The notes under the pieces are model-generated. The model did not search any database. It saw nothing but the letters and a program-made list of their open reading frames with translations, and was not told where the DNA came from. Positions 1 to 64,000 of a stretch of DNA of 64,000 nt are shown here, one piece after another; the stretch's first letter is position 1; the number at the start of each line of letters is the position of its first letter. The DNA is taken from positions 55,614,001-55,678,000 of the forward strand of contig NC_043012.1 of assembly GCF_006345805.1 (NCBI RefSeq). Direction: 5' to 3'. The position numbers were made by a program, and so were the translations under genes. Source of the stretch: Octopus sinensis (Eukaryota).

Positions 1-449
1 AAGGCTTTGGTCGGCCCAAGGCTATAGTAGAAGACACTTGCTCAAGGTGCCATGCAGTGGGAATGAACTTGGAACCATGTAATTGGTAAGCAAGCTATTA
101 ATTTTTGTATCATGCATAATCTATGAACTAGAGTGTAGTGTGTGGCATACAAACAAGAGCAGGGGTCAGTGAACCAGGGTAAATTACCCCCAGCGGGATA
201 GCCATGATATTCTTGGGGTTAATGAGGACTTATTAAACATAAGTAAAATTATATAAAAAATATATTTCCTGTTGTCTGTGATTTTCTTCCTTTTGAATCA
301 TGTGAGGTAACATTGGAATAAATAAATATATTTTGAGGTAATTGGTTAAAAAGTTCCCCCGGACCCTGAACTAGAGCATCATAGTATGTAGCACATTAGC
401 TGTAATATGATGTGAACTACGTTAACTATAGTGGTTTGCAGTAGTTGTG

Positions 450-483
<34 letters not shown>

Positions 484-593
484 CGGTGGCTGTGGTGGTG
501 ATGGTGGTAGTAGTAGTAGTGGTGGTGGTGGTAGTGGAGGTGGTGGTGGTGGTGGTGGTGGTGGTGGTAGTAGTAGTGGTAGTAGTAGTAGTG

Positions 594-630
<37 letters not shown>
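450..630. repeat. (GTA)n/(GTG)n trinucleotide microsatellite
   Basis: Directly visible. Confidence 0.95.
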
Positions 631-631
<1 letters not shown>

Positions 632-1033
632 CAGTCCTGATCAAGTAGACCAATGATGGAAGGTTTTCCAGCCATGACCATCTAAATTTCTCTTTTTTTT
701 TTTACGTATGTGCAGAAAACTCAGGACCACAACACTATCTAATGTGTCCTTTGACTTTTTTAAGGCAGGAAAGAGCATCATTATTTGAGAGGTTTGGCTG
801 TTATTTCTAGCATGTTGGTTAACCACATAGATGCTCCATTGCTGCCGCGTAAAGGTGGCACAATCTTTAAGAAGTTGGTGATTTTAGGCAAAACCCCTTC
901 AGGAATGTTATGTATCATGGTATTTAGGGAAGAGATGGGTAATATACATCTGCTTCTGATAAATTAGAGGATTAGTTTCAGGTTTTAGGTCATGGTTTAT
1001 TTTAAGCAATGAGAAAATAAAGTATTTTGTAAT

Positions 1034-1061
1034 ATATATACATATATATATATATATATAC

Positions 1062-1125
<64 letters not shown>

Positions 1126-1252
1126 CATACATACATACATACTATATATATATATATATCTATATATATATACATGTATATAAATATATATATATTCATA
1201 TATAGATATTCATATATATATTCATATATATACATATATATATATAATACAT

Positions 1253-1288
<36 letters not shown>

Positions 1289-1341
1289 CATACATACATA
1301 CATACATACATACATAGATACATATATATATGTAATATATA

Positions 1342-1392
<51 letters not shown>

Positions 1393-1472
1393 TAATATAT
1401 ATACATACACATATATTATATGTATAATATAATTTATTATACATATATAATATCATGTGTGTGTGTGTGTGT
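1034..1472. repeat. (TA)n-rich compound microsatellite; similar tracts at 4666-5275, 6940-7200, 8195-8610, 10940-11100, 29965-30532, 30717-31080
   Basis: Directly visible; source of the YI/CV/HT-rich pseudo-ORFs. Confidence 0.95.
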
Positions 1473-1713
1473 ATGATAGTAAATAATAAATAAACGAGTA
1501 CCTGCCCACAGGGATTCTAAAGTAGGTTTGTATGAGGTGCTGTTTCCATGGTAACTTAGAGACTAATTGCAAGAATTCTTGGAACTTTGCCAGTTTTGTA
1601 CAAGAAATACATAAATACATGTTATTTGTCAAAGGCTGGAAGAAGTTTTTTTTCTCTTTTTTTTTTTTTCTGGATGTAAAAGAGGGAAGTGTTTGAGGAA
1701 TTTATAGTATTTT

Positions 1714-2361
1714 GACGGCGGTGGCGGCGGCGGTGGTGGTGGTGGTGGTGGTGGTGGTGGTGGTGGTGGTGGTGGTGGTGGTTCTTGTTGTTGCAACAGT
1801 TGTATCGGTGGTAGCTGCGATGGTTGTGGCATTGGTAATAATGGCAGTGGTGTTGTTTGTGGTGATACTATTAATAGTGGTGGTGGTTGTGGTGGTGGTG
1901 GTGGAAGTGGTGGCGGTGGCGGCGGCGGCAGGTGGAGGTTGTGGTGGTGGTAGTGGTGGTGGTGGGGTGGGTGATAGTAGTGGTGGTGGCGGCGGCGGCG
2001 GTGGTGGTGGTGGTGGTTGTGGCGGTGGTGGTGGTGTTGGAGGCTAAGGCAGTGGCTGTTGTTGTTGAAGGTGGTGGTGGAGGAGGCTAAGGCAGTGGCT
2101 GTTGTTGTTGGTGGTTGTGGTGGTGGTGGTGGAGGAGGAGGAGGAGAAGGTGCCGGTGGCAGTGGTGGTCATGGTCATCACTGTTGTCATCATCGTGTTG
2201 GTGGGGTTGTTGATGGTGGCAGTGGTAGTGATGGTGGTGGTGGTGGTGGTGGTGATGGCAGTGGTAGTGGTTGGTAGGGGTTGGGGTGATGATCATAGTA
2301 GTGGCTGCTGCTCTTGGTGGAGATGGTCATGGTGATATTCGTAATTATAGTGGTGGTGGTG
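1714..2361. repeat. Degenerate (GGT)n low-complexity tract
   Basis: Directly visible. Confidence 0.9.
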
Positions 2362-3059
2362 AGAAGTCTGGTTGAGGTGTAGGCTGTGGTAATGGCAGTT
2401 CTTTATCTGTTTGAACTATTCCTCAAGACTCCCACGGCGTTGAAAGAGAAATATAGATTAAAGTTTGTACTTCCAGGTGAGATACAGGTGAGGTTGTTAA
2501 CTGGGGCTGAGCGAAGAACACAGCTTACTTAGCTTTAAATCAGTGGTTCTCAACCAGGGCCCACATGGCTCTTGCGGGTCCACATAAGATTTTGTTGTTA
2601 AAATTTATCTGCAATAAACAAAGGTTTTACTTCTGAAACTTACAAAGTATTTTAATTCTTTTTAATTAGCAATAGAATTTCAATTACAATTTAAGTATTT
2701 TAATTAGGAAGACAATCCCTAATAATGTTTTTCTTTTATTCTTTTATTTGCTTCAGTCATTTGACTGCAGCCATGCTGGAGCACTGCCTTAAAGGTTTTG
2801 TTTTAGTTGAACAAATCGACCCCAGGACTTATTCTTTGTAAGTGTAGTACTTATGCTATTAGTCTCTTTTGTCGAACGGCTAAGTTACAGGCACATAAAC
2901 ACATCCATCAGGTTATCAAGTGATGGTGTGGGCATAAACACAGGCACACACACATAAATACATGCATGCATACATACATACATACATAAATAAATGTATA
3001 TAATTCTATATATATATATATATAATATATATAAGTATGTATATGTAATTATATTATAT

Positions 3060-3120
<61 letters not shown>

Positions 3121-3393
3121 TATATATACTGCTAGACTGGCTCCTGTGCAGGTGGCACATAAGAAGCACCATTTGAGCATCGCTGTTGCCAGTACCATCT
3201 GCCCAGCCCTCATGCTGGTGGCACATAAAAGCACCCACTACACTCTTGGAGTGGTTGGTGTTAGGAAGGGCATCCAGCTGTAGAAACTCTGCCAGATCAG
3301 ATTGAAGTCTGGTGCAACCATCTGATTCACCAGACCTCAGACAAATGCCCATCCTATGCTATAATGTATGTTAAACGATGATGATGATGATGT

Positions 3394-3424
<31 letters not shown>

Positions 3425-3461
3425 TATAAATATATGAAACAATGGAGTTGAACGACGAATT

Positions 3462-3575
3462 AACAAAATTCCTTTATTTTCGACATATGTTTCGAAGGCT
3501 ACATATTCCTAATTGCGAAGGAATAAGGAGTACATTATGCCGCTTTCTCATCAGGAAAAGCAAGGAACTTATGTC
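3462..3575 (-). ncRNA. Minimal type I hammerhead ribozyme (Penelope-like element associated)
   Basis: ttttc-CTGATGA-gaaagc...gccttc-GAAA-c-atat-g-TC-gaaaa: full core, stems I and II, palindromic short helix III, GUC site. Confidence 0.8.
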
Positions 3576-3945
3576 AACATCAAAATGCACAAAAAACATT
3601 TTGATGATTGCTCACACGGAGCCCATAGCGATAATGAGTGTCTCTTTAAAATATTCCTTTATAAGGAGTGACGTCAAAATGGTTGGATGTAGAAGATTCT
3701 AGAAAGTTCTAATGGTTCAAGGGTTCAAACGAAGTTGGAGGAGAGAGGCATAAGAATAGGAAGGTGAAAGGGTGCAGGTCATATCTATGACCTGCACCCT
3801 TTAACTTCATTTAACAAAACTAAAAATTTTATTGAAATAAAGGCATGCTTAATTATTTTTTAATGCAAAGAAAACACTGATTGCTTTTTATTCAGCAGAT
3901 ATAATTCAGCACCATCCATTGGACGGGGGGGGGGGCGTTTTGCTC

Positions 3946-3978
<33 letters not shown>

Positions 3979-4113
3979 TGTTAGGAAGGGCATCCAGCCG
4001 TAGAAACATTGCCAAATCAGACTGGGCCTGGTGCAGCCTTCTGGCTTCCCAGACCCCAGTTGAACCGTCCAACCCATGCTAGCATGGAAAGTGGACGCTA
4101 AACGATGATAATG

Positions 4114-4148
<35 letters not shown>

Positions 4149-4703
4149 TTGGTAGATAGATGGATATATTGGTAGATATAGAAGTATATATATATATGTG
4201 TGTGTGTGTATATAAAACCATATACACACACAAATATACACATGCATACATAGTCATACACAAAGAACCCCCCCCCCACACACACACATACACACACACC
4301 ACTCACATACCCACACGCACAAATCAAAAGGTCTATAATTTCCCTTAAGCCACAAAATATCTTTCCATCCTTTAACATCTGTTCAGCTTGATAGTTATTC
4401 ATTCTGGTAAACATCTCCACAGCTTGGCGCTGATCCAAAAAAAGAACTGCTTGTAACCAAGCATGGAAATCTATCTACTTTCACATGTCTGAGATTCCAT
4501 TACCATGAACAGTGATGTATATAGGTTTGCTATTTCATTTTCCAACGTTCCTTCGTGTCATACGAAATAGTTTAGAATGTAGTGACCAATAATATACGAA
4601 GAAGTTCGTTATTGAGTTCACTGAGTCACTGGTGTAGATAAATCAAACCCCTAGTGAATTATGCATATATATATATATTATATATATGTAAATATATATG
4701 TAA

Positions 4704-4734
<31 letters not shown>

Positions 4735-4756
4735 AATTATATATATTATATACGTG

Positions 4757-4858
<102 letters not shown>

Positions 4859-4936
4859 ATATATATCTGTATATATATATATATGTGTGTATGTATATAT
4901 ATGTTCATATATATATATATAATTATGTATATGTAC

Positions 4937-4975
<39 letters not shown>

Positions 4976-5097
4976 TGCACACAAACACACATACACATAT
5001 ATATAATCATATAAAATTTCTGTGTATATGTATACACACACACACACACACACGAACACACATGTATATGTATATGTGTATATATGCCTGTGTGTGT

Positions 5098-5143
<46 letters not shown>

Positions 5144-5652
5144 CAAAAGATAGATAGATAGAAAGATAAATATATATGTATATGGCTTAAATTCTAGTTT
5201 ACTACATATATACATTCTTGTGTGTGTGTTGTGTGTGTTGTGTGTGTGTGTGTGCATATATATCTATGTATATATAAGTAAAAATTGAAGGACAGGTGTC
5301 AGTGGAATGTCCTTAATTGTAAAGTTCATGCATTCATCTGAGGAAACCGGTTTCTTTAGGTGTTGTTAAAAATGGCTGTAATGAATTGACACCTATCCTT
5401 CAATTATTACTTATTTATACTTTATTCACCTACCTTGGACTGTATATTTAATCAAATGTACATGTCTGAATAGCTTAAGAGTTGGTTGCATACTCAGCTG
5501 GGTCAAATTGCCCACATGCACTTGAAAGAATATCATTCTGCTGGTACTTCTGTACCAAAGTTGTTGATATATACATAATATTGTTGTGTCTGTATATTAT
5601 TCTGACCTAACAAGGTGCCTCAACTTAAGTACCTAATTTAATTGAATTTTAT

Positions 5653-5653
<1 letters not shown>

Positions 5654-5684
<31 letters not shown>

Positions 5685-5910
5685 TTAGCGTCCGCTTTCC
5701 ATGCTAGCATGGGTTGGACGGTTCAACTGGGGTCTGGGAAGCCTGAATGCTGCACCAGGCCCAGTCTGATCTGGCAGTGTTTCTACGGCTGGATGCCCTT
5801 CCTAACGCCAACCACTCCGTGAGTGTAGTGGGTGCTTTTTACGTGCCACCCGCACTGGTGCCAGACGAGGCTGGCAAATGGCCACGGACGGATGGTGCTT
5901 TTTACGTGCC
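5654..5910 (+). mobile_element. Interspersed repeat with (CAT)n end, SINE/LINE-tail-like; copies at ~3136-3390(-), 3978-4115(-), 7634-7885, 13889-14095, 52070-52338(-), 59640-59919(-), 63613-63790
   Basis: Shared core ttccatgctagcatgggttggacggttc...ggatgcccttcctaacgccaaccac. Confidence 0.85.
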
Positions 5911-6169
5911 ATATATATACATACATATATATATATATAATATATATTATATATATTATATATATATATATAATATATATTGAGAACTAATGGAAATGGC
6001 TGTAAGAAGTAAAGATTACAATTTGTTAACAATAAATAATTATCAACTTTCAACTCTCCATTTTCTTTTCTCATTTTACTCTATATATGTATACATGTAT
6101 ATATATAATTTATATATGTGTGTGTGTGTGTGTGTGGTGTGGTGTGTGTGTGCATGTGTGTATGTATAT

Positions 6170-6207
<38 letters not shown>

Positions 6208-7079
6208 TGTTAGATAGATAGATAGATAGATAGATTGATAGATGTAGGCGCGGGCATGGCTGTGTGGTTTGGGAGCTTGCTTCCTAGCTACATGGTTTCG
6301 GGTTCAGTCCCACTGCGTGGCACTTTGGGTACGTGTCTTCCACTATAGCCCCGAGCCGACCGGAGCTTTGTGATTGAATTCGGTAGGTGGAAGTTACTGC
6401 CGTGTGTGTATGAGTGCATATAGCTGCTCAGTGCCTCTCCGAAAGAGAGAGAGAGGGATATAGATATGTATATATATATATATGGGTGTGTGTGTGTGTG
6501 TATATATATATGTATATATAAATAATACCAAAAGATTTCCATTTTCATATTGTAATATGTATATTATATGTAAGAATATATATATATATTCCAAGAAAGT
6601 TAGAGGTTGTGAATCCAACCAACTAAGGGATAATCTCTCTCCAATATACTGCTGGTAGAATGCCCAATTATTAATACACAAGATATTTTCCCAATTTCTA
6701 TTTCTGTATGTTATATATTTTAATAATTACTGGTATCTTTATATATCTTATATGTAAACCATAATATGTTATACATGTATGTATATTATTGTAATTGTCA
6801 TTTTAGTAAATAAATAAACAAGTTGAGATAATATAATGTCTAAAAGTTGATGAACCACCTATTGATCCCCTCCAATTTTCTTAATGTTTATATATACATA
6901 TCTTGTGAAGTCAAGGCATGGAGACAGTAAAAGACTTATACACACACACACATACACATAGATGTACATAGACATGTGTATATATACATATACATATATA
7001 TATATATATATATATAATTTATGTGTGTGTGTGTGTGTATATATATGTATATATATATTATATATATGTATATATATAC

Positions 7080-7121
<42 letters not shown>

Positions 7122-7511
7122 TATATATATGTATATATATATATTATATATATATATATAATATATATATATTATATATATATATATAATATATATATAA
7201 CCTTTGACTCTACAACACTGTGTATAAATTCTGTACTTGGAATGACCAATTTTAAATACTGTTGGATCTTACTCATAAGGTGTTAAAATCTTACATTGTG
7301 TATAAACACTATACTTGGAATGACCAAGTTTAAATACTGTTGGATCTCACTCATAAGGTATTGTAATCTTACATATATACCATTCTGCCTAAAAAATGGA
7401 TCTACAACTTCAATATCCCTACATATCTCACATCTATTTTCTTTCCTCCACCTCACTCTCTATTTTGTATCCTATCTAAACTATCTATTACTTAACCATC
7501 TTCTCACACCA

Positions 7512-7561
7512 TCTCCGATGAAGGGATATAATTAATAAATATCCTGGAAACAGCTGTAAGA
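7512..7561 (+). ncRNA. Decayed minimal hammerhead motif
   Basis: tct-CCGATGA-agggatat..atatcctg-GAAA-cagctg-TA-aga; U4C core change and mismatched first pair of stem II. Confidence 0.55.
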
Positions 7562-8227
7562 CCTTCTATCTATAAATGTTCTAATATCTACACAGCCTTG
7601 GTGTTTATATCATTACGCAAAAAATTCTTATATATCATCATCATCATCAACATCGTTTAACGTCCGTTCTTCATGCTAGCATGGGTTGGACGGTTCGACC
7701 GGGGATCTGGGAAGCCAGAAGGCTACACCAGGCTCCAGTCTTATCTGGCAATGTTTCTACAGCTGGATGCCCTTCCTAACGCCAACCACTCCGTGAGTGT
7801 AGTGGGTGCTTTTTATGTGCCACCTGCACAGGTGCCAGGCAGCGCTGGCATCAGCCACAAGTCGAATAGTGCTTTTTACGTACCAATATATATATATATA
7901 TATATATACATATATAATATATATATACATATATAAATGAGGGTGAAAAATTGATATTAATTTAATAATACCATTAATTTAACACCGAGTGGCTTAGCAC
8001 AAAAAACTATGGAGAAAAAACAAATTTATACATAAATTATTAGAGAGTTAACCACTATGTGGATAGACCCCAAAACCTGTTGGCCTAAGACCTCTTCAAA
8101 GGATAATCCCATAAACTGGCCCTCCCCATCTGTAATGTATACTGCTCTACATCTTAGAGTGTACGTCTTCTCCAGATTTATGTTTTCTACAAACAATATA
8201 TATATATATATTATATATTATATATAT

Positions 8228-8278
<51 letters not shown>

Positions 8279-8282
8279 CATA

Positions 8283-8321
<39 letters not shown>

Positions 8322-8354
8322 GTGTCTATATATATATATAATATATATATATAG

Positions 8355-8409
<55 letters not shown>

Positions 8410-8466
8410 TAGATAGATAGATAGATAAATAGGTGGGTAGATAGATAGATAGATAGATAGATAGAC

Positions 8467-8504
<38 letters not shown>

Positions 8505-8542
8505 ATAGGTGGGTAGATAGATAGATAGATAGATAGATAGAC

Positions 8543-8588
<46 letters not shown>

Positions 8589-9088
8589 CAGAGAGATATA
8601 GATGGATATATACAACATTCTTCACTTTCCATCTACCAAATCTACTCACAAAGCTTTTGTTAGTCTGTGACTGTAGTAGAAGACATTTTCCCGAGGTGCC
8701 ATGCAGTGGGACTGAATCCCAAACCATGTGGCTGGGAAGCAAACTTATTACCACACAGACTTGTCAATACATGCATACATACATACATGAATACATGAAT
8801 ACACAAACACACACATAAATATATAACTAGGTTGTTGCCTGACGCTATGCTGGCAGTAAAAATATTTGTTAACCATGAATGTACTTTCATAAATTGTTCA
8901 AAGTGAAAGTCTTTTTTTTAGAGTGACTGAAACACACTCACAAACAATAAAAAAACATAACAATATATATATTATATATAAACATATAGCCTCTTTTGAA
9001 GTCAGTATTGTGTTGTATTGACAGACTTGCACTTAAAATACCCACATTTTTAATCAAAACTTGTTAGTTACTATGATGACAACACTTC

Positions 9089-9148
<60 letters not shown>

Positions 9149-9769
9149 AACACACAATACACAAACAAACCCTCTCTCTCTCTCACACACACACTCACTC
9201 ACTGTACTTCTCTCTCAAGAACAACTTTTTCTTTTCCCCTTCTTCTAAAGACATGTTGTGATGTATATTTTAATTCCTACCCTTCATTTCTTCCTCATAC
9301 TAGATGTGACAAGCAAACCAAAATCAACTTCTCTTTTACAACATAAGATTAATACTGACAGAAGCATTTTTAATACCAAAAGATTATATTTATTCCTGCT
9401 TTAAAGTGGTAATAAGGAATACTGCATTATTTAACAAGAGAGAACCTCTCATATGGATTTGTGCATATAATCACTCTTGCTTATATCACTAGCAGGAGAT
9501 AATCATCTGCTATCGCTGCTGGGACTACCAGATCAGTCCCCTTTTATATAAATATATATATATATATAGGTTATAAGAGGTAATGGTATCATTGAGACCC
9601 AAAGGTGTCAGGTAATGCTGAATAAGTGCTATAGACAGACCATAGTTAAGTTCCAGGTTCAGTAATTTTGTGAATAAGGGGTTCAACGTTGGTCATATGT
9701 CAGCGTGTGTATATAAGAATTTTTTGCGTAATGAGATAAAAAAAACCAAGGCTATGTATATATATATAT

Positions 9770-10050
9770 AACTTATAAATAAGGGCTAAAGGAAATTATT
9801 TCTATGCCAATATGCTGATAACAGACTTTTAAATCGCCAATTTCCACATATTATTTACTCGCTACAGAAAACACGAAGAGCTGAAATCGAGAAAAGCCAG
9901 CCAATAGAATTTTTTTTTTTAAAGTTTGTTATTTCTATATTCTTCGTGTTTTCTGTAGCAAGTAAATAATATGTGGAAATTGACGATTTAAAAGTCTGTT
10001 ATCAGCATATTGGCATAAAAATAATGTTCTGTAGCCCTTATTTATAAGTT
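9770..10050. repeat. Inverted repeat, ~110-bp arms (9770-9879 / 9941-10050)
   Basis: Arms are reverse complements with a few mismatches; flanked by (TA)n. Confidence 0.9.
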
Positions 10051-10164
10051 GTTTATAAGTTTAACCATAAAGGTATTTTAATATGCTGCCACAGTTTCTG
10101 ATGAATTTTTTTCTGTAAAAAAACTTCATCCTATATTAGTATATATATATATATTATATATATA

Positions 10165-10195
<31 letters not shown>

Positions 10196-10267
10196 AAGAC
10201 ACACACACACATATATAAATATATACATATAGATATACATATATACATATATATATATATGTATACA

Positions 10268-10299
<32 letters not shown>

Positions 10300-10391
10300 G
10301 TAAAATCATTATAAATAATAGTAGGGAATATAAAATTCCAAACTTACTTATATCACTAGCAGGAGATAATCATCTGCTATCACTGCTGGGA

Positions 10392-10438
10392 CTACCAGAT
10401 CATATGATTTCAGCCTTCTTTGGCCCTGTCAATGACAG
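10392..10438 (-). ncRNA. Decayed minimal hammerhead motif
   Basis: ctgtca-TTGACAG-ggcc aaagaa ggct-GAAA-tcatatga-TC-tggtag; all three stems correctly spaced, CUGANGA box mutated. Confidence 0.4.
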
Positions 10439-11007
10439 ATGCCCAAAGCTATATATCTTTCACTGTCAGTTGAATTACTTAATAGAGGTTATTTCTCTTA
10501 ATTACACCACCCCACACATATATATATATGTATATGTATGTATGTATGTTTGTATTCAGTTGTATCAGCTCCAAGTAGTGTTTAAGCATAAGCAAACTTT
10601 AGGTTAGTTAAAATATGTTTCTGACATATTTCAACTTCTAAAGGCAAATTCGTGGAGATAAAATCCTCTCTTATGGCAAAAGGTAGAAAAGACACCATAT
10701 CTGTCCAGTACCCTCTATTGGATTCCCACATGTAACATTTCTGGATCTGTAGCCTTCCTCAATGGGACATACCGAAGAGAAGTATCTCTGGGTAGATTTA
10801 AAGCTGTAGCTTTAACGAAAAGCAGTCAACAATATTGTTTTACACACACACACACACACACAAATACACTTATATGTAAACCTATACTCTTTTACGCTTA
10901 CATTTTCTTTTAATTGCTTTTGTCATTGGACTGTAGCCATATGTGTGCGTGTGCAAATGTGCACGCATGTGTGTGTGTATATGTGTGTGTTTGTGTGTGT
11001 GTGTGAG

Positions 11008-11049
<42 letters not shown>

Positions 11050-11300
11050 TGTGTGTGTGTTTGTGTGTATGTGTGTGTGTGTGTGTGTGTGTGTATATAC
11101 AAGGAACATCAGCTATTTCAGAACAAAAGTTCTATTAAAGGAAAACACCAATATTTATTAGTAAAATCCAAAAGACACTGATAGAATAGGTACAAGGCTT
11201 ACAAAGAATAAGTCCTGGGGTCGATTTGCTTGACTAAAAGCGGTGCTCCAGCATGGCTGCAATCAAATGACTGAAGCAAGTAAAAGAGTAAAAGAGTATA

Positions 11301-12269
11301 TGAGGTGGTGTCAAAAAGTTTGCAGACTAGTTCTGTAGCATGCTACCAGATGGCAGTGGGAGCTAGCAGTGACCTTCATGAGGCAGTGTGCTGAGTGACA
11401 TCGCTGTGTTTACTTCGCAAGTTGTGAAATTTGTGTTTTTGTGATCGTGTGTTTGGTGTAGTCTGCGATTTTGTCATGGATGGGAACAATGAGACACTGG
11501 GAAATTTTGTGTTAAACTTGGGAAGTCTGCTACAGAGACAATGAGCATGCTTTGACAAGCTTACAGCAATGAGGGAACGGGTCATACAAGATGTTTTGAG
11601 TGGCATGGGTGCTTCAAAAGCAAAAGAATATTCTTGGAAGATGATGAGTGATCTGGAAGAACTGCCACAAGCGTCACCCCAGAAATGTGATGCTCGGAAT
11701 CAAGAATTCATCCCTCCAGGGCCAGACAGTCAATCAAGAGTTTAACTGTGATGTTTTGAAGCATTTGAGGTAGGACATTTGGCTAAAGTGACCAGAACCG
11801 TGGAGTGCAAAGAATTCGATTCTTCACCAAGCTCTCCTCACTCAAAAGCTTTTTGCCAAAAACGACATGGTCACACTCACCCTATTCACTATATTTAGCA
11901 CCAGTGCGATCTCTTCTCCAAGACAAAAATACAGCTCAAAAGGTTGGCGTTTTAACACCATTGTCAAGATCCTGAGTTAATTGCAGAAAGTCTTCGACTC
12001 ACTTATGGAAAACGATTTCCAGCCTGGATTCCAAAAGTGGCAGGAACAATGGGACCAGTGTACTGCTGCACAAGGTGATTATTTCAAAAGAAATGATGTT
12101 AAAGCAGTGGCTGTGTGGTAAGTAGCTTGCTTACCAACCACATGGTTCCGGGTTCAGTCCCACTGCATGGCACCTTGGGCAAATGTTTTTTACTATAGCC
12201 TCGGATTGACCAAAGCCTTGTGAGTGGATTTGGTAGACGGAAACTGAATGAAGCCTGTCATATATATGT

Positions 12270-12301
<32 letters not shown>

Positions 12302-12327
12302 CACATATATATATATGCATATATATA

Positions 12328-12381
<54 letters not shown>

Positions 12382-12623
12382 TTGTGTCTGTTTGTCCCCT
12401 CCCCCCCAACATTGCTTGACAACTGATGCTGGTGTTTTTACATCCCCGTAACTTAGCGGTTCGGCAAAGGAGACTGATAGAATAAGTACTAGGTTTCCAA
12501 AGAATAAGTCCTGGGGGCGATTTGCTTGACTAAAGGCGGTGCTCCAACATGGCCATAGTAACATGACCGAAACAAGTAAAAGAATAAACATAACTAATCC
12601 AGGAATCTTTTTGTACCACCTCA
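11301..12623 (+). mobile_element. Decayed Tc1/mariner DNA transposon interrupted by a SINE
   Basis: TA-flanked TIRs tgaggtggtgtcaaaaag / ctttttgtaccacctca; transposase remnants FVLNL/KLGKSATET, EFIPPG..TVNQEF and PYSLYLAP (cf. YSPDLAP) broken by frameshifts. Confidence 0.85.
12104..12587 (+). mobile_element. tRNA-derived SINE with internal (TA)n; other copies at ~1-100(-), 6245-6400, 8615-8755(-), 25202-25545, 45953-46330, 47118-47280, 58644-58980
   Basis: A box tggctgtgtggt, B box ggttcagtccc, conserved body, many copies. Confidence 0.9.
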
Positions 12624-12828
12624 TATACATGCCAAAAAGCTATTCAGTAGAATTACCATCAGCCTCAATTGCTTCCTTGATATAGCTTTTGAAATGACTA
12701 AATGCATTGATCAGATGATCATAATTCCTGCTTGACATAACGTCCCCATTAGCAGACTATTGGTACTATTGACATGCTCATTGGTCTCCCTCTCGACAAC
12801 ATCCCAGACAGAATACTCTTTTTCTTTT

Positions 12829-13224
12829 TACTCTTTTTACTTGTTTCAGTCATTTGACTGCGGCCATGCAGGAGCACCGCCTTTAGTCGAGCAAATCGAC
12901 CCCGGGACTTATTTTTTGTAAGCCCAGTACTTACACTGTCGGTCTCTTTTGCCAAACCGCTAAGTGACGGGGACGTAAACACACCAGCATCGGTTGTCAA
13001 GCAATGCTAGGGAGACAAACACAGACACAGAAACACATACATATATATATACATATATACGACAGGCTTCTTTCAGTTTCTGTCTACCAAATCCACTCAC
13101 AAGGCATTGGTCGGCCCGGGGCTATAGCAGAAGACACTTGCCCAAGATGCCACGCGGTGGGACTGAACCCGGAACCATGTGGTTGGTAAACAAGCTACTT
13201 ACCACACAGCCACTCCTGCGCCTA
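12829..13224 (-). mobile_element. Full-length copy of the same SINE, inverted relative to 12104-12587
   Basis: Reverse complement of the 12104-12587 element. Confidence 0.9.
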
Positions 13225-13795
13225 TAGTTCATAATCTTTGTTCTAGATACCTTGAATGTGTTCAGTGGAGGTAGCCTTAGTCTTGTATATAGCTTCCTCA
13301 GCATTGTGTGACTGATTAATAGGGTATGAATCTTTGCTTTTGCAGGAGCAATTTACATTGACTGGTTTGATTGGGTTTCTTGTAATAAACTTTTGCATGT
13401 TTGTTAATTATTTATGTTGAATAATTTTTCTCTAATATTAAGTTCAGCAGGAAATGTTTATTGATTAAGTATAAGAAATGTTTAGCTATATTTGATTTAG
13501 TGTTAATGAGAAGGTGGATGGAGGTAGGATTTGAACCAAATGATTTTCTAACAACTTTCCTGCTACTGGGTAGCAATGGAACATATTTTCATGTATTTTT
13601 TTCTGTTAGGGCATTATTGTTGGGGTCAGCTACATTGAAGCTATTTTTAGTTGACAATACCTCAGAGATTTGTCCATTAACAATTTTGGCTAGGTTTTTA
13701 AAAAACTACAAACAGTGACAAGAATTTTCGACCTATTTGAGCTTTCTGCTTAGTTTCCTTATATGGTTTATGTTTATCTGTATTGAGGTCAAATG
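13225..13795 (-). mobile_element. Degenerate Penelope-like retroelement ORF remnant (RT C-terminus to GIY-YIG linker)
   Basis: Broken translations FDLNTDKHKPYKE, KIIWF, NTKSNIAKHFLYLINKHF, NCSCKSK and AIYKT resemble PLE motifs (YKPYRK, IIWFNPP, NIGKxFLxLIDKHFP, CNC) from memory. Confidence 0.65.
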
Positions 13796-16122
13796 TTAGA
13801 GCAGCTGGTGGCAGAATCGTTAGCATATCAGATAAAATATCATGCATTCAAATCCAATCAAGGTCAACTTTCCCTTTCATCCTTCTAGCATCATCATCAT
13901 CATCATCATTCATTTAGCGTCCGTTTTCCATGCTAGCATGGGTTGGACGGTTCAACTGGGGTCTGGGGAGCCCGAAGGCTGCACCAGGCCAGTCAGATCT
14001 GGCAGTGTTTCTACAGCTGGATGCCCTTCCTAACGCCAACCACTCCGAGAGTGTAGTGGGTGATTTTATGTGCCACCGACACAGGTACCAGACGAGATCA
14101 ATAACAAAAATGATTGTACTAATAACTAGGTCAGTTTCATCAACGACAAATTCAGAGTTAGAGTCACTAGGGCACACTGACATTGTCTTTAATTTCTTTC
14201 TGGTGCTGGCAGAAATGTTAGCATGCCGGGCAAAATGCTTAGCAGTATTTCGTCTGCCACTACGTTCTGAGTTCAAATTCCGCCAAGGTCAACTTTGCCT
14301 TTGATCCTTTCGGGGTCAATTCAATAAGTACCAGCTACACACTGGGATCAATATAATCGACTTAATCCATTTGTCTGTCCTTCTTTGTCCCCTCCGTGTG
14401 TAGCTCCTTGTGGGCAGTAAAGAAATAGGTAATACCTGTAATAAGATTGGTGCCAAGCTTTATTTGTCCTTGACCTTCTGTTGCATGGAGATGGGAGACT
14501 TATTACTTGGCCAACTGCTGTTCTTCCATACAGCTTTGACCAAAATTGCCCTCTGGCAGGGACACCTTAGTGTTCCTCCAACACAGACTGGAACCATACT
14601 TCCTAGGCGCAGATTGACTGAAAACTCTAAAACATTACTGTACTTATGAATATTGTAATTTGTGAATATTGTTATATTAAATCTGAAATTGTTGAAGCTC
14701 TAATTAATTCTTTTCTAAATACTCTTTTACTTGTTTCAGTCATTTGACAGTGGCCTTGCTGGAGCACTGTCTTTAGTCGAGCACATCGACCCCAGGACTT
14801 ACTCTAACGGTCTCTTTGCCGAGCCGCTAAGTTACAGGGACATAAACACATCAGCATTGGTTGTCAAGCAATGTTGGGGGAACAAACACAGACACACAAA
14901 CACACACACATATATATATATACATATATACGACAAACTTCTTTCAGTTTTATATATTTAATATGTGGTCATTAGTGTGACGTGATAAGGTAAACCAATG
15001 AACTCTATATAGGCCAATAGTTGTGAATCTATTCTTAATTGTATTCAAAATGTAAAAATCAACAAAGTCACGTCTTTGCTCTATTGAATAATCCCATACT
15101 GACACTTAATAAACCAGTAAAATTGTCTGTTCATTTTAATTCATGGAGGAGTTATAAAGAATAAGAGATTCTTGGAATGCATAGTAATTTCTATGTTATA
15201 GTAATTTACAGTATTGTATGTTTTAGCAAAGTTCAGAATGCCCGTAAGTAATAATTTAGAAATGGAAGTGTGGTGTTAGCAGTGTTATGAAAACATTTTC
15301 TGGCCATGAGGAAATATTACCTTCCTTGGAATCAGGTGAGGGTTGCTGACAGGAAGGGGCATCTGGCCATAGAAAAATCTGCCTTACTGAATTCCTCTGA
15401 CATATGCAACCAAAGGAAATGGGATATTACAAAGATGATGATGACGATCGTGAAGATGTTTGATGATAATGATGATAATGATGTTTATATCTTTATTTAT
15501 AAAAACAATTTTACATTGATCCGAGGGGTTACTCTATACTTTTGTAGGTTACTAGTTTTATTCTTAAACAAAAGTATTGTTGACTGTAACTTTGAAGTTT
15601 CAGCCTGATAGGATGAAAGACAAAGTCGACAGAAGAAACACCGCTAAGCATTTCCCCTGGCATGCTAACGTTTCCACCTACGCAAATATTCTTTTCTACT
15701 CTAGGCACAAGGCCCGAAATTTTTGGGGAAGGGGCCAGTCGATTAGATCGATCTCAGTACACAACTGGTACTTAATTTATTGACCCCAAAAGGATGAAAT
15801 GCAACGTCAACCTTGGCAGAATTTGAACTCAGAACATAAAGCCAGGCAAAATACCGCTAAACATTTCGCCTGGCATGCTAACGTTTCTGCCAGCTTGCCG
15901 CCTTTCCACCTATGCAAATGTTAAAAAAGAAATGGATACACTAAAAATAACAATAAAATATTCCTAAACTCCTTTGTAAATTTTTATATCAATTAAACAA
16001 TAAATTTTTCTCCACCTGCTGCACAGCTCTTACCTGTGTCCTTGTCCTAGACATGTAATGTCACCTGCAAAACAGCTGTTGTTATTATTCAGGTTGTGAA
16101 CTAGCAGAATTGTTAGTGTATA

Positions 16123-17900
16123 AGGCGGCGAGCTGGCAGAAACATTAGCATGCCGGGCAAAATGTGTAGCTGTATTTCGTCTGTCATTATGTTGTGAGTT
16201 CAAATTCTGCCGAGGTCGACTTTGCCTTTCATCCTTTCGAGGTCGATAAATTAAGTACCAGTTACGCACTGGGGTCGATGTAATTGACTTAATGCCTATG
16301 TCTGTCCTTGCTTGTCCCCTCTGTGTTTAGCCCCTTGTGGGTAATAAAGAAATAGGTATTTCATCTGCCATTATGTTCCAACTTCAAATTCTGCCGAGGT
16401 CGACTTTACCTTTCATCCTTTCGGGGTCGATAAATTAAGTACCAATTACACACTGGGGTCGATGTAATCGACTTAATCCGTTTGTCTCCTCTATGTTTAG
16501 CCCCTTGTGGGCAATAAAGAAACAAGAATTGTCAGTGTATTGGGCTATATGCTATTTCTTCTGAGTTCAAACACTGCTGTAGTTAACTTGGTCTTTCATC
16601 CTCTTAGGGTTGATAAAATAAGTACCAGTTGAGTACTGGCGTTAAATATAATCAATTGGCCCCTGTTCTTTTAAAATTTCAGGCCTTGTGGCTATAGTAG
16701 AAAAGATTATATAAGACAGCGGCTGGCAGAGTTGTTAGCATCTCAGGTAAAACATTTAGCAACATTTTGTCTGTTTTTACATTCTGAGTTCAAATTCTGC
16801 TGAGGTCAACTTTGTCTTTCATTCTTTTGAGGTCAATCAATTAAGTACCAGGTGAGCACTGGGGTCAGTGTCATCAACTAGCCCCTCACCACAAAATTTC
16901 AGGTCTTATGCCAATATAATAAAAAGGATTACCAAAGGTGATGAACTGGCAAAATTGTTAGCAATCTTGGAACAAAATGCTTAGCATTTCTTTCAGTACT
17001 TCCTGAGTTCAAACCATGCTGGGGTCAGCTTTACCTTTTATTCTCTTAGATTTGATAAAGCCAGTACCAGGTGAGCACTGAGGTCAATGTGATTGATTAG
17101 CCCTCTTTCCCAAAATTTCAGGCTTTGTACCAATAGTAGAAAGAATTATATAAAACAGTGGGTTGGCAGAACCATTAGCATGTCAGACAAAATGCTTAGC
17201 AGTATTTCTTTTGACTCTTTATGATCTGAGTTCAAACACTGCTGAGACTGACTTTGCCTTTCATCCTTTTAGGGGTAAGATAAGTACTGGTCAATTACTG
17301 GGGTCAATGTAATGACCAATCCCCTGCCCCTAAAATTACTGGCCTTGTGCCAAAATTTGAAACCATTATTGAGAATGATGGATGTTAGCATCATTAGAGC
17401 ATTGCAAAAAAATACCTTGTGGTATATCTGATTATTTACCTTCTGAGAACAAATACCATTGGTGTCAATTTTGCCTTTCATTCTTTTAGTGTTGATGAAA
17501 TAAAGTGGCAGTAAAGTGCTAGAAGATACTTGCTCAAGGTGCTGCTGTCCAGTGGAATTGAACATGGAATCATACACAAAACAAACTTAACCTTACAGCC
17601 ATACTTGTGCCTATGACCTGCTCCTCTGAAATTGCTGGCCTTGTGCCAGAATTCGAAATAAATATCTTGTGGTATTTAAAGCAGTGAGCTGGCAGTATTG
17701 CTAGTGTGCTGGGTAAAATGCTTAGCTGCATTTAGTCTGTGTTCATGTTCTGAGTTCAACTTTATCTTTCATCCTTTTTTTTGTGTGTGTGTGTGTGGGG
17801 GGGGGGGTCAATAAAATTAAGTACCAGTTGAACACTGGCACCAAAATCAACTTACCCACTCCTCCTGAAACTACTGGCCTTGTGCCAAAATTTGAAATCA
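16123..17900 (+). mobile_element. Head-to-tail cluster of about 8 copies of a second SINE family; inverted copies at 15610-15902
   Basis: Repeated gagctggcagaa..ttagca...ctgagttcaaattc..gaggtcaactttgcctttcatcctt..gataaa..aagtaccag every ~200-250 bp. Confidence 0.85.
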
Positions 17901-18844
17901 ATATCTTGTTTTATTTAGTCATGATAGTGGTTTTAATTATTGGATAAGTCAGTGTGTTTGTTCTTGAGCATTTCATCTCACATTGTTCCAGTTCACTCAA
18001 CTGTAAATAAGTTCCAGTAATAACTGGGAAGTTAAATCTGCAACAGACCAATGTTCTGTTCAAGAGGGAGCATTATAAATTACTTCCTGGAAGCATTTCT
18101 TTAGGTATTGAGTTCTTCTGTGCACAAAAATATATGCAAAAAGAAAAATCTTTTGTTGCCATGTGCTATGTAAAGGTGTGTGGCCCAGTAGCTCGTGTGT
18201 TGGGCTAAACAGAGGAGACAAATGGATTAAGTCGATTACATCGACCCCAGTGTGTAACCGGTACTTAATTTATTGACCCTGAAAGGATGAAAGGTGAAGT
18301 TGACCTCGATGGAATTTGAACTTGGAACGTAAGGGCAGACGAAATACCTATTTCTTTACTCATTTTTACCAACTGAATGGACTGGAGCAATGTGAAATGA
18401 AATGCTTTGCTCAAGAACACAATGTGTTGCCCAGTCCAGGAATTGAAACCACAATCTTACAATCACGAGTGCAACACCCTAACTACTAAGCCACACACTT
18501 CCACTAACACATATATAGTGTCTTGCTTGGAATTGAACTCAGAACCTCTAGTTAACTATATTGCATTAACCACTGCCTTCCTCCACAAAAATTATATACA
18601 TGGAAATTGGATGAAGCTCCAGCTGTACAAGTCCTAGGGCTTGAAGTCCATCCCCCTTAGCCCTAAATTTTGTACTGTACTGTGCTGTGCTGTACATCAG
18701 TCCATGTCTAGCATCAGATTTGTCAGGTTTTATTTTATTCTTTTATATATCTTTGTCTTCTCAGCAGTTGTTTTCTATAAGGTTTCCAACCAGCAATCCT
18801 TTCAATATCTTTCCATTATTTATTATCAATATATAATGGGTGTG

Positions 18845-19158
18845 GAGGCGCAATGGCCCAGTGGTTAGGGTAGCGGATTCACAGTCGTAGGATCACGGTT
18901 TTGATTCCCAGACCGGGCGTTGTGAGTGTTTATTGAGCGAAAACACCTAATTCTCCACGGGGCTCCGGCAGGGGGGGGGGGGTGCCGATCCCTGCTGTAC
19001 TCTTTTGCCACAACTTTCTCTCACTCTTTCTTCTGTTGGCCTGCTCGCTTAGCCAGCAGGGTGGCATCATTTGAAGGCTAAAACAATGCGCTTCGCATTG
19101 TGACCAGCGATGTGTAACAACATCTGATAGCCTGGTCGGTCATGGTGATCACGGTGAT
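18845..19158 (+). mobile_element. tRNA-headed SINE (third family); related heads at 49833-50070, 23448-23590, 27247-27460, 59939-60135
   Basis: tggcccagtggttagg A box, ggtt..attccc B box, followed by a non-tRNA body. Confidence 0.75.
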
Positions 19159-19439
19159 ATAATGGGTACAAGCATGATTGTGTAGTTCAAGAGTTTTTAG
19201 TCCCACTGCATCCAATCCAAAAGATTGGAAAAAGCCACTCAGAAGGCCTCCATGATGGGAAGACAATTTAATAAAACAATTTGGGCCAAGGTGGAAAAGA
19301 ATGGGGTAAACAAGACAGAATTGGAAGCACATTGTGACCATCAGTATATAACATTTGATAATCTGGTCAATATAGACAGATTAGTGGGAATATACACTCT
19401 TTATCTTCGCTTTTTAATTCAGAAAAAAAAAAAAAATAA

Positions 19440-19487
19440 AATGAACAACAAAACACATTTGTATATATATTAGCAAAAAAATTTATT
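19440..19487 (-). terminator. Probable polyadenylation site of filamin (3' UTR about 19460-20540)
   Basis: AATAAA at 19487-19482 followed about 25 nt later by a GU/U-rich tract (tgtgttttgttgttc). The sequence between here and the stop codon is free of SINEs. Other AATAAA hexamers lie upstream. Confidence 0.55.
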
Positions 19488-20540
19488 TTAATAGCATATC
19501 AAATTTGCATGCTTCTTAAAAAAAATTAAATTAAAAAATTTGATGGGTAATTTTTTTCCTCTCCCCCTCCTCTCTCTCCCTTCCTAGTGGCATTACCAGA
19601 AGATAGGCGTAATTAATTAGGGTCACGTTGTAAGACAGGGAGGTTAGGAGGTATTCCAGTCTGAACTTTGATTGTGCTTTTATTGAAGAACTTTTAACGG
19701 AAAGAGATAGCATCAACTATAGATAGAAAAACACTAATAATAATAATAATTATTATTATATCAAAAATGAAAATAGCAACAATGCAGGGAAAATAACTAC
19801 ACTAATAACATCTCCCCCAACCTACCCTTCTGCCCAGCCCTGCATATCTTTCATTTTATTTTATTTTTATACATTTTCCTGCTATCCTTGAAAATTTGTA
19901 CAAATATAACTAACAAAAATAGTTTGATTTTCTTTATGTTTCCAATACATGTAAGAAAAAAAAGGTAAAAATTATAAATTTCCTTTTATTAATCTCAATA
20001 TTTCTTCAGCATTATAGAATATATATATATATATATAGATAAAAAAAAATTGCAAAAAAAGTTTCAATTTTAAGACTAGAATATAAAGCTCAGTAACAGT
20101 AATTGCTTGTAAGGAAAGCTTAATCCAATAAATATAATTTGTCAAGGTGGACAAGCGAAACTGCGAGGAAATCAACAGAAGTATTATATATTTATAAAAA
20201 AAAAAAAAAGCACCATTTTCAAAAAAAAAAAAAAAAAGGAAAAAATATAGCAAATTGAATATATTTTGTAACAAATTATTTTGTTTTCATCTGTTGGATG
20301 AGGAAGCTTCAAAATATAATCGAATTGATGGGTAGCATCATTGGCTGAAACTGGTTTCTTGAGATTCAGATATTAATCCGACTGATGTTGGTGTGTCATG
20401 GTTCACTCCGCGTGCACTCAAAAAAAAGTTACAAAGGTTACTCTCGGAAGTTGACAGGGGAAGTCATGAAAAGGAAGTGGCGAGGGTGGGGGTCATTTAA
20501 CAAAATTGGGAAAAATAAGAGGATGGGAGGTAAGATTGGT

Positions 20541-20728
20541 TCACTGAACTTTTACACAGAATGGACTGCCAGGGATATGATCATCGCCCCATTTCACCAT
20601 CAGCATATATTCTCCGACTTCCTGCACGAGATAAGACACATTGTACTGGTTATTTCCAAGATGCTTCACCACTAATTCCTCACAAGGTCCTTTGGGTCCT
20701 CGCATACCAACGAACATTATATTGACAC
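20541..20728 (-). CDS. FLNA: Filamin terminal coding exon (Ig24 dimerisation repeat): [62 protein letters not shown]
   Basis: cag acceptor, TGA at 20543-20541; KWGDxHIPGSP signature of repeat 24. Confidence 0.97.
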
Positions 20729-23700
20729 CTGCAACAACAGAAGAGAGAAAACAAGTTTAATAGTGTTGAAACCAACTATGCTGGAGAGTACCCTACACAT
20801 ACAAGCTTCATACCATTCTGAATATTTCCTGGAAAGAACATCCTATCACACACACGCACAAGGGAGAGAGTGTTAATCCATTAAATCTACTCCAGTGCTC
20901 GTCTAGTACTTCACCAACCTTGGATGAAAAGCAAAGTTGACCTCAACAAGATTCGAGGTCAGAAGATCTATTTATTTAGACAAATGATAGAAAAATGAAA
21001 TTAATGACATTCATTACTTAACCCTTTCGTTACTGTATTTATTTTGAGATGCTCTGTGTTTCTTTCAATTACTTTAAATATAACAAAGAATTTAGTAAAA
21101 TAACTTCATTATCATTAAGCTAGTGTTAGAAACATAAATTGTGACTAAGGTATGGTGGAAGATTTTCATTCAAAACTCATGAAAACAAGACCTTTGTACT
21201 ACAGAGCCAGAGCTGGTTTCAGCCGGGTTGGTAACAAAAGGGTTAAAAACCACTACAATTGATCTGATGCATTCTTGCACCTGTAGTTCAAAAGTGCACA
21301 GTTATTTATTTTACATCCCACATGTAGAATGCACCTCCTTAGGTGATTGCTTAAATAAGTTCTTCATTAGATACTCTTGCCATTTCATTCAGCATTCTAC
21401 AAGGTTTTCACAAGGATCTCTCTTAAATTTACATATCTCTGAATCATCATTTCAGGCCATTTTTCCATGCTGGCTTGCTCAATTCAACAGGATCCTCCAG
21501 TGAGTCAGATATAAATCCAATATTGGTGCACAGTGCAGTTTTCAATGTATAAATGTGCAAGGGTCCATATAATATACACACATTACACATGCATATTTAT
21601 GCTTGTGCATTAATTACAGACATATGTCGTGTTTTCCTGTCATTACCTCCCCTCTCCAACATTTTCCTAATATCTTTGTCATTCCTTCAATTCCTCACTC
21701 TGGCCCTTTTTATTGACGCTGGTTACTTCCCCACTTCCCGTCTTTCTCACTAATCCCAATATATTAATCAGTTAACTTTCTTCTTCCAGTTCTCTCTGAT
21801 GAAAAAACCGACTTCATTCCTTCCTCACAGTACATTATATATATATATATATATATTCCAGTGTTCTCATTTGTTTTACTAGTCACTGGTTTCTTTGGAT
21901 TCTATTGTTTTACTATCCAAAAGATGGAGCATCTTTTACACACTTATGGAAACCAGAAATAAGAACTATTTCTTTAGAGAGACATAAGCCAAAGAGCAAG
22001 CTTAAAAATCATCCACAAAATCTGTGGCCCTCAGCTAATGTTAAAAATCATATAAAGTGAAAAGTGACAAAGTACTTACCAGCATTGGTAGTATCAATGG
22101 TGAAAGTGTTAGCCTTGCCACGAACTGCACTGTTTAATCCATTACCACGAGCAACAACTTTACTGGGATCAGACTGGTATTGCTGTACACCACTGAAGCG
22201 AGTAGTTGTGCTGGTTTTAGTGACAGTCTCTACAACAACTGAAGCTTGCTCATGGAATCCAGAAGCATGGCCATCACCTAAAAACAGAAACGAAGTGAAA
22301 ATTTTAAAACATTTGTGATTTAAGTTTACTACATTGCATATAACACCTACATTGTTAACAGTTTTGGGATTTTTATATATGAAGGAAACAACAAAATTGA
22401 AAGCTTGGATGAGCTCTAACGATTTAGCATTCAGTTGGCTGAGTCAAATGTAATTCTTAATTTATTCACCGTTTTGAATAAATCCCACATTATCATGTAG
22501 CTTCAAGGTTTTAATGATGTCATTATTATTTTCAGAATGACATTGTCAGGTAGGTGAGAGATGCCAGATCTGGCCAATTTGAACATAAGACATGTAGTCC
22601 TTTAGCATTTAAGCTAGTCATATCTGGCCTAAATATTCTAAGGATTCTTTACATCATTACATTATAGCATTGGTGGTTGTTCCTCAATTCACATTTCAAT
22701 AACTTACTTGTAGCCAAACTCTCAGTAAACTGAATATTTAATATCTGAATTTCAAATTATCCAGGGTCTCAATGTTTAGTATAGCTTCTTTTAAGATCAA
22801 ATCACATATCTAAACAATCAGTTATTCAATCAAAATGTGCTGCCTGTTTCATTCAGATAATCAATGTTCAATTGTATAATTTAAAAAGGTTTTTATCTTT
22901 TTTTTTTTTTTTAATACATCACATACACTCCTTATACTTGTTTAATCATCACTCATTCACGAGAATAGACCCGATAGCTTATGCCATACTTTTAGTAGCT
23001 GTTTCGGTTACCTGTTTAGTTGCAAGAAGACACAAACACTCTTGGCCTTCCCATCCTTCATTCAATGGAAAATGAAAGATATAACAACTGGAAAGGGAGA
23101 GAGTGACACCAGCAATGTGAAATGAAGTGCTTTTACTCAAAGACATATTGACCAATCCAGGAGCAAAAAGAAAAAAAAAAAGGGTCCTTCTCAAGTTGTA
23201 CCAACTCATAAGGGCTGGTTTCCTGGTGCATGCATCAGAATTTTTAATTTGGAACATAACCCTTTATTTGATGCAAAGGCATATACTTTTCTCATTCCAC
23301 TGTTTTTCATGGCATTTTTCACTTCAGTTGATTTTTTTTTTTTTACCAATTTTTGTGGAGGAAGGCAGTGGTTAATGCAATATTGTTAACTAGAGGTTCT
23401 GAGTTCAATTCCAAGCAAGACACTATATATGTGTATGTGTTAGTGGAAGTGTGTGGCTTAGTAGTTAGGGTGTTGTACTCATGATTGTAAGATTGTGGTT
23501 TCAATTCCTGGACTGGGCAACACATTGTGTTCTTGAGCAAAGCATTTCATTTCACATTGCTCCAGTCCATTCAGTTTGTAAAAATGAGTTATGATCATAA
23601 GCTTAACACACGAGCTACTGGGCCACACACCTTTACATAGCACATGGCAACAAAAGATTTTCCTTTTTGCAGATATTTTAGTGCAGAGCAGAACTCAATA

Positions 23701-23871
23701 CCTAGAGAAATGCTTTCAGGAAGTAATTTAAAAAAAAAATTTTTTATAATGCTTCAAATTCTTCTTGACATGATATTTAGAAGATGTAAATATATGACAG
23801 TTTGAAATACAAAGTTGACCTCTTAAATTTGGCATTCTTTGGTCTAGCAGATTTTGAATCTGAAACTGGTA

Positions 23872-23914
<43 letters not shown>

Positions 23915-26513
23915 CATATGTATATATCTGAAAGAGAAATGGGATGACTATATTTATACACAGACATCCCTTAAGGGGGCTATCTGTTTTTTGGCATTTT
24001 TTCATTGACTGGCAACAGCCAGGATGCAAGGTTGATAGATTTGAGAGAGAAAGAGAAGAAAAAGAGAGATAGAGAAAAGAGAGAGAGAGAGCGAGAGAGC
24101 GAGAAAAAGAGAGCCTACCTGTAATCTTTGCTTTGAATGGAGAACCAGCAATACCAACGCCACCATAGCGGATATTAATAAGATAGTCTCCGGGTGCTGT
24201 TGGTGTGTAGCTGAATTCATATCCTTCTTCAACTTCTCGGCAATCTAATTTCACCTTAGATGGGCCTTCAACAGTAACGGCTAATGCACCAGAGCCGGCA
24301 TTAACTGTGCTAATTATGAATTTGGCTACTTGACCTACAAAAACGAAATTCAAACCACATTAAGCTTTTCATTTACACTGTAGGTATTTAGCAACAGCTT
24401 AATACCTTTGCAACCATACATCAAGAAATATATTACCTAGAGGGTTTTAAATTAACTTTTTTTATTTTTTGAATGCAAAATTATTAAAAGATGAGTAATT
24501 TAAAATGAGCTTTTGCCTTATAAAATTAGGTATGGTCTTAGGTGAATTGCTGTCAAAGAGTTTATTAGAAAGTTAACTGCCATCTCTGAAAATGGATTCC
24601 AATGGCATAAAAGTAAAATCTACTAAAAAATTTTTTTACATTTAAAATGCTATGTCCCTGCCCAACACAAACATATCTTAATTTTAGATACATCTATACA
24701 AGGTAATACAGAAATTATATATTTCATTAAAATATGAAATTCAATTTCATTTTTGGATTTGGTTTGCAAGATTCTTTATATGAGTTCATGTGTTGAAGCA
24801 TATTCTGTTGTGTCTGGAGAGAGTCATTTTCTTTTTGTGCCTTATAATTTAACACACACACCGGTAAAATTTCCACTTATTTCTTATTTTTATTTTCCTA
24901 AAATTTTTGTTGTGTCTTTCAACCTTTTCAATAAGGTGAGTGTGTTAAATTATAAAGCACAAAAAGAAAATGACTCTCCACAAACACAACAGAATATGAA
25001 ATTCAAATTTTCTGTTTATTATTCTGAAATTAGATTTTTAAATAGTCTGCAAAAATCCTTTAAAATAATCCATATTTAAAATTTTTTTTTTTTCATTTAG
25101 AATACAAAGTTCCATCGAAATTGACTATTACAAATAATATGTTCTTAAATGGAGGAAACTAAACTGGAAACTTGTTTGAACGAATCAAGAAGTTTAATAT
25201 AGGGACAGGTGTGGCTGAGTGGTTAAGAAGCTCGCTTCCCAACAACATGGTTCCAGGTTCAGTTGCACTGCAAGACACCTTGGGTAAATGTCATCTACTA
25301 TAGCCTCACATTGACTAAAGCCTTGCAAGTAGATTTGGTAGAGGAAAACTGAAAGGAAGCTCATTGTGAGTGGTACTCCACAACTGCTTGGTTTGTTTAC
25401 ATCCCCATAACTTAGAGGTTCAACAAAAAGACCAATAAAATAAGTACCAGGCTTTAAAATACAAAAAAAGGTATTGGGTTTGATTTATTCAACTAGAAAC
25501 ACTTAAAGGTGGTGCCCCAGCATGGCTGCATTGTAATGACCGAGAGAAAAGATTTAACAATTTCCTTCAAATTTCTAGCAAACAGAACTAGCTTCCAAGT
25601 CAGAGCCATCTTAGCATCACTATAGGACTTCAGGGACTGCTGGGAAACAGCCTAGTGTGCCCATGCCTTAAGACAATATTGCTCCAAGTCAAAGACTAAT
25701 TAGTTACTTACGTGTGCGTCCTTGATATAAGCCTTCTCCGTAAGCAGTGACCCTTCCTGGATCAGCATCAACTTTACCAACAAGTACTCTGAAAGGACTG
25801 CCTGGGATATGACAACCATCGAAAGTAACATGGACAAGGTGAGTTCCATTTTCTTTAGGGATGAAACTGACAGCATATTCACCTTAAAAAGAGAAAAAAC
25901 AAATTAATAAGTAGCAGAGGTATTTGTAGTTTGCCTAATTATATAAATATTTTTATAAGCAAAAGGGTGAACCAATATTTTGATTTGTCTTAATTCAAAA
26001 AACTAAAGATATTCTGAAACAGAAAAAGAATAATGAAAAACTTAAACTATAAAAACTAAAGTAATAAATGAGAAACTCTGCAAGTTTATATATAATATAG
26101 CTCAAGGTTTTAAAATATCTTTAAAGCCAAAGCTACATGATGTTAAATAGACGAAAAAAGAAAATATTCATTAAGTGCTGGTGTGCATTAAGCAATTTTT
26201 CTTTTTGTTTTTACTCGTTGCATAAAAACTGTTCACATGTGGAATCATTTACAGGATTAAACAAATATTTTTTTTTTTTAAGTAACAACAAAAAGTAAAA
26301 CAATATCAAAAGCTTCATTATGATGAAAAATATAGCCATGCTGCATAAGATATTACACATTAAAGACAACAAAAACAAGAAAAAAAAAGAGAAATGATTA
26401 ATGACTAGCTGTATAACTAAAGTGTCTAGACCAAAATGCCATTGTATTAACTTTAAATTTTCCTTTTTTTTTTAAATGCCAAACTATGTATATGTGTGTG
26501 AGTGTGTGTATGG

Positions 26514-26545
<32 letters not shown>

Positions 26546-29500
26546 ATACACATACATAAAATGAAGGTATACTGAAATATAATTAGATAAAACTAGATCA
26601 TCGTTTATATATCTGAATCAAAAGATCCCCAGGTTCACAGATAATCTCCTGTGTTTAACTGCCACCCCACTCCACGTGTTGAATCTCCCAATGGCCTAAG
26701 ATTTTGCTCAAAATAAACTTCCCACAGGAGCAATAGAACTTAGTACTGTAGGTTAACAGAGTCTCATTGCAGTGCTGGTGCCTACAGCAGTGAATTATAC
26801 CACCCAACAAGAGTCTCGAGATGGTTGGTTGATCTGCTAGAAATATCAGCTAAATCTTACTCAAAAATCACACCAAACCATTTTTGAAAAGAAAGTTGCA
26901 TTGCATTTTATAATACACTATGCTTAAAAATGAGCTACCCACCCCCAGGGCTAAACTGATATCAATCAGCCATAAAAGATCTCAATATATAAAGACAAAT
27001 GGTGCTCTTAGTACAATCTTTGTGAAAGTCAGACTTAACCAATGCTACATAAATATTACAAAAAAACAAAAAAAAACCCCAAAGACAAATCCAGGTTTCT
27101 GTCAGACCAATACTTTGAACTAAAGCTACAAACTCACTAAAATTTTCTCTCACAAGCCACATTAAATGGTTTTAATTTCTACAAAGTTTTCAAATATCTT
27201 GAGAGAGAACAAATACTAATTTATTACCACCATAGAGTATCTAGTGGGGGTACATGGCTTTGTGGTTAGGTGTTGGACTTATGGCTGTAAGATTGTAGTT
27301 TCAATTTCTGGACTGGGCAATGAGTTGTGTTCTTGAGCAAGGCACTTCATGTTGTTCCAGTCCACTCAGTTGGTAAAAATGAGTAATCCTGCAATGGGCT
27401 ACCATCCCATCTAGGAAGGAATATATACGCCCGAGAAACCAGGAAATCAAGCCCATGCTTTTAGCAGAGTAATGTGGACCTACCCACTAACACGGATTTT
27501 ATTTTTCATTTGTAAGTCAAAGGTAAAAAAAAATATTATCTAACAATGGCAGATAGACATATTTAAATTAGTTTTACTTAAAAAACAAAATTGTAGATAA
27601 AATTAATAAACAAAATGTTAATGGTTTAAAATGAACTACAGTTTACTCTAAAGATTGAAACACAGCAGAATGTAAATTTAAACAAAAATAAGTGATTATA
27701 TGTGACACATAAGCAATGTATAAGAAGGCCAAATAAAAATGTACACCAGTATCATGTCAGAGAGAAATAACCCTAATTTGTGATACATTTTAATGGCGAA
27801 AATGAAGTTTTATATATGTGTATATAGGAAGATAAAATACAAGTTATCTGTATTGAGATAAACAAGAAGGTTCACAATGTCTGTTTATACACCATGAAGT
27901 TATCAGTATGTCTACATACAGTTAAATGTTATGTATCTTTTCCTATATATATATATATATCTTGGTGCATAATTATTGTGGCTTTTTTCAACAAATTTTA
28001 TTCAACAAAAATAACATGTAACAAAAACATCTTTAAATGATTATTCTGGAGCATATTCACCATCTACTTCAATTACTGCTTTCTATTTGCTTGGCAGACA
28101 GTCAGACTGTCATTTAAAGAGGTTTTTGTTAAATATTGTTATTGTTTTTTTGAATAAAATTTGAAAAAAAGCTGCAATAATTATGCACCAACCCAACAGA
28201 TTCCATACTTTCAATCATATCAAATCCCGCTTATGCAAAAGAACAAATTAAAATAGCCATCTGTGTATCATACCTAATGTAAATACATAATGAAACGGTA
28301 AATTAACTGTGGTATTTGTCCAGAGATAACATCTCTGATGGATGGGCATGCTTGCCTTTCAACTATTTATATTAAGTATGATACAGATATGGCTGTTCAT
28401 ACTAATGACAGGATGTGTTTGTATGCATGCATGTGCATTAATGGTAACAAATGGCAGAAACTATCATCTTTAATTTTCAATTAACTATATACATGTTAGG
28501 AAACTATGTATAGTTGAATGGTTAAGAAATTCACTTGGTGATTACAAGGTTCTGAGTTCAATTCCACTGCAAGATATCGTGGGCAGGTGTCATTTTCTAT
28601 ATGCTCAGATTACCTTGTGTCTAGCAAGTGTAACTGGAGAGACAGGAACTGCATGGAGGCCTGTCAGATGGAATGTATCTGACAGTCAAAAGGTTCAGCT
28701 TTGTCATGCCGATTCCATATCAGAATTACTTATATAAGAAAATACTTATGTGTATGAGATACTCAGCCACTTATATGACAATTCAATGTACTTGGTAGTT
28801 CAGTTAATGGAAAAACTGAAAACATATTGTTAGAAATTCTGGCCAACATCATAGTTTTAAGACCTGTCTTGCGGATGCTCTGGGATGCATAGTCAGTGAA
28901 GTTTCTGGGGTCTCAGAGTTTTGGGTTTTGCCCAGTTGACCCAGCTAGGATTGATCAAGTTCCAGCCAGTATACCAATAGCAGTAGACAGCCAGCCAGCT
29001 CTCTTTATCCCAAAAAGTCACCTAGTGGCCTTCTCTACAGATTCAGCGATAGAATTCATAGTTTCACTCTTTGATGCACCAGTAACTCCAAGCCCAATCG
29101 GGACACCAATAGATCACGCTATGAGACCTAGGAAGTTGTAAGAAATTGAGCCACAGTATTAACTGGATGAATTAAGCATGACACTAGTGGAGAGTATATT
29201 AATATTTTTAATAATTAGGTACCTGTACACTATCACCTGGGCCTGCTGTAATCATTTAAATGTGGTATAAAATGTAATATAAGTGTGTGTGTGTGTGTGT
29301 GCGTGTGTGTATCTCAAATCTAAAGCAGCAGGTTTAAGGTAGTGAAGGAAGAGGGAATGACTAAGTTGCTGAGGTTTAAGAATTTATGACAGATTTGATG
29401 ATAAGCAGGTGTACAATAGCCAAAATTAATTAACATGATGCAAATTAATGATGGTTGCTAACAAAAATGTTTATATGAAAAACAATGCAAAAGTAAAAAA

Positions 29501-29628
29501 AAAATGAAATACAAATTATGTGCATATACACACGCATGCATGCACATACACACAAAATATAATTTGTGAAAATGTGTCCTGTAAAGTGATTAAGGTAATT
29601 ATGTTAATATTCAGTATCTGTAAGTGTG

Positions 29629-29660
<32 letters not shown>

Positions 29661-29980
29661 CACACAGACACACACAAACATACATACACTTATGTCTGAG
29701 GAAGACCAGCATTGCCCATTAAAACTGCTTATAACAGACTCTTTTAAAGTCTACTAAGCTCTTATGCGTCTTTTGGGCAGACTTTATACAGAAAGAAGCA
29801 AATGTGAATATCAGTATGAAAGATGAATGCCTCTAATCTGATATTAAATTTGCAAATCTTCAAGTGCTGCATGTCATACAATCTTTTGTCAGGAACAGAC
29901 AGAATTCAGCAATTTTTTTCTAACCTGACAGTTGTTGGTAACTAGTGAGCCTAGTCTTAGACATGTACACACACACACAC

Positions 29981-30029
<49 letters not shown>

Positions 30030-30078
30030 AATAAATAAATAAATAAATAATATATATATATAAATAAATAAATAAATA

Positions 30079-30109
<31 letters not shown>

Positions 30110-30113
30110 ATAA

Positions 30114-30155
<42 letters not shown>

Positions 30156-30169
30156 TATATAATATAATA

Positions 30170-30205
<36 letters not shown>

Positions 30206-30288
30206 ATATATATATATATATATAAATAATATATATAAATAAATATATATATATAATATAAATAAATATATATAATATATATATAAAT

Positions 30289-30334
<46 letters not shown>

Positions 30335-30730
30335 TATATATATAAATAAATATATATATATATATAAATAAATATATATATATATATATATAAATAAATA
30401 TATATATATATATATAAATAAATAAATATATATATATATAAATAAATATATATATAAATAATAAATATATATATATAATATATAATATATATATATATAA
30501 ATAAATAAATATATATAATATATATATATATATGGTCGAACTGACAGGACAAATAAAACTCGATGAGTATACATGCATATTTTTTTTTAATTGGTAGATG
30601 TTATAAAGTGACATAAGGGCCAGTAGTTTCAGACAAAGCACTTAAGTTTGGTCAGTGTTTTTGCATGAAACTTTCCACTCTTATGTTACTTTGTAACTTC
30701 CACCGATTAATAATAAGTGTGTGTGTGTGT

Positions 30731-30762
<32 letters not shown>

Positions 30763-30769
30763 CACACAT

Positions 30770-30801
<32 letters not shown>

Positions 30802-30828
30802 CACACATTATATATATATATATATATG

Positions 30829-30861
<33 letters not shown>

Positions 30862-30896
30862 GCACACACACACATTATATAATATATATATATATG

Positions 30897-30927
<31 letters not shown>

Positions 30928-30943
30928 GCACACACACACATTA

Positions 30944-30994
<51 letters not shown>

Positions 30995-31042
30995 CACATT
31001 ATATATATATATATATTATATATATATATATTACATACACAC

Positions 31043-31083
<41 letters not shown>

Positions 31084-34000
31084 TATTGAACAGTGAGAAT
31101 GAGTGATCAATACTGCACTGGTGAATAAATATTCTTTATTTGTGGGTTACCAAGTTTGCCTCATGGGGGAACATTGGTGCTCTTCTCCAAAATGGAAACA
31201 GTCTTGTTAACCCAAAAATAAAGTGTGGGTGTGTGTATATATATAATTGTGCTTCATAATAGATCTTACAAAGAGATTATAGAATCTTTAGTTATAAAGC
31301 TCTTCAATTTATTTTCAAGATTATAGATTCCAAGAATAATCTTGGAATCTATAATCTTGAAAATAAATTGAAGAGTTTTATAACTAAAGATTCTATAATC
31401 TCTTTGTAAGATCTATTATGAAGCACAATTATATATATATATACAAAACTAATACCTGAAATTTTCAAGTCTAGGTCTGAGAGATAATGGAAAGCTACAG
31501 GCTTTTTCTCCCTTAGCTAACAGAATTTGATGACACTTGCAGAAAACACCAATAACAATCAAGAAACAAGATTACTGCTCAACTAAAATGATATATACTA
31601 CTGATTATTATTATTATTATTATTATTATTTACTGCAATAAAATCAACTTTTGGTTTTTGTCTATCTTGTATGAGATCATATTCAGTAGTAAACATGAAC
31701 TAGATTGAATTCAATAGATTACGTCCTGCCTCTTCAAATTTAGAGTATCATGCTGATGATATGAGAAAACTATTGTTTTTTTTAAGTGTGAATAAAATCT
31801 AATCAAAATATGTGCCAAAGGCAGAATGAAGTGCATTGTTGCAATGTAAATGGTATTGCAGATCTAATGGAACTGATGCCAGCATGGAAAAAATGTCAAG
31901 AAGCATAACTATGATGAAAATTAAGATATGGTTCCTGCTATAAAATCTTCATTTTCTACTGGAAAATGTATAAATGAGACAATCGTTAAAATATTAATGA
32001 TATATATGTAAGGAATGAAATATTAACCGATTCCTTTTTTAATGAGAAATGGTTAGATAAAAGACAGTAGTAAAACGCTTATTCAAATAAAAATAAAAAT
32101 TAAGAGTTGCTTTATAGGGGAATAAGAATTTTGTGCAAAAATAAAGAATCTGTTTTAATATTTAATTAAAAAAAAAAAATTAAAATTTGCAAAAACAGAT
32201 GAGTGATTGGTAAAATAAAATGAATAAAGAGGTAGGAGGAGGAGGAGGTGACTGCATTCAACCAACTATTCCTGACTAAAAACAGTCAGAAATATGTCAG
32301 AATGGGCCGAAATGTGAGTCTTGTGTCAGCAGTGACAAGGCACTCTTACCTACTCTGGAAGGTAGTGTTTTCTGGGCTGAAGGAGAAAAGTAAGGTCTTT
32401 CTTGTCTAAACATTATAAACAATTTGTAATTTGTTATATTTTCCTTTTAGAGAGCATGACTATTATTGAAATATATTTACAAAACGTTTTTAAGCTAAAA
32501 ATAAAACTCATTTGATGTTAGAAATAAAAGTTATTGAAATACATTAAAGTCAACATTTGCTGAAATACAATTTTAGATAATTTTTTTTTTTTTTAGCTAT
32601 TTTTTTTTGTTGCTACTTTCCTATGGCTACAAATACAGTTTTAACCCTTTGAACCAGAGTATGCTTTAGGAGGTACAATTTCATTTAACTATCCCCTGAA
32701 AGATCTAAAAAAACAAGCAGCCGCATAGCTTTAATTGGCAGAAACCATTTTAGTTTCAGCTGTAAACAGTCAGCCATAAACACCAAAGACATATAGTTTA
32801 ACCCTTTCATTACTGTATTTATTTTGAGACACTGTGTTTCTTTCAATTATTTTAAATATAACAAAGAATTTAATAAAATAACTTAGTCACAATTTATGTT
32901 CCTAACACCAGCTTAATGATGACTAAGGTTTGGTGGAAGATTTTAATTCAGAACTTTTGAAAACAAGATATTTGTACAACAGAGCCAGAGCCAGTTTTGG
33001 CCGGGTTGGTAACGAAAGAGACATTTAGCTCATGTTCAGAAAGTTTTGAGTTCTATTCTCAGCCATGTATTGTGTCCTTGAGAACGACTATTTCTTGTTA
33101 CTCCAGTCCACTCAGCTGGCAAAAATGACTTGTACCTGTAGTTCAAAGGGCCAGCCTCGTCATATTCTGCATCAAGCTGTGTCTCCCAAAGAACTACATT
33201 AAGTGTATGCATATTCGTTAAGTGCTTAGCCAATTGCACATTAAATTTCACGAGCAGATTGTTCTGTTGATTGGATTGACTGGGACACTCGTCGCCTATA
33301 ACCAACAGAGGGCCAGCCAAACACAAAACCAAGTGACCACCCACTTTTTACATTCTCTGAGGGTATAGTCACATGAAGTCATGCCCACTAAAATGTACGC
33401 ATAAGTTCAAAGGGTTAAATAAGTTAACAAGCAAAAAATGGGTGGGGAAAAAAAAAAAAAGGGCGGGAAACAACTTACAAAGACCAATACAATAAAAATA
33501 ATTACCTTCATTAATTTCATTGACTAAAGCATCATCCTCTACTCCAGAGGGTGAAACAACCTTTGCAAGCAGTTTACCATGAGCACCATTGAAAGACACT
33601 TTGAAGACGGCAGGCTTGTTTACCTAGAAGAGAACAACAAAAACTAATGAATAAAGGTTTTAAATTTTTACAAACTCTTTGACATTAACCCTTTAGTATT
33701 CAGATTATTCTGTTGAATGTAATGCTTGTTTATTCACATTGTTTTGAATTTATAATCTATTATCTTGTAGCTTCGATATTTTGATGATATGTTTGTTTAT
33801 TTTAAGAACAACATTATAGGATACATGTGAGAGGCTGGATCTGGCCAGTTTATATATTAAAGGGTTAAAATTAAGGGATGACATCTGGAAAAGATCCTTA
33901 AACTCAATTTAGTTATTTTCATGAACCTATGCAACACTATGTTCAAAACTAAAATTCATACAAATACATATCCATCCATACATGTATGTATGTATATGAT

Positions 34001-37000
34001 GGTAAACCAGATGAAACTTCAAAGAATCAATCATTCCCTTGTAAAAATTAATGTGCTCTACTAAAAAGTATTCAGTAACCCTTCGTTAATATTAAATTGT
34101 TTTTCTGCACAAGCTGATATATAAGCTAACATGAATAACCATGCAAGCAATGACATAAACAATGTGCTTTGTACAGTTTCCATTAATCTTTTACTTGTTT
34201 CAGTTATTTGACTGCGGCCATTCCTAATGCCAACCAATCCAAGAGTGTAATGGTTGCTTTTACATGCCACCAGCACAGGTGCCATTTGCGTGACACCAGT
34301 ATCTACCACAGCTGCAATATTGCTTGGCTTGATGAGTCTTCTCAAGCATGGCATACTGTCAAGGATCTCGGTCATTGCCTCCATGAGGCCTAACAAATGT
34401 TATTTTAATTTTGAGATTAAGAAATTAAAAAGAACAAAGAAAAAACCTGACTGGAATGATTAATATTTTAAATCATAATGCAAATATCAAGCTAAAATAT
34501 TTGGGTTCAAATAGGCACAAGCAAAGCTCAAAATTATATCAAACTTCCTCTTTTAGAAGAAGATTGTACAAACACACAAGTTCTAAATATAATATTCCAT
34601 AAACTATTTCAAGACATCTCACAAATATACTACAGACAGAGTCTATACATTGTTGTTTGACATACTAGAAGTAGTAACCAAATTTGCCTCAAATCATATG
34701 CTTCCATCTTAAAAACAGATGGATATACTGGACAATGTTGTTCAAGACCTATTAAAGAGGAGATGGTCATGGTTGGAACCTCCGTTTACAACTGAGAAGA
34801 TGTGGTTATATATATATAAAACCCCTTATTCTGTCAAAGAGAACACAATGTTAGCAATATTACCTGCAATCCTTTCTCTTGAAGAGAATGAACTGAGAGT
34901 TTTTGAGCATCTCCAACACTTGGCGAAATAGCCACTCTGAAAGGTGACTCTGGGATGTGTTCATCGTTAAACTTAACAGATACCAGGTACTCTCCTGCAA
35001 ATTATATAAATAAAAATGTCATAACTTGTATCTATAACAGTCAAATTCCAATTGCAACACAACCAAATTATAATTTTACAGTAAGAGATAATTACAGAGC
35101 AAAAAGAATGAAAAATTTATAAATAAGTAGGATACTGACCAGGCTCAGTGCACACATAGTTCACACCACAAGAACCATCTTTTCTATCTTCAAAATCTAT
35201 TTCAGCTTTAGATGGCCCCTCAACAGCAATAGACAAACCACCAGCACCAGCTTCCCGAGTATAAATGTTGAATTCACCTTTAGAAATAGAGAAACAGTTG
35301 TTGTATGAGAAGTGTATGAACAGGAGTAAAGAAAGGCTGCTGCAATAATACTGAGTTATTTATGATTGAAGCAGAGCTAAAAGATTTATGTGAACTATTT
35401 TGGAAGTTAATATTAGATTTTAGATTTTAAGATTTTACATGTCAAGTGGGGAAAAAGAAACCAAGAATTTACAAATATGTAATATTTTGGTCTCAAAATT
35501 ATGATTAAATTACTTACAAGGTGAGTGTACTTCTCCTTTCTCTAAGCCAGGACCAGCTGCATGCACTTTGTGGGCTCCGCCTCCAGTAATAGGCCCAACT
35601 GTGAATTCAAAGGGGCTGCCTAAAGACGAAAAATACAAAGAAAAATTTATATATACATAGATCTGGAAATCAAATCTTAAATTTCAAAATGAATTAAAAA
35701 AATTTTTATTTATTTTTTTTAATATCTGAGAAAAATCTAAAATGCTCAAAGAACCTTAAAATATGCTCACCTGGAATATGCATATCTTTGTGCTTTACAC
35801 TAACTGTATGGACTCCCATTTCTTTGGGAACGAATTTGATACTATAGTGACAGTCATTTAAGCTAATTACATCACAAACTTCAGTTACACCTGATGGGCT
35901 GGTTACAGAAGCAGTCATATCGAAAGGACTTGTGCCTATAATGAAACAGGAGAGATATTAATTACATATCTTTATTAAATTATAACACTGAAATTAACAT
36001 TAGTAAAATGATAATTTCCTAAATTGAGCATTACATAAATATTTGTTTAAATATATTTTGTCTAAATGTTTTAGAAACAAGAATTAGACAAACTAGACAA
36101 TAAATACAGACATTTCAAAGTTTTTTTTTTTCTTTGTTTTTCTTACAGCAGGACAATTGCTATACTGCAGTTAAACTATGCTGAAGTTTCTAATTTTAAT
36201 TTAAAACAAATACAATTAAGAGACAAAAAAGTCAATGTTGTTAACACACAAGTTTATAAACAATGATGCTTCCATTTATGGTATTGGTTGCCCAATAACA
36301 AAGAGCAAATGATATTTAATAATGGAGCAGTATAATTTTATCAACTAAGAAAGATTAAATTCTTAAATATAAAAATGTTCATACAATGAAATGATCTGGT
36401 TTAATTAAGATAATCTGAAATTTGTAACAGGAGGTTGCACAAATAAATAAAAAAATTCTTTGAAAGAAAAATTGCATTTTTCTGTAACTGACAAAAGATG
36501 CTAGTCAGGTGGGAAAAAAAAAACACAAATAACTGTGAAAGCACCATAAAGCTATGGCAAATCTAGGTGATAAGTTAATTCTATTTTCTGCATGGCGCTA
36601 ATATAAAAATAAATAAATCAACTTCAGTTTTTTTTCTCTTTCAGCTGCTGTAGATGCGCGAAAATAACTGTGAATGAACGTGTGTGTGTGTGTGTGTGTG
36701 TGTGCATTATATACATACACACACACACAAGATAAAATATAAAGAATCCAAATTTTTAGTGTCCAAGTGAAAGGAGGACACTTTTATAGCAAATTTATAC
36801 AGGATGGAAGGATAGAGACAACTGTGTGAACTCAGTTTGAATGGTTGGAGGGAAAAAAATGAAGAGAAGCAGTTCATGATTATGTAAGGATTAGAAAAGG
36901 TGTTTAGTACAGAGTTTAGTGACAATGTGAACGAGTTGAGATACTGAAGGCAAAGAGAAGAAGCTGAAAGTGGTAGACAGAAAGTAAAGCGAAAGAACAC

Positions 37001-40000
37001 GAGTTCATTATAGCAGTACAGAAGCAGACAGACAACATTTGAATGGTGGGCCAGAAGTTTTAAAGTTTCAGTAAATCGATAGCATGTGAGAATTTTCTTA
37101 TTAGGGTGCAGTTGAAATTTCATGTGTGAATTAAGTCAAAGTGCAACGGGCCACAATCATGGCCATTAGGCACAGGTTGGCAGGCCACAATCATGGCCCA
37201 GATAGATGCATTTAATTTATGGGCGTTTGTTGGGGTTTAATGTCACTCAAACGCTCCGATACCCACCAGAATGCAAGAGGGCTAATAATTCAACTAATGA
37301 TTTTTCAGATGATGTAAAACTTGCCACCATTATATACTAAGATAGTCTAACTATTTTTAGCTTTTTATGTGTGCATGGAAGTCTCATTTTCATAAAATGT
37401 GCTCAGCAATCCATGCTGCGTAAGTGCAAGTCCCAGCACTTTATGGGTTAAGTAAACCCACAGTGGCCCCTAGTGTTCTAGTGCAGTGCGTATTTCAGTT
37501 TTGTAAAAAAGTAGCAAATCAAAGCTGAAATAGTATGTTCATGACCCTAAAAAGGGAGCACAATTTTGTGAAGCAAACTTAACTTAGAAAATTGTGAGGT
37601 GGGAAGCCGTGTCATAGGATTTGAGATCTACTTAAACATAGTATATTTAGGTTTTGCGGTGGTTTGAAATGTATGTTGTTCTGAGAGTACAGAGGAAGCA
37701 GAGTTGCAAATTTGTTCCTTAAAATGTCAAGTGTTTCAAATCTCCATTTCAGAAATTTCAGCTGTTCAAGGATAGGCAGAACTAACAGAAAGTGTTGACA
37801 TTTCATATGAACAAAGTCATTGTGATAAAATAAGGGAGATAAGTAAATAGGCCATTGATGGAATTGAAGGTCAGAAAGGAATCTGATATAGAATCAATAG
37901 AGTGACAATAAAAGAAAAAACTTGTTTACACAAGGAGAACTTCTCTGGAACTTCTCAACTCGGTTGTAATGGAGCTTTATGAACAGGCAGTTGCATCCGG
38001 TTTTCATACCAGACAGAACAGAAGACTTTCAATGAGGTCAAGAGCAGTAACATTGCTTTTATTGAAGTTAAGGGCAAGAAGCCACTGATGTGATACATGA
38101 AAGTGGTCAAAGGGAATTTAGTTTTCTAGAATCAGTACAGATTGGGAAGAAATTAAATGATGCAGTAAGGATTGTTTATAATTTTATAATTATCCCATCA
38201 ATTTCGAGTTGTTGGATGGATATAATAGATCAGTAGTAATCAGGATTGGAGAAATTGCCATAAAATGATAAAAATTTGGTCAAGATATGGGCAAAAATGA
38301 GCAAGTGTCACCAATTCCTAACACTGTTTCAAATGAACAAATGACAGTTAATCAAATGATGTTGCATGTATTTCATAACTGTATAATAGTGACACACCAG
38401 ATTACATCAGTTGAATCCATTTGTTGGATGCATCACAATAGCTGTTGTCTGCAATTTCTATTTTAACTGTTTACTGCCTATATTTAAATTAATTAATTTA
38501 GAAATTAATCAAAAATCTGGGAGAGTGGAAATTTAGAAAATAAGTTGATTTTCATTTATGTCTAAAACAGCAGCTGAATAAGGAAATAATTTAACAATAG
38601 CATCTTACATTAAACTATGATGACAGATTTTAATATGAAACCTTGAAAACAGGCAATCTTTTATAACTGAATCAAAGATGAATTCAGTGGTGGTGATATT
38701 GAAGGATTAAGCTTTCTTTGGCCAAGAGTAAATTCCTTAATATGTAGTCAATATAAAATTGACAAAATATTTTATCAATTAGCTGATTTTGAACAAAGAT
38801 GATGTGTTTGTTAACTAAGTGGAAAAGATTTAAATATAGACAAACTTCATTTTATTTATCTTTATAGACTTAATATTTATATTTTGGGATTATTTTAAAA
38901 CATGGTGATCATTCAGAATGATTTCCAACCAGTTTTCTTCAAAATTTTCCAATTGTTTTTGACTAAATTAGACTTCTATAAAACTGACTTTTAAAGGTAA
39001 AAAAAAAAAAAAAAAAATAGTAGCCTTTAATTTGAAACTTTTAGTAAAATTAAAGCATCTAAATTGTTAGCAATTGAAAGCTTAAAATATACAAGGAATA
39101 AAAGTGAGCATTTGTATAAATTTACTCACAATATTAACACAGTACAGTAATAAGCAATTTTATATGAGCAACAACGCAAGATTCATAGAAAACAATACAA
39201 TAATATTTAAACATTGTGACACTTTAGTACAGAAACAAAAAAAAGACAAAACAAAAAAAAATGACAAAAAACAAAAACAAAACTAAGTTTGGTTATTTAT
39301 AGTCAATATTATTCAACATTTTCACATTGACAAAAACAGACAAACAATTAAAACAAAAGCTAAACAATGAAAGTTCCAATGCTGTGCAGATCAGAACAGT
39401 AAACACTAACATGACAATCACATAGCTGGATTCCTCAATACAAAATGGCCAATATGGTCCAGATACTGATATTACACACCACCAAAAGGTAAAAAGAGAA
39501 AATAATTTATTGTAGATTTTTCTACAAAGGTATTAATATTGAGGAACCCAAAACAATTTTCTGAACTCGTGCATAAAAGGATACATGCAGCCTAATAACG
39601 TTATTAGAGATGTATACTTTTACACATATAGAACACCATGCATCTATTGTTTCTGACAATGCAAAATAAAAAATAAAACAATTCTTAACCAGGACTAATT
39701 TAAATCATCTTGGGTGGTCCCTGCACTTATCAAGGGAGTGCTGTTCTTGCTCAGATCTTCCTGAGTCAGAGGAAAAGCAAGTCCCAGTATGTCAGAGGGA
39801 CAAGTGGGTGCAGAGAAAGCCAAGAGAGTCAGCAATGCAAGATTCAAAAGCCTTAATGGATGGATGAGAGCTTGCTCAATTTGTGAGTTTGATGGATGAT
39901 CAGTGACTCCTTGTTCAGTTCATCCACCCTAGTAAGGGTGTTTATTGATTCTATACAGGCCAGGACGAGAACCTGGAGTGGCATCATGAACATGAAATTG

Positions 40001-40924
40001 ATAATAAAGATTACATGAGCTAATACAGAAATGGATTAAGATAAGCCAGGGATAAGACCAACCGAAGAACATAAATATAGACCAACTAATAGTACAATAT
40101 TAAGACAATATGAATATAGACCAGTGCTCCACAACCTTTTTTTCACTTGCAGTACACTTAAATTCTTTTCAAATTCGGTAGCACACCTGAACTAAAAATA
40201 TAAAAGTATACGGGAAAAAATATTTAGGTTACACTATGGCACACCTAGCAATGTCTCACAGCACAGTGTGCCGCAGCATACCAGTTGCAGAGCACTGATA
40301 TAGACCAACAAAATATATATACATGTACGTATACACTACAATGTTAAGACATAAAGGGACAAAGCTAGTTGCGACATGCAGACAGAATATACTTCTTGCG
40401 TTACAAAGTATAACTACATTACTTACATAGCCACATCCTGTAGAAAGCTTTTAGTAATTAGATATAGACAATCAACTAGAAATGTAATTAGACAAGATTT
40501 TGCAACTACTAATACATGAAGCATTTCCCAAACCACTATACTTCATATCTAAGAATTTAAGAATTAGTAAAAACAGATAAAAATCAGAAAAAAAAAATGC
40601 TATAAAAATGATTGATATAAAAGATCAGTGTCTGTGGAAATGGTAAAGTAAGAACATCAATGACTCATGTATTTCTATATTTCTTTCCCACAGGTGTTTT
40701 GTGTAAAAATATATTTCCTATATTCAGTGAGTTATTTTAAAACGCAACAGATAATAAAAGTATGAAAGATAGGTTTAAAGTAGAAGCTGCAAATGAATTA
40801 AGTGTCCAAGATTAAACTATACTGCTGAATAAATTTTTTCTTATATTCATCAAATATTAGATTTTATAATAAATGTTTATTTAATATTTCTTTTGGTGGT
40901 AAATAACTTCCCTTTCTGAAGCGA

Positions 40925-40964
<40 letters not shown>

Positions 40965-43900
40965 TATATATCTATCATCATCATCATTATATATATATAT
41001 AAAAAAAAAAAAAAAATAAAAAAAAGTAGCTAAATGGATTTTACATCTGGGAAGGTATTTTATTTCTCATGCTCTGCTAGAATGATACATTGGAGTATTT
41101 TGAAAGAATTTCTAGAATATTTATATAAAATGTAAATACATAAAGAAAATGCAGTGTCATTGTTGTAAACAAACTAAAACAATATAAAATGTGATAGAAT
41201 CAAGTTTGCTTACAAATATATTTTTGAACCTCCTTAAACTTTATTTGGAAGAAATTTATAGCAAACATGGTTTTTAATCTATAAGAAATAGCAGATATAA
41301 GGAAAATGTGGTATAGCTGCAAAGTGTGTATGTGTGTGTGTGTGTAGTTTCAAAATACACACATGTTAGCATGGTCACAAAGTACAAGTGTGTGAGTTTG
41401 CTGTCACAAAATATGATTGCAGTGCTCCAGCATGGCTGCAGTCAAATGATTGAAACAAGTAAAAGAGTCACATGTGATAACAGTGTTTGTGTATATGCAG
41501 TGACAGTACTTGTATGTGTGTGCATGTGTGACAGTACATGTGTGTGTGTGTGTGATGACAAATCCATCTTACACACACCCATGATGAAATGCTCAATCAT
41601 TAAAATTGACGTAAAATTTTTAACGATTTCTTCCCGAGTTCAATCCCAATGTTATCCAAGACAATAACATTGTCATTATATGGTTATTTTATGTTTATTA
41701 TATCTTCATAAATTTATTTTTATCTCCTACTCCTAACATATAATTATAATAACTGCACTATAATTCTAAAATATTATAATAGAAAAGAATAGTTGGAAAA
41801 TGCAGTTGAAAAAGTAAAAACAAACCTAATTATTATTAATCCAAAATAAATTTTAGAACTGGTCAAATGTGAACATAAATACTTCACTAAAATCTTGCAA
41901 ACATCAGAGTGTTTGCAAAATAAAATGTCATTTTATTTTTTATGGATAAAATGAAACCCCTTAAGACTTAAGGATAATAAAGAATAATTATACTACTACT
42001 ATTACTACTACAAGTAGTGATACAGAATGTCTTACCAACTGATTTCTTTACATCCTGATTGTTAGTAATGGTAATAATATTGTGTGTGTCCCATTTTACA
42101 TAGGGTATATAATCTGTAACAACTTTGACAGGAGACGAATAAGACTTTACAAGAGTAATTGGTACTGTACGCATTTTGAAAGATTTTGTTTCTTTGTGGG
42201 TTTCTTATTTGTTTTTCCTTTGTTATTTGTTTTTTAAAAATCACAGAAACAAAACAGTTCTTTTGGGGTGAAAAAGAAAGAACCTATATAAATATATACA
42301 GTACTTCTAACTGTCAACAAGTCACAGGCAAGGAAAATGTAATAAAAAACTAGTTTTTGTTGAAGAAGCTAAACGAAACTGAAATAGATTCTCTTTCTGG
42401 AGAGAGAAGTGAAGAATGAGCAATATAAGCAGTAGCTGAAAGCTTAAAAAGAAGCTGTGCTGGCTGAGAGAAGTTACATTATTGCCCTCCAGCAAGGTGA
42501 GTAAAAATATCATTTCAGCAGCAGCAGACAAGTATCTCTACCTTACTCCCCCTCCCACCCACTCTTGGCACTGATAACAAAAATCTTGAAATGCCAGATT
42601 TCACAATAGCTGGAAGTTGTCTTCAGAAATAGAGCCAAAACTCTTTTCTACGTACTGACAACATTTTTTTGGTATGTTTTATTAACTAACAGCAACTGGA
42701 CTGTTAACATGGAAAAAAAAAAAATCTACAAGAATGAGGAAAACTTGATTGCAATAGAAATGGCATGGAACTAATTAAATTCTTGGTATTGTGTGATCAC
42801 AATTATTTTTTCTTAATAGTAAAAGTTAAAAAAAAAAAAAACTGAACAAACTTAATGCACCAAGTGAGTTTGACAAAGTACTTTTTTTTAAACTAACAGC
42901 AACTGGACAAAGTTTGACAAAGTACTTTTTTTTAAACTAACAGCAACTGGACAAAGTTTGACAAAGTACTTTTTTTTAAACTAACAGCAACTGGACAAAG
43001 TTTGACAAAGTACTTTTTTTTAAACTAACAGCAACTGGACAAAGTTTGACAAAGTACTTTTTTTTAAACTAACAGCAACTGGACAAAGTTTGACAAAGTA
43101 CTTTTTTTTAAACTAACAGCAACTGGACAAAGTTTGACAAAGTACTTTTTTTTAAACTAACAGCAACTGGACAAAGTTTGACAAAGTACTTTTTTTAAAC
43201 TAACAGCAACTGGACAAAGTTTGACAAAGTACTTTTTTTTAAACTAACAGCAACTGGACAAAGTTTGACAAAGTACTTTTTTTTAAACTAACAGCAACTG
43301 GACAAAGTTTGACAAAGTACTTTTTTTTAAACTAACAGCAACTGGACAAAGTTTGACAAAGTACTTTTTTTTAAACTAACAGCAACTGGACAAAGTTTGA
43401 CAAAGTACTTTTTTTTAAACTAACAGCAACTGGACAAAGTTTGACAAAGTACTTTTTTTTAAACTAACAGCAATGGACAAAGTTTGACAAAGTACTTTTT
43501 TTTAAACTAACAGCAACTGGACAAAGTTTGACAAAGTACTTTTTTTTAAACTAACAGCAACTGGACAAAGTTTGACAAAGTACTTTTTTTAACTAACTTT
43601 TTTAACTAACTTGACAAAGTACCTTTTTTTAATTAACAGCAACTGGACTGTTAACATGGAAAAAAACTCTACAAGAACAAGGAAAACTTGATTGCAATAG
43701 AAATGGCATGGAACTAATTAAATTCTTGGTATTATTTTTCTTAATAGTAAAAGTATAAAAAAAAAAAAGAACTGAACAAACTTAATGCACCAAGTTAGTT
43801 TGAAAAAGTATTTTTTTAAGTGACTTGCAGTTTATGAAGGGAATGTGCATGGGTTAATCTGCAGTCCAAAAGTAATGCTGTTAACTATAGTATCAAATAT

Positions 43901-46900
43901 GAGACTTCATGTAGGTACATTATGATGTGGAGGTGAGGATCACACAGTAGAAGACATTAGAACCATAGGGAATTTAATTCAATAAGGTGGATTTTTGATT
44001 CTTCAAAATATGTGTATTTATATATAAAACAGAGCCAATGTACTAAACACTTAGGATCATCATAGAGTTTTTATATATCTGAAATACGATACCAAAGAGT
44101 TTCAAAACATTTTGTTCAGTAAATCTGAATCTTGAAGTAGAGTTTCATGATTTCAGAAATGGAACAAAACTTATAAGGAACCCAGAGACAAAGAAAGAGA
44201 GAAAGGGATATAGATAAATATAATTTTTGTTTAAAACACAGAAATGATCATTTTAACATTAGATAAATGGGTAAAAAGGCAATTCAGATATATAAAACAG
44301 ACAATATGAAGATCCAGAGAAAACCGTGTATTGGAGGATAATAACTGGCTTTAAACATTTTTAAATTTAGTATCAAAAGTTACCTCTGATAGCCAAATAA
44401 TTTTCTGTAGGAAAAACAATGCACAAACATAGCTTTATTGTAAACAGAAAAAAAAAATACATACATACACACATGGAAATACATAACGAGGAAGAATGGA
44501 AACTATCTGAAGTGAAATAACTTTTAAAGAACTTCCAGGGGTGAAAAAATTGTACAAATAACTATTTATCATGAAAAGATGGAGAATAAAAAAAGTGTAA
44601 GGTTTATGTTTGGATGTTCAAAGAACAATAATTTACTGAAATAAATCTTCAGACTTAACATTTTTTTTTCTTCTTCCTTTCCTATTCTATCATTACTAAA
44701 TATTATTCAAATAAGCCTGCTGGCTATTTGTGACATCAGGACCTGTAAAGATACCGAAAGGCATTCCAGTGATGGCCATCCTTATCTTTGTAGAAGCATC
44801 TAAGATATTCTTTTCTATGCAGCTGGAGATATCACTCGAAAGACTTTTGTAGGATTCTTTTTCTTCTTGAAGGTTTGGGACAGAATTGATTCGATACATT
44901 ACAAGGAAACTTTCCTTTCATACCATTTGCTTCAGCTTAATCCAGTTTCCTGGCCACCTCTAATTAAGGTGTCCAATATACGAAAAAACAGATGAGGCTT
45001 AAGTAGTAAGTTCACTTGACTAATAGTAAAGTTCAACTCCATTGCTTAATCCAGATATCATTCAATCTTCTATATAGACTACATGATAAACAATGTTATT
45101 GGCTGGAGCTGTCATTCAAAAGATTGTTCATAGTGCAAGAGTAATCAGATTGTTTACATTGCAAAAGTAAATGTAATGAAAGTGAGTTCAATTCCACCTT
45201 AAGCTCAAACATACTTAAAGACAACAGAACATCGAGAAGATGAAATTGCTTAAAACAGTAGAAAGAAAGAAAAAAAGATGCTAAGAATCTATAAGACTTA
45301 TTTCAGTATTAGTAACACATTAAAAAGGTGTAATATAATTAAGAAATTTTCTATCTAATTTTTCACTTGATAAAAATTTTTAGATTTAAAAGAGTACTTG
45401 ATGCTAAAGAGAGTATTACAATTACTGAAGCTGACATTTCACATTTTATAAAGTTTCATGTCTGAAGATCAGAGACATGAAACTAAATGTGAAGTGTCAA
45501 AAGTATTCGTATGAAGCTATTACAGAAGAAAACATAATGGAGCAGGGGTGTGGGGAATCAAGGCACGGTTGGTTTCGCTTTTTAACACAAAGAATTATAA
45601 TACAGACACATAGGGATTAGCTAAATCCATACTACTGAGTTGTTTTTTTATATATATTTTTATGAACATCTTTCAAGAACACATGAACACACTAGATTAT
45701 AAATCAGCAAAACATGAAAAGAATAAGTTACCTGGAATTTTTAAACTGAGTTCACATTGGCTTCCTATGTGTGTGATATCAGCAGCTTCCCGATGTCTAG
45801 TAATACGTTCAGTAATACGAGAGGATGGTTCACCACCAATTTTCACACTGAATGGACTGCCTGTTAACAGAACAAGTGAACAACAGGGTTTTAACAATGA
45901 ACACAAAGTAATATTAGAACACTAATTTAAAATACTAATTGATAATATGGCACAGATGTGATAGTGTTTGAGAAATTTGCTTTCCAACCACGTAGTTTTG
46001 GGTTCAGTCCCACTGCATGGCCCCTTGGGCAAGTATCTTCTACTATAGCCCCAAGCCAGCTAGAAGCTTAATGAATTTTGTAGATGGAGACTCTAAAAAG
46101 CCCATTGTGCATGTATGTGCATATTTTTGCATCTCCTACACTTGACGTCATGTGATTGTTGCAAATAAATGTTCATTTCCAATATTTTATGAAAACATGT
46201 TTAGTCAAGAGGAAATATCACTGTTTAGAAACCAGTGACAAATGGCAACAGGAAGGGTGTCCAATCATAGAAAGTCTGCTTCAATAAATTCCACCTGAAG
46301 CATGCAAACATGGAAACTAAGAAACGATATAGATATTTTGTGAGGACTTAATTTTATGTGGTACAAGGCAACTTCACTAGTGTTGGTGCCATCACAAAAT
46401 GCATCGCCATAAACTATGTGAAGCAGTTGACTAATGACAAAATAAGTGTTAAGACACTTATTTTGAGAAAATGACAACTCTTAGTGCAGGTACCATAAAA
46501 AAATGCATCTGGTACTCTTAGGAGAGCAGTTGGGGATAGAAAGGCTGTCCAAATTAATTAAATTTCCATCTTCTTACTGCCAATATTCTGGTGGTTCTTG
46601 ACTTTATCAATCACCTCAAAAGGACCAAAAGGCAACTCTGATATAATGGATATAACAAAACGCCATAAGGTATTTTTTGATGCTCTGTTAATTCTGCTAA
46701 ATGCCATTACAAAGAATAAAGAAAAATTTAATGCAATGTGGAATAACATTTTAGTAACAAAAACAAAAAAATTTTAATTATCAAAACTAATTACCTGGAA
46801 CATGGACATCAGCAAATTTGATGTTAATGATGTAGGTACCAGGTTCTGTGGGCTTGTAAGTAACACCACATGTACCATCATCGTTGTCTTTACACTCAAT

Positions 46901-49900
46901 ATCTGCCTTGCTGGGACCTTCAATGGACAAGCTAAGTCCACCATAGCCTGAAAGAATACAATGATCCTTTATGTAAAATCCCTGTGGCATATTGCAAGAA
47001 AAATAAATTTAAAAAAAAAAAAAAAAAAAAACTTTCACTGTTCCTTTTAGCTTGAGATTTGAAAATATATTTAGAACAAAATTAACACAGAAGTTAATGA
47101 TCTATGAAACAGAAAGTAGAGGTATGGCTGTGAGGCAAGAAGTTTGCTTCCCAACTACATGGTTTTGGGTTCAATACCACTGCATGGCACCTTGAGCAGG
47201 TGTCTTCTACTATAGCTCCAGGCTAACTAAAACCTCATATTGTGATTGGATTTGGTAGACAGAAGCTGAAAGAAGCCCTTTATATATATCTTTCGGAGAG
47301 GGACTGAGCAGCTATACGCACACATACATACATGGCAGCAATATATATATATATATATATATATGTGTTCATACACACAGACACACACATGTATGCATGC
47401 ATGCCTGCATACATACATAGAAGCTTCATCAAGCCAATGCCAGTGTCACATAACTTGCACTTATTCCAGTGGTACATAAAAGCACCTGTGTCAGCAGCAC
47501 ATCAAATCACATCACCCACAAAAGAGAAACTTTACAATCTGAGATGATAAAAAGGTCTTATAGTTTTTAGCTTTAGACATGCGAGGACCTCTGAAATGCA
47601 AAAATTATACTTTACTTATAAAGGATCAACTGTACTACAACAACTTCTGACATTCTGAACAAGCAATTTGCATACCATTTCCATTAATCAGGTACTTCCT
47701 TATCCAGATGTCACACTAAACACTTCAACCAATTCCCACCAACCCAGAACTATAACAATCAGGATCTACAATATTACTTATGATTTTCCTATAGATAACT
47801 AAAAGGCCTCCAAAGTTCAGAGGGGACAGATACCTCCTTGTCTATCTTAGGAACAATAAAACACAAATTGTACACACCAGCTTCTTTGGTATTGACAGTA
47901 AATTCATTGACTTGATTTGCCATTCCTTCAACAATTCCACGGCCAGTCACCTTCACCTTTCCAGCATTGCCCAACTCTCCTTCACCAACATAAATCCTAA
48001 ATGGACTGCTTGCAATGTGTTGTCCGTTGCGGTAGACGTTGACGAGATGCTCTCCAACTTCATGTGGAGTGAATGAAATACCTGAAAAATAAGGACAGTA
48101 CAATATGGATGAAATACACGTAGAATATAACAATCAGGATTATATAAATAGGCAGGATTAGTTACATGGACAAATATAGATATAAAATGAATATAATTCT
48201 TTATACACACACCCTACTGAATCTAGAATACATAAGTGTGTGTGTGCATCATATATAATATAAAAAAGCGAAATTAATCATCTTCAAATTTAAAAATACT
48301 TCAATTTTATTAAGTTTGACAAAGCTAGTATAGCTTTCTTCCATAGGTTGTACCTAGCTTTAAATGGGTTCTCTGTTGTAGAGTTTTTAGTTTATGCTGT
48401 AACAAAATGATTTCAAATCAAAGGTGAGCAAATATGCTACCTATCTTATGATATATGCTGGGGAAGATGGTTTGTGATGCGCAGGCAGGCAGACAGACAG
48501 TCAATGCAAACAGTTATAGTTACCTAAGTGACCATTGGACAGCTTTTTCAAAATGCAAGGTTCCTCTTTGCCAGATGGAGTCTTGATCATTGCAGTTAGA
48601 TTAGTTATGTCAGTTTCAGTGACCTTCAGAGATACTTCACTGCTGCTACCAACAGATATTTGGGCTCTCCTCCTTGGTTCACTTGCTGTAAATAAATAAA
48701 CAAACAATTTGTTAGATTAAAAGGATTTAAGGCTGAATACTTTCTTCTCTAAAATAATTTAGAAGTATTTTCATTTAATTTATTAAAACTGAAAGGAGTT
48801 ATGAAATTTACTTATCTTAGATTTTTTTTTTTAATGACATGCATCTGAAAATGGCCCAGTGGATAAATAGTGAATGGATAAGTTATTTCAACTATTAAAT
48901 TACAAGACAAAAGTTCACATCTCCAGCAAGCAGTTTGTATTTTATTTCTGAACTGAACACAATTCTACATGGTTTCAGGTCAGCTAGCTCTAAGAAATAA
49001 GTAACTGGCATTTTTTTTTTTGCAAGGTGGGGAAAGTAACTTGCTATAAATGTTCTGTCCAAGAGAAGTTCTATCTGCACCTGAAGCAGGATTTGGATAT
49101 TTTATGTATTCTGGCAATTCATGAAAGCATAAAGCTTAACTTTCACAACAGACTCAAATATTTGACTGAAACAAAATTAATTGACAAAGTCCAGTATGGA
49201 TTGGAAACTAAAATATATTTTTCAACTCAACTAAAAGGACTATCTTCTAAGTTTTTGTTTTAAAATTTTAATTCAATTAAGCTTATTAAAATATATAACA
49301 ATAATTAGTTTAAGGTTTCTGAAATAAACCCCTGCCAATGTTTCACAAACTGGAAGATGTTATCAAATGTATAAATAACAATATTGACAGTAATATATAT
49401 GTATTTATACAAAGTTTCAACTTACGTGTGATCTTTGGTTTGAATGGTGATCCAGAGATGTTGCTATCAGCAAACTTGACAGTGATACAATACTCTCCAG
49501 GAGCTGTAGGCATGTAGCTTACTGTACATGTACCGTCTTTGTTGTCCACACAGTTAATAGTGGCCTTAGAAGGACCTTCAATGGACAAAGACAAACCGCC
49601 TGAAATGAAAAAAAAAAATCTTTGTCGTTAGTCCTCTTCCAAGCAACAAATAGGTAATCATTGTAGAAACAAGGGTAAAAATAATTTAAACAGTTGTGCT
49701 TTATTCTTCATATTGTTGAGACTTATGTAATTGACACACAGATCTATTGTAAAACATGTATCTAATACACACTTTTCTTTAATAATCCCAATCCACAACA
49801 AAGTATTAAAGGTTCATTATTTAGATTATTGTGAAGGTGCATGGCTTAGTGGTTAGGGTGTCAGCATCATGATCGTAAGATTGTGGTTTCAATTCCTGGA

Positions 49901-51768
49901 CCGGGCGACGCATTGTGTTCTTGAGCAAAACACTTCATTTCACGTTGCTCCAGTCCACTCAGCTGGCAAAAATGAGTAACGCTGTGATGGACTGACGTCC
50001 CGTCCAGCTGGGGAACACATGCGCCATAGAAACTGGGCCCATGAGCCTGGCTAGGCTTTAAAAGGGCACATTTATATTTTATTTAGATTATTATTTTATT
50101 ATACATCTATTTTATAGAATGAAATATAAACTATTATATTGGTTTATAGTATACTATAGTATTGTAGCAGTAGCGCTCTACTGTAGGTTATGCTACGTTG
50201 TTGTTATTATTATTATTATTATTAGGTTTTAAAGTCAATTTTGGTTCAACAATTGAGAAGTATTTTATACATGATGTATGGTAGTTTTCTATATATGGAA
50301 TTTTATAGTATCTGCTTTCAAAATCCCTTGATACACAAGGATTTTTTAAAAATGACTTTCCAATTACATGGTCTTGGATTCAGTACCACTGCATGGCAAC
50401 TTGGACAAATGTCTATTACAGCCCTGGAGAGATCAAAGCCTTAAGTGAATTTGGTAGATAAAAACTAAAAGAGGCCAATCGTATGTATGAATGTTTGATC
50501 TCTAGTCTTGTCTTTGCATGATGATTGTGAAACAAGTGTCACATCACACACAGTGCCATTCGTTCCCACTCTTCCATAAAAACACTTGGTCAGGTGAAAA
50601 TATTAACTTTCTTCAAAGCAACTGAGGGTTGGTGACAGGAAGAACACCTGATCACAGTAAAATCTGGTTCAATGAATTCCATCTGACCTATGCAAATTTG
50701 GGTGAGTAGACATGGAGAAATGTTATGTATAGAATTTAGATTACATGATTCTAAATTCCAACATTGTGTTTTATTCATGAATTAAAACTAAAAGTTTTGT
50801 TGAAGACAAAAATGTACAATAAAATTGAAAGAAAAGAAAAAGAATCAAACTGACCTGCGCCAGCGTCTTTGGTTACAATGGTGAAGACAGCAGATTCGTT
50901 GACGACACCATGTGTAAGACCAGGTCCATGTGCAGTGACTTGACCACTGTTAATTGCGTCCACGTGGAAATGGAAGGGACTTCCTGTTAACAAAGAAAAC
51001 AAAAAAAAAAAACATTATACATGTGAAAATGGCTAAGTAGATAAATTTCCAGACAAATTTCTATTTTTGGTAAGAGAAAGAATTAGTTAACATGGGCCTA
51101 AAATAATTTGTAATAAAGGCATAAGGCTGTAAATAGTCAGCATTGTTGAGCCCAGTTCACAGCATATTTTATTTTAACCCTGGAAGGATGAAAAGCAAAG
51201 TTGACTCCAGCAGGATTCTATTCAGAATTTAAAGAGACTGTGTCTGATGCTCAAACAATTCTTCCAAATCATAATAATCCTTTCTGCTATAGGCACAAGG
51301 CCTGAAATCTTGTGAGAGGAGGCTAGTCGATGGATGACATGGACCCAAGTTCTTAACTGGTACTATTTCCTCGACCCCGAAAGGATGACAGACAAAATTG
51401 ACCATGGCAGAATTTGAACTCAGAATGTTAAAACAGATGAAATGCTTCTAAGCATTTTGTCCGGCATGCTAATAATTCTGCCTGCTATCTACCTTAAAAA
51501 GAAAAATATGGAAGCAAAGAAGGTGTACAAAGAAAAAGAAAAAAAATGGTAATCTCACCATAGACAGGTTCATTATTGTATTGGATGTGAAGCTCATGCA
51601 AACCAGCTTCAGTTGGTTGGTAACGAACACCAACGGTACCATTCTTGTTGTCTTCAATTTTGGGATAAACCTTCTTACCGGAAGGAGTGATAATGTGACC
51701 TAAGAGAATAAAAAACAAAATGTGAGAAAATACGAAATTTTTAACCACACAGCCATATGTTATGAGAA

Positions 51769-51826
<58 letters not shown>

Positions 51827-54800
51827 ATATTATATATATATATATAAGACCAAGACCTCTGGAGATATGCTGTGACTTCAAAGACCCGACAAATAACGTG
51901 AGTTCAAGGCTGTTTCCTGCACCAGCTTCACATAGCAGCCCCAGCCGATCCAAAGAACCTTGGATCGCAGGACGACCTGCTGTGCTTATCTGGATCATAG
52001 GGCGACCTGCTGTGCTTGAGGAAACCTATTGAGTCAAGTATATCAACATCAAAATAAAAATCAAATGATACCCGTGCCGGTGGCACATAGAAAAGCACCA
52101 TCTGAATGTGGCTGATGCCAACCAATCGTTGCTGTTGCCAGCCTTCCCTGGCACCTGCACTGGTGGCACGTAAAAAGCACCCACTACATTCACAGAGTGG
52201 TTGGCATTAGGAAGAACATCCAGCTGTAGAAACACTACTAGATCAGACTGGAGCCTGGTGCAGCCTCCTGGCTTCCCAGACCCTGTCGAACCGTCCAACC
52301 CATGCTAGCATGGAAAATGGATGTTAAACGATGATGATACTAACCTGAGACAAAGTTGAAAACTGGGCCAACAGGGATGCAGAAATCTAATGGATGGTAT
52401 GGTGCAGGAGCACTCTGTACTTCATCAACCTTAACTGGTTTGATAATATCATCAACCTAAAATGAAAAATAGAGAAAGGAGGGTGTGATCAGAATTGAAT
52501 ATCTGAATGAATAACAGCAGATACCCACAGCGCCCACAGCAGGTAAATTAAAGCATTGGTTAAAACATTAGTTAAAGTATTGGTAGTTTTAGAAGTGATT
52601 ATTATTAGTGAAAGTAGCTGACTTCAAAGCCAGTGAAAACACAATGGTTATGAATTAAAAGTGTATGATAGTATATACTCTAGTTTGGATGTGTAGTAAT
52701 TTAATAAAGACACCAAATATGACAATATCCACACAAAACCAGCATCAAGTATTCAATTTATTATTCCAGTATATTTCTAAATAAGTCTACTGTCCCAATA
52801 TCAGTTTTAAATTTTTGCACAAGGCCAGCGATTTCTGGGAGGGAAGGAGTTGATTGCACTGGCTCCAGTGCTTGACTGATACTTATTTTAATCGACTCCG
52901 AAAGTATGAAAGGCAAAGTTGACTTTGGCGGAATTTGAACTTAGAACAAAGACAGATGAAATTCTGTTAAGTATTTTACCCAGTAAGCCAAGGATTCAGC
53001 CAGCTTACTGCCTTGTTCTGTACTAGTGTCGGTAAATGGAAGTGTGGTGTATATATAGGAACCCTAGAGCAGTAAAGAAAATACTTTTAACAGTCTTTTG
53101 TTTTGTTTATCTACACTCTAGAGTTAATGTTTTTCTTGGGTTATATTTCTTTCGTCCTTTTGTGAGAAGGGGGATTTGGTTAAATACCACTAAAACTCTG
53201 GGGTTGATTTAATGAGCTATTGCCCTTCCCTATATATTAAAAAAAAAAAAAAAAAAAAGAAACTCAAAAGATAACTTTAATAATTGATAAATCCAAAGTT
53301 ATATTCATCACTATGAGGAAACAAAAATTTTCAGAAACAGATTTCAACTTAACTTAAAATTTCTTCCAAGACAAAATCCCTCCACAAAAAAATTTTTTTA
53401 AAAATGTATTAGAATAAGTTATAAATCTATTGCTTCTTTGAAGAAACATTCCACCTGCCAGCCTAGTTTGATAGCATGTTTCTTACTGGTCTGTACTTCT
53501 TTCCCTCCCAGCTTTTGGGAAAGGAAAATATACAATTAACTTAAGACACATGTCAAGTAAGAAAACTAAGCAAATCAGCTAGATTTAGAAAGCTATTATA
53601 CACACAAAGAAAGATCATCAAAACTGTCTGAAACTACTCCTGGTTTTATGATAAAAATTTTCTGTTTTGAAGCAACTGAAACCTAAGATTTCAAACACCA
53701 ACTTAATAAGGATAGTCATTTCACAAAATTACTTGTAGTTTTTCAAAAACTTAATGGAAACAAATACTGCATTTTTTAATGGAAATCAGGTAACAGAAAG
53801 GTTTGCTCCAAATCTGGCATGAAAATCCTTACTCCAACAGTAATTAAAATATTTTTTAGTTTTCCTTTTAAGACTCCTATGCCAGCAACCCTTAATAGGT
53901 GCATTCTTATACACTAATGCACTGAACTTGCAACAGTAAAAAATAAATTGTATATGAATTCAAAAGGAAAACTGAAACAAGCTTCTAACATTACTTATCA
54001 AGTTAATTAGCTAATGCGAACTCAAAAAGGTTCATTAAAATGTAATAACATCTACTTGCTTCACCTAATTAACACTAATGACTAATAAAACATGAATACA
54101 AATAGATTCATTGCAAACAATCAGATGACTGAACACATGGTTGATGATTCCAGAAAGGTCTTACAAAAGAAAAAAAAAAGGGGTATTAAATTTATGCTAC
54201 AAGTGAAAGGTTTTATGAAGTTTATAACTGCATGGAAAATTCTCACTCACCAACACACTCCTAAAATATATTCCATATTAATTTGTAATTGAATAACTGG
54301 TGCTTTAAAGCCAAAATAAATTTGTGTTCTAGCATTAATTACAAGTTAGTAATAAACATGATTTGTGGTGGAAATTATTTTTTAAAAAATTAAGTTAATC
54401 ACTCACAAGACAATTACATTGTGTTTTTACACACAGTGGAAAGCTAATGTCCATAGAATTGTAATATTAAAGAGAAAATAGGTTTAATAATTTAAAATTT
54501 TTGTTAAGTTAAAAAAAATTGCAGTTGACTGACCACAGGTTGGGGACAAAGAACCTGAAAGATAAATCGATTTTAGCTATAAATTCGAAATTAATAAACA
54601 ATAGTCACAAGGGTAAGATTTAGGAGATAGGACGCAGGAAAATTAATAAAAATATGAAGGTAGGATGACCAGTGATATTTGATATGGCCATTTGAAAGAA
54701 ATGAGATGGTACGTTAAGAATAGGAAAGAAGGAAGAGAGCCGGGAGATTGATTATAACATGAGAATCAGAAAAGCTAAAATGAAAGAGTTCATGTGGAAA

Positions 54801-57215
54801 ATGAATAATCAACTGTTCAACCGTCTCTCACTTTTGAAATATCAAAAGATATGGACAGACAAGGATTGAGAGTGGAGTGGAGATAAAATGTATAGGTTTC
54901 AAGGCTGACTAAGCACTGTAAATGTTTCAAATAAAAACATTTGCCTCCAGTACTAAGGATTGGCAAAAAAACGAGGACTTTAACCATTTATTGGAGGAAA
55001 CTATCATGCAGAGATTTGGTCAGAATTGAGATGAAATAGGAAGGTAAATGGTGTAGCATCCACGAACAGAAATAGAAAGGGAGCTAAAAGACTTTTGCTA
55101 ACACTAAACTATTGAGAAATTCTAGGATCATCTATAAAGAGAGGCTGAAATCTGAGAGGTAACTAATTCATAGAGCTACAGTATAAAATACCAATTAATG
55201 TTGTACTTACCTTCTCTTTAGTTTCAAGGTAAACCTCATAGTCTGCAGAGTCAACTGCCTATAGGGGAACACGCAAAATAGGAAAATTGTCAAGAAACGA
55301 GCTTTCATGCAAGACATGCAATATATAGGGGCCCGTTGTGATAAAGGACCCCAATGAGATTTCTACACCAGCAGGATGTGCCTCAGTGTACAAGTGACAA
55401 TATGTATATATTACACACATATATATTACATTATAAACATTTACAACATAGAACACAGTAGTCAACAAAAATAATTATATACAAAGAGACAATGTGAATT
55501 GTATTATTATTTAAATATATACACTCTATACATAATTTTAAAGCAAACTATTAAAAAGAAAATCATGCATGCTTCTCAGGCAAGTTTTTAAATTTAGTGA
55601 AGTGAGAAGTTTGGTTGGTTGTCTTAGAAACAATACTTTAAGTATCAGTAGAATTAATATTTTACAAATATATATAAATATTTACATTTTCAGGAAATTA
55701 GGTAAAAAGTCATTTGTTTGGCTAATCGTGAGCATCTTAGAAGCAACAGAATGTTAAGTAACCATCTCTTGCTTAGCACATCTAATATGAATGCAAAATT
55801 AAGTTGATAACTATGCAGCTTGAATAAAGAATTTGGAATAACAGTTAAAATTTTATGAATTGCATAAACATTAGACTGATGTAACATTTAGATAGTTTTA
55901 ACAGCCGATACTACATGCTTGGTTAGATGATTTCTCTACCAGACTGCTTAAAAGGGCCATGCATGTTTTATACCATACAGCATAACAAAGAAAGGGAAAA
56001 AAGATTTCTCTTCAAGGCCAATAAATACTTTGGTTGTAAACAGCTGGTCACACTTATCAAAACACAATAACTACGTTCTAAACTAGAGTACTACACAGCA
56101 CATAAATTAGATACCCTAACTCCATCCATACTGAAGACAAAATTCAATAAAATATATTTTTTTTTAAAATTCTCAATGTGAAGTAGGTCCTTTATTTTAC
56201 ACAAATTTGTCATTTCAGAATTTAGGAACTGTTAGTTTTCTAAACAATCTTTTAGGTGTTATCTTAGCATTGCCATAACAGAACCCACTAATTTAACATA
56301 GAATTCTTCAACAAAAGAAATAATTGCAGGACTTTACTACACATACATACACACATTTGCATGCTGCTAGCATTAACTGATTTCATACAAGAAATGCAAC
56401 TGGCTCAGTTAACAAAAGAAAGAGGCAAACAAATAGTTCAATGAGCACGTAACTGCTTGGCTTAGTCAAGCTAACAGTAAATAAGTACCATATTTAGGTA
56501 TAGTTCAAGGTCCAGCTAATACTTGAAGCAGGAGGAGCACTGCATGATTAACAAGTGTTTTTAGTTTAGAGCAACACCCTAATATCAAGCTATTTAGTAG
56601 ATAGATCATCATATAAGCAATCTTGATGCAATCTTGCTTCAACTTATTTAACCACAAGAAGACTCAAGTTGACAATGAGGATATTTACATGAACACGTTT
56701 GATATAAATAGCAGTCAAATCTTCCTCAAATCAACTGTCTTATAAGGAAGGTCACATTAGATAACGAAGTCCAAGATGCCTCTATAAAGATGAGATGGTC
56801 ACAGCTGGAATGCTTTTTGGTCATAGCTTTGTTCAAATTTGACCCAAGGCTAAGTGAATTTGATATAAAATTAATGCTAGTAAAAATCAAATGACTAAAT
56901 TTTTAAAATTTTAACTGAAAGGAGAAAAAAAAAAACAATGCAAGTCTAACAACACTAATTCTAGAGTGGGCGGAATGGAGAAAGTTTGCATGTTTTAATG
57001 GTAACAAAAAAGAAAATCTAAAATAGCCTGAGAAGAGATAATGTATGGCTACTGCCCTTCATAAAGGCCATGCCATTCTAAGGTATTTTGGATAGATTCC
57101 AAAAGTAAATCTATGTGGGTGAAACCAGTGTTGTAGTTTGCAATACATGTACAGCAGGTAACAGTTACAAAAACATAACATAACATAACATTTTTTTAAT
57201 ATATAATATAAATAT

Positions 57216-57265
<50 letters not shown>

Positions 57266-59481
57266 AGAGAGAAAGAGAAAGAGAGAGTCTGTCATGCTGA
57301 AGAATGAGCAAAAGCATTGAGAATCTGCAGATGATATGTAAAACCAGGAATAAAAATTCCAAAATGGTTAAGTCATATTTATAGCAGAGCTTAACTATCA
57401 AGCAGTATGCAGTCATTGTGTAATGATAACTTTAAAACGCATTTCTTGGGAACGATAAATATGTATGCAATGCATGTGGGCATATAGGATGTGGCCACAC
57501 CATCGAATGTTTGACTTAATTGGAAGAATAGAATTTGTTTTTAATTAATAAATTATTCTTAATTAGATAAAATAGAAACACAGATTATTTTCAAGCATGC
57601 TGCAAACTCTGTGTCCACCCCCAAACACACACAAAAAGATTGGGGAGAAAATGAAAATATGGTGTTATTGGGATTTATTTCATTCACACAATTTAGGAAA
57701 ATTGGTAGAATTAGTACAAAACTAAAAACCAAATGAGAAACCACACATTTTTTTTTTAAACCACCAAATTAAAATGTTTAAGAAATATTCTAAACTGAAG
57801 GAAGAGAAGATTGTTACTCTGCATTTATCATGCAAATCATATAACCATTAAAAAATTTATTAGTTTGGTATTCTTAGAATATGGTAAACTTGATAACATA
57901 GTAATTTGGCATTTCTAAATTTTAAATATCATGATATTTTCATCGAATATCAAATAAAACAAAAGATAGTTCAACTGAAAGCTATCTCTTGCAACATCCC
58001 GTTTCTAAAATAAAATTAAAGATTTTTTTTGTTTAAACCATGATTAAAAAAACTTGTCCAACATTAGCTGATTTGATTGTCAGCAGTGTGGTACAATGGA
58101 ATACGAACAAACCCAGTCTCTGACATTTTAACAAACTGGCTTAAGTAGTACTTTAAAAATCATTAATGTAAGAATAGCAGAAAATTTCCATCTCATGAGA
58201 TTGTTAATTTTACACACCTGGCTGGGGGATCCATATTTGTACTTCATAGAATATTTGTTAGAGTCCATGAAGAGAAAAGAAAGCAGCACCAAAAATAAAG
58301 AAGCTTTCTTGAACTGTGTTAGCCAACTAATGAGATGGAGAAGAGAATTCAATCTCTCTAAGATAGTTCTTTATCATTGTTACAGTTTCCAAAAATAAAG
58401 AATAAATCTTTTATCAGGATTATATAAATAAATACCAATCTATTATTGGGAAAACTGAGTAACTGATAATTTGATGGGTCCGTTACAAAAGTTTATTTTT
58501 AGGTTTTCTCTTTTTTTAGAAACCTTTTTTTGGATAGCTTATCTGTTTTAGAGAATTCCTACCAATGAATCCCATTGTTTTACTTTTCTTAGATGAAATA
58601 CAAAATTAAAAATGGGAAAAATTTTCTTTGCAGCAATAATTAAGGTGTGTATAGTGAAGACATTAGCTTCCAACCACATAGCTTCAGGTTCAGTCCCAGA
58701 CTGTGACACCTTGGGCAAGTATAGTCTTCTTCCACAACCCTGGGCTGACCAAAGCCTTTTTGAGTGGATGTGGAAGTCAGAAACTGAAAGAAGTTCGTCT
58801 ATATAGGAGTCACTGCCACACAAGCAGTATGGTTCTGTGAAAAATATCTGGCCAAGGGGAAATATCACCTTACTTGGAAACAGGTAAGGGTTAGTGACTG
58901 GAAAAGCATCTGACCAAAGAAAATCTGTCTCAATGAATTGTTTCAACTATGCAAGCATGGAAAAGTGGACATTAAAACCATACTGACTAAAAACTTTGAA
59001 GAATTTCTTTCAGAAACAACTGAGGTACTTCTTGTCTTAAAGATGAAAAAGATCCATCACCACTAACACCAGCCACCCAAATAAAATACCTCTAATTTGT
59101 TTACCACATGGAACAATAGACAAAATAAGGAGACTTACTTCAACTTGGTATTTTCCATCTGGAATACTTTGTCCACCAAATTGAATGCTGATGGAGTAGG
59201 TTCCAGGAAACTGTGGAGTGAATTGAATACTGAAGGTTTCATCGGGATTCTCAATGATGTCAATATCAATATCATGACCATTAGAATCACGAATACGGCA
59301 GGTAACTTTACCGGTACCGGCCTGTGAAGCATCAACAGTAATGACAGTTTCCTTTTTGACCATAACAGTTTTCTCTGTACCCTCTGTAAACAAACAGCAT
59401 AAAACAATTGGGTTATTACTGATCAATAATTATAATAATAGTAATGACTTATAACAGAAGTACAAGACAGAAGTACATTTT

Positions 59482-59514
<33 letters not shown>

Positions 59515-62500
59515 AGTGGATTTAGTGAACTAATTAACTAATTTAATAATTATAATTACTAGTATTACCTGCTGTGCTTGAGGAGACCTATTGAGTCAAG
59601 TACATCAACATCAAAATAAATATCAAATGGAAATTGTAGTTTGTGCCGGTGGCACGTAAAAAGCACCATCCGAACGTGACCGATGCCAGCGCCGCCTTGA
59701 CTGGCTTCTGTGCCGGTGGCACATAAAAAGCACCAACCAATTGTGGCCACTGCCAGTTTCCCCTGGCACCTGTGCCGGTGGTTGGCGTTAGGAAGGGCAT
59801 CCAGCAGTAGAAACACTGCCGGATCAGACTGGAGCCTGGTACAGCCTCTTGGCTTCCCAGACCCCGGTCGAACCATCCAACCCGTGCTAGCATGGAAAAT
59901 GGACATTAAACGATGATGACTAGTATAAATACAATGTAGAGGAGCATGGCTTAGTAGTTAGGGTGTAAGACTGGTTTTGATTCCTGGACCAGGTGATGTG
60001 TTGTGTTCTTGAGCAAAACTTCATTTTATGCTGTTCCAGCCTACTCATCTGGTAAACATAAGTAATCCTACAATGGACTGGAATCCCATCCAGGGAGGAA
60101 TATATACACCAGAGAAACTGGAAAACCAACCCTATGCTCCTTATGAAGTAGTGTGGACTAACCAGTATAAATACAAGACCAAACAATTTTAGAGAGAGAG
60201 AGATGTAGTGGCTTTAACAGACCTCATAATTAACATAGGACATAATATATTTAATATAGATACCAGGCAATACATTAAAGAAGCAAGATAAGGGTAATGT
60301 ATTTAATAAATGTATTTGGGATTCAATTTATAATTATAATAATTTCTAACAGATATAAATGCACATGGTCATGCTTTTATTTATTTTTTAAAGTAGGTTA
60401 TGTGAAAAGTTTAGAATTTTTCAAAATAAATTTTTCAGATCCCATAGAAATTTCTTAAAACTGTAAATATGTGAACTGTAAGATCAGAAAGCAAAGAATG
60501 CGTGTACAAAGTAAGTGACTGGCTGTCGCCCTACTAACCAATAAATTTTGTTAGAAGAAGCTGTATACTCACTTGTAATTTTACATTTGCTGGCATCACC
60601 TGTGGGTTTAGAACAAGCCTTGATGGGGCTGGTTGGAATCTCAACGCCACCGAATTTGATTTTGATTGTGTAGACACCAAGATCTTCAGGAGTGTAAGTA
60701 ACATTAAATGTGCCATCACCATTGTCATGGATGATCGGTTTAACGAACGTGCCGTCTGGTCTCTATTTAAAATAAAGTAAACTCGTTAAGTATCACAAAT
60801 TGTGTGTGTGCATGTGTGGTAGTGTTGTGCAAATATGCGATAGTGGTGTTGTGAGATGTAATGGATAATAAAATTTTTTAATCAGAAATTTGCAACACAC
60901 TAATTTCTTAAAAAAAAAAAAAATTACTTTAAATTTAAAAAAAAAAGGTGATTATTGGAATGAAAATTTGAAACCCCTGTGAAAGTAACTCCAATACAAT
61001 AATAGCATAAATGTTGGCTGGTTGATTGATTTCTCCAGCTACACTTTACATCATGTAGAGGATGGGGAGAGGATAAAAGACAGATACAGAGAGTTAAGAG
61101 ATGTGGGATGAGTGCAAATACTAAGCTTGGTGGCAGATAATGAGTGAAGGAATGTTTTACACACAATGAAAGGAAGAAAAGGAGAGGATATAAATGATAG
61201 AAATAATGGGAGGTGTTATGTAAATGAGAAATGTTTTATTTACTTTTATTTTAAGAATTAGTATTTATTTCATTTTGTATAAACAAAGAAATTTGATAAA
61301 TTTAAATTATTGTATGTATGTTATATTTCCTGAAATTATCCCTAGTGGAAAAATACAAAATTACCTGTCACATGACTAATAACACTAATTAAAATATATT
61401 TACCTGAATTGACACTTCTAAGTCTGCAATTCCTGCCTCAGTGGTATCGATGCAGAATGACACAGGAAGACTAGCAGGGACATCATTCACCCCAGGACCA
61501 TAAACACGAACTTTAGTTGGATCAAAACCTGGTTTAACAGGCATATTAAATGGACTGGAAAATAACAACAACAATTGAAAGTGGAAATAGTGAAAACATA
61601 CATTTGTTTTATGGAGATTAATCTTAATCATAAGCACAAAAAAAAAGGCGATAATTATTGATTTTGAATATGGGCAAAAGGTCATTTTTAAAAAAAAATT
61701 TTTAACAGGGGCATAGTCAGTTATAATTGACTTGGTACTTTCCTTAATGTGAGGATGATAATGACAATGGTTAGGAGCTGGATTTGCAGTTATAAGGCTG
61801 TAGGTTCAATTCCAGGACTGGGCGGTACTTTGGGTTCATGAGAAGGGCATTTCATGTTACTCCAGCCCATGGCTGCATCATTATCATTCTCCAGTGTTTT
61901 CTTAGGAATGGTTTCTATGGCTAAATGCCATCCCTAACACCAACAAAGTTACTGGGTGCTATTTTCAATGATACCAGCACTACTGAGGTCTCCCTGCAGC
62001 TTGCGGGACTACAAGCTTCAATAGAGGTGACTTCATGCTACAAGATAAGGGGCCGCAGAGCAGGGTACAAACCAGAACAAATATTTTGCTACAGAGAGGG
62101 TGAGAATGACAGGGTGGACCTGGAAAGAAGAATATTTAATAAACTATATGTTTATTGTTACTAATTAGTAATAAAAGAAATTTACCTTTTTGGCACATGT
62201 TGGTTAGCATATTTCACATCAAGTTGGCATGGACCTTCTTCAGGTACTGTGTAATTAGCCTTGAAAACACCTTCTTCAATAGGATGAACATCAGCTGGCC
62301 TCTTACCTAGATATAGAGAATTTACACTTTGATAAAAAAACCTGTATTGCTCTTTTACACACACGTACACAACTTTACAATCACATTTCTATGCTAGGGT
62401 TGGATGAGTACTTGATACCCTTCCTGATGCCAACCCATAGCTGGTTTTCATGTAAGCTACTTAATTTCATTGGTCTTTGCACATCAAACCAATGAGCGCT

Positions 62501-63366
62501 AGACATATTGCTTATGTGAAAAACCTCATCACTGCTTCCAATGGTACTAGTGCAAAGACATTTGCAGACAAACACTTGCACATACAACACTTCTATATAA
62601 GTGCTGTCAACCAATTTTCACTCACAAGGAATTGGTCAACCAGAAGTTATAGAAGATACATGCTCATTATGCATGAACCTGTGTATATAAGGTTGACTCA
62701 AGAGAATATTAGCTATTCAAGTTGATAGCTGAAATATTTTTTTAGCATTGAACTATGGTACTGGCAAACGCCTCTCTCAAAGTTTCCAATATAACAAATT
62801 AAGAACCATGTAGAGACAAAGCCTGCCACCAAATAACAGATTTAATTTATTTTTTCCCCTTCTTCCTGCCAGCAGAATTGAACTTGCCACTGTTAGCTAC
62901 ACCTCTGCTAAGTGGGAGAAAGATCAATCTCCCTCTGATCCAACATTATGGTAACAGGGGGTAGGCATTGGTTGTACAATACATTGAGATTCAGAGAAGG
63001 GTTCTCTTGTCATTCTTTAATAGGACAGAATGAAAGATGAAATTTTTTAAAAATGAAAGAAAGGAAAACGAAAGAGCAAGGGAGGGAGGGAGGGAGACAG
63101 AGAAGGAAAGAGACAGAGAGGCTAAAACAAGAGTAGGAGTGAAGGAAAAAATTGAAAAAGAAAGCAGAAAAGGTATGAAAAGGAAGTTTTACCAAATTTG
63201 TCAGTGACAGTAACTTCAAGTGGAGCATCTCCGGCTTCTTTAGTATCAATGGTGAAGGATGTTGGTTCCTTGGGTTTGACTCCTTTAGCAGTATCAACAC
63301 CAGGACCTTGGCATTTAACTTTGCTAGGATCAACTGGAGTCTCAACTGGGACATGGAATGGACTTC
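20541..63366 (-). CDS. FLNA: Filamin (FLNA/cheerio-like), 3' part, about 24-25 coding exons, Ig repeats ~13-24; 5' end outside window
   Basis: Exons with GT-AG boundaries join in one frame. Repeated filamin Ig motifs (GPGL, [16 protein letters not shown], YxPTxPGxY, IPGSPF) are collinear with human FLNA Ig13-24 as I recall it. Ends [17 protein letters not shown]. The symbol denotes the family, not one-to-one orthology. Confidence 0.97.
21022..21242. mobile_element. piggyBac-type MITE; second copy at 32802-33019
   Basis: TTAA on both sides, TIR ccctttcgttac / gtaacaaaaggg. Confidence 0.85.
22080..22277 (-). CDS. FLNA: Filamin exon (hinge 2/Ig24): [66 protein letters not shown]
   Basis: tag/gtaagt boundaries, 198 nt. 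Confidence 0.96.
24119..24334 (-). CDS. FLNA: Filamin exon (Ig23): [71 protein letters not shown]
   Basis: tag/gtaggc boundaries, 216 nt. Confidence 0.97.
24799..24998. repeat. Inverted repeat / MITE-like, ~64-bp arms
   Basis: catattctgttgtgt...ttaacacacacacc versus ggtgagtgtgttaa...acacaacagaatatg. Confidence 0.75.
25712..25882 (-). CDS. FLNA: Filamin exon (Ig22/23): [57 protein letters not shown]
   Basis: aag/gtaagt boundaries, 171 nt. Confidence 0.96.
27962..28191. mobile_element. Mariner-derived MITE with long imperfect TIRs
   Basis: ttggtgcataattattg / caataattatgcaccaa termini, similar to cecropia/Hsmar1-type TIRs. Confidence 0.75.
31236..31439. repeat. Near-perfect palindrome: 100-bp arms, 4-nt loop, one mismatch
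   Basis: Centre ccaaga-ataa-tcttgg; only g31299/t31376 breaks the symmetry. Confidence 0.95.
32350..32376 (-). CDS. Candidate 27-nt micro-exon inside Ig22 (inserts AQKTLPSRV)
   Basis: cttacttttctccttcag acceptor, TAG|gtaaga donor, 27 nt, open in the required phase 1. Confidence 0.6.
   Translation of the reverse strand, partial: PRKHYLPE
32645..33414. mobile_element. piggyBac-type non-autonomous element with nested MITE and SINE
   Basis: TTAA-ccctttgaac ... gttcaaaggg-TTAA. Confidence 0.7.
33506..33623 (-). CDS. FLNA: Filamin exon (Ig22): [39 protein letters not shown]
   Basis: tag/gtaatt boundaries, 118 nt, phase 0-1. Confidence 0.95.
33689..33864. mobile_element. piggyBac-type MITE
   Basis: TTAA-ccctttagtat ... 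atattaaaggg-TTAA. Confidence 0.75.
34864..34994 (-). CDS. FLNA: Filamin exon (Ig21/22): [44 protein letters not shown]
   Basis: cag/gtaata boundaries, 131 nt, phase 1-0. Confidence 0.96.
35140..35277 (-). CDS. FLNA: Filamin exon (Ig21): [46 protein letters not shown]
   Basis: aag/gtcagt boundaries, 138 nt; near-identical to the Ig21 integrin-binding face as recalled. Confidence 0.97.
35518..35619 (-). CDS. FLNA: Filamin exon (Ig20/21): [34 protein letters not shown]
   Basis: tag/gtaagt boundaries, 102 nt. Confidence 0.96.
35771..35935 (-). CDS. FLNA: Filamin exon (Ig20): [55 protein letters not shown]
   Basis: tag/gtgagc boundaries, 165 nt. Confidence 0.96.
40122..40297. mobile_element. 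hAT-type MITE (176 bp)
   Basis: Perfect 8-bp target-site duplication atatagac on both sides; TIR cagtgctccacaac / gttgcagagcactg. Confidence 0.88.
42036..42174 (-). CDS. Candidate alternative first coding exon of a short filamin isoform: [46 protein letters not shown](G)
   Basis: caaaATG context, in-frame stop 11 codons upstream, A-rich leader, strong TTG|gtaaga donor in phase 1 matching the acceptor at 35935. Confidence 0.6.
42868..43650. repeat. 44-bp minisatellite, about 17 near-identical copies, between two ~190-bp direct repeats (42684-42890, 43631-43818)
   Basis: Unit aaagtttgacaaagtac(t)8aaactaacagcaactggac; period 44 counted from 42871/42915/42959. Confidence 0.95.
45732..45860 (-). 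CDS. FLNA: Filamin exon (end Ig19/Ig20 N-terminal strands): [43 protein letters not shown]
   Basis: cag/gtaact boundaries, 129 nt. Confidence 0.96.
46795..46947 (-). CDS. FLNA: Filamin exon (Ig19): [51 protein letters not shown]
   Basis: cag/gtaatt boundaries, 153 nt. Confidence 0.96.
47878..48081 (-). CDS. FLNA: Filamin exon (Ig18/19): [68 protein letters not shown]
   Basis: cag acceptor, gtgtgt donor, 204 nt. Confidence 0.95.
48524..48685 (-). CDS. FLNA: Filamin exon (Ig18): [53 protein letters not shown]
   Basis: cag/gtaact boundaries, 162 nt. Confidence 0.96.
49426..49599 (-). CDS. FLNA: Filamin exon (Ig17): [58 protein letters not shown]
   Basis: cag/gtaagt boundaries, 174 nt. Confidence 0.96.
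50855..50983 (-). CDS. FLNA: Filamin exon (Ig16/17): [43 protein letters not shown]
   Basis: cag/gtcagt boundaries, 129 nt. Confidence 0.95.
51559..51699 (-). CDS. FLNA: Filamin exon (Ig16): [47 protein letters not shown]
   Basis: tag/gtgaga boundaries, 141 nt, phase 1-1. Confidence 0.95.
52345..52456 (-). CDS. FLNA: Filamin exon (hinge 1/start Ig16): [37 protein letters not shown]
   Basis: ttttag acceptor, gttagt donor, 112 nt, phase 0-1; supplies the phase change needed to restore frame. Confidence 0.9.
54534..54554 (-). CDS. FLNA: Filamin hinge-1 micro-exon: VLCPQPV
   Basis: tttatctttcag acceptor, GTG|gtcagt donor, 21 nt, phase 0-0. Confidence 0.65.
55211..55258 (-). CDS. FLNA: Filamin hinge-1 small exon: [16 protein letters not shown]
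   Basis: ttttgcgtgttcccctatag acceptor, AAG|gtaagt donor, 48 nt, phase 0-0, no stop. Confidence 0.85.
58218..58268 (-). CDS. Possible alternative first coding exon ([17 protein letters not shown]) of a hinge-1-initiated short filamin
   Basis: ATG to CAG|gtgtgt donor is 51 nt, phase 0, matching the downstream hinge exons; the donor is weak and there is no expression data. Confidence 0.3.
59139..59383 (-). CDS. FLNA: Filamin exon (Ig15): [32 protein letters not shown]...[15 protein letters not shown]
   Basis: cag acceptor, gtaagt donor, 245 nt, phase 1-0. Confidence 0.94.
60573..60762 (-). CDS. FLNA: Filamin exon (Ig14/15): [63 protein letters not shown]
   Basis: tag acceptor, gtgagt donor, 190 nt, phase 0-1. 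Confidence 0.94.
61404..61554 (-). CDS. FLNA: Filamin exon (Ig13/14): [51 protein letters not shown]
   Basis: cag acceptor, gtaaat donor, 151 nt, phase 2-0; VPASLPV motif of Ig14. Confidence 0.94.
62186..62306 (-). CDS. FLNA: Filamin exon (Ig13): [40 protein letters not shown]
   Basis: tag acceptor, gtaaat donor, 121 nt, phase 1-2. Confidence 0.92.
63193..63366 (-). CDS. FLNA: Filamin exon (end Ig12/start Ig13): [58 protein letters not shown]
   Basis: tttcag acceptor, gtaaaa donor, 174 nt, phase 1-1. Confidence 0.93.
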
Positions 63367-64000
63367 CTGAAAGACAAAAATGTTGGAAAAAAAAGTTGAG
63401 AAATGATCCAAGGATTCTTTAGTACAAGGGAATTATTTATTGCATATGGTTCAAGATGAGGAATAGAACTTTATCACCACTAACTCCTGATGAAGGAACC
63501 TCTATATCAGTAGTTTTCAGCCATCTTTTGCCTAAAGACTGATTTCTATTTTATTCTACTGGATCTTCCTATAACCATTCAATGTTTAAAAAAGTTCCAT
63601 TATATTTTTATATCATCATCATCATTTAGTGTGTGCTTTCCATGTTGGCATGGGTTAGATAGTTTGACTGGAACTAGTAAGTTGGAGAGCTGCACTAAGT
63701 TCCAGTTTAATTTAGCATGGTTTCTATGGCTGGATGCCCTTCCTAATGCCAACCACTCCAAGAGTGTAATGGATACCTTTTACATGCCAGTTTCATGACA
63801 CAGGCCATGCCAACTTGATGTGAAATAATTGCACTACAAAATGTTTGAAATATTTTGTCTATCGTAGACCAGGTTGTGTGTTGTGTTCTTGAGCAAGACA
63901 CTTTATTTCTCATTGCTCCAGTTCACTCAGCTGTAGAAATGAGTCAAGACGTTACTGGTGCCAAGCTGTATTGGCCTTTGCCATTCCTTTGGATAATATT

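Follow-up and report, generated by a model that had tools for sequence, protein, structure and literature searches.

The locus and its filamin exons

The window (the whole 64,000-nucleotide stretch of Octopus sinensis DNA that was analysed) carries exons of a filamin gene on its minus strand. Four exon translations lying behind the splice junction considered here matched Pfam family PF00630 (E 2e-8 to 1e-16), and the exons were colinear with residues 131 to 648 of a molluscan filamin (P0011), residues 167 to 648 corresponding to sequence downstream of the junction. The best matches among solved structures were to repeats 20-21 of filamins C, A and B. The last exon (20756-20544), encoding Ig24, matched PF00630 and aligned to the C-terminal residues 568 to 648 of P0011. 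An earlier note on this DNA, made from the sequence alone, had assigned to the downstream exons the rest of Ig20 together with Ig21-24, and both the Pfam matches and the colinearity with molluscan filamin bear this out.

Repeat 20 is split by a long intron. The canonical exon upstream of it (45732..45860, minus strand) is 129 nt long, is in phase 1 at both ends and encodes strand G of Ig19 followed by strands A and B of Ig20, ending LKIP; it aligned to residues 87 to 126 of 2j3s_A and was represented by loose ends at 35937 in contigs of runs X1, X2 and X5. This exon corresponds to exon 40 of human filamin, the one skipped in var-1, and is bypassed by the isoform described below. The exon downstream of the intron (35771..35935, minus strand) opens, after tatag, with the second and third bases of a Gly codon and encodes strands C to F of Ig20, covering positions 41 to 88 of the 93 in the Pfam Filamin profile and aligning to residues 131 to 181 of 2j3s_A. 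This common exon is joined to the canonical exon, to the new exon or, as a third alternative partner, to a microexon of 21 nt in the same intron (44384..44404, minus strand; bordered by ctacag and gtaact), which adds ENYLAIR between LKIP and G and was found at place 35937 in run X13. Just upstream of the new exon lies a minisatellite of 18 copies of a 44-bp unit (42867..43648), bordered by a local direct duplication some 170 bp long. A search of 41500-44600 against Rfam returned no family.

An exon within the intron is transcribed and spliced

Within the filamin intron lies a further exon, which some RNA samples show to be transcribed and joined by splicing to the remainder of the gene. A junction from 42036 to 35935 had been predicted, and exactly this junction was seen in RNA contigs of X13, X14 and X9, that is, in three of the seven runs examined and two of the five studies, which lifts the finding above chance. 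The contigs open with 28 letters identical to exon 35935 and then follow the genome from 42035. The X13 joint (35934/42035; one contig, depth 29.8) has CT..AC ends on the plus strand, equivalent to GT..AG on the minus strand, and the donor GT used in the RNA, that of G/GTAAGA, lies at 42034..42035 (minus strand). Just two letters at the junction are ambiguous. The new-exon region is single copy in the 2.72-Gb genome, and contig identity was at least 99% for both X13 records and for two of three X9 records, and 95-99% for X14.

Beyond 42036 the contigs continued unspliced to 42193 and 42239 in X13, to 42391 in X9 and to 42473 in X14, the longest such run extending at least 438 nt upstream. The alternative 5' exon, as delimited by the X14 spliced contig, therefore spans 42036..42473 (minus strand), with its 3' end fixed at 42036 and its 5' extent varying by contig. 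A low-depth X9 contig matched the genome through 42487 to 42549. At the upstream contig ends in X13, X14 and X9 there was no loose end and no upstream filamin exon joined, a result that, for joins coming from 45732 or 44384, covers the sequence below 42860, short of the 44-bp repeat. The proposal that this is a first exon is thus in keeping with contigs that reach 200-440 nt upstream without a join to upstream filamin exons.

The transcript is rare. In X13, the depth of the junction contig (29.8) against that of the main filamin contig (1272.8) amounts to some 2%, contig depth being a rough measure. The new exon stood 5- to 10-fold over intron background in X13, X14 and X9, while 41729-42029, just past the donor, had zero cover in contigs of these three runs. 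For X1, X2 and X5 no junction contig was listed, and unspliced contigs at intron-background depth spanned the donor; X20 yielded no contig placed on the region. The library types are guesses, no run being listed as RNA, but canonical filamin joints were present in X1, X2, X5 and X13, so these runs hold cDNA. A loose end of X1 at 42237, whose letters are absent from the window and which has no AG before it, was set aside as a contig break at a T/A run. The T/A run near 42237 varies in length.

The reading frame of the new exon

The exon ends in a 46-codon ORF that begins at caaaATG (42037..42174, minus strand) and is followed by a single base, 42036, and then by GTAAGA, giving a phase-1 end; an in-frame TAA lies upstream of the ATG at 42205..42207 (minus strand). 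The ORF, its start, the stop before it, the TTG/gtaaga donor and the phase suited to exon 35935 were all located where the earlier note had placed them. Splicing completes a Gly codon from 42036 and 35935-35934 and keeps the frame into filamin, so that the join reads ..K-S-V-G-T-S-P-F-D-M. The ATG at 42174 has an A at -3, and with no ATG between 42476 and 42174 (about 300 nt) it is the first ATG for any transcript start downstream of 42477. Further up are ATGs at 42479, in another frame, and at 42513, which is in frame and opens a 63-codon upstream ORF with its stop at 42322; transcripts starting above 42513 would carry this upstream ORF ahead of ATG 42174.

We assessed how often such a frame arises by chance. 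An ATG-led frame of at least 46 codons in the needed phase precedes 87 of 3505 plus-strand and 159 of 3559 minus-strand GT sites in the window (2.5-4.5%), and on the letters alone the ORF is only mildly unusual. One more ORF site of this kind with a GTRAG donor occurs at 46577, in the neighbouring intron. The codon-usage score of the 46 codons, 0.01 per codon, falls between the values for exons (0.49 +/- 0.20) and for intron windows free of stops (-0.28 +/- 0.23), and about 10% of the 2031 windows of intron reach the score of the new ORF.

The 46-residue peptide had no match among 1.84 billion representatives, no homologue by two word-based searches or elsewhere in its own genome, and no Pfam family. 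Neither these searches nor the codon usage lends support to coding. BLASTP of the new peptide against the canonical exon produced no alignment, and the new exon is no recognisable copy of the canonical one. When a profile of the canonical exon (18 sequences) was compared with the new peptide and with the tails of P0014, P0058, P0015 and P0016, none of these was among the best 20 matches, which were the canonical exon and, at about 2 bits or below, 19 shuffled versions of the new peptide.

Promoter-like motifs

Four upstream elements had been described in the earlier note and all were located as claimed on the minus strand: an A-rich leader (42240-42175), a TATA-like tract (42285..42298), an Inr-like TCAGT (42382-42378) and a G-rich box, GGGTGGGAGGGGGAG (42546..42560). 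The TATA-like tract and TCAGT both lie inside the transcribed exon in X14 and X9, which rules them out as core promoter for the transcripts of these two runs. The TATA-like tract might possibly serve a shorter transcript such as that in X13, in which cover ends at 42239. The G-rich box lies about 75-90 nt upstream of 42473, the furthest end of a spliced-exon contig, and is at best a putative promoter element. A scan for bacterial-type promoters, irrelevant to an animal gene, gave results at chance level.

A putative short filamin

Given the spliced contigs, the lack of an upstream join and the depth of about 2%, the element is most likely a minor alternative first exon. Our preferred reading, to which we assign a probability of roughly 0.6, is that it is a minor alternative 5' exon in the long intron splitting repeat 20, spliced to the next constitutive exon, with a likely start site of its own in the intron, and that it encodes a predicted short filamin of about 520 residues. 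Transcription would begin between about 42240 and 42550, and translation at ATG 42174. The product would comprise 46 new residues, then Ig20 from strand C, Ig21-23, hinge 2 and Ig24. The upstream exons (63.4 kb to 45.7 kb) all lie before the new exon, and the CH-domain actin-binding domain would be absent from the product, which would also be devoid of any part of rod 1. As no upstream exon is joined and the new exon lies downstream of them all, the form would be a filamin fragment and not a canonical filamin. Ig24, the dimerising repeat, is kept, and the product, predicted to dimerise, could act as an adaptor or a competitor.

Filamin repeats 20-21 constitute a force-gated switch: the ligand groove of repeat 21 stays covered by strand A of repeat 20 for as long as the molecule is not pulled. 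The end of LKIP falls at position 126 of 2j3s_A, which is residue 2167 if four extra chain residues are assumed at the N-terminus, and human var-1 filamin resumes at 2168. The filamin part of the octopus product thus begins exactly where var-1 resumes, and would be without the first two strands (A and B) of Ig20. In keeping with the earlier note, the lost part includes the strand that masks Ig21 in human filamin A. By analogy with var-1, the Ig21 ligand groove might be permanently unmasked, and the protein might function as an adaptor that depends on neither actin nor force, or might compete with the long form. The earlier note's alternative, in which the new peptide caps Ig21, found no support in the analysis; a complex prediction of the peptide with Ig20(C-G)-Ig21, for which residues 173-330 of the molluscan P0011 stood in, scored 0.01, a value that speaks neither for nor against such capping.

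If this reading is true, the isoform begins immediately past the masking strand, retains the end that dimerises and is devoid of an actin-binding domain, and it would be a permanently open adaptor on which force has no hold; such a natural isoform would amount to a built-in control experiment for the mechanosensor model. Several points speak against a short filamin. The contigs stop at three different places and a far upstream acceptor is conceivable, the depth is low, runs without a junction contig exist, the peptide is an orphan, its codons score below those of exons, frames of this kind accompany 2.5-4.5% of GT sites, and an upstream ORF may be present. The stability of an Ig20 remnant devoid of strands A and B is a further concern.

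Alternative explanations

The RNA might instead be a by-product of a weak cryptic intronic start active in some tissues, the first strong donor (G/GTAAGA) being spliced to the next acceptor; the transcript would be real, the ORF coincidental and no useful protein made. The level of about 2% in X13 and the want of a listed junction contig in X1, X2 and X5 agree with this, as do the orphan peptide, a codon usage that is not exon-like and the frequency of ORF-plus-donor pairs. Furthermore, the minus strand of the window holds 45 GTAAG sites, so a nearby donor is easy to find. Conversely, a by-product does not readily account for an exon 5- to 10-fold above intron background that recurs in two studies with no cover past its donor, for a first ATG that is in frame with A at -3 and no other ATG for 300 nt upstream, or for gene models of other spiralians that put other N-termini on the same junction. 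We consider this explanation somewhat unlikely.

An internal cassette (poison) exon would be entered from 45732 or from the microexon through an acceptor above the contig ends, its stops truncating the long filamin or leading to nonsense-mediated decay. The contigs fix no 5' end, AG sites stand behind pyrimidine-rich runs near 42487 and 42464, and the homologous intron of human FLNB has an internal exon, 40B/C, that truncates the protein (excerpt of PMC2199218). However, X13, X14 and X9 contain no joint or loose end to upstream sequence, the X14 contig reads through the AG at 42464, and the low-depth X9 contig passes through 42487 to 42549; a cassette exon thus seems very improbable. An artefact (a chimeric contig, or contamination by genomic DNA or pre-mRNA), for which one could cite the mere 28 letters of downstream exon in each contig and the guessed library types, is scarcely credible when the same GT..AG junction, with two ambiguous letters, recurs across three runs and two studies, the sequences on either side of it are single copy, contig identity is high (at least 99% for X13 and most X9 records, 95-99% for X14) and 28-30 letters is presumably what a word-graph contig carries into a common exon before branching.

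Short filamin models in other spiralians

Returning to the short filamin, look-alikes occur among gene models of two other spiralian groups, sea slugs and rotifers: Elysia marginata GFR73948.1 (687 aa), Plakobranchus ocellatus GFN93493.1 (784 aa), and Rotaria CAF3874766.1 and relatives (622-652 aa). All are automatic gene models, each of which may be an isoform or a separate gene. Like the octopus form, they place a unique N-terminus at the same Gly before T-x-P-F-D-M, after which five Pfam Filamin stretches run to the C-terminus. Their N-termini are 138-312 residues long, unrelated to the 46 octopus residues and, across phyla, to each other; within Rotaria they are conserved across three species and share an invariant stretch that directly precedes the junction. 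A tblastn search of the window with these foreign N-termini gave nothing better than E 3.7.

In AlphaFold2 models of the Rotaria (P0058) and Elysia (P0015) proteins, the N-termini (residues 1-140 and 1-216) fell below pLDDT 50 and formed no secondary structure, although the low scores are no evidence of disorder because the alignments are shallow. The first strand in both models was D-M-x-A-x-V, corresponding to strand C. The idea that the unique N-termini supply a replacement strand B found no support in these predictions.

It is tempting, if distinctly speculative, to picture the intron behind the exon-40 counterpart as an old launching site for 'mini-filamins' across spiralians (cephalopod, sea slugs and rotifers). 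There, an internal promoter would give rise to a dimeric Ig20(C-G)-Ig24 with a lineage-specific, probably disordered N-terminus, no actin binding and an open Ig21 groove, which would tune or compete with the mechanosensing long filamin. With the groove permanently open, integrin-type ligands would be bound without force. We think it doubtful that so broad a scheme will prove correct.

Comparison with known filamin isoforms

To our knowledge, flies are the only animals in which short filamins have been described as proteins, one of them organising the postsynapse, while in mammals they are known as products of cleavage. The octopus form would add a rare member to the established class of filamin isoforms that lack an actin-binding domain. 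The case also shows that public RNA assemblies can bear out an exon prediction made from the raw sequence only. In the portions of the literature available to us, we found no description of a short filamin in a mollusc.

A close human counterpart is var-1 of filamin-A and -B, in which exon 40, encoding 41 residues, is skipped. In excerpts of PMC4554727, the A strand of Ig20 is described as masking the CD face of Ig21. The var-1 construct comprises 2046-2125 followed by 2168-2329, and the var-1 exon is 123 bp. Var-1 lacks Ig20 from strand A through strand B to LKIP, as the new isoform would, filamin resumes at the same residue in both, and the intron positions match, the bypassed exon measuring 123 nt in human and 129 nt in octopus. 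Loss of the masking strand improves the binding of integrin tails by var-1. However, var-1 is missing an internal stretch of a filamin that is otherwise full-length, with the actin-binding domain and repeats 1-19, whereas in the octopus form everything upstream is absent and a new peptide stands in its place.

Alternative sequence in or at repeat 20 is likewise found in filamin-B var-2/var-3 (40B/C) and in the FLNC insertion. The latter, of 82 residues and put by the earlier note at the LKIP junction, is placed in R20 by excerpts of PMC7216277, and FLNB exon 40B/C sits in the human equivalent of the present intron, the one after exon 40 (excerpt of PMC2199218). Unlike the octopus exon, these are internal exons or insertions of long filamins; var-2/var-3, which are without the last four repeats, are the mirror image of the proposed form. 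A C-terminal fragment of filamin A made by calpain is without the actin-binding domain and has functions of its own (excerpt of PMC5173320). It is larger than the octopus form, and it arises by proteolysis and not from its own transcript.

Short filamins without an actin-binding domain are described in flies, and for one of them, Cheerio FLN90, a role as scaffold at the neuromuscular junction is proven (excerpts of PMC5173320 and bioRxiv 10.1101/2020.10.13.337626). FLN90 and the other 90-100 kDa forms resemble the predicted new form in having no CH-domain and in keeping the last Ig, and they stem from a separate, shorter transcript of the gene's 3' part, as the new form probably does. The fly forms, as far as the excerpts describe them, have eight or nine Ig repeats. 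The octopus product, by contrast, would have Ig21-24 and Ig20 from Filamin-profile position ~41 onwards (four complete repeats with some 60% of a fifth, in all roughly 520 residues), which would make it about half as large as the fly forms. It differs from them further in being minor and known as RNA alone, in starting inside a repeat and in bearing 46 orphan residues at its N-terminus.

RNA contigs join an intronic exon to the filamin repeat 20 coding sequence

Filamin is encoded on the minus strand, the gene extending from about 63.4 kb to a stop near 20544. Its canonical exon 45860-45732 (minus strand, 129 nt, phase 1 at both ends, ending in L-K-I-P) is separated by an intron of 9.8 kb from the next constitutive exon, 35935-35771 (minus strand), whose first two bases complete a Gly codon. 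Within this intron, an earlier note had proposed an alternative first exon from the sequence. Its 46-codon open frame starts on the minus strand at caaaATG (42174), is closed off upstream by an in-frame TAA (42207-42205) and is followed by one base (42036) and GTAAGA. The ATG, open frame, upstream stop and donor phase were all found as stated. Splicing of 42036 to 35935 is compatible in phase and frame, giving K-S-V-G-T-S-P-F-D-M across the join. Judged on sequence alone, such a frame is not rare: with 34% G+C the window is AT-rich, an ATG-led ORF of at least 46 codons in the needed phase precedes 2.5-4.5% of its GT sites, and the neighbouring intron offers an example of the chance rate, an ATG-led minus-strand frame of 57 codons with a phase 1 GTRAG donor at 46577.

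Of 23 listed runs, each available in the form of assembled contigs and with its library type guessed, seven were examined for RNA evidence. Contigs were mapped over 33000-42860 (runs X1, X2, X5 and X13) and 41600-42860 (X13, X14, X9 and X20). Over the longer interval, all four canonical filamin joints were present in X1, X2, X5 and X13 at depths of 126 to 1429; these four runs therefore contain cDNA. Among them, the joint 35934/42035, with CT..AC ends, was found only in X13, on a single contig (depth 29.8) whose shorter arm has 28 letters. Over the shorter interval, X13, X14 and X9 each yielded one contig that opens with the first 28 letters of exon 35935 and then follows the genome from 42035 upstream, reaching 42193 and then 42239 in X13 (depths 29.8 and 13.2), 42473 in X14 (17.6) and 42391 in X9 (25.1, with a separate low-depth piece at 42379-42549, depth 3.3). 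No cover was found in these three runs just downstream of the donor (41729-42029), no contig had a loose end at its upstream limit, and nothing from X20 matched over 41600-42860. The junction was thus present in three of the seven runs examined, from two of five studies; X2, a run that shares its study with X9, did not show it.

Unspliced contigs cross the donor in X1 (41786-42716), X2 (41802-42669) and X5 (41983-42638), at depths equal to the intron background of the same run. In the 2.72-Gb assembly the new-exon region occurs once, except for a local duplicate of its upstream flank, and no second copy of the 46-residue peptide was detected elsewhere in the genome. The proposed junction is borne out by the spliced contigs of X13, X14 and X9, and we put the probability that the spliced transcript is real at about 95%.

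Two further features of the RNA contigs were recorded. The intronic stretches 41225-41553 and 33987-34315 had summed depths of 14,000-24,000 in X1, X2, X5 and X13 alike, and are high-copy repeats abundant in RNA assemblies. Across 33366-40507, eight of the 26 listed differences between RNA contigs and window read T>C on the plus strand, equivalent to A>G in the transcribed orientation, and some of these recur in runs of different studies; with the RNA contigs compared to the window alone, these may be polymorphisms or A-to-I editing of pre-mRNA.

The new exon is probably a first exon

The contigs define an exon of at least 438 nt whose 3' end is constant, whose 5' ends vary and which is joined to nothing upstream. 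This pattern makes it probable that the exon is a first exon, a step that we infer since contigs cannot map a transcription start. Every promoter-like motif named in the earlier note is present in the sequence. Its TATA-like tract (42298-42285) and TCAGT (42382-42378), proposed as upstream elements, are themselves transcribed in X14 and X9; they could act in shorter transcripts, with X13 cover reaching no further than 42239. The G-rich box (42560-42546) is situated 75-90 nt beyond the outermost upstream end of any spliced-exon contig. The new exon is immediately preceded by a minisatellite (42867-43648; 44 bp x 18, 96% matches) flanked by two copies of about 170 bp that are 86% alike (42695-42866 and 43624-43795); a genome search returned no other copy of this region.

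Within the leader, the window differs from X1, X2, X5, X9 and X14 at 42236, 42285 and 42356 (one T fewer, T>G and TTG inserted, respectively). At 42236 X13 agrees with the window; 42285 and 42356 lie outside its cover. Either the assembled animal carried another allele here or the assembly is in error.

Coding potential of the 46-codon frame

In favour of coding, ATG 42174 has A at -3, is in frame and would be the first ATG reached in any transcript starting below 42477. Within 42175-42560 there are just two other ATGs, one at 42479 in another frame and one at 42513 that is in frame and opens a 63-codon upstream ORF. The remaining observations are neutral or weigh against coding. Codon usage is intermediate between introns and exons. 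The 138-nt ORF showed zero differences in the covering runs, which is uninformative at a divergence of about 0.4%; the leader showed one substitution and three indels. The peptide had no homologue among 1.84 billion representatives, where an annotated short isoform could sit inside a long-form cluster, none in two word-based searches, no Pfam family match and no resemblance to the canonical exon by BLASTP or profile comparison.

The predicted product would begin within repeat 20

Downstream of the junction, the exons follow residues 167-648 of a molluscan filamin in colinear order and give Pfam Filamin matches. Exon 35933-35772 corresponds to positions 41-88 of the 93-position profile, so the predicted product, estimated at 46 residues plus about 476, begins some 40% into repeat 20.

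The bypassed exon aligns with positions 87-126 of human filamin A chain 2j3s_A (288 residues, from a construct of residues 2046-2329; PMC1948075), placing the LKIP end at residue 2167 provided that the four extra residues are N-terminal. By alignment, exon 45860-45732 is the counterpart of human filamin exon 40, the exon missing from the splice variant var-1. The octopus exon (noted together with position 46795) encodes strand G of Ig19 and the first two strands, A and B, of Ig20. Its phase-1 borders are those of exon 40 and its size is near-equal (129 versus 123 nt), and intron positions thus appear common to mollusc and human. Natural var-1 is described as lacking 41 residues and restarting at 2168 (PMC1948075), the exact point at which the new-exon join falls in this alignment. 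The 123-bp var-1 exon is reported to precede a long intron that in FLNB contains an alternative exon 40B/C (PMC2199218). As the A strand of repeat 20 is described as masking the CD face of repeat 21 (PMC4554727), repeat 21 would by analogy be unmasked in the predicted short form. A recombinant Ig20 var-1 fragment (2167-2235) was prepared for NMR according to PMC1948075, so such a remnant is at least producible. That a functional short protein is made from the octopus transcript is a tentative proposal, somewhat under even odds.

A 21-nt microexon (44384-44404, minus strand), bounded by a strong acceptor (tttttcctacag) and by a GTAACT donor, places E-N-Y-L-A-I-R after LKIP and before G, in the loop joining strands B and C of repeat 20. 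X13 is listed with this form, X1, X2 and X5 with the direct join. No insert of this type was found in 18 related filamins with LKIP context.

Comparison with short filamins of other animals

A search with exon 35933-35772 returned 57 proteins, among them three complete gene models in which five filamin repeats are preceded by a different N-terminus that meets them at the junction Gly, from Elysia marginata (687 aa), Plakobranchus ocellatus (784 aa) and Rotaria magnacalcarata (622 aa; its cluster has 24 members, drawn from several Rotaria species and Adineta). In all six short models compared (P0014 and P0058-P0060 from Rotaria, P0015 from Elysia, P0016 from Plakobranchus; 622-784 aa), unique N-termini meet the Gly before T-x-P-F-D-M. 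Those of Rotaria are conserved, with an invariant V-P-Y-F-H-G-F-K-F-Q-T-L-P-G immediately before the junction; the two sea-slug N-termini align weakly. Each of these gene models may represent an isoform that arises in the corresponding intron or, alternatively, a separate mini-filamin gene. Replacement of strand B by the unique N-termini is unsupported, because AlphaFold2 predicted no structure for them in two models (P0058 and P0015).

The closest known counterparts of the predicted octopus short form are the short isoforms of fly Cheerio, which are described as carrying eight or nine repeats and lacking CH domains, and of which FLN90 is assigned a role at the synapse (PMC5173320; bioRxiv 10.1101/2020.10.13.337626). 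The predicted octopus form would be about half their size, begin within a repeat, at the var-1 boundary, and bear an orphan peptide.

Follow-up and report, generated by a model that had tools for sequence, protein, structure and literature searches.

Does a short intronic sequence that is exactly complementary to a coding exon constitute a substrate for RNA editing, a splicing switch, or the trace of a repair event? The question is raised by a locus of Octopus sinensis (assembly GCF_006345805.1, contig NC_043012.1), where the window, i.e., the whole stretch of 64,000 nucleotides that was analysed (positions 55,614,001 to 55,678,000 of the forward strand), carries a 23-nt inverted copy of part of a filamin exon within a filamin intron. 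A preliminary description of the window proposed that this copy was a templated insertion serving as an editing-complementary sequence (ECS) for ADAR or as an exon-skipping loop.

A unique inverted copy in the filamin gene

The host gene encodes filamin on the minus strand and extends from about 55 kb past the right end of the window to about 20.5 kb within it. The predicted filamin-A protein of O. sinensis contains 22 filamin repeats (22 Pfam stretches), and counting from the protein sequence places the exon of the exonic arm in the second half of repeat 11. The label "Ig13" given to this exon in the preliminary description, which follows vertebrate filamin numbering, is therefore replaced here by repeat 11. 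Along the transcript, exon A, which lies beyond the window, is followed by 446 nt of intron, the intronic arm, a further 438 nt containing an old SINE copy (SINE1), and exons B, C, and D (Table 1). Spliced contigs confirm the A-B and B-C joints.

Table 1. Positions of the inverted arms and neighbouring features, numbered within the window unless a chromosome is given.
Feature	Position	Strand	Remarks
Exonic arm (template)	62210..62232	-	Codons Pro-Cys-Gln-Leu-Asp-Val-Lys-Tyr, filamin repeat 11 of 22; 7 adenosines on RNA strand
Intronic arm, exact inverted copy	63805..63827	+	Intron upstream of exon B; 446 nt past exon A donor, 438 nt before exon B acceptor
Filamin exon C, 121 nt	62186..62306	-	Acceptor within predicted loop, 74 nt before helix; donor 24 nt past helix
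Filamin exon B, 174 nt	63193..63366	-	Looped out by predicted helix; present in RNA contigs
SINE1, old SINE copy	63612..63807		36/178 positions off majority of 40 best relatives; tail missing at junction; last bases overlap start of intronic arm
10-nt SINE1 motif	63644..63653	+	Reverse complement equals first 10 nt of intronic arm; possible fold-back primer or microhomology
AT-rich filler, 38 nt	63828..63865	+	First 30 nt single-copy; no template >12 nt within 10 kb
SINE2, second SINE fragment	63866..63950		5/78 positions off majority; other copies extend ~50-60 nt further towards junction
Second inverted pair, 20 nt, filamin intron 1	G000:C16:55716995-55717014 and 55717967-55717986 (L006/L007)

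The two arms are exact reverse complements over 23 of 23 bases and lie 1572 nt apart, in agreement with the preliminary description, which also gave the codons of the exonic arm correctly. In the 2.72 Gb genome the 23-mer was found at 2 places, whether matches had to be exact or up to 2 mismatches were allowed, and the reversed control at 0, all of these counts being lower bounds. A DNA search with positions 63770-63870 as query returned only itself, and a metagenome scan for the 23-mer gave 0 matches. From base composition, about 0.25 perfect inverted pairs of at least 23 nt within 2 kb would be expected genome-wide; with one arm coding, this expectation falls, by a rough estimate that assumes 1-2% of the genome to be coding, to roughly 0.01. 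Among 39 filamin exon matches, only that of exon C has an inverted match longer than 15 nt within 10 kb. The match is real, non-random, and unique, and stands as far beyond chance as was first proposed. Origin of the 23-mer from a repeat consensus, which the preliminary description had named as a refuting finding, was ruled out by its presence at only 2 genome places, even with 2 mismatches, together with the base-composition expectation.

An intronic copy of this kind might also stem from faulty assembly or be an allele private to the sequenced animal, and the same gene does hold a 647-nt tandem exon copy (96% alike, with a frameshift) that is maybe a local assembly flaw. However, consensus errors do not usually take the form of a cleanly flanked inverted patch of 23 bases whose source lies 1.6 kb away. 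In addition, contigs under another organism label agree with the adjoining intron up to position 63675 at all but 1 of 338 bases. The probability of this explanation is small. Contigs of 4 DNA-type runs (three organism labels, 4 studies) gave 9 pieces matching positions 63765-63875, none at least 95% alike and none covering 63809-63820, in a comparison that passes a filter omitting records, so that a gap there proves nothing. These 9 pieces resemble other SINE copies and AT-rich chance matches.

Two further irregularities were observed in filamin. The tandem copy (L005:1608-2245 vs. L005:493-1135) duplicates part of an early filamin exon and may be a true duplication or an assembly flaw; the original exon carries the equivalent of the N130 recoding site discussed below. 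In O. vulgaris, the filamin annotation is split (P0002/P0128): one protein ends in EEGP, at the first arm codon, matching window position 62230, and the second part starts at the next Met (MPVKPG) in exon D. This split likely reflects a base error or a private allele, since the RNA contigs compared here have exon C intact.

A predicted helix and filamin recoding

A 23-29 bp helix between the arms is predicted in the pre-mRNA. When a 1751-nt segment was folded, all 23 arm pairs were present in the minimum-energy structure at 20 and 37 C, with a probability of 0.86-1.0. Three extra pairs across a 1-nt bulge at one end, which had been noted before, and three more across a 2-nt bulge at the other bring the helix to 29 bp (-46.5 kcal/mol, or -37.5 kcal/mol for the 23 bp alone). 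As an equilibrium prediction, the helix would form in the cell only if exon C were transcribed before removal of the intron that precedes exon B. Two longer inverted arrangements were also observed in the window. Two SINE copies in opposite orientation, at positions 59778-59919 and 63616-63756, are 74% alike and could base-pair with each other over exons B to E; SINE1 has a further inverted partner just past the window, the two being 74-76% alike to it. The last two coding exons of filamin are flanked by an inverted duplication, almost perfect and several hundred bases long, at positions 18076-18593 and 23348-23730, with perfect runs of 95, 57, 50, and 42 nt, which could give an RNA duplex much longer than that of the 23-mer.

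Editing-complementary sequences for ADAR usually form an imperfect duplex in which a mismatch or loop selects the site, although this rule is not absolute, and ADAR acts only modestly on short perfect duplexes that lack an A-C mismatch. The preference for an imperfect duplex, again not absolute, is also described for squid ADARs (PMC10278661). The filamin helix consists of 23 perfect pairs, has no A-C mismatch, and offers no such site-selecting imperfection. ADAR could edit the predicted helix at a low level, which would make it at most a weak substrate, and the intronic arm behaves like an ECS in prediction only and is not classed as one here. The closest known system is mammalian FLNA, in which an ECS in intron 42 serves a Q-to-R site in exon 42 (PMC6166124). 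Like this and other ADAR ECSs, the octopus arm is an intron segment complementary to a filamin coding exon, with a helix long enough for ADAR. In contrast to the FLNA element, the octopus arm concerns a different repeat and site, lies two introns upstream rather than in the adjoining downstream intron, and is predicted to form a short, perfect helix without an A-C mismatch.

The helix could be a newborn editing substrate, accidental in origin but edited in neural pre-mRNA at 5-30%, so that several recoding sites would come from one mutation. The sites concerned would most plausibly be Gln (CAA to CGA), Lys (AAA to AGA), and Tyr (TAT to TGT), together with adenosines of the intronic arm. Besides the pairing probability near 1 at both temperatures, this reading draws on the editing of octopus filamin in neural tissue at three other sites, at levels of 0.20-0.52 (PMC9989829), and on the ability of squid ADAR1 and ADAR2 to edit perfect duplexes, observed with a 711 bp substrate (PMC10278661). 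It has to contend with the modest activity expected on short perfect duplexes and with a partner two introns upstream that disappears as soon as its intron is spliced.

Evidence from RNA also bears on it. Contigs with spliced joints came from 4 runs taken as RNA, under one organism label and from 3 studies. With the 4 DNA-type runs, this makes 8 of the 24 runs listed. In all 4, exon C contains 0 other letters, and hence no A-to-G letter, at the majority level and in unknown tissue. Because such contigs drop minor variants and are blind to editing below about half of the reads, only a majority-level change in exon C is excluded; minor variants favourable to a newborn substrate would be hidden. 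The RNA-DNA mismatches that the preliminary description suggested looking for do not occur at the majority level, minor variants being invisible in contigs. At the protein level, the sequence CQLDVKY is unchanged in 13/13 cephalopod proteins spanning the arm codons, 7 of them from assembled runs, and no short protein fragment with recoded residues was found at E 1e-12 among 4 candidates. The arm Tyr is retained in 130/133 aligned homologue stretches, so that a Y>C change would likely be harmful.

In O. bimaculoides, three filamin sites (N130D, N130S, and I1535V) are given in Table S5 of PMC9989829, with levels of 0.20-0.52 and a listing criterion of an editing level of 0.1 or more in 2 or more samples. 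Mapped onto P0133, in which the arm corresponds to residues 1160-1167, 0 of these 3 sites fall in the arm codons, although this species may lack the intronic arm. The readable supplement parts of PMC8382921, PMC9699675, and PMC9068888 yielded no match to "filamin" or to the coordinates. Recoding of the arm codons, as first proposed, has thus found no support so far in the exon C contigs, the cephalopod proteins, or the listed O. bimaculoides sites. A newborn editing substrate is unlikely, and it is about as unlikely that a single slip of DNA repair, in which 23 bases of coding sequence were written in reverse into an intron, gave octopus filamin new ADAR recoding sites in one step.

The known filamin sites also inform on what recoding needs. 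At the equivalents of N130 and I1535, the best partners within 3 kb have predicted energies of -22.2 and -26.8 kcal/mol, as compared with a background of -23.4 +/- 3.1 kcal/mol for 60 exonic adenosines and -43.3 kcal/mol for the arm, whose helix is far stronger than any other in the gene. Since these equivalents are predicted to pair at background energy, known filamin recoding goes without such an inverted copy. Moreover, squid ADAR2 edits mature messages and acts outside the nucleus, and mature squid messages can be edited in the absence of intronic sequence (PMC7192619). Consequently, the premise of the preliminary description that coleoid recoding needs exon-intron duplexes was too strong.

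Two individual positions are worth recording. Window position 49558 is the equivalent of O. bimaculoides I1535V (0.40), and the local intron-exon fold predicted there is not significant (z -1.48). At window position 34880, which matches the mammalian FLNA Q-to-R site, Gln is retained (SLQEKG) near the donor of its exon. No strong partner for it was found in the next intron (-30.2 vs. -31.6 +/- 3.1 kcal/mol for shuffles), and this Gln is absent from the O. bimaculoides recoding sites listed in PMC9989829.

Splicing around exon B

Long-range RNA pairings that loop out exons are formed by inverted Alu pairs and by conserved complementary regions. Like these, the octopus helix encloses an in-frame exon; unlike them, its arm is coding on one side, the next acceptor lies inside the loop, and no skipped form was seen. 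The preliminary description was right that exon B is looped out and that its 174 nt can be skipped in frame, but the loop does not hold exon B alone: the acceptor of exon C, 74 nt inside, is enclosed as well and does not lie beyond the loop as a distal acceptor. Skipping of exon B removes 58 residues across two repeats in frame, whereas skipping of exon C or of exons B and C together breaks the frame and gives stops. The geometry therefore speaks against a skipping loop.

In the spliced contigs, the C-B joint is present in 3 of the 4 runs and the B-A joint in all 4, and no A-C joint occurs among the 15 joints displayed of 43. Likewise, the B-C join is intact in 14/14 cephalopod proteins that cover it. 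With exon B included in the contigs of 4/4 runs, at the majority level, the proposed exon-skipping loop has not been supported so far. Neither recoding nor skipping is seen at the majority level.

Origin of the intronic arm

The intronic arm lies where two truncated SINEs meet, as first described. SINE coverage stops at 63789-63807 and restarts at about 63866, and comparison with other copies shows SINE1 without its tail and SINE2 without its head at this junction. The loss of both parts is indirect evidence for a break or deletion join. At the junction point, copies of an older SINE subfamily continue as ..GACAC..GCCA(C/T)G, and about 5 of the 23 bases of the arm can accordingly be SINE-derived. 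Microhomology at the left junction would amount to about 5 nt as judged from SINE relatives, or to 10 nt with the SINE1 motif, and the right junction has no clear microhomology.

The SINE-like start of the arm leaves room for a chance composite, in which joined SINE debris with SINE-like 10-mers at both ends happened to match the exon. The 10-mers that open and close the arm are over-represented in the background sample (9 vs. 1.1 and 20 vs. 8.9 expected, respectively), they occur in SINE1 and SINE2, and the old SINE tail shares a 7-nt piece. Nevertheless, no other place in the genome resembles the 23-mer within 2 mismatches, neither 10-mer is flanked by continuing SINE sequence, and the exact spacing and the middle bases would still need to match. 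Such a coincidence deserves hardly any credence.

Age bears on the question of selection. SINE1 differs from the majority of its relatives by 20% and SINE2 by 6%, and a copy this perfect probably either postdates SINE1 or has been preserved. Preservation would be expected of a selected ECS or splicing switch retained for tuning filamin. A perfect 23/23 match within a 20%-diverged SINE has a probability of 0.006 if equally old, the match is the sole one of its kind among the 39 exon matches, and mammalian FLNA provides a precedent for a functional intronic ECS (PMC6166124). However, given the divergence of the two SINEs, the perfect 23-mer needs youth and not selection: at the age of SINE2, the probability rises to 0.22. 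The site also differs from that of mammalian FLNA, no edited or skipped form was seen in the contigs, the cephalopod proteins, or the O. bimaculoides list, and the products of skipping would either lose 58 residues over two repeats (exon B) or be out of frame (exon C or B and C). The prospects of a selected element are therefore slim.

The arm is probably a young templated repair scar from a polymerase template switch, likely without selected function. A break or deletion between two SINE copies would have been repaired with a template switch, in which the broken end, finishing in the SINE1 bases CCATG, may have annealed by microhomology, possibly after a fold-back onto positions 63644-63653 that lengthened the primer to 10 nt. 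Synthesis would then have continued for 13-18 bases on the opposite strand of exon C, at a distance of 1.6 kb, before the end rejoined the intron. The templated insertion proposed at the outset is supported in this respect by the truncated SINEs, the SINE-like arm start, and the frequency of local inverted copies, although insertion is inferred only, because no pre-event allele was seen. Several features sit less easily with a scar: the template is 1.57 kb off, the right junction lacks clear microhomology, the 38-nt filler has no template, the arm helix is the strongest in the gene, and filamin does undergo recoding in octopus neural tissue (PMC9989829).

Comparable events are known. Germline inverted templated insertions with microhomology, of MMBIR type, have been studied for templates within 100 bp (PMC8421209), and short-range template switches, described by a four-point model, have a median of 12 nt and templates tens to hundreds of nt away (PMC7954356). 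Like the scars of polymerase theta-mediated end joining, these consist of a short inverted copy of a nearby template, and the intronic arm is itself a short inverted copy of a unique local template. Further likenesses are the probable microhomology at one junction, the apparent deletion join, and the germline setting (PMC8421209; PMC7954356). The filamin case differs in that its template lies 1.57 kb away instead of within about 100 nt (PMC8421209; PMC7954356), in that the template belongs to a coding exon within the same transcript, and in that the ancestral allele was not seen. At 1572 nt, it exceeds the narrow range of short-range template switches (about 100 to a few hundred nt), but local inverted events in this genome reach about 2 kb. 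No prior description of the filamin intronic arm was found in the open-access literature.

The background of such events was drawn from a sample of 1.353 Mb from four chromosomes, window included (650 kb after masking). Short inverted copies cluster within 2 kb, with a genome-wide excess: 37 of the 40 local inverted events lie within this distance (11 less than 100 nt apart and 26 at 0.1-2 kb), and 3 lie at 2-20 kb. Short isolated events make up 8 of the 40 (7 besides the filamin arm pair), and 4 of these 8, the filamin arm pair included, fall at 0.1-2 kb. Among the initial 6 background inverted pairs, 2 were transposon ends and 2 lay in repeats, and, of 3 background words counted across the genome, 2 proved to be repeats (861 and 164 places), so that the true rate of templated copies rests on few cases. 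A rough inference from these suggests thousands of such inverted copies genome-wide, some tens of them with a coding template.

As it stands, the arm is an ordinary type of mutation that happens to involve an exon. If it were edited, it would bear on the birth of coleoid recoding sites. If this were true and tens of such scars existed genome-wide, templated insertion would give rise to new recoding sites in coleoids species by species, each of them dated. Being unique and datable and having a predicted helix, the 23-base arm offers a clean natural experiment, in which the same exon can be compared with and without its partner across octopus species.

Other inverted words of the sample are of a different nature. 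The 20-mer at G000:C16:55515967 (861 places, frequently in pairs at about 250-285 nt) and the 18-mer at G000:C8:5148242 (164 places, frequently in pairs at about 1.2 kb) are likely terminal inverted repeats of DNA transposons. A second genome-unique perfect inverted pair, of 20 nt and 952 nt apart, has both arms in filamin intron 1 (Table 1).
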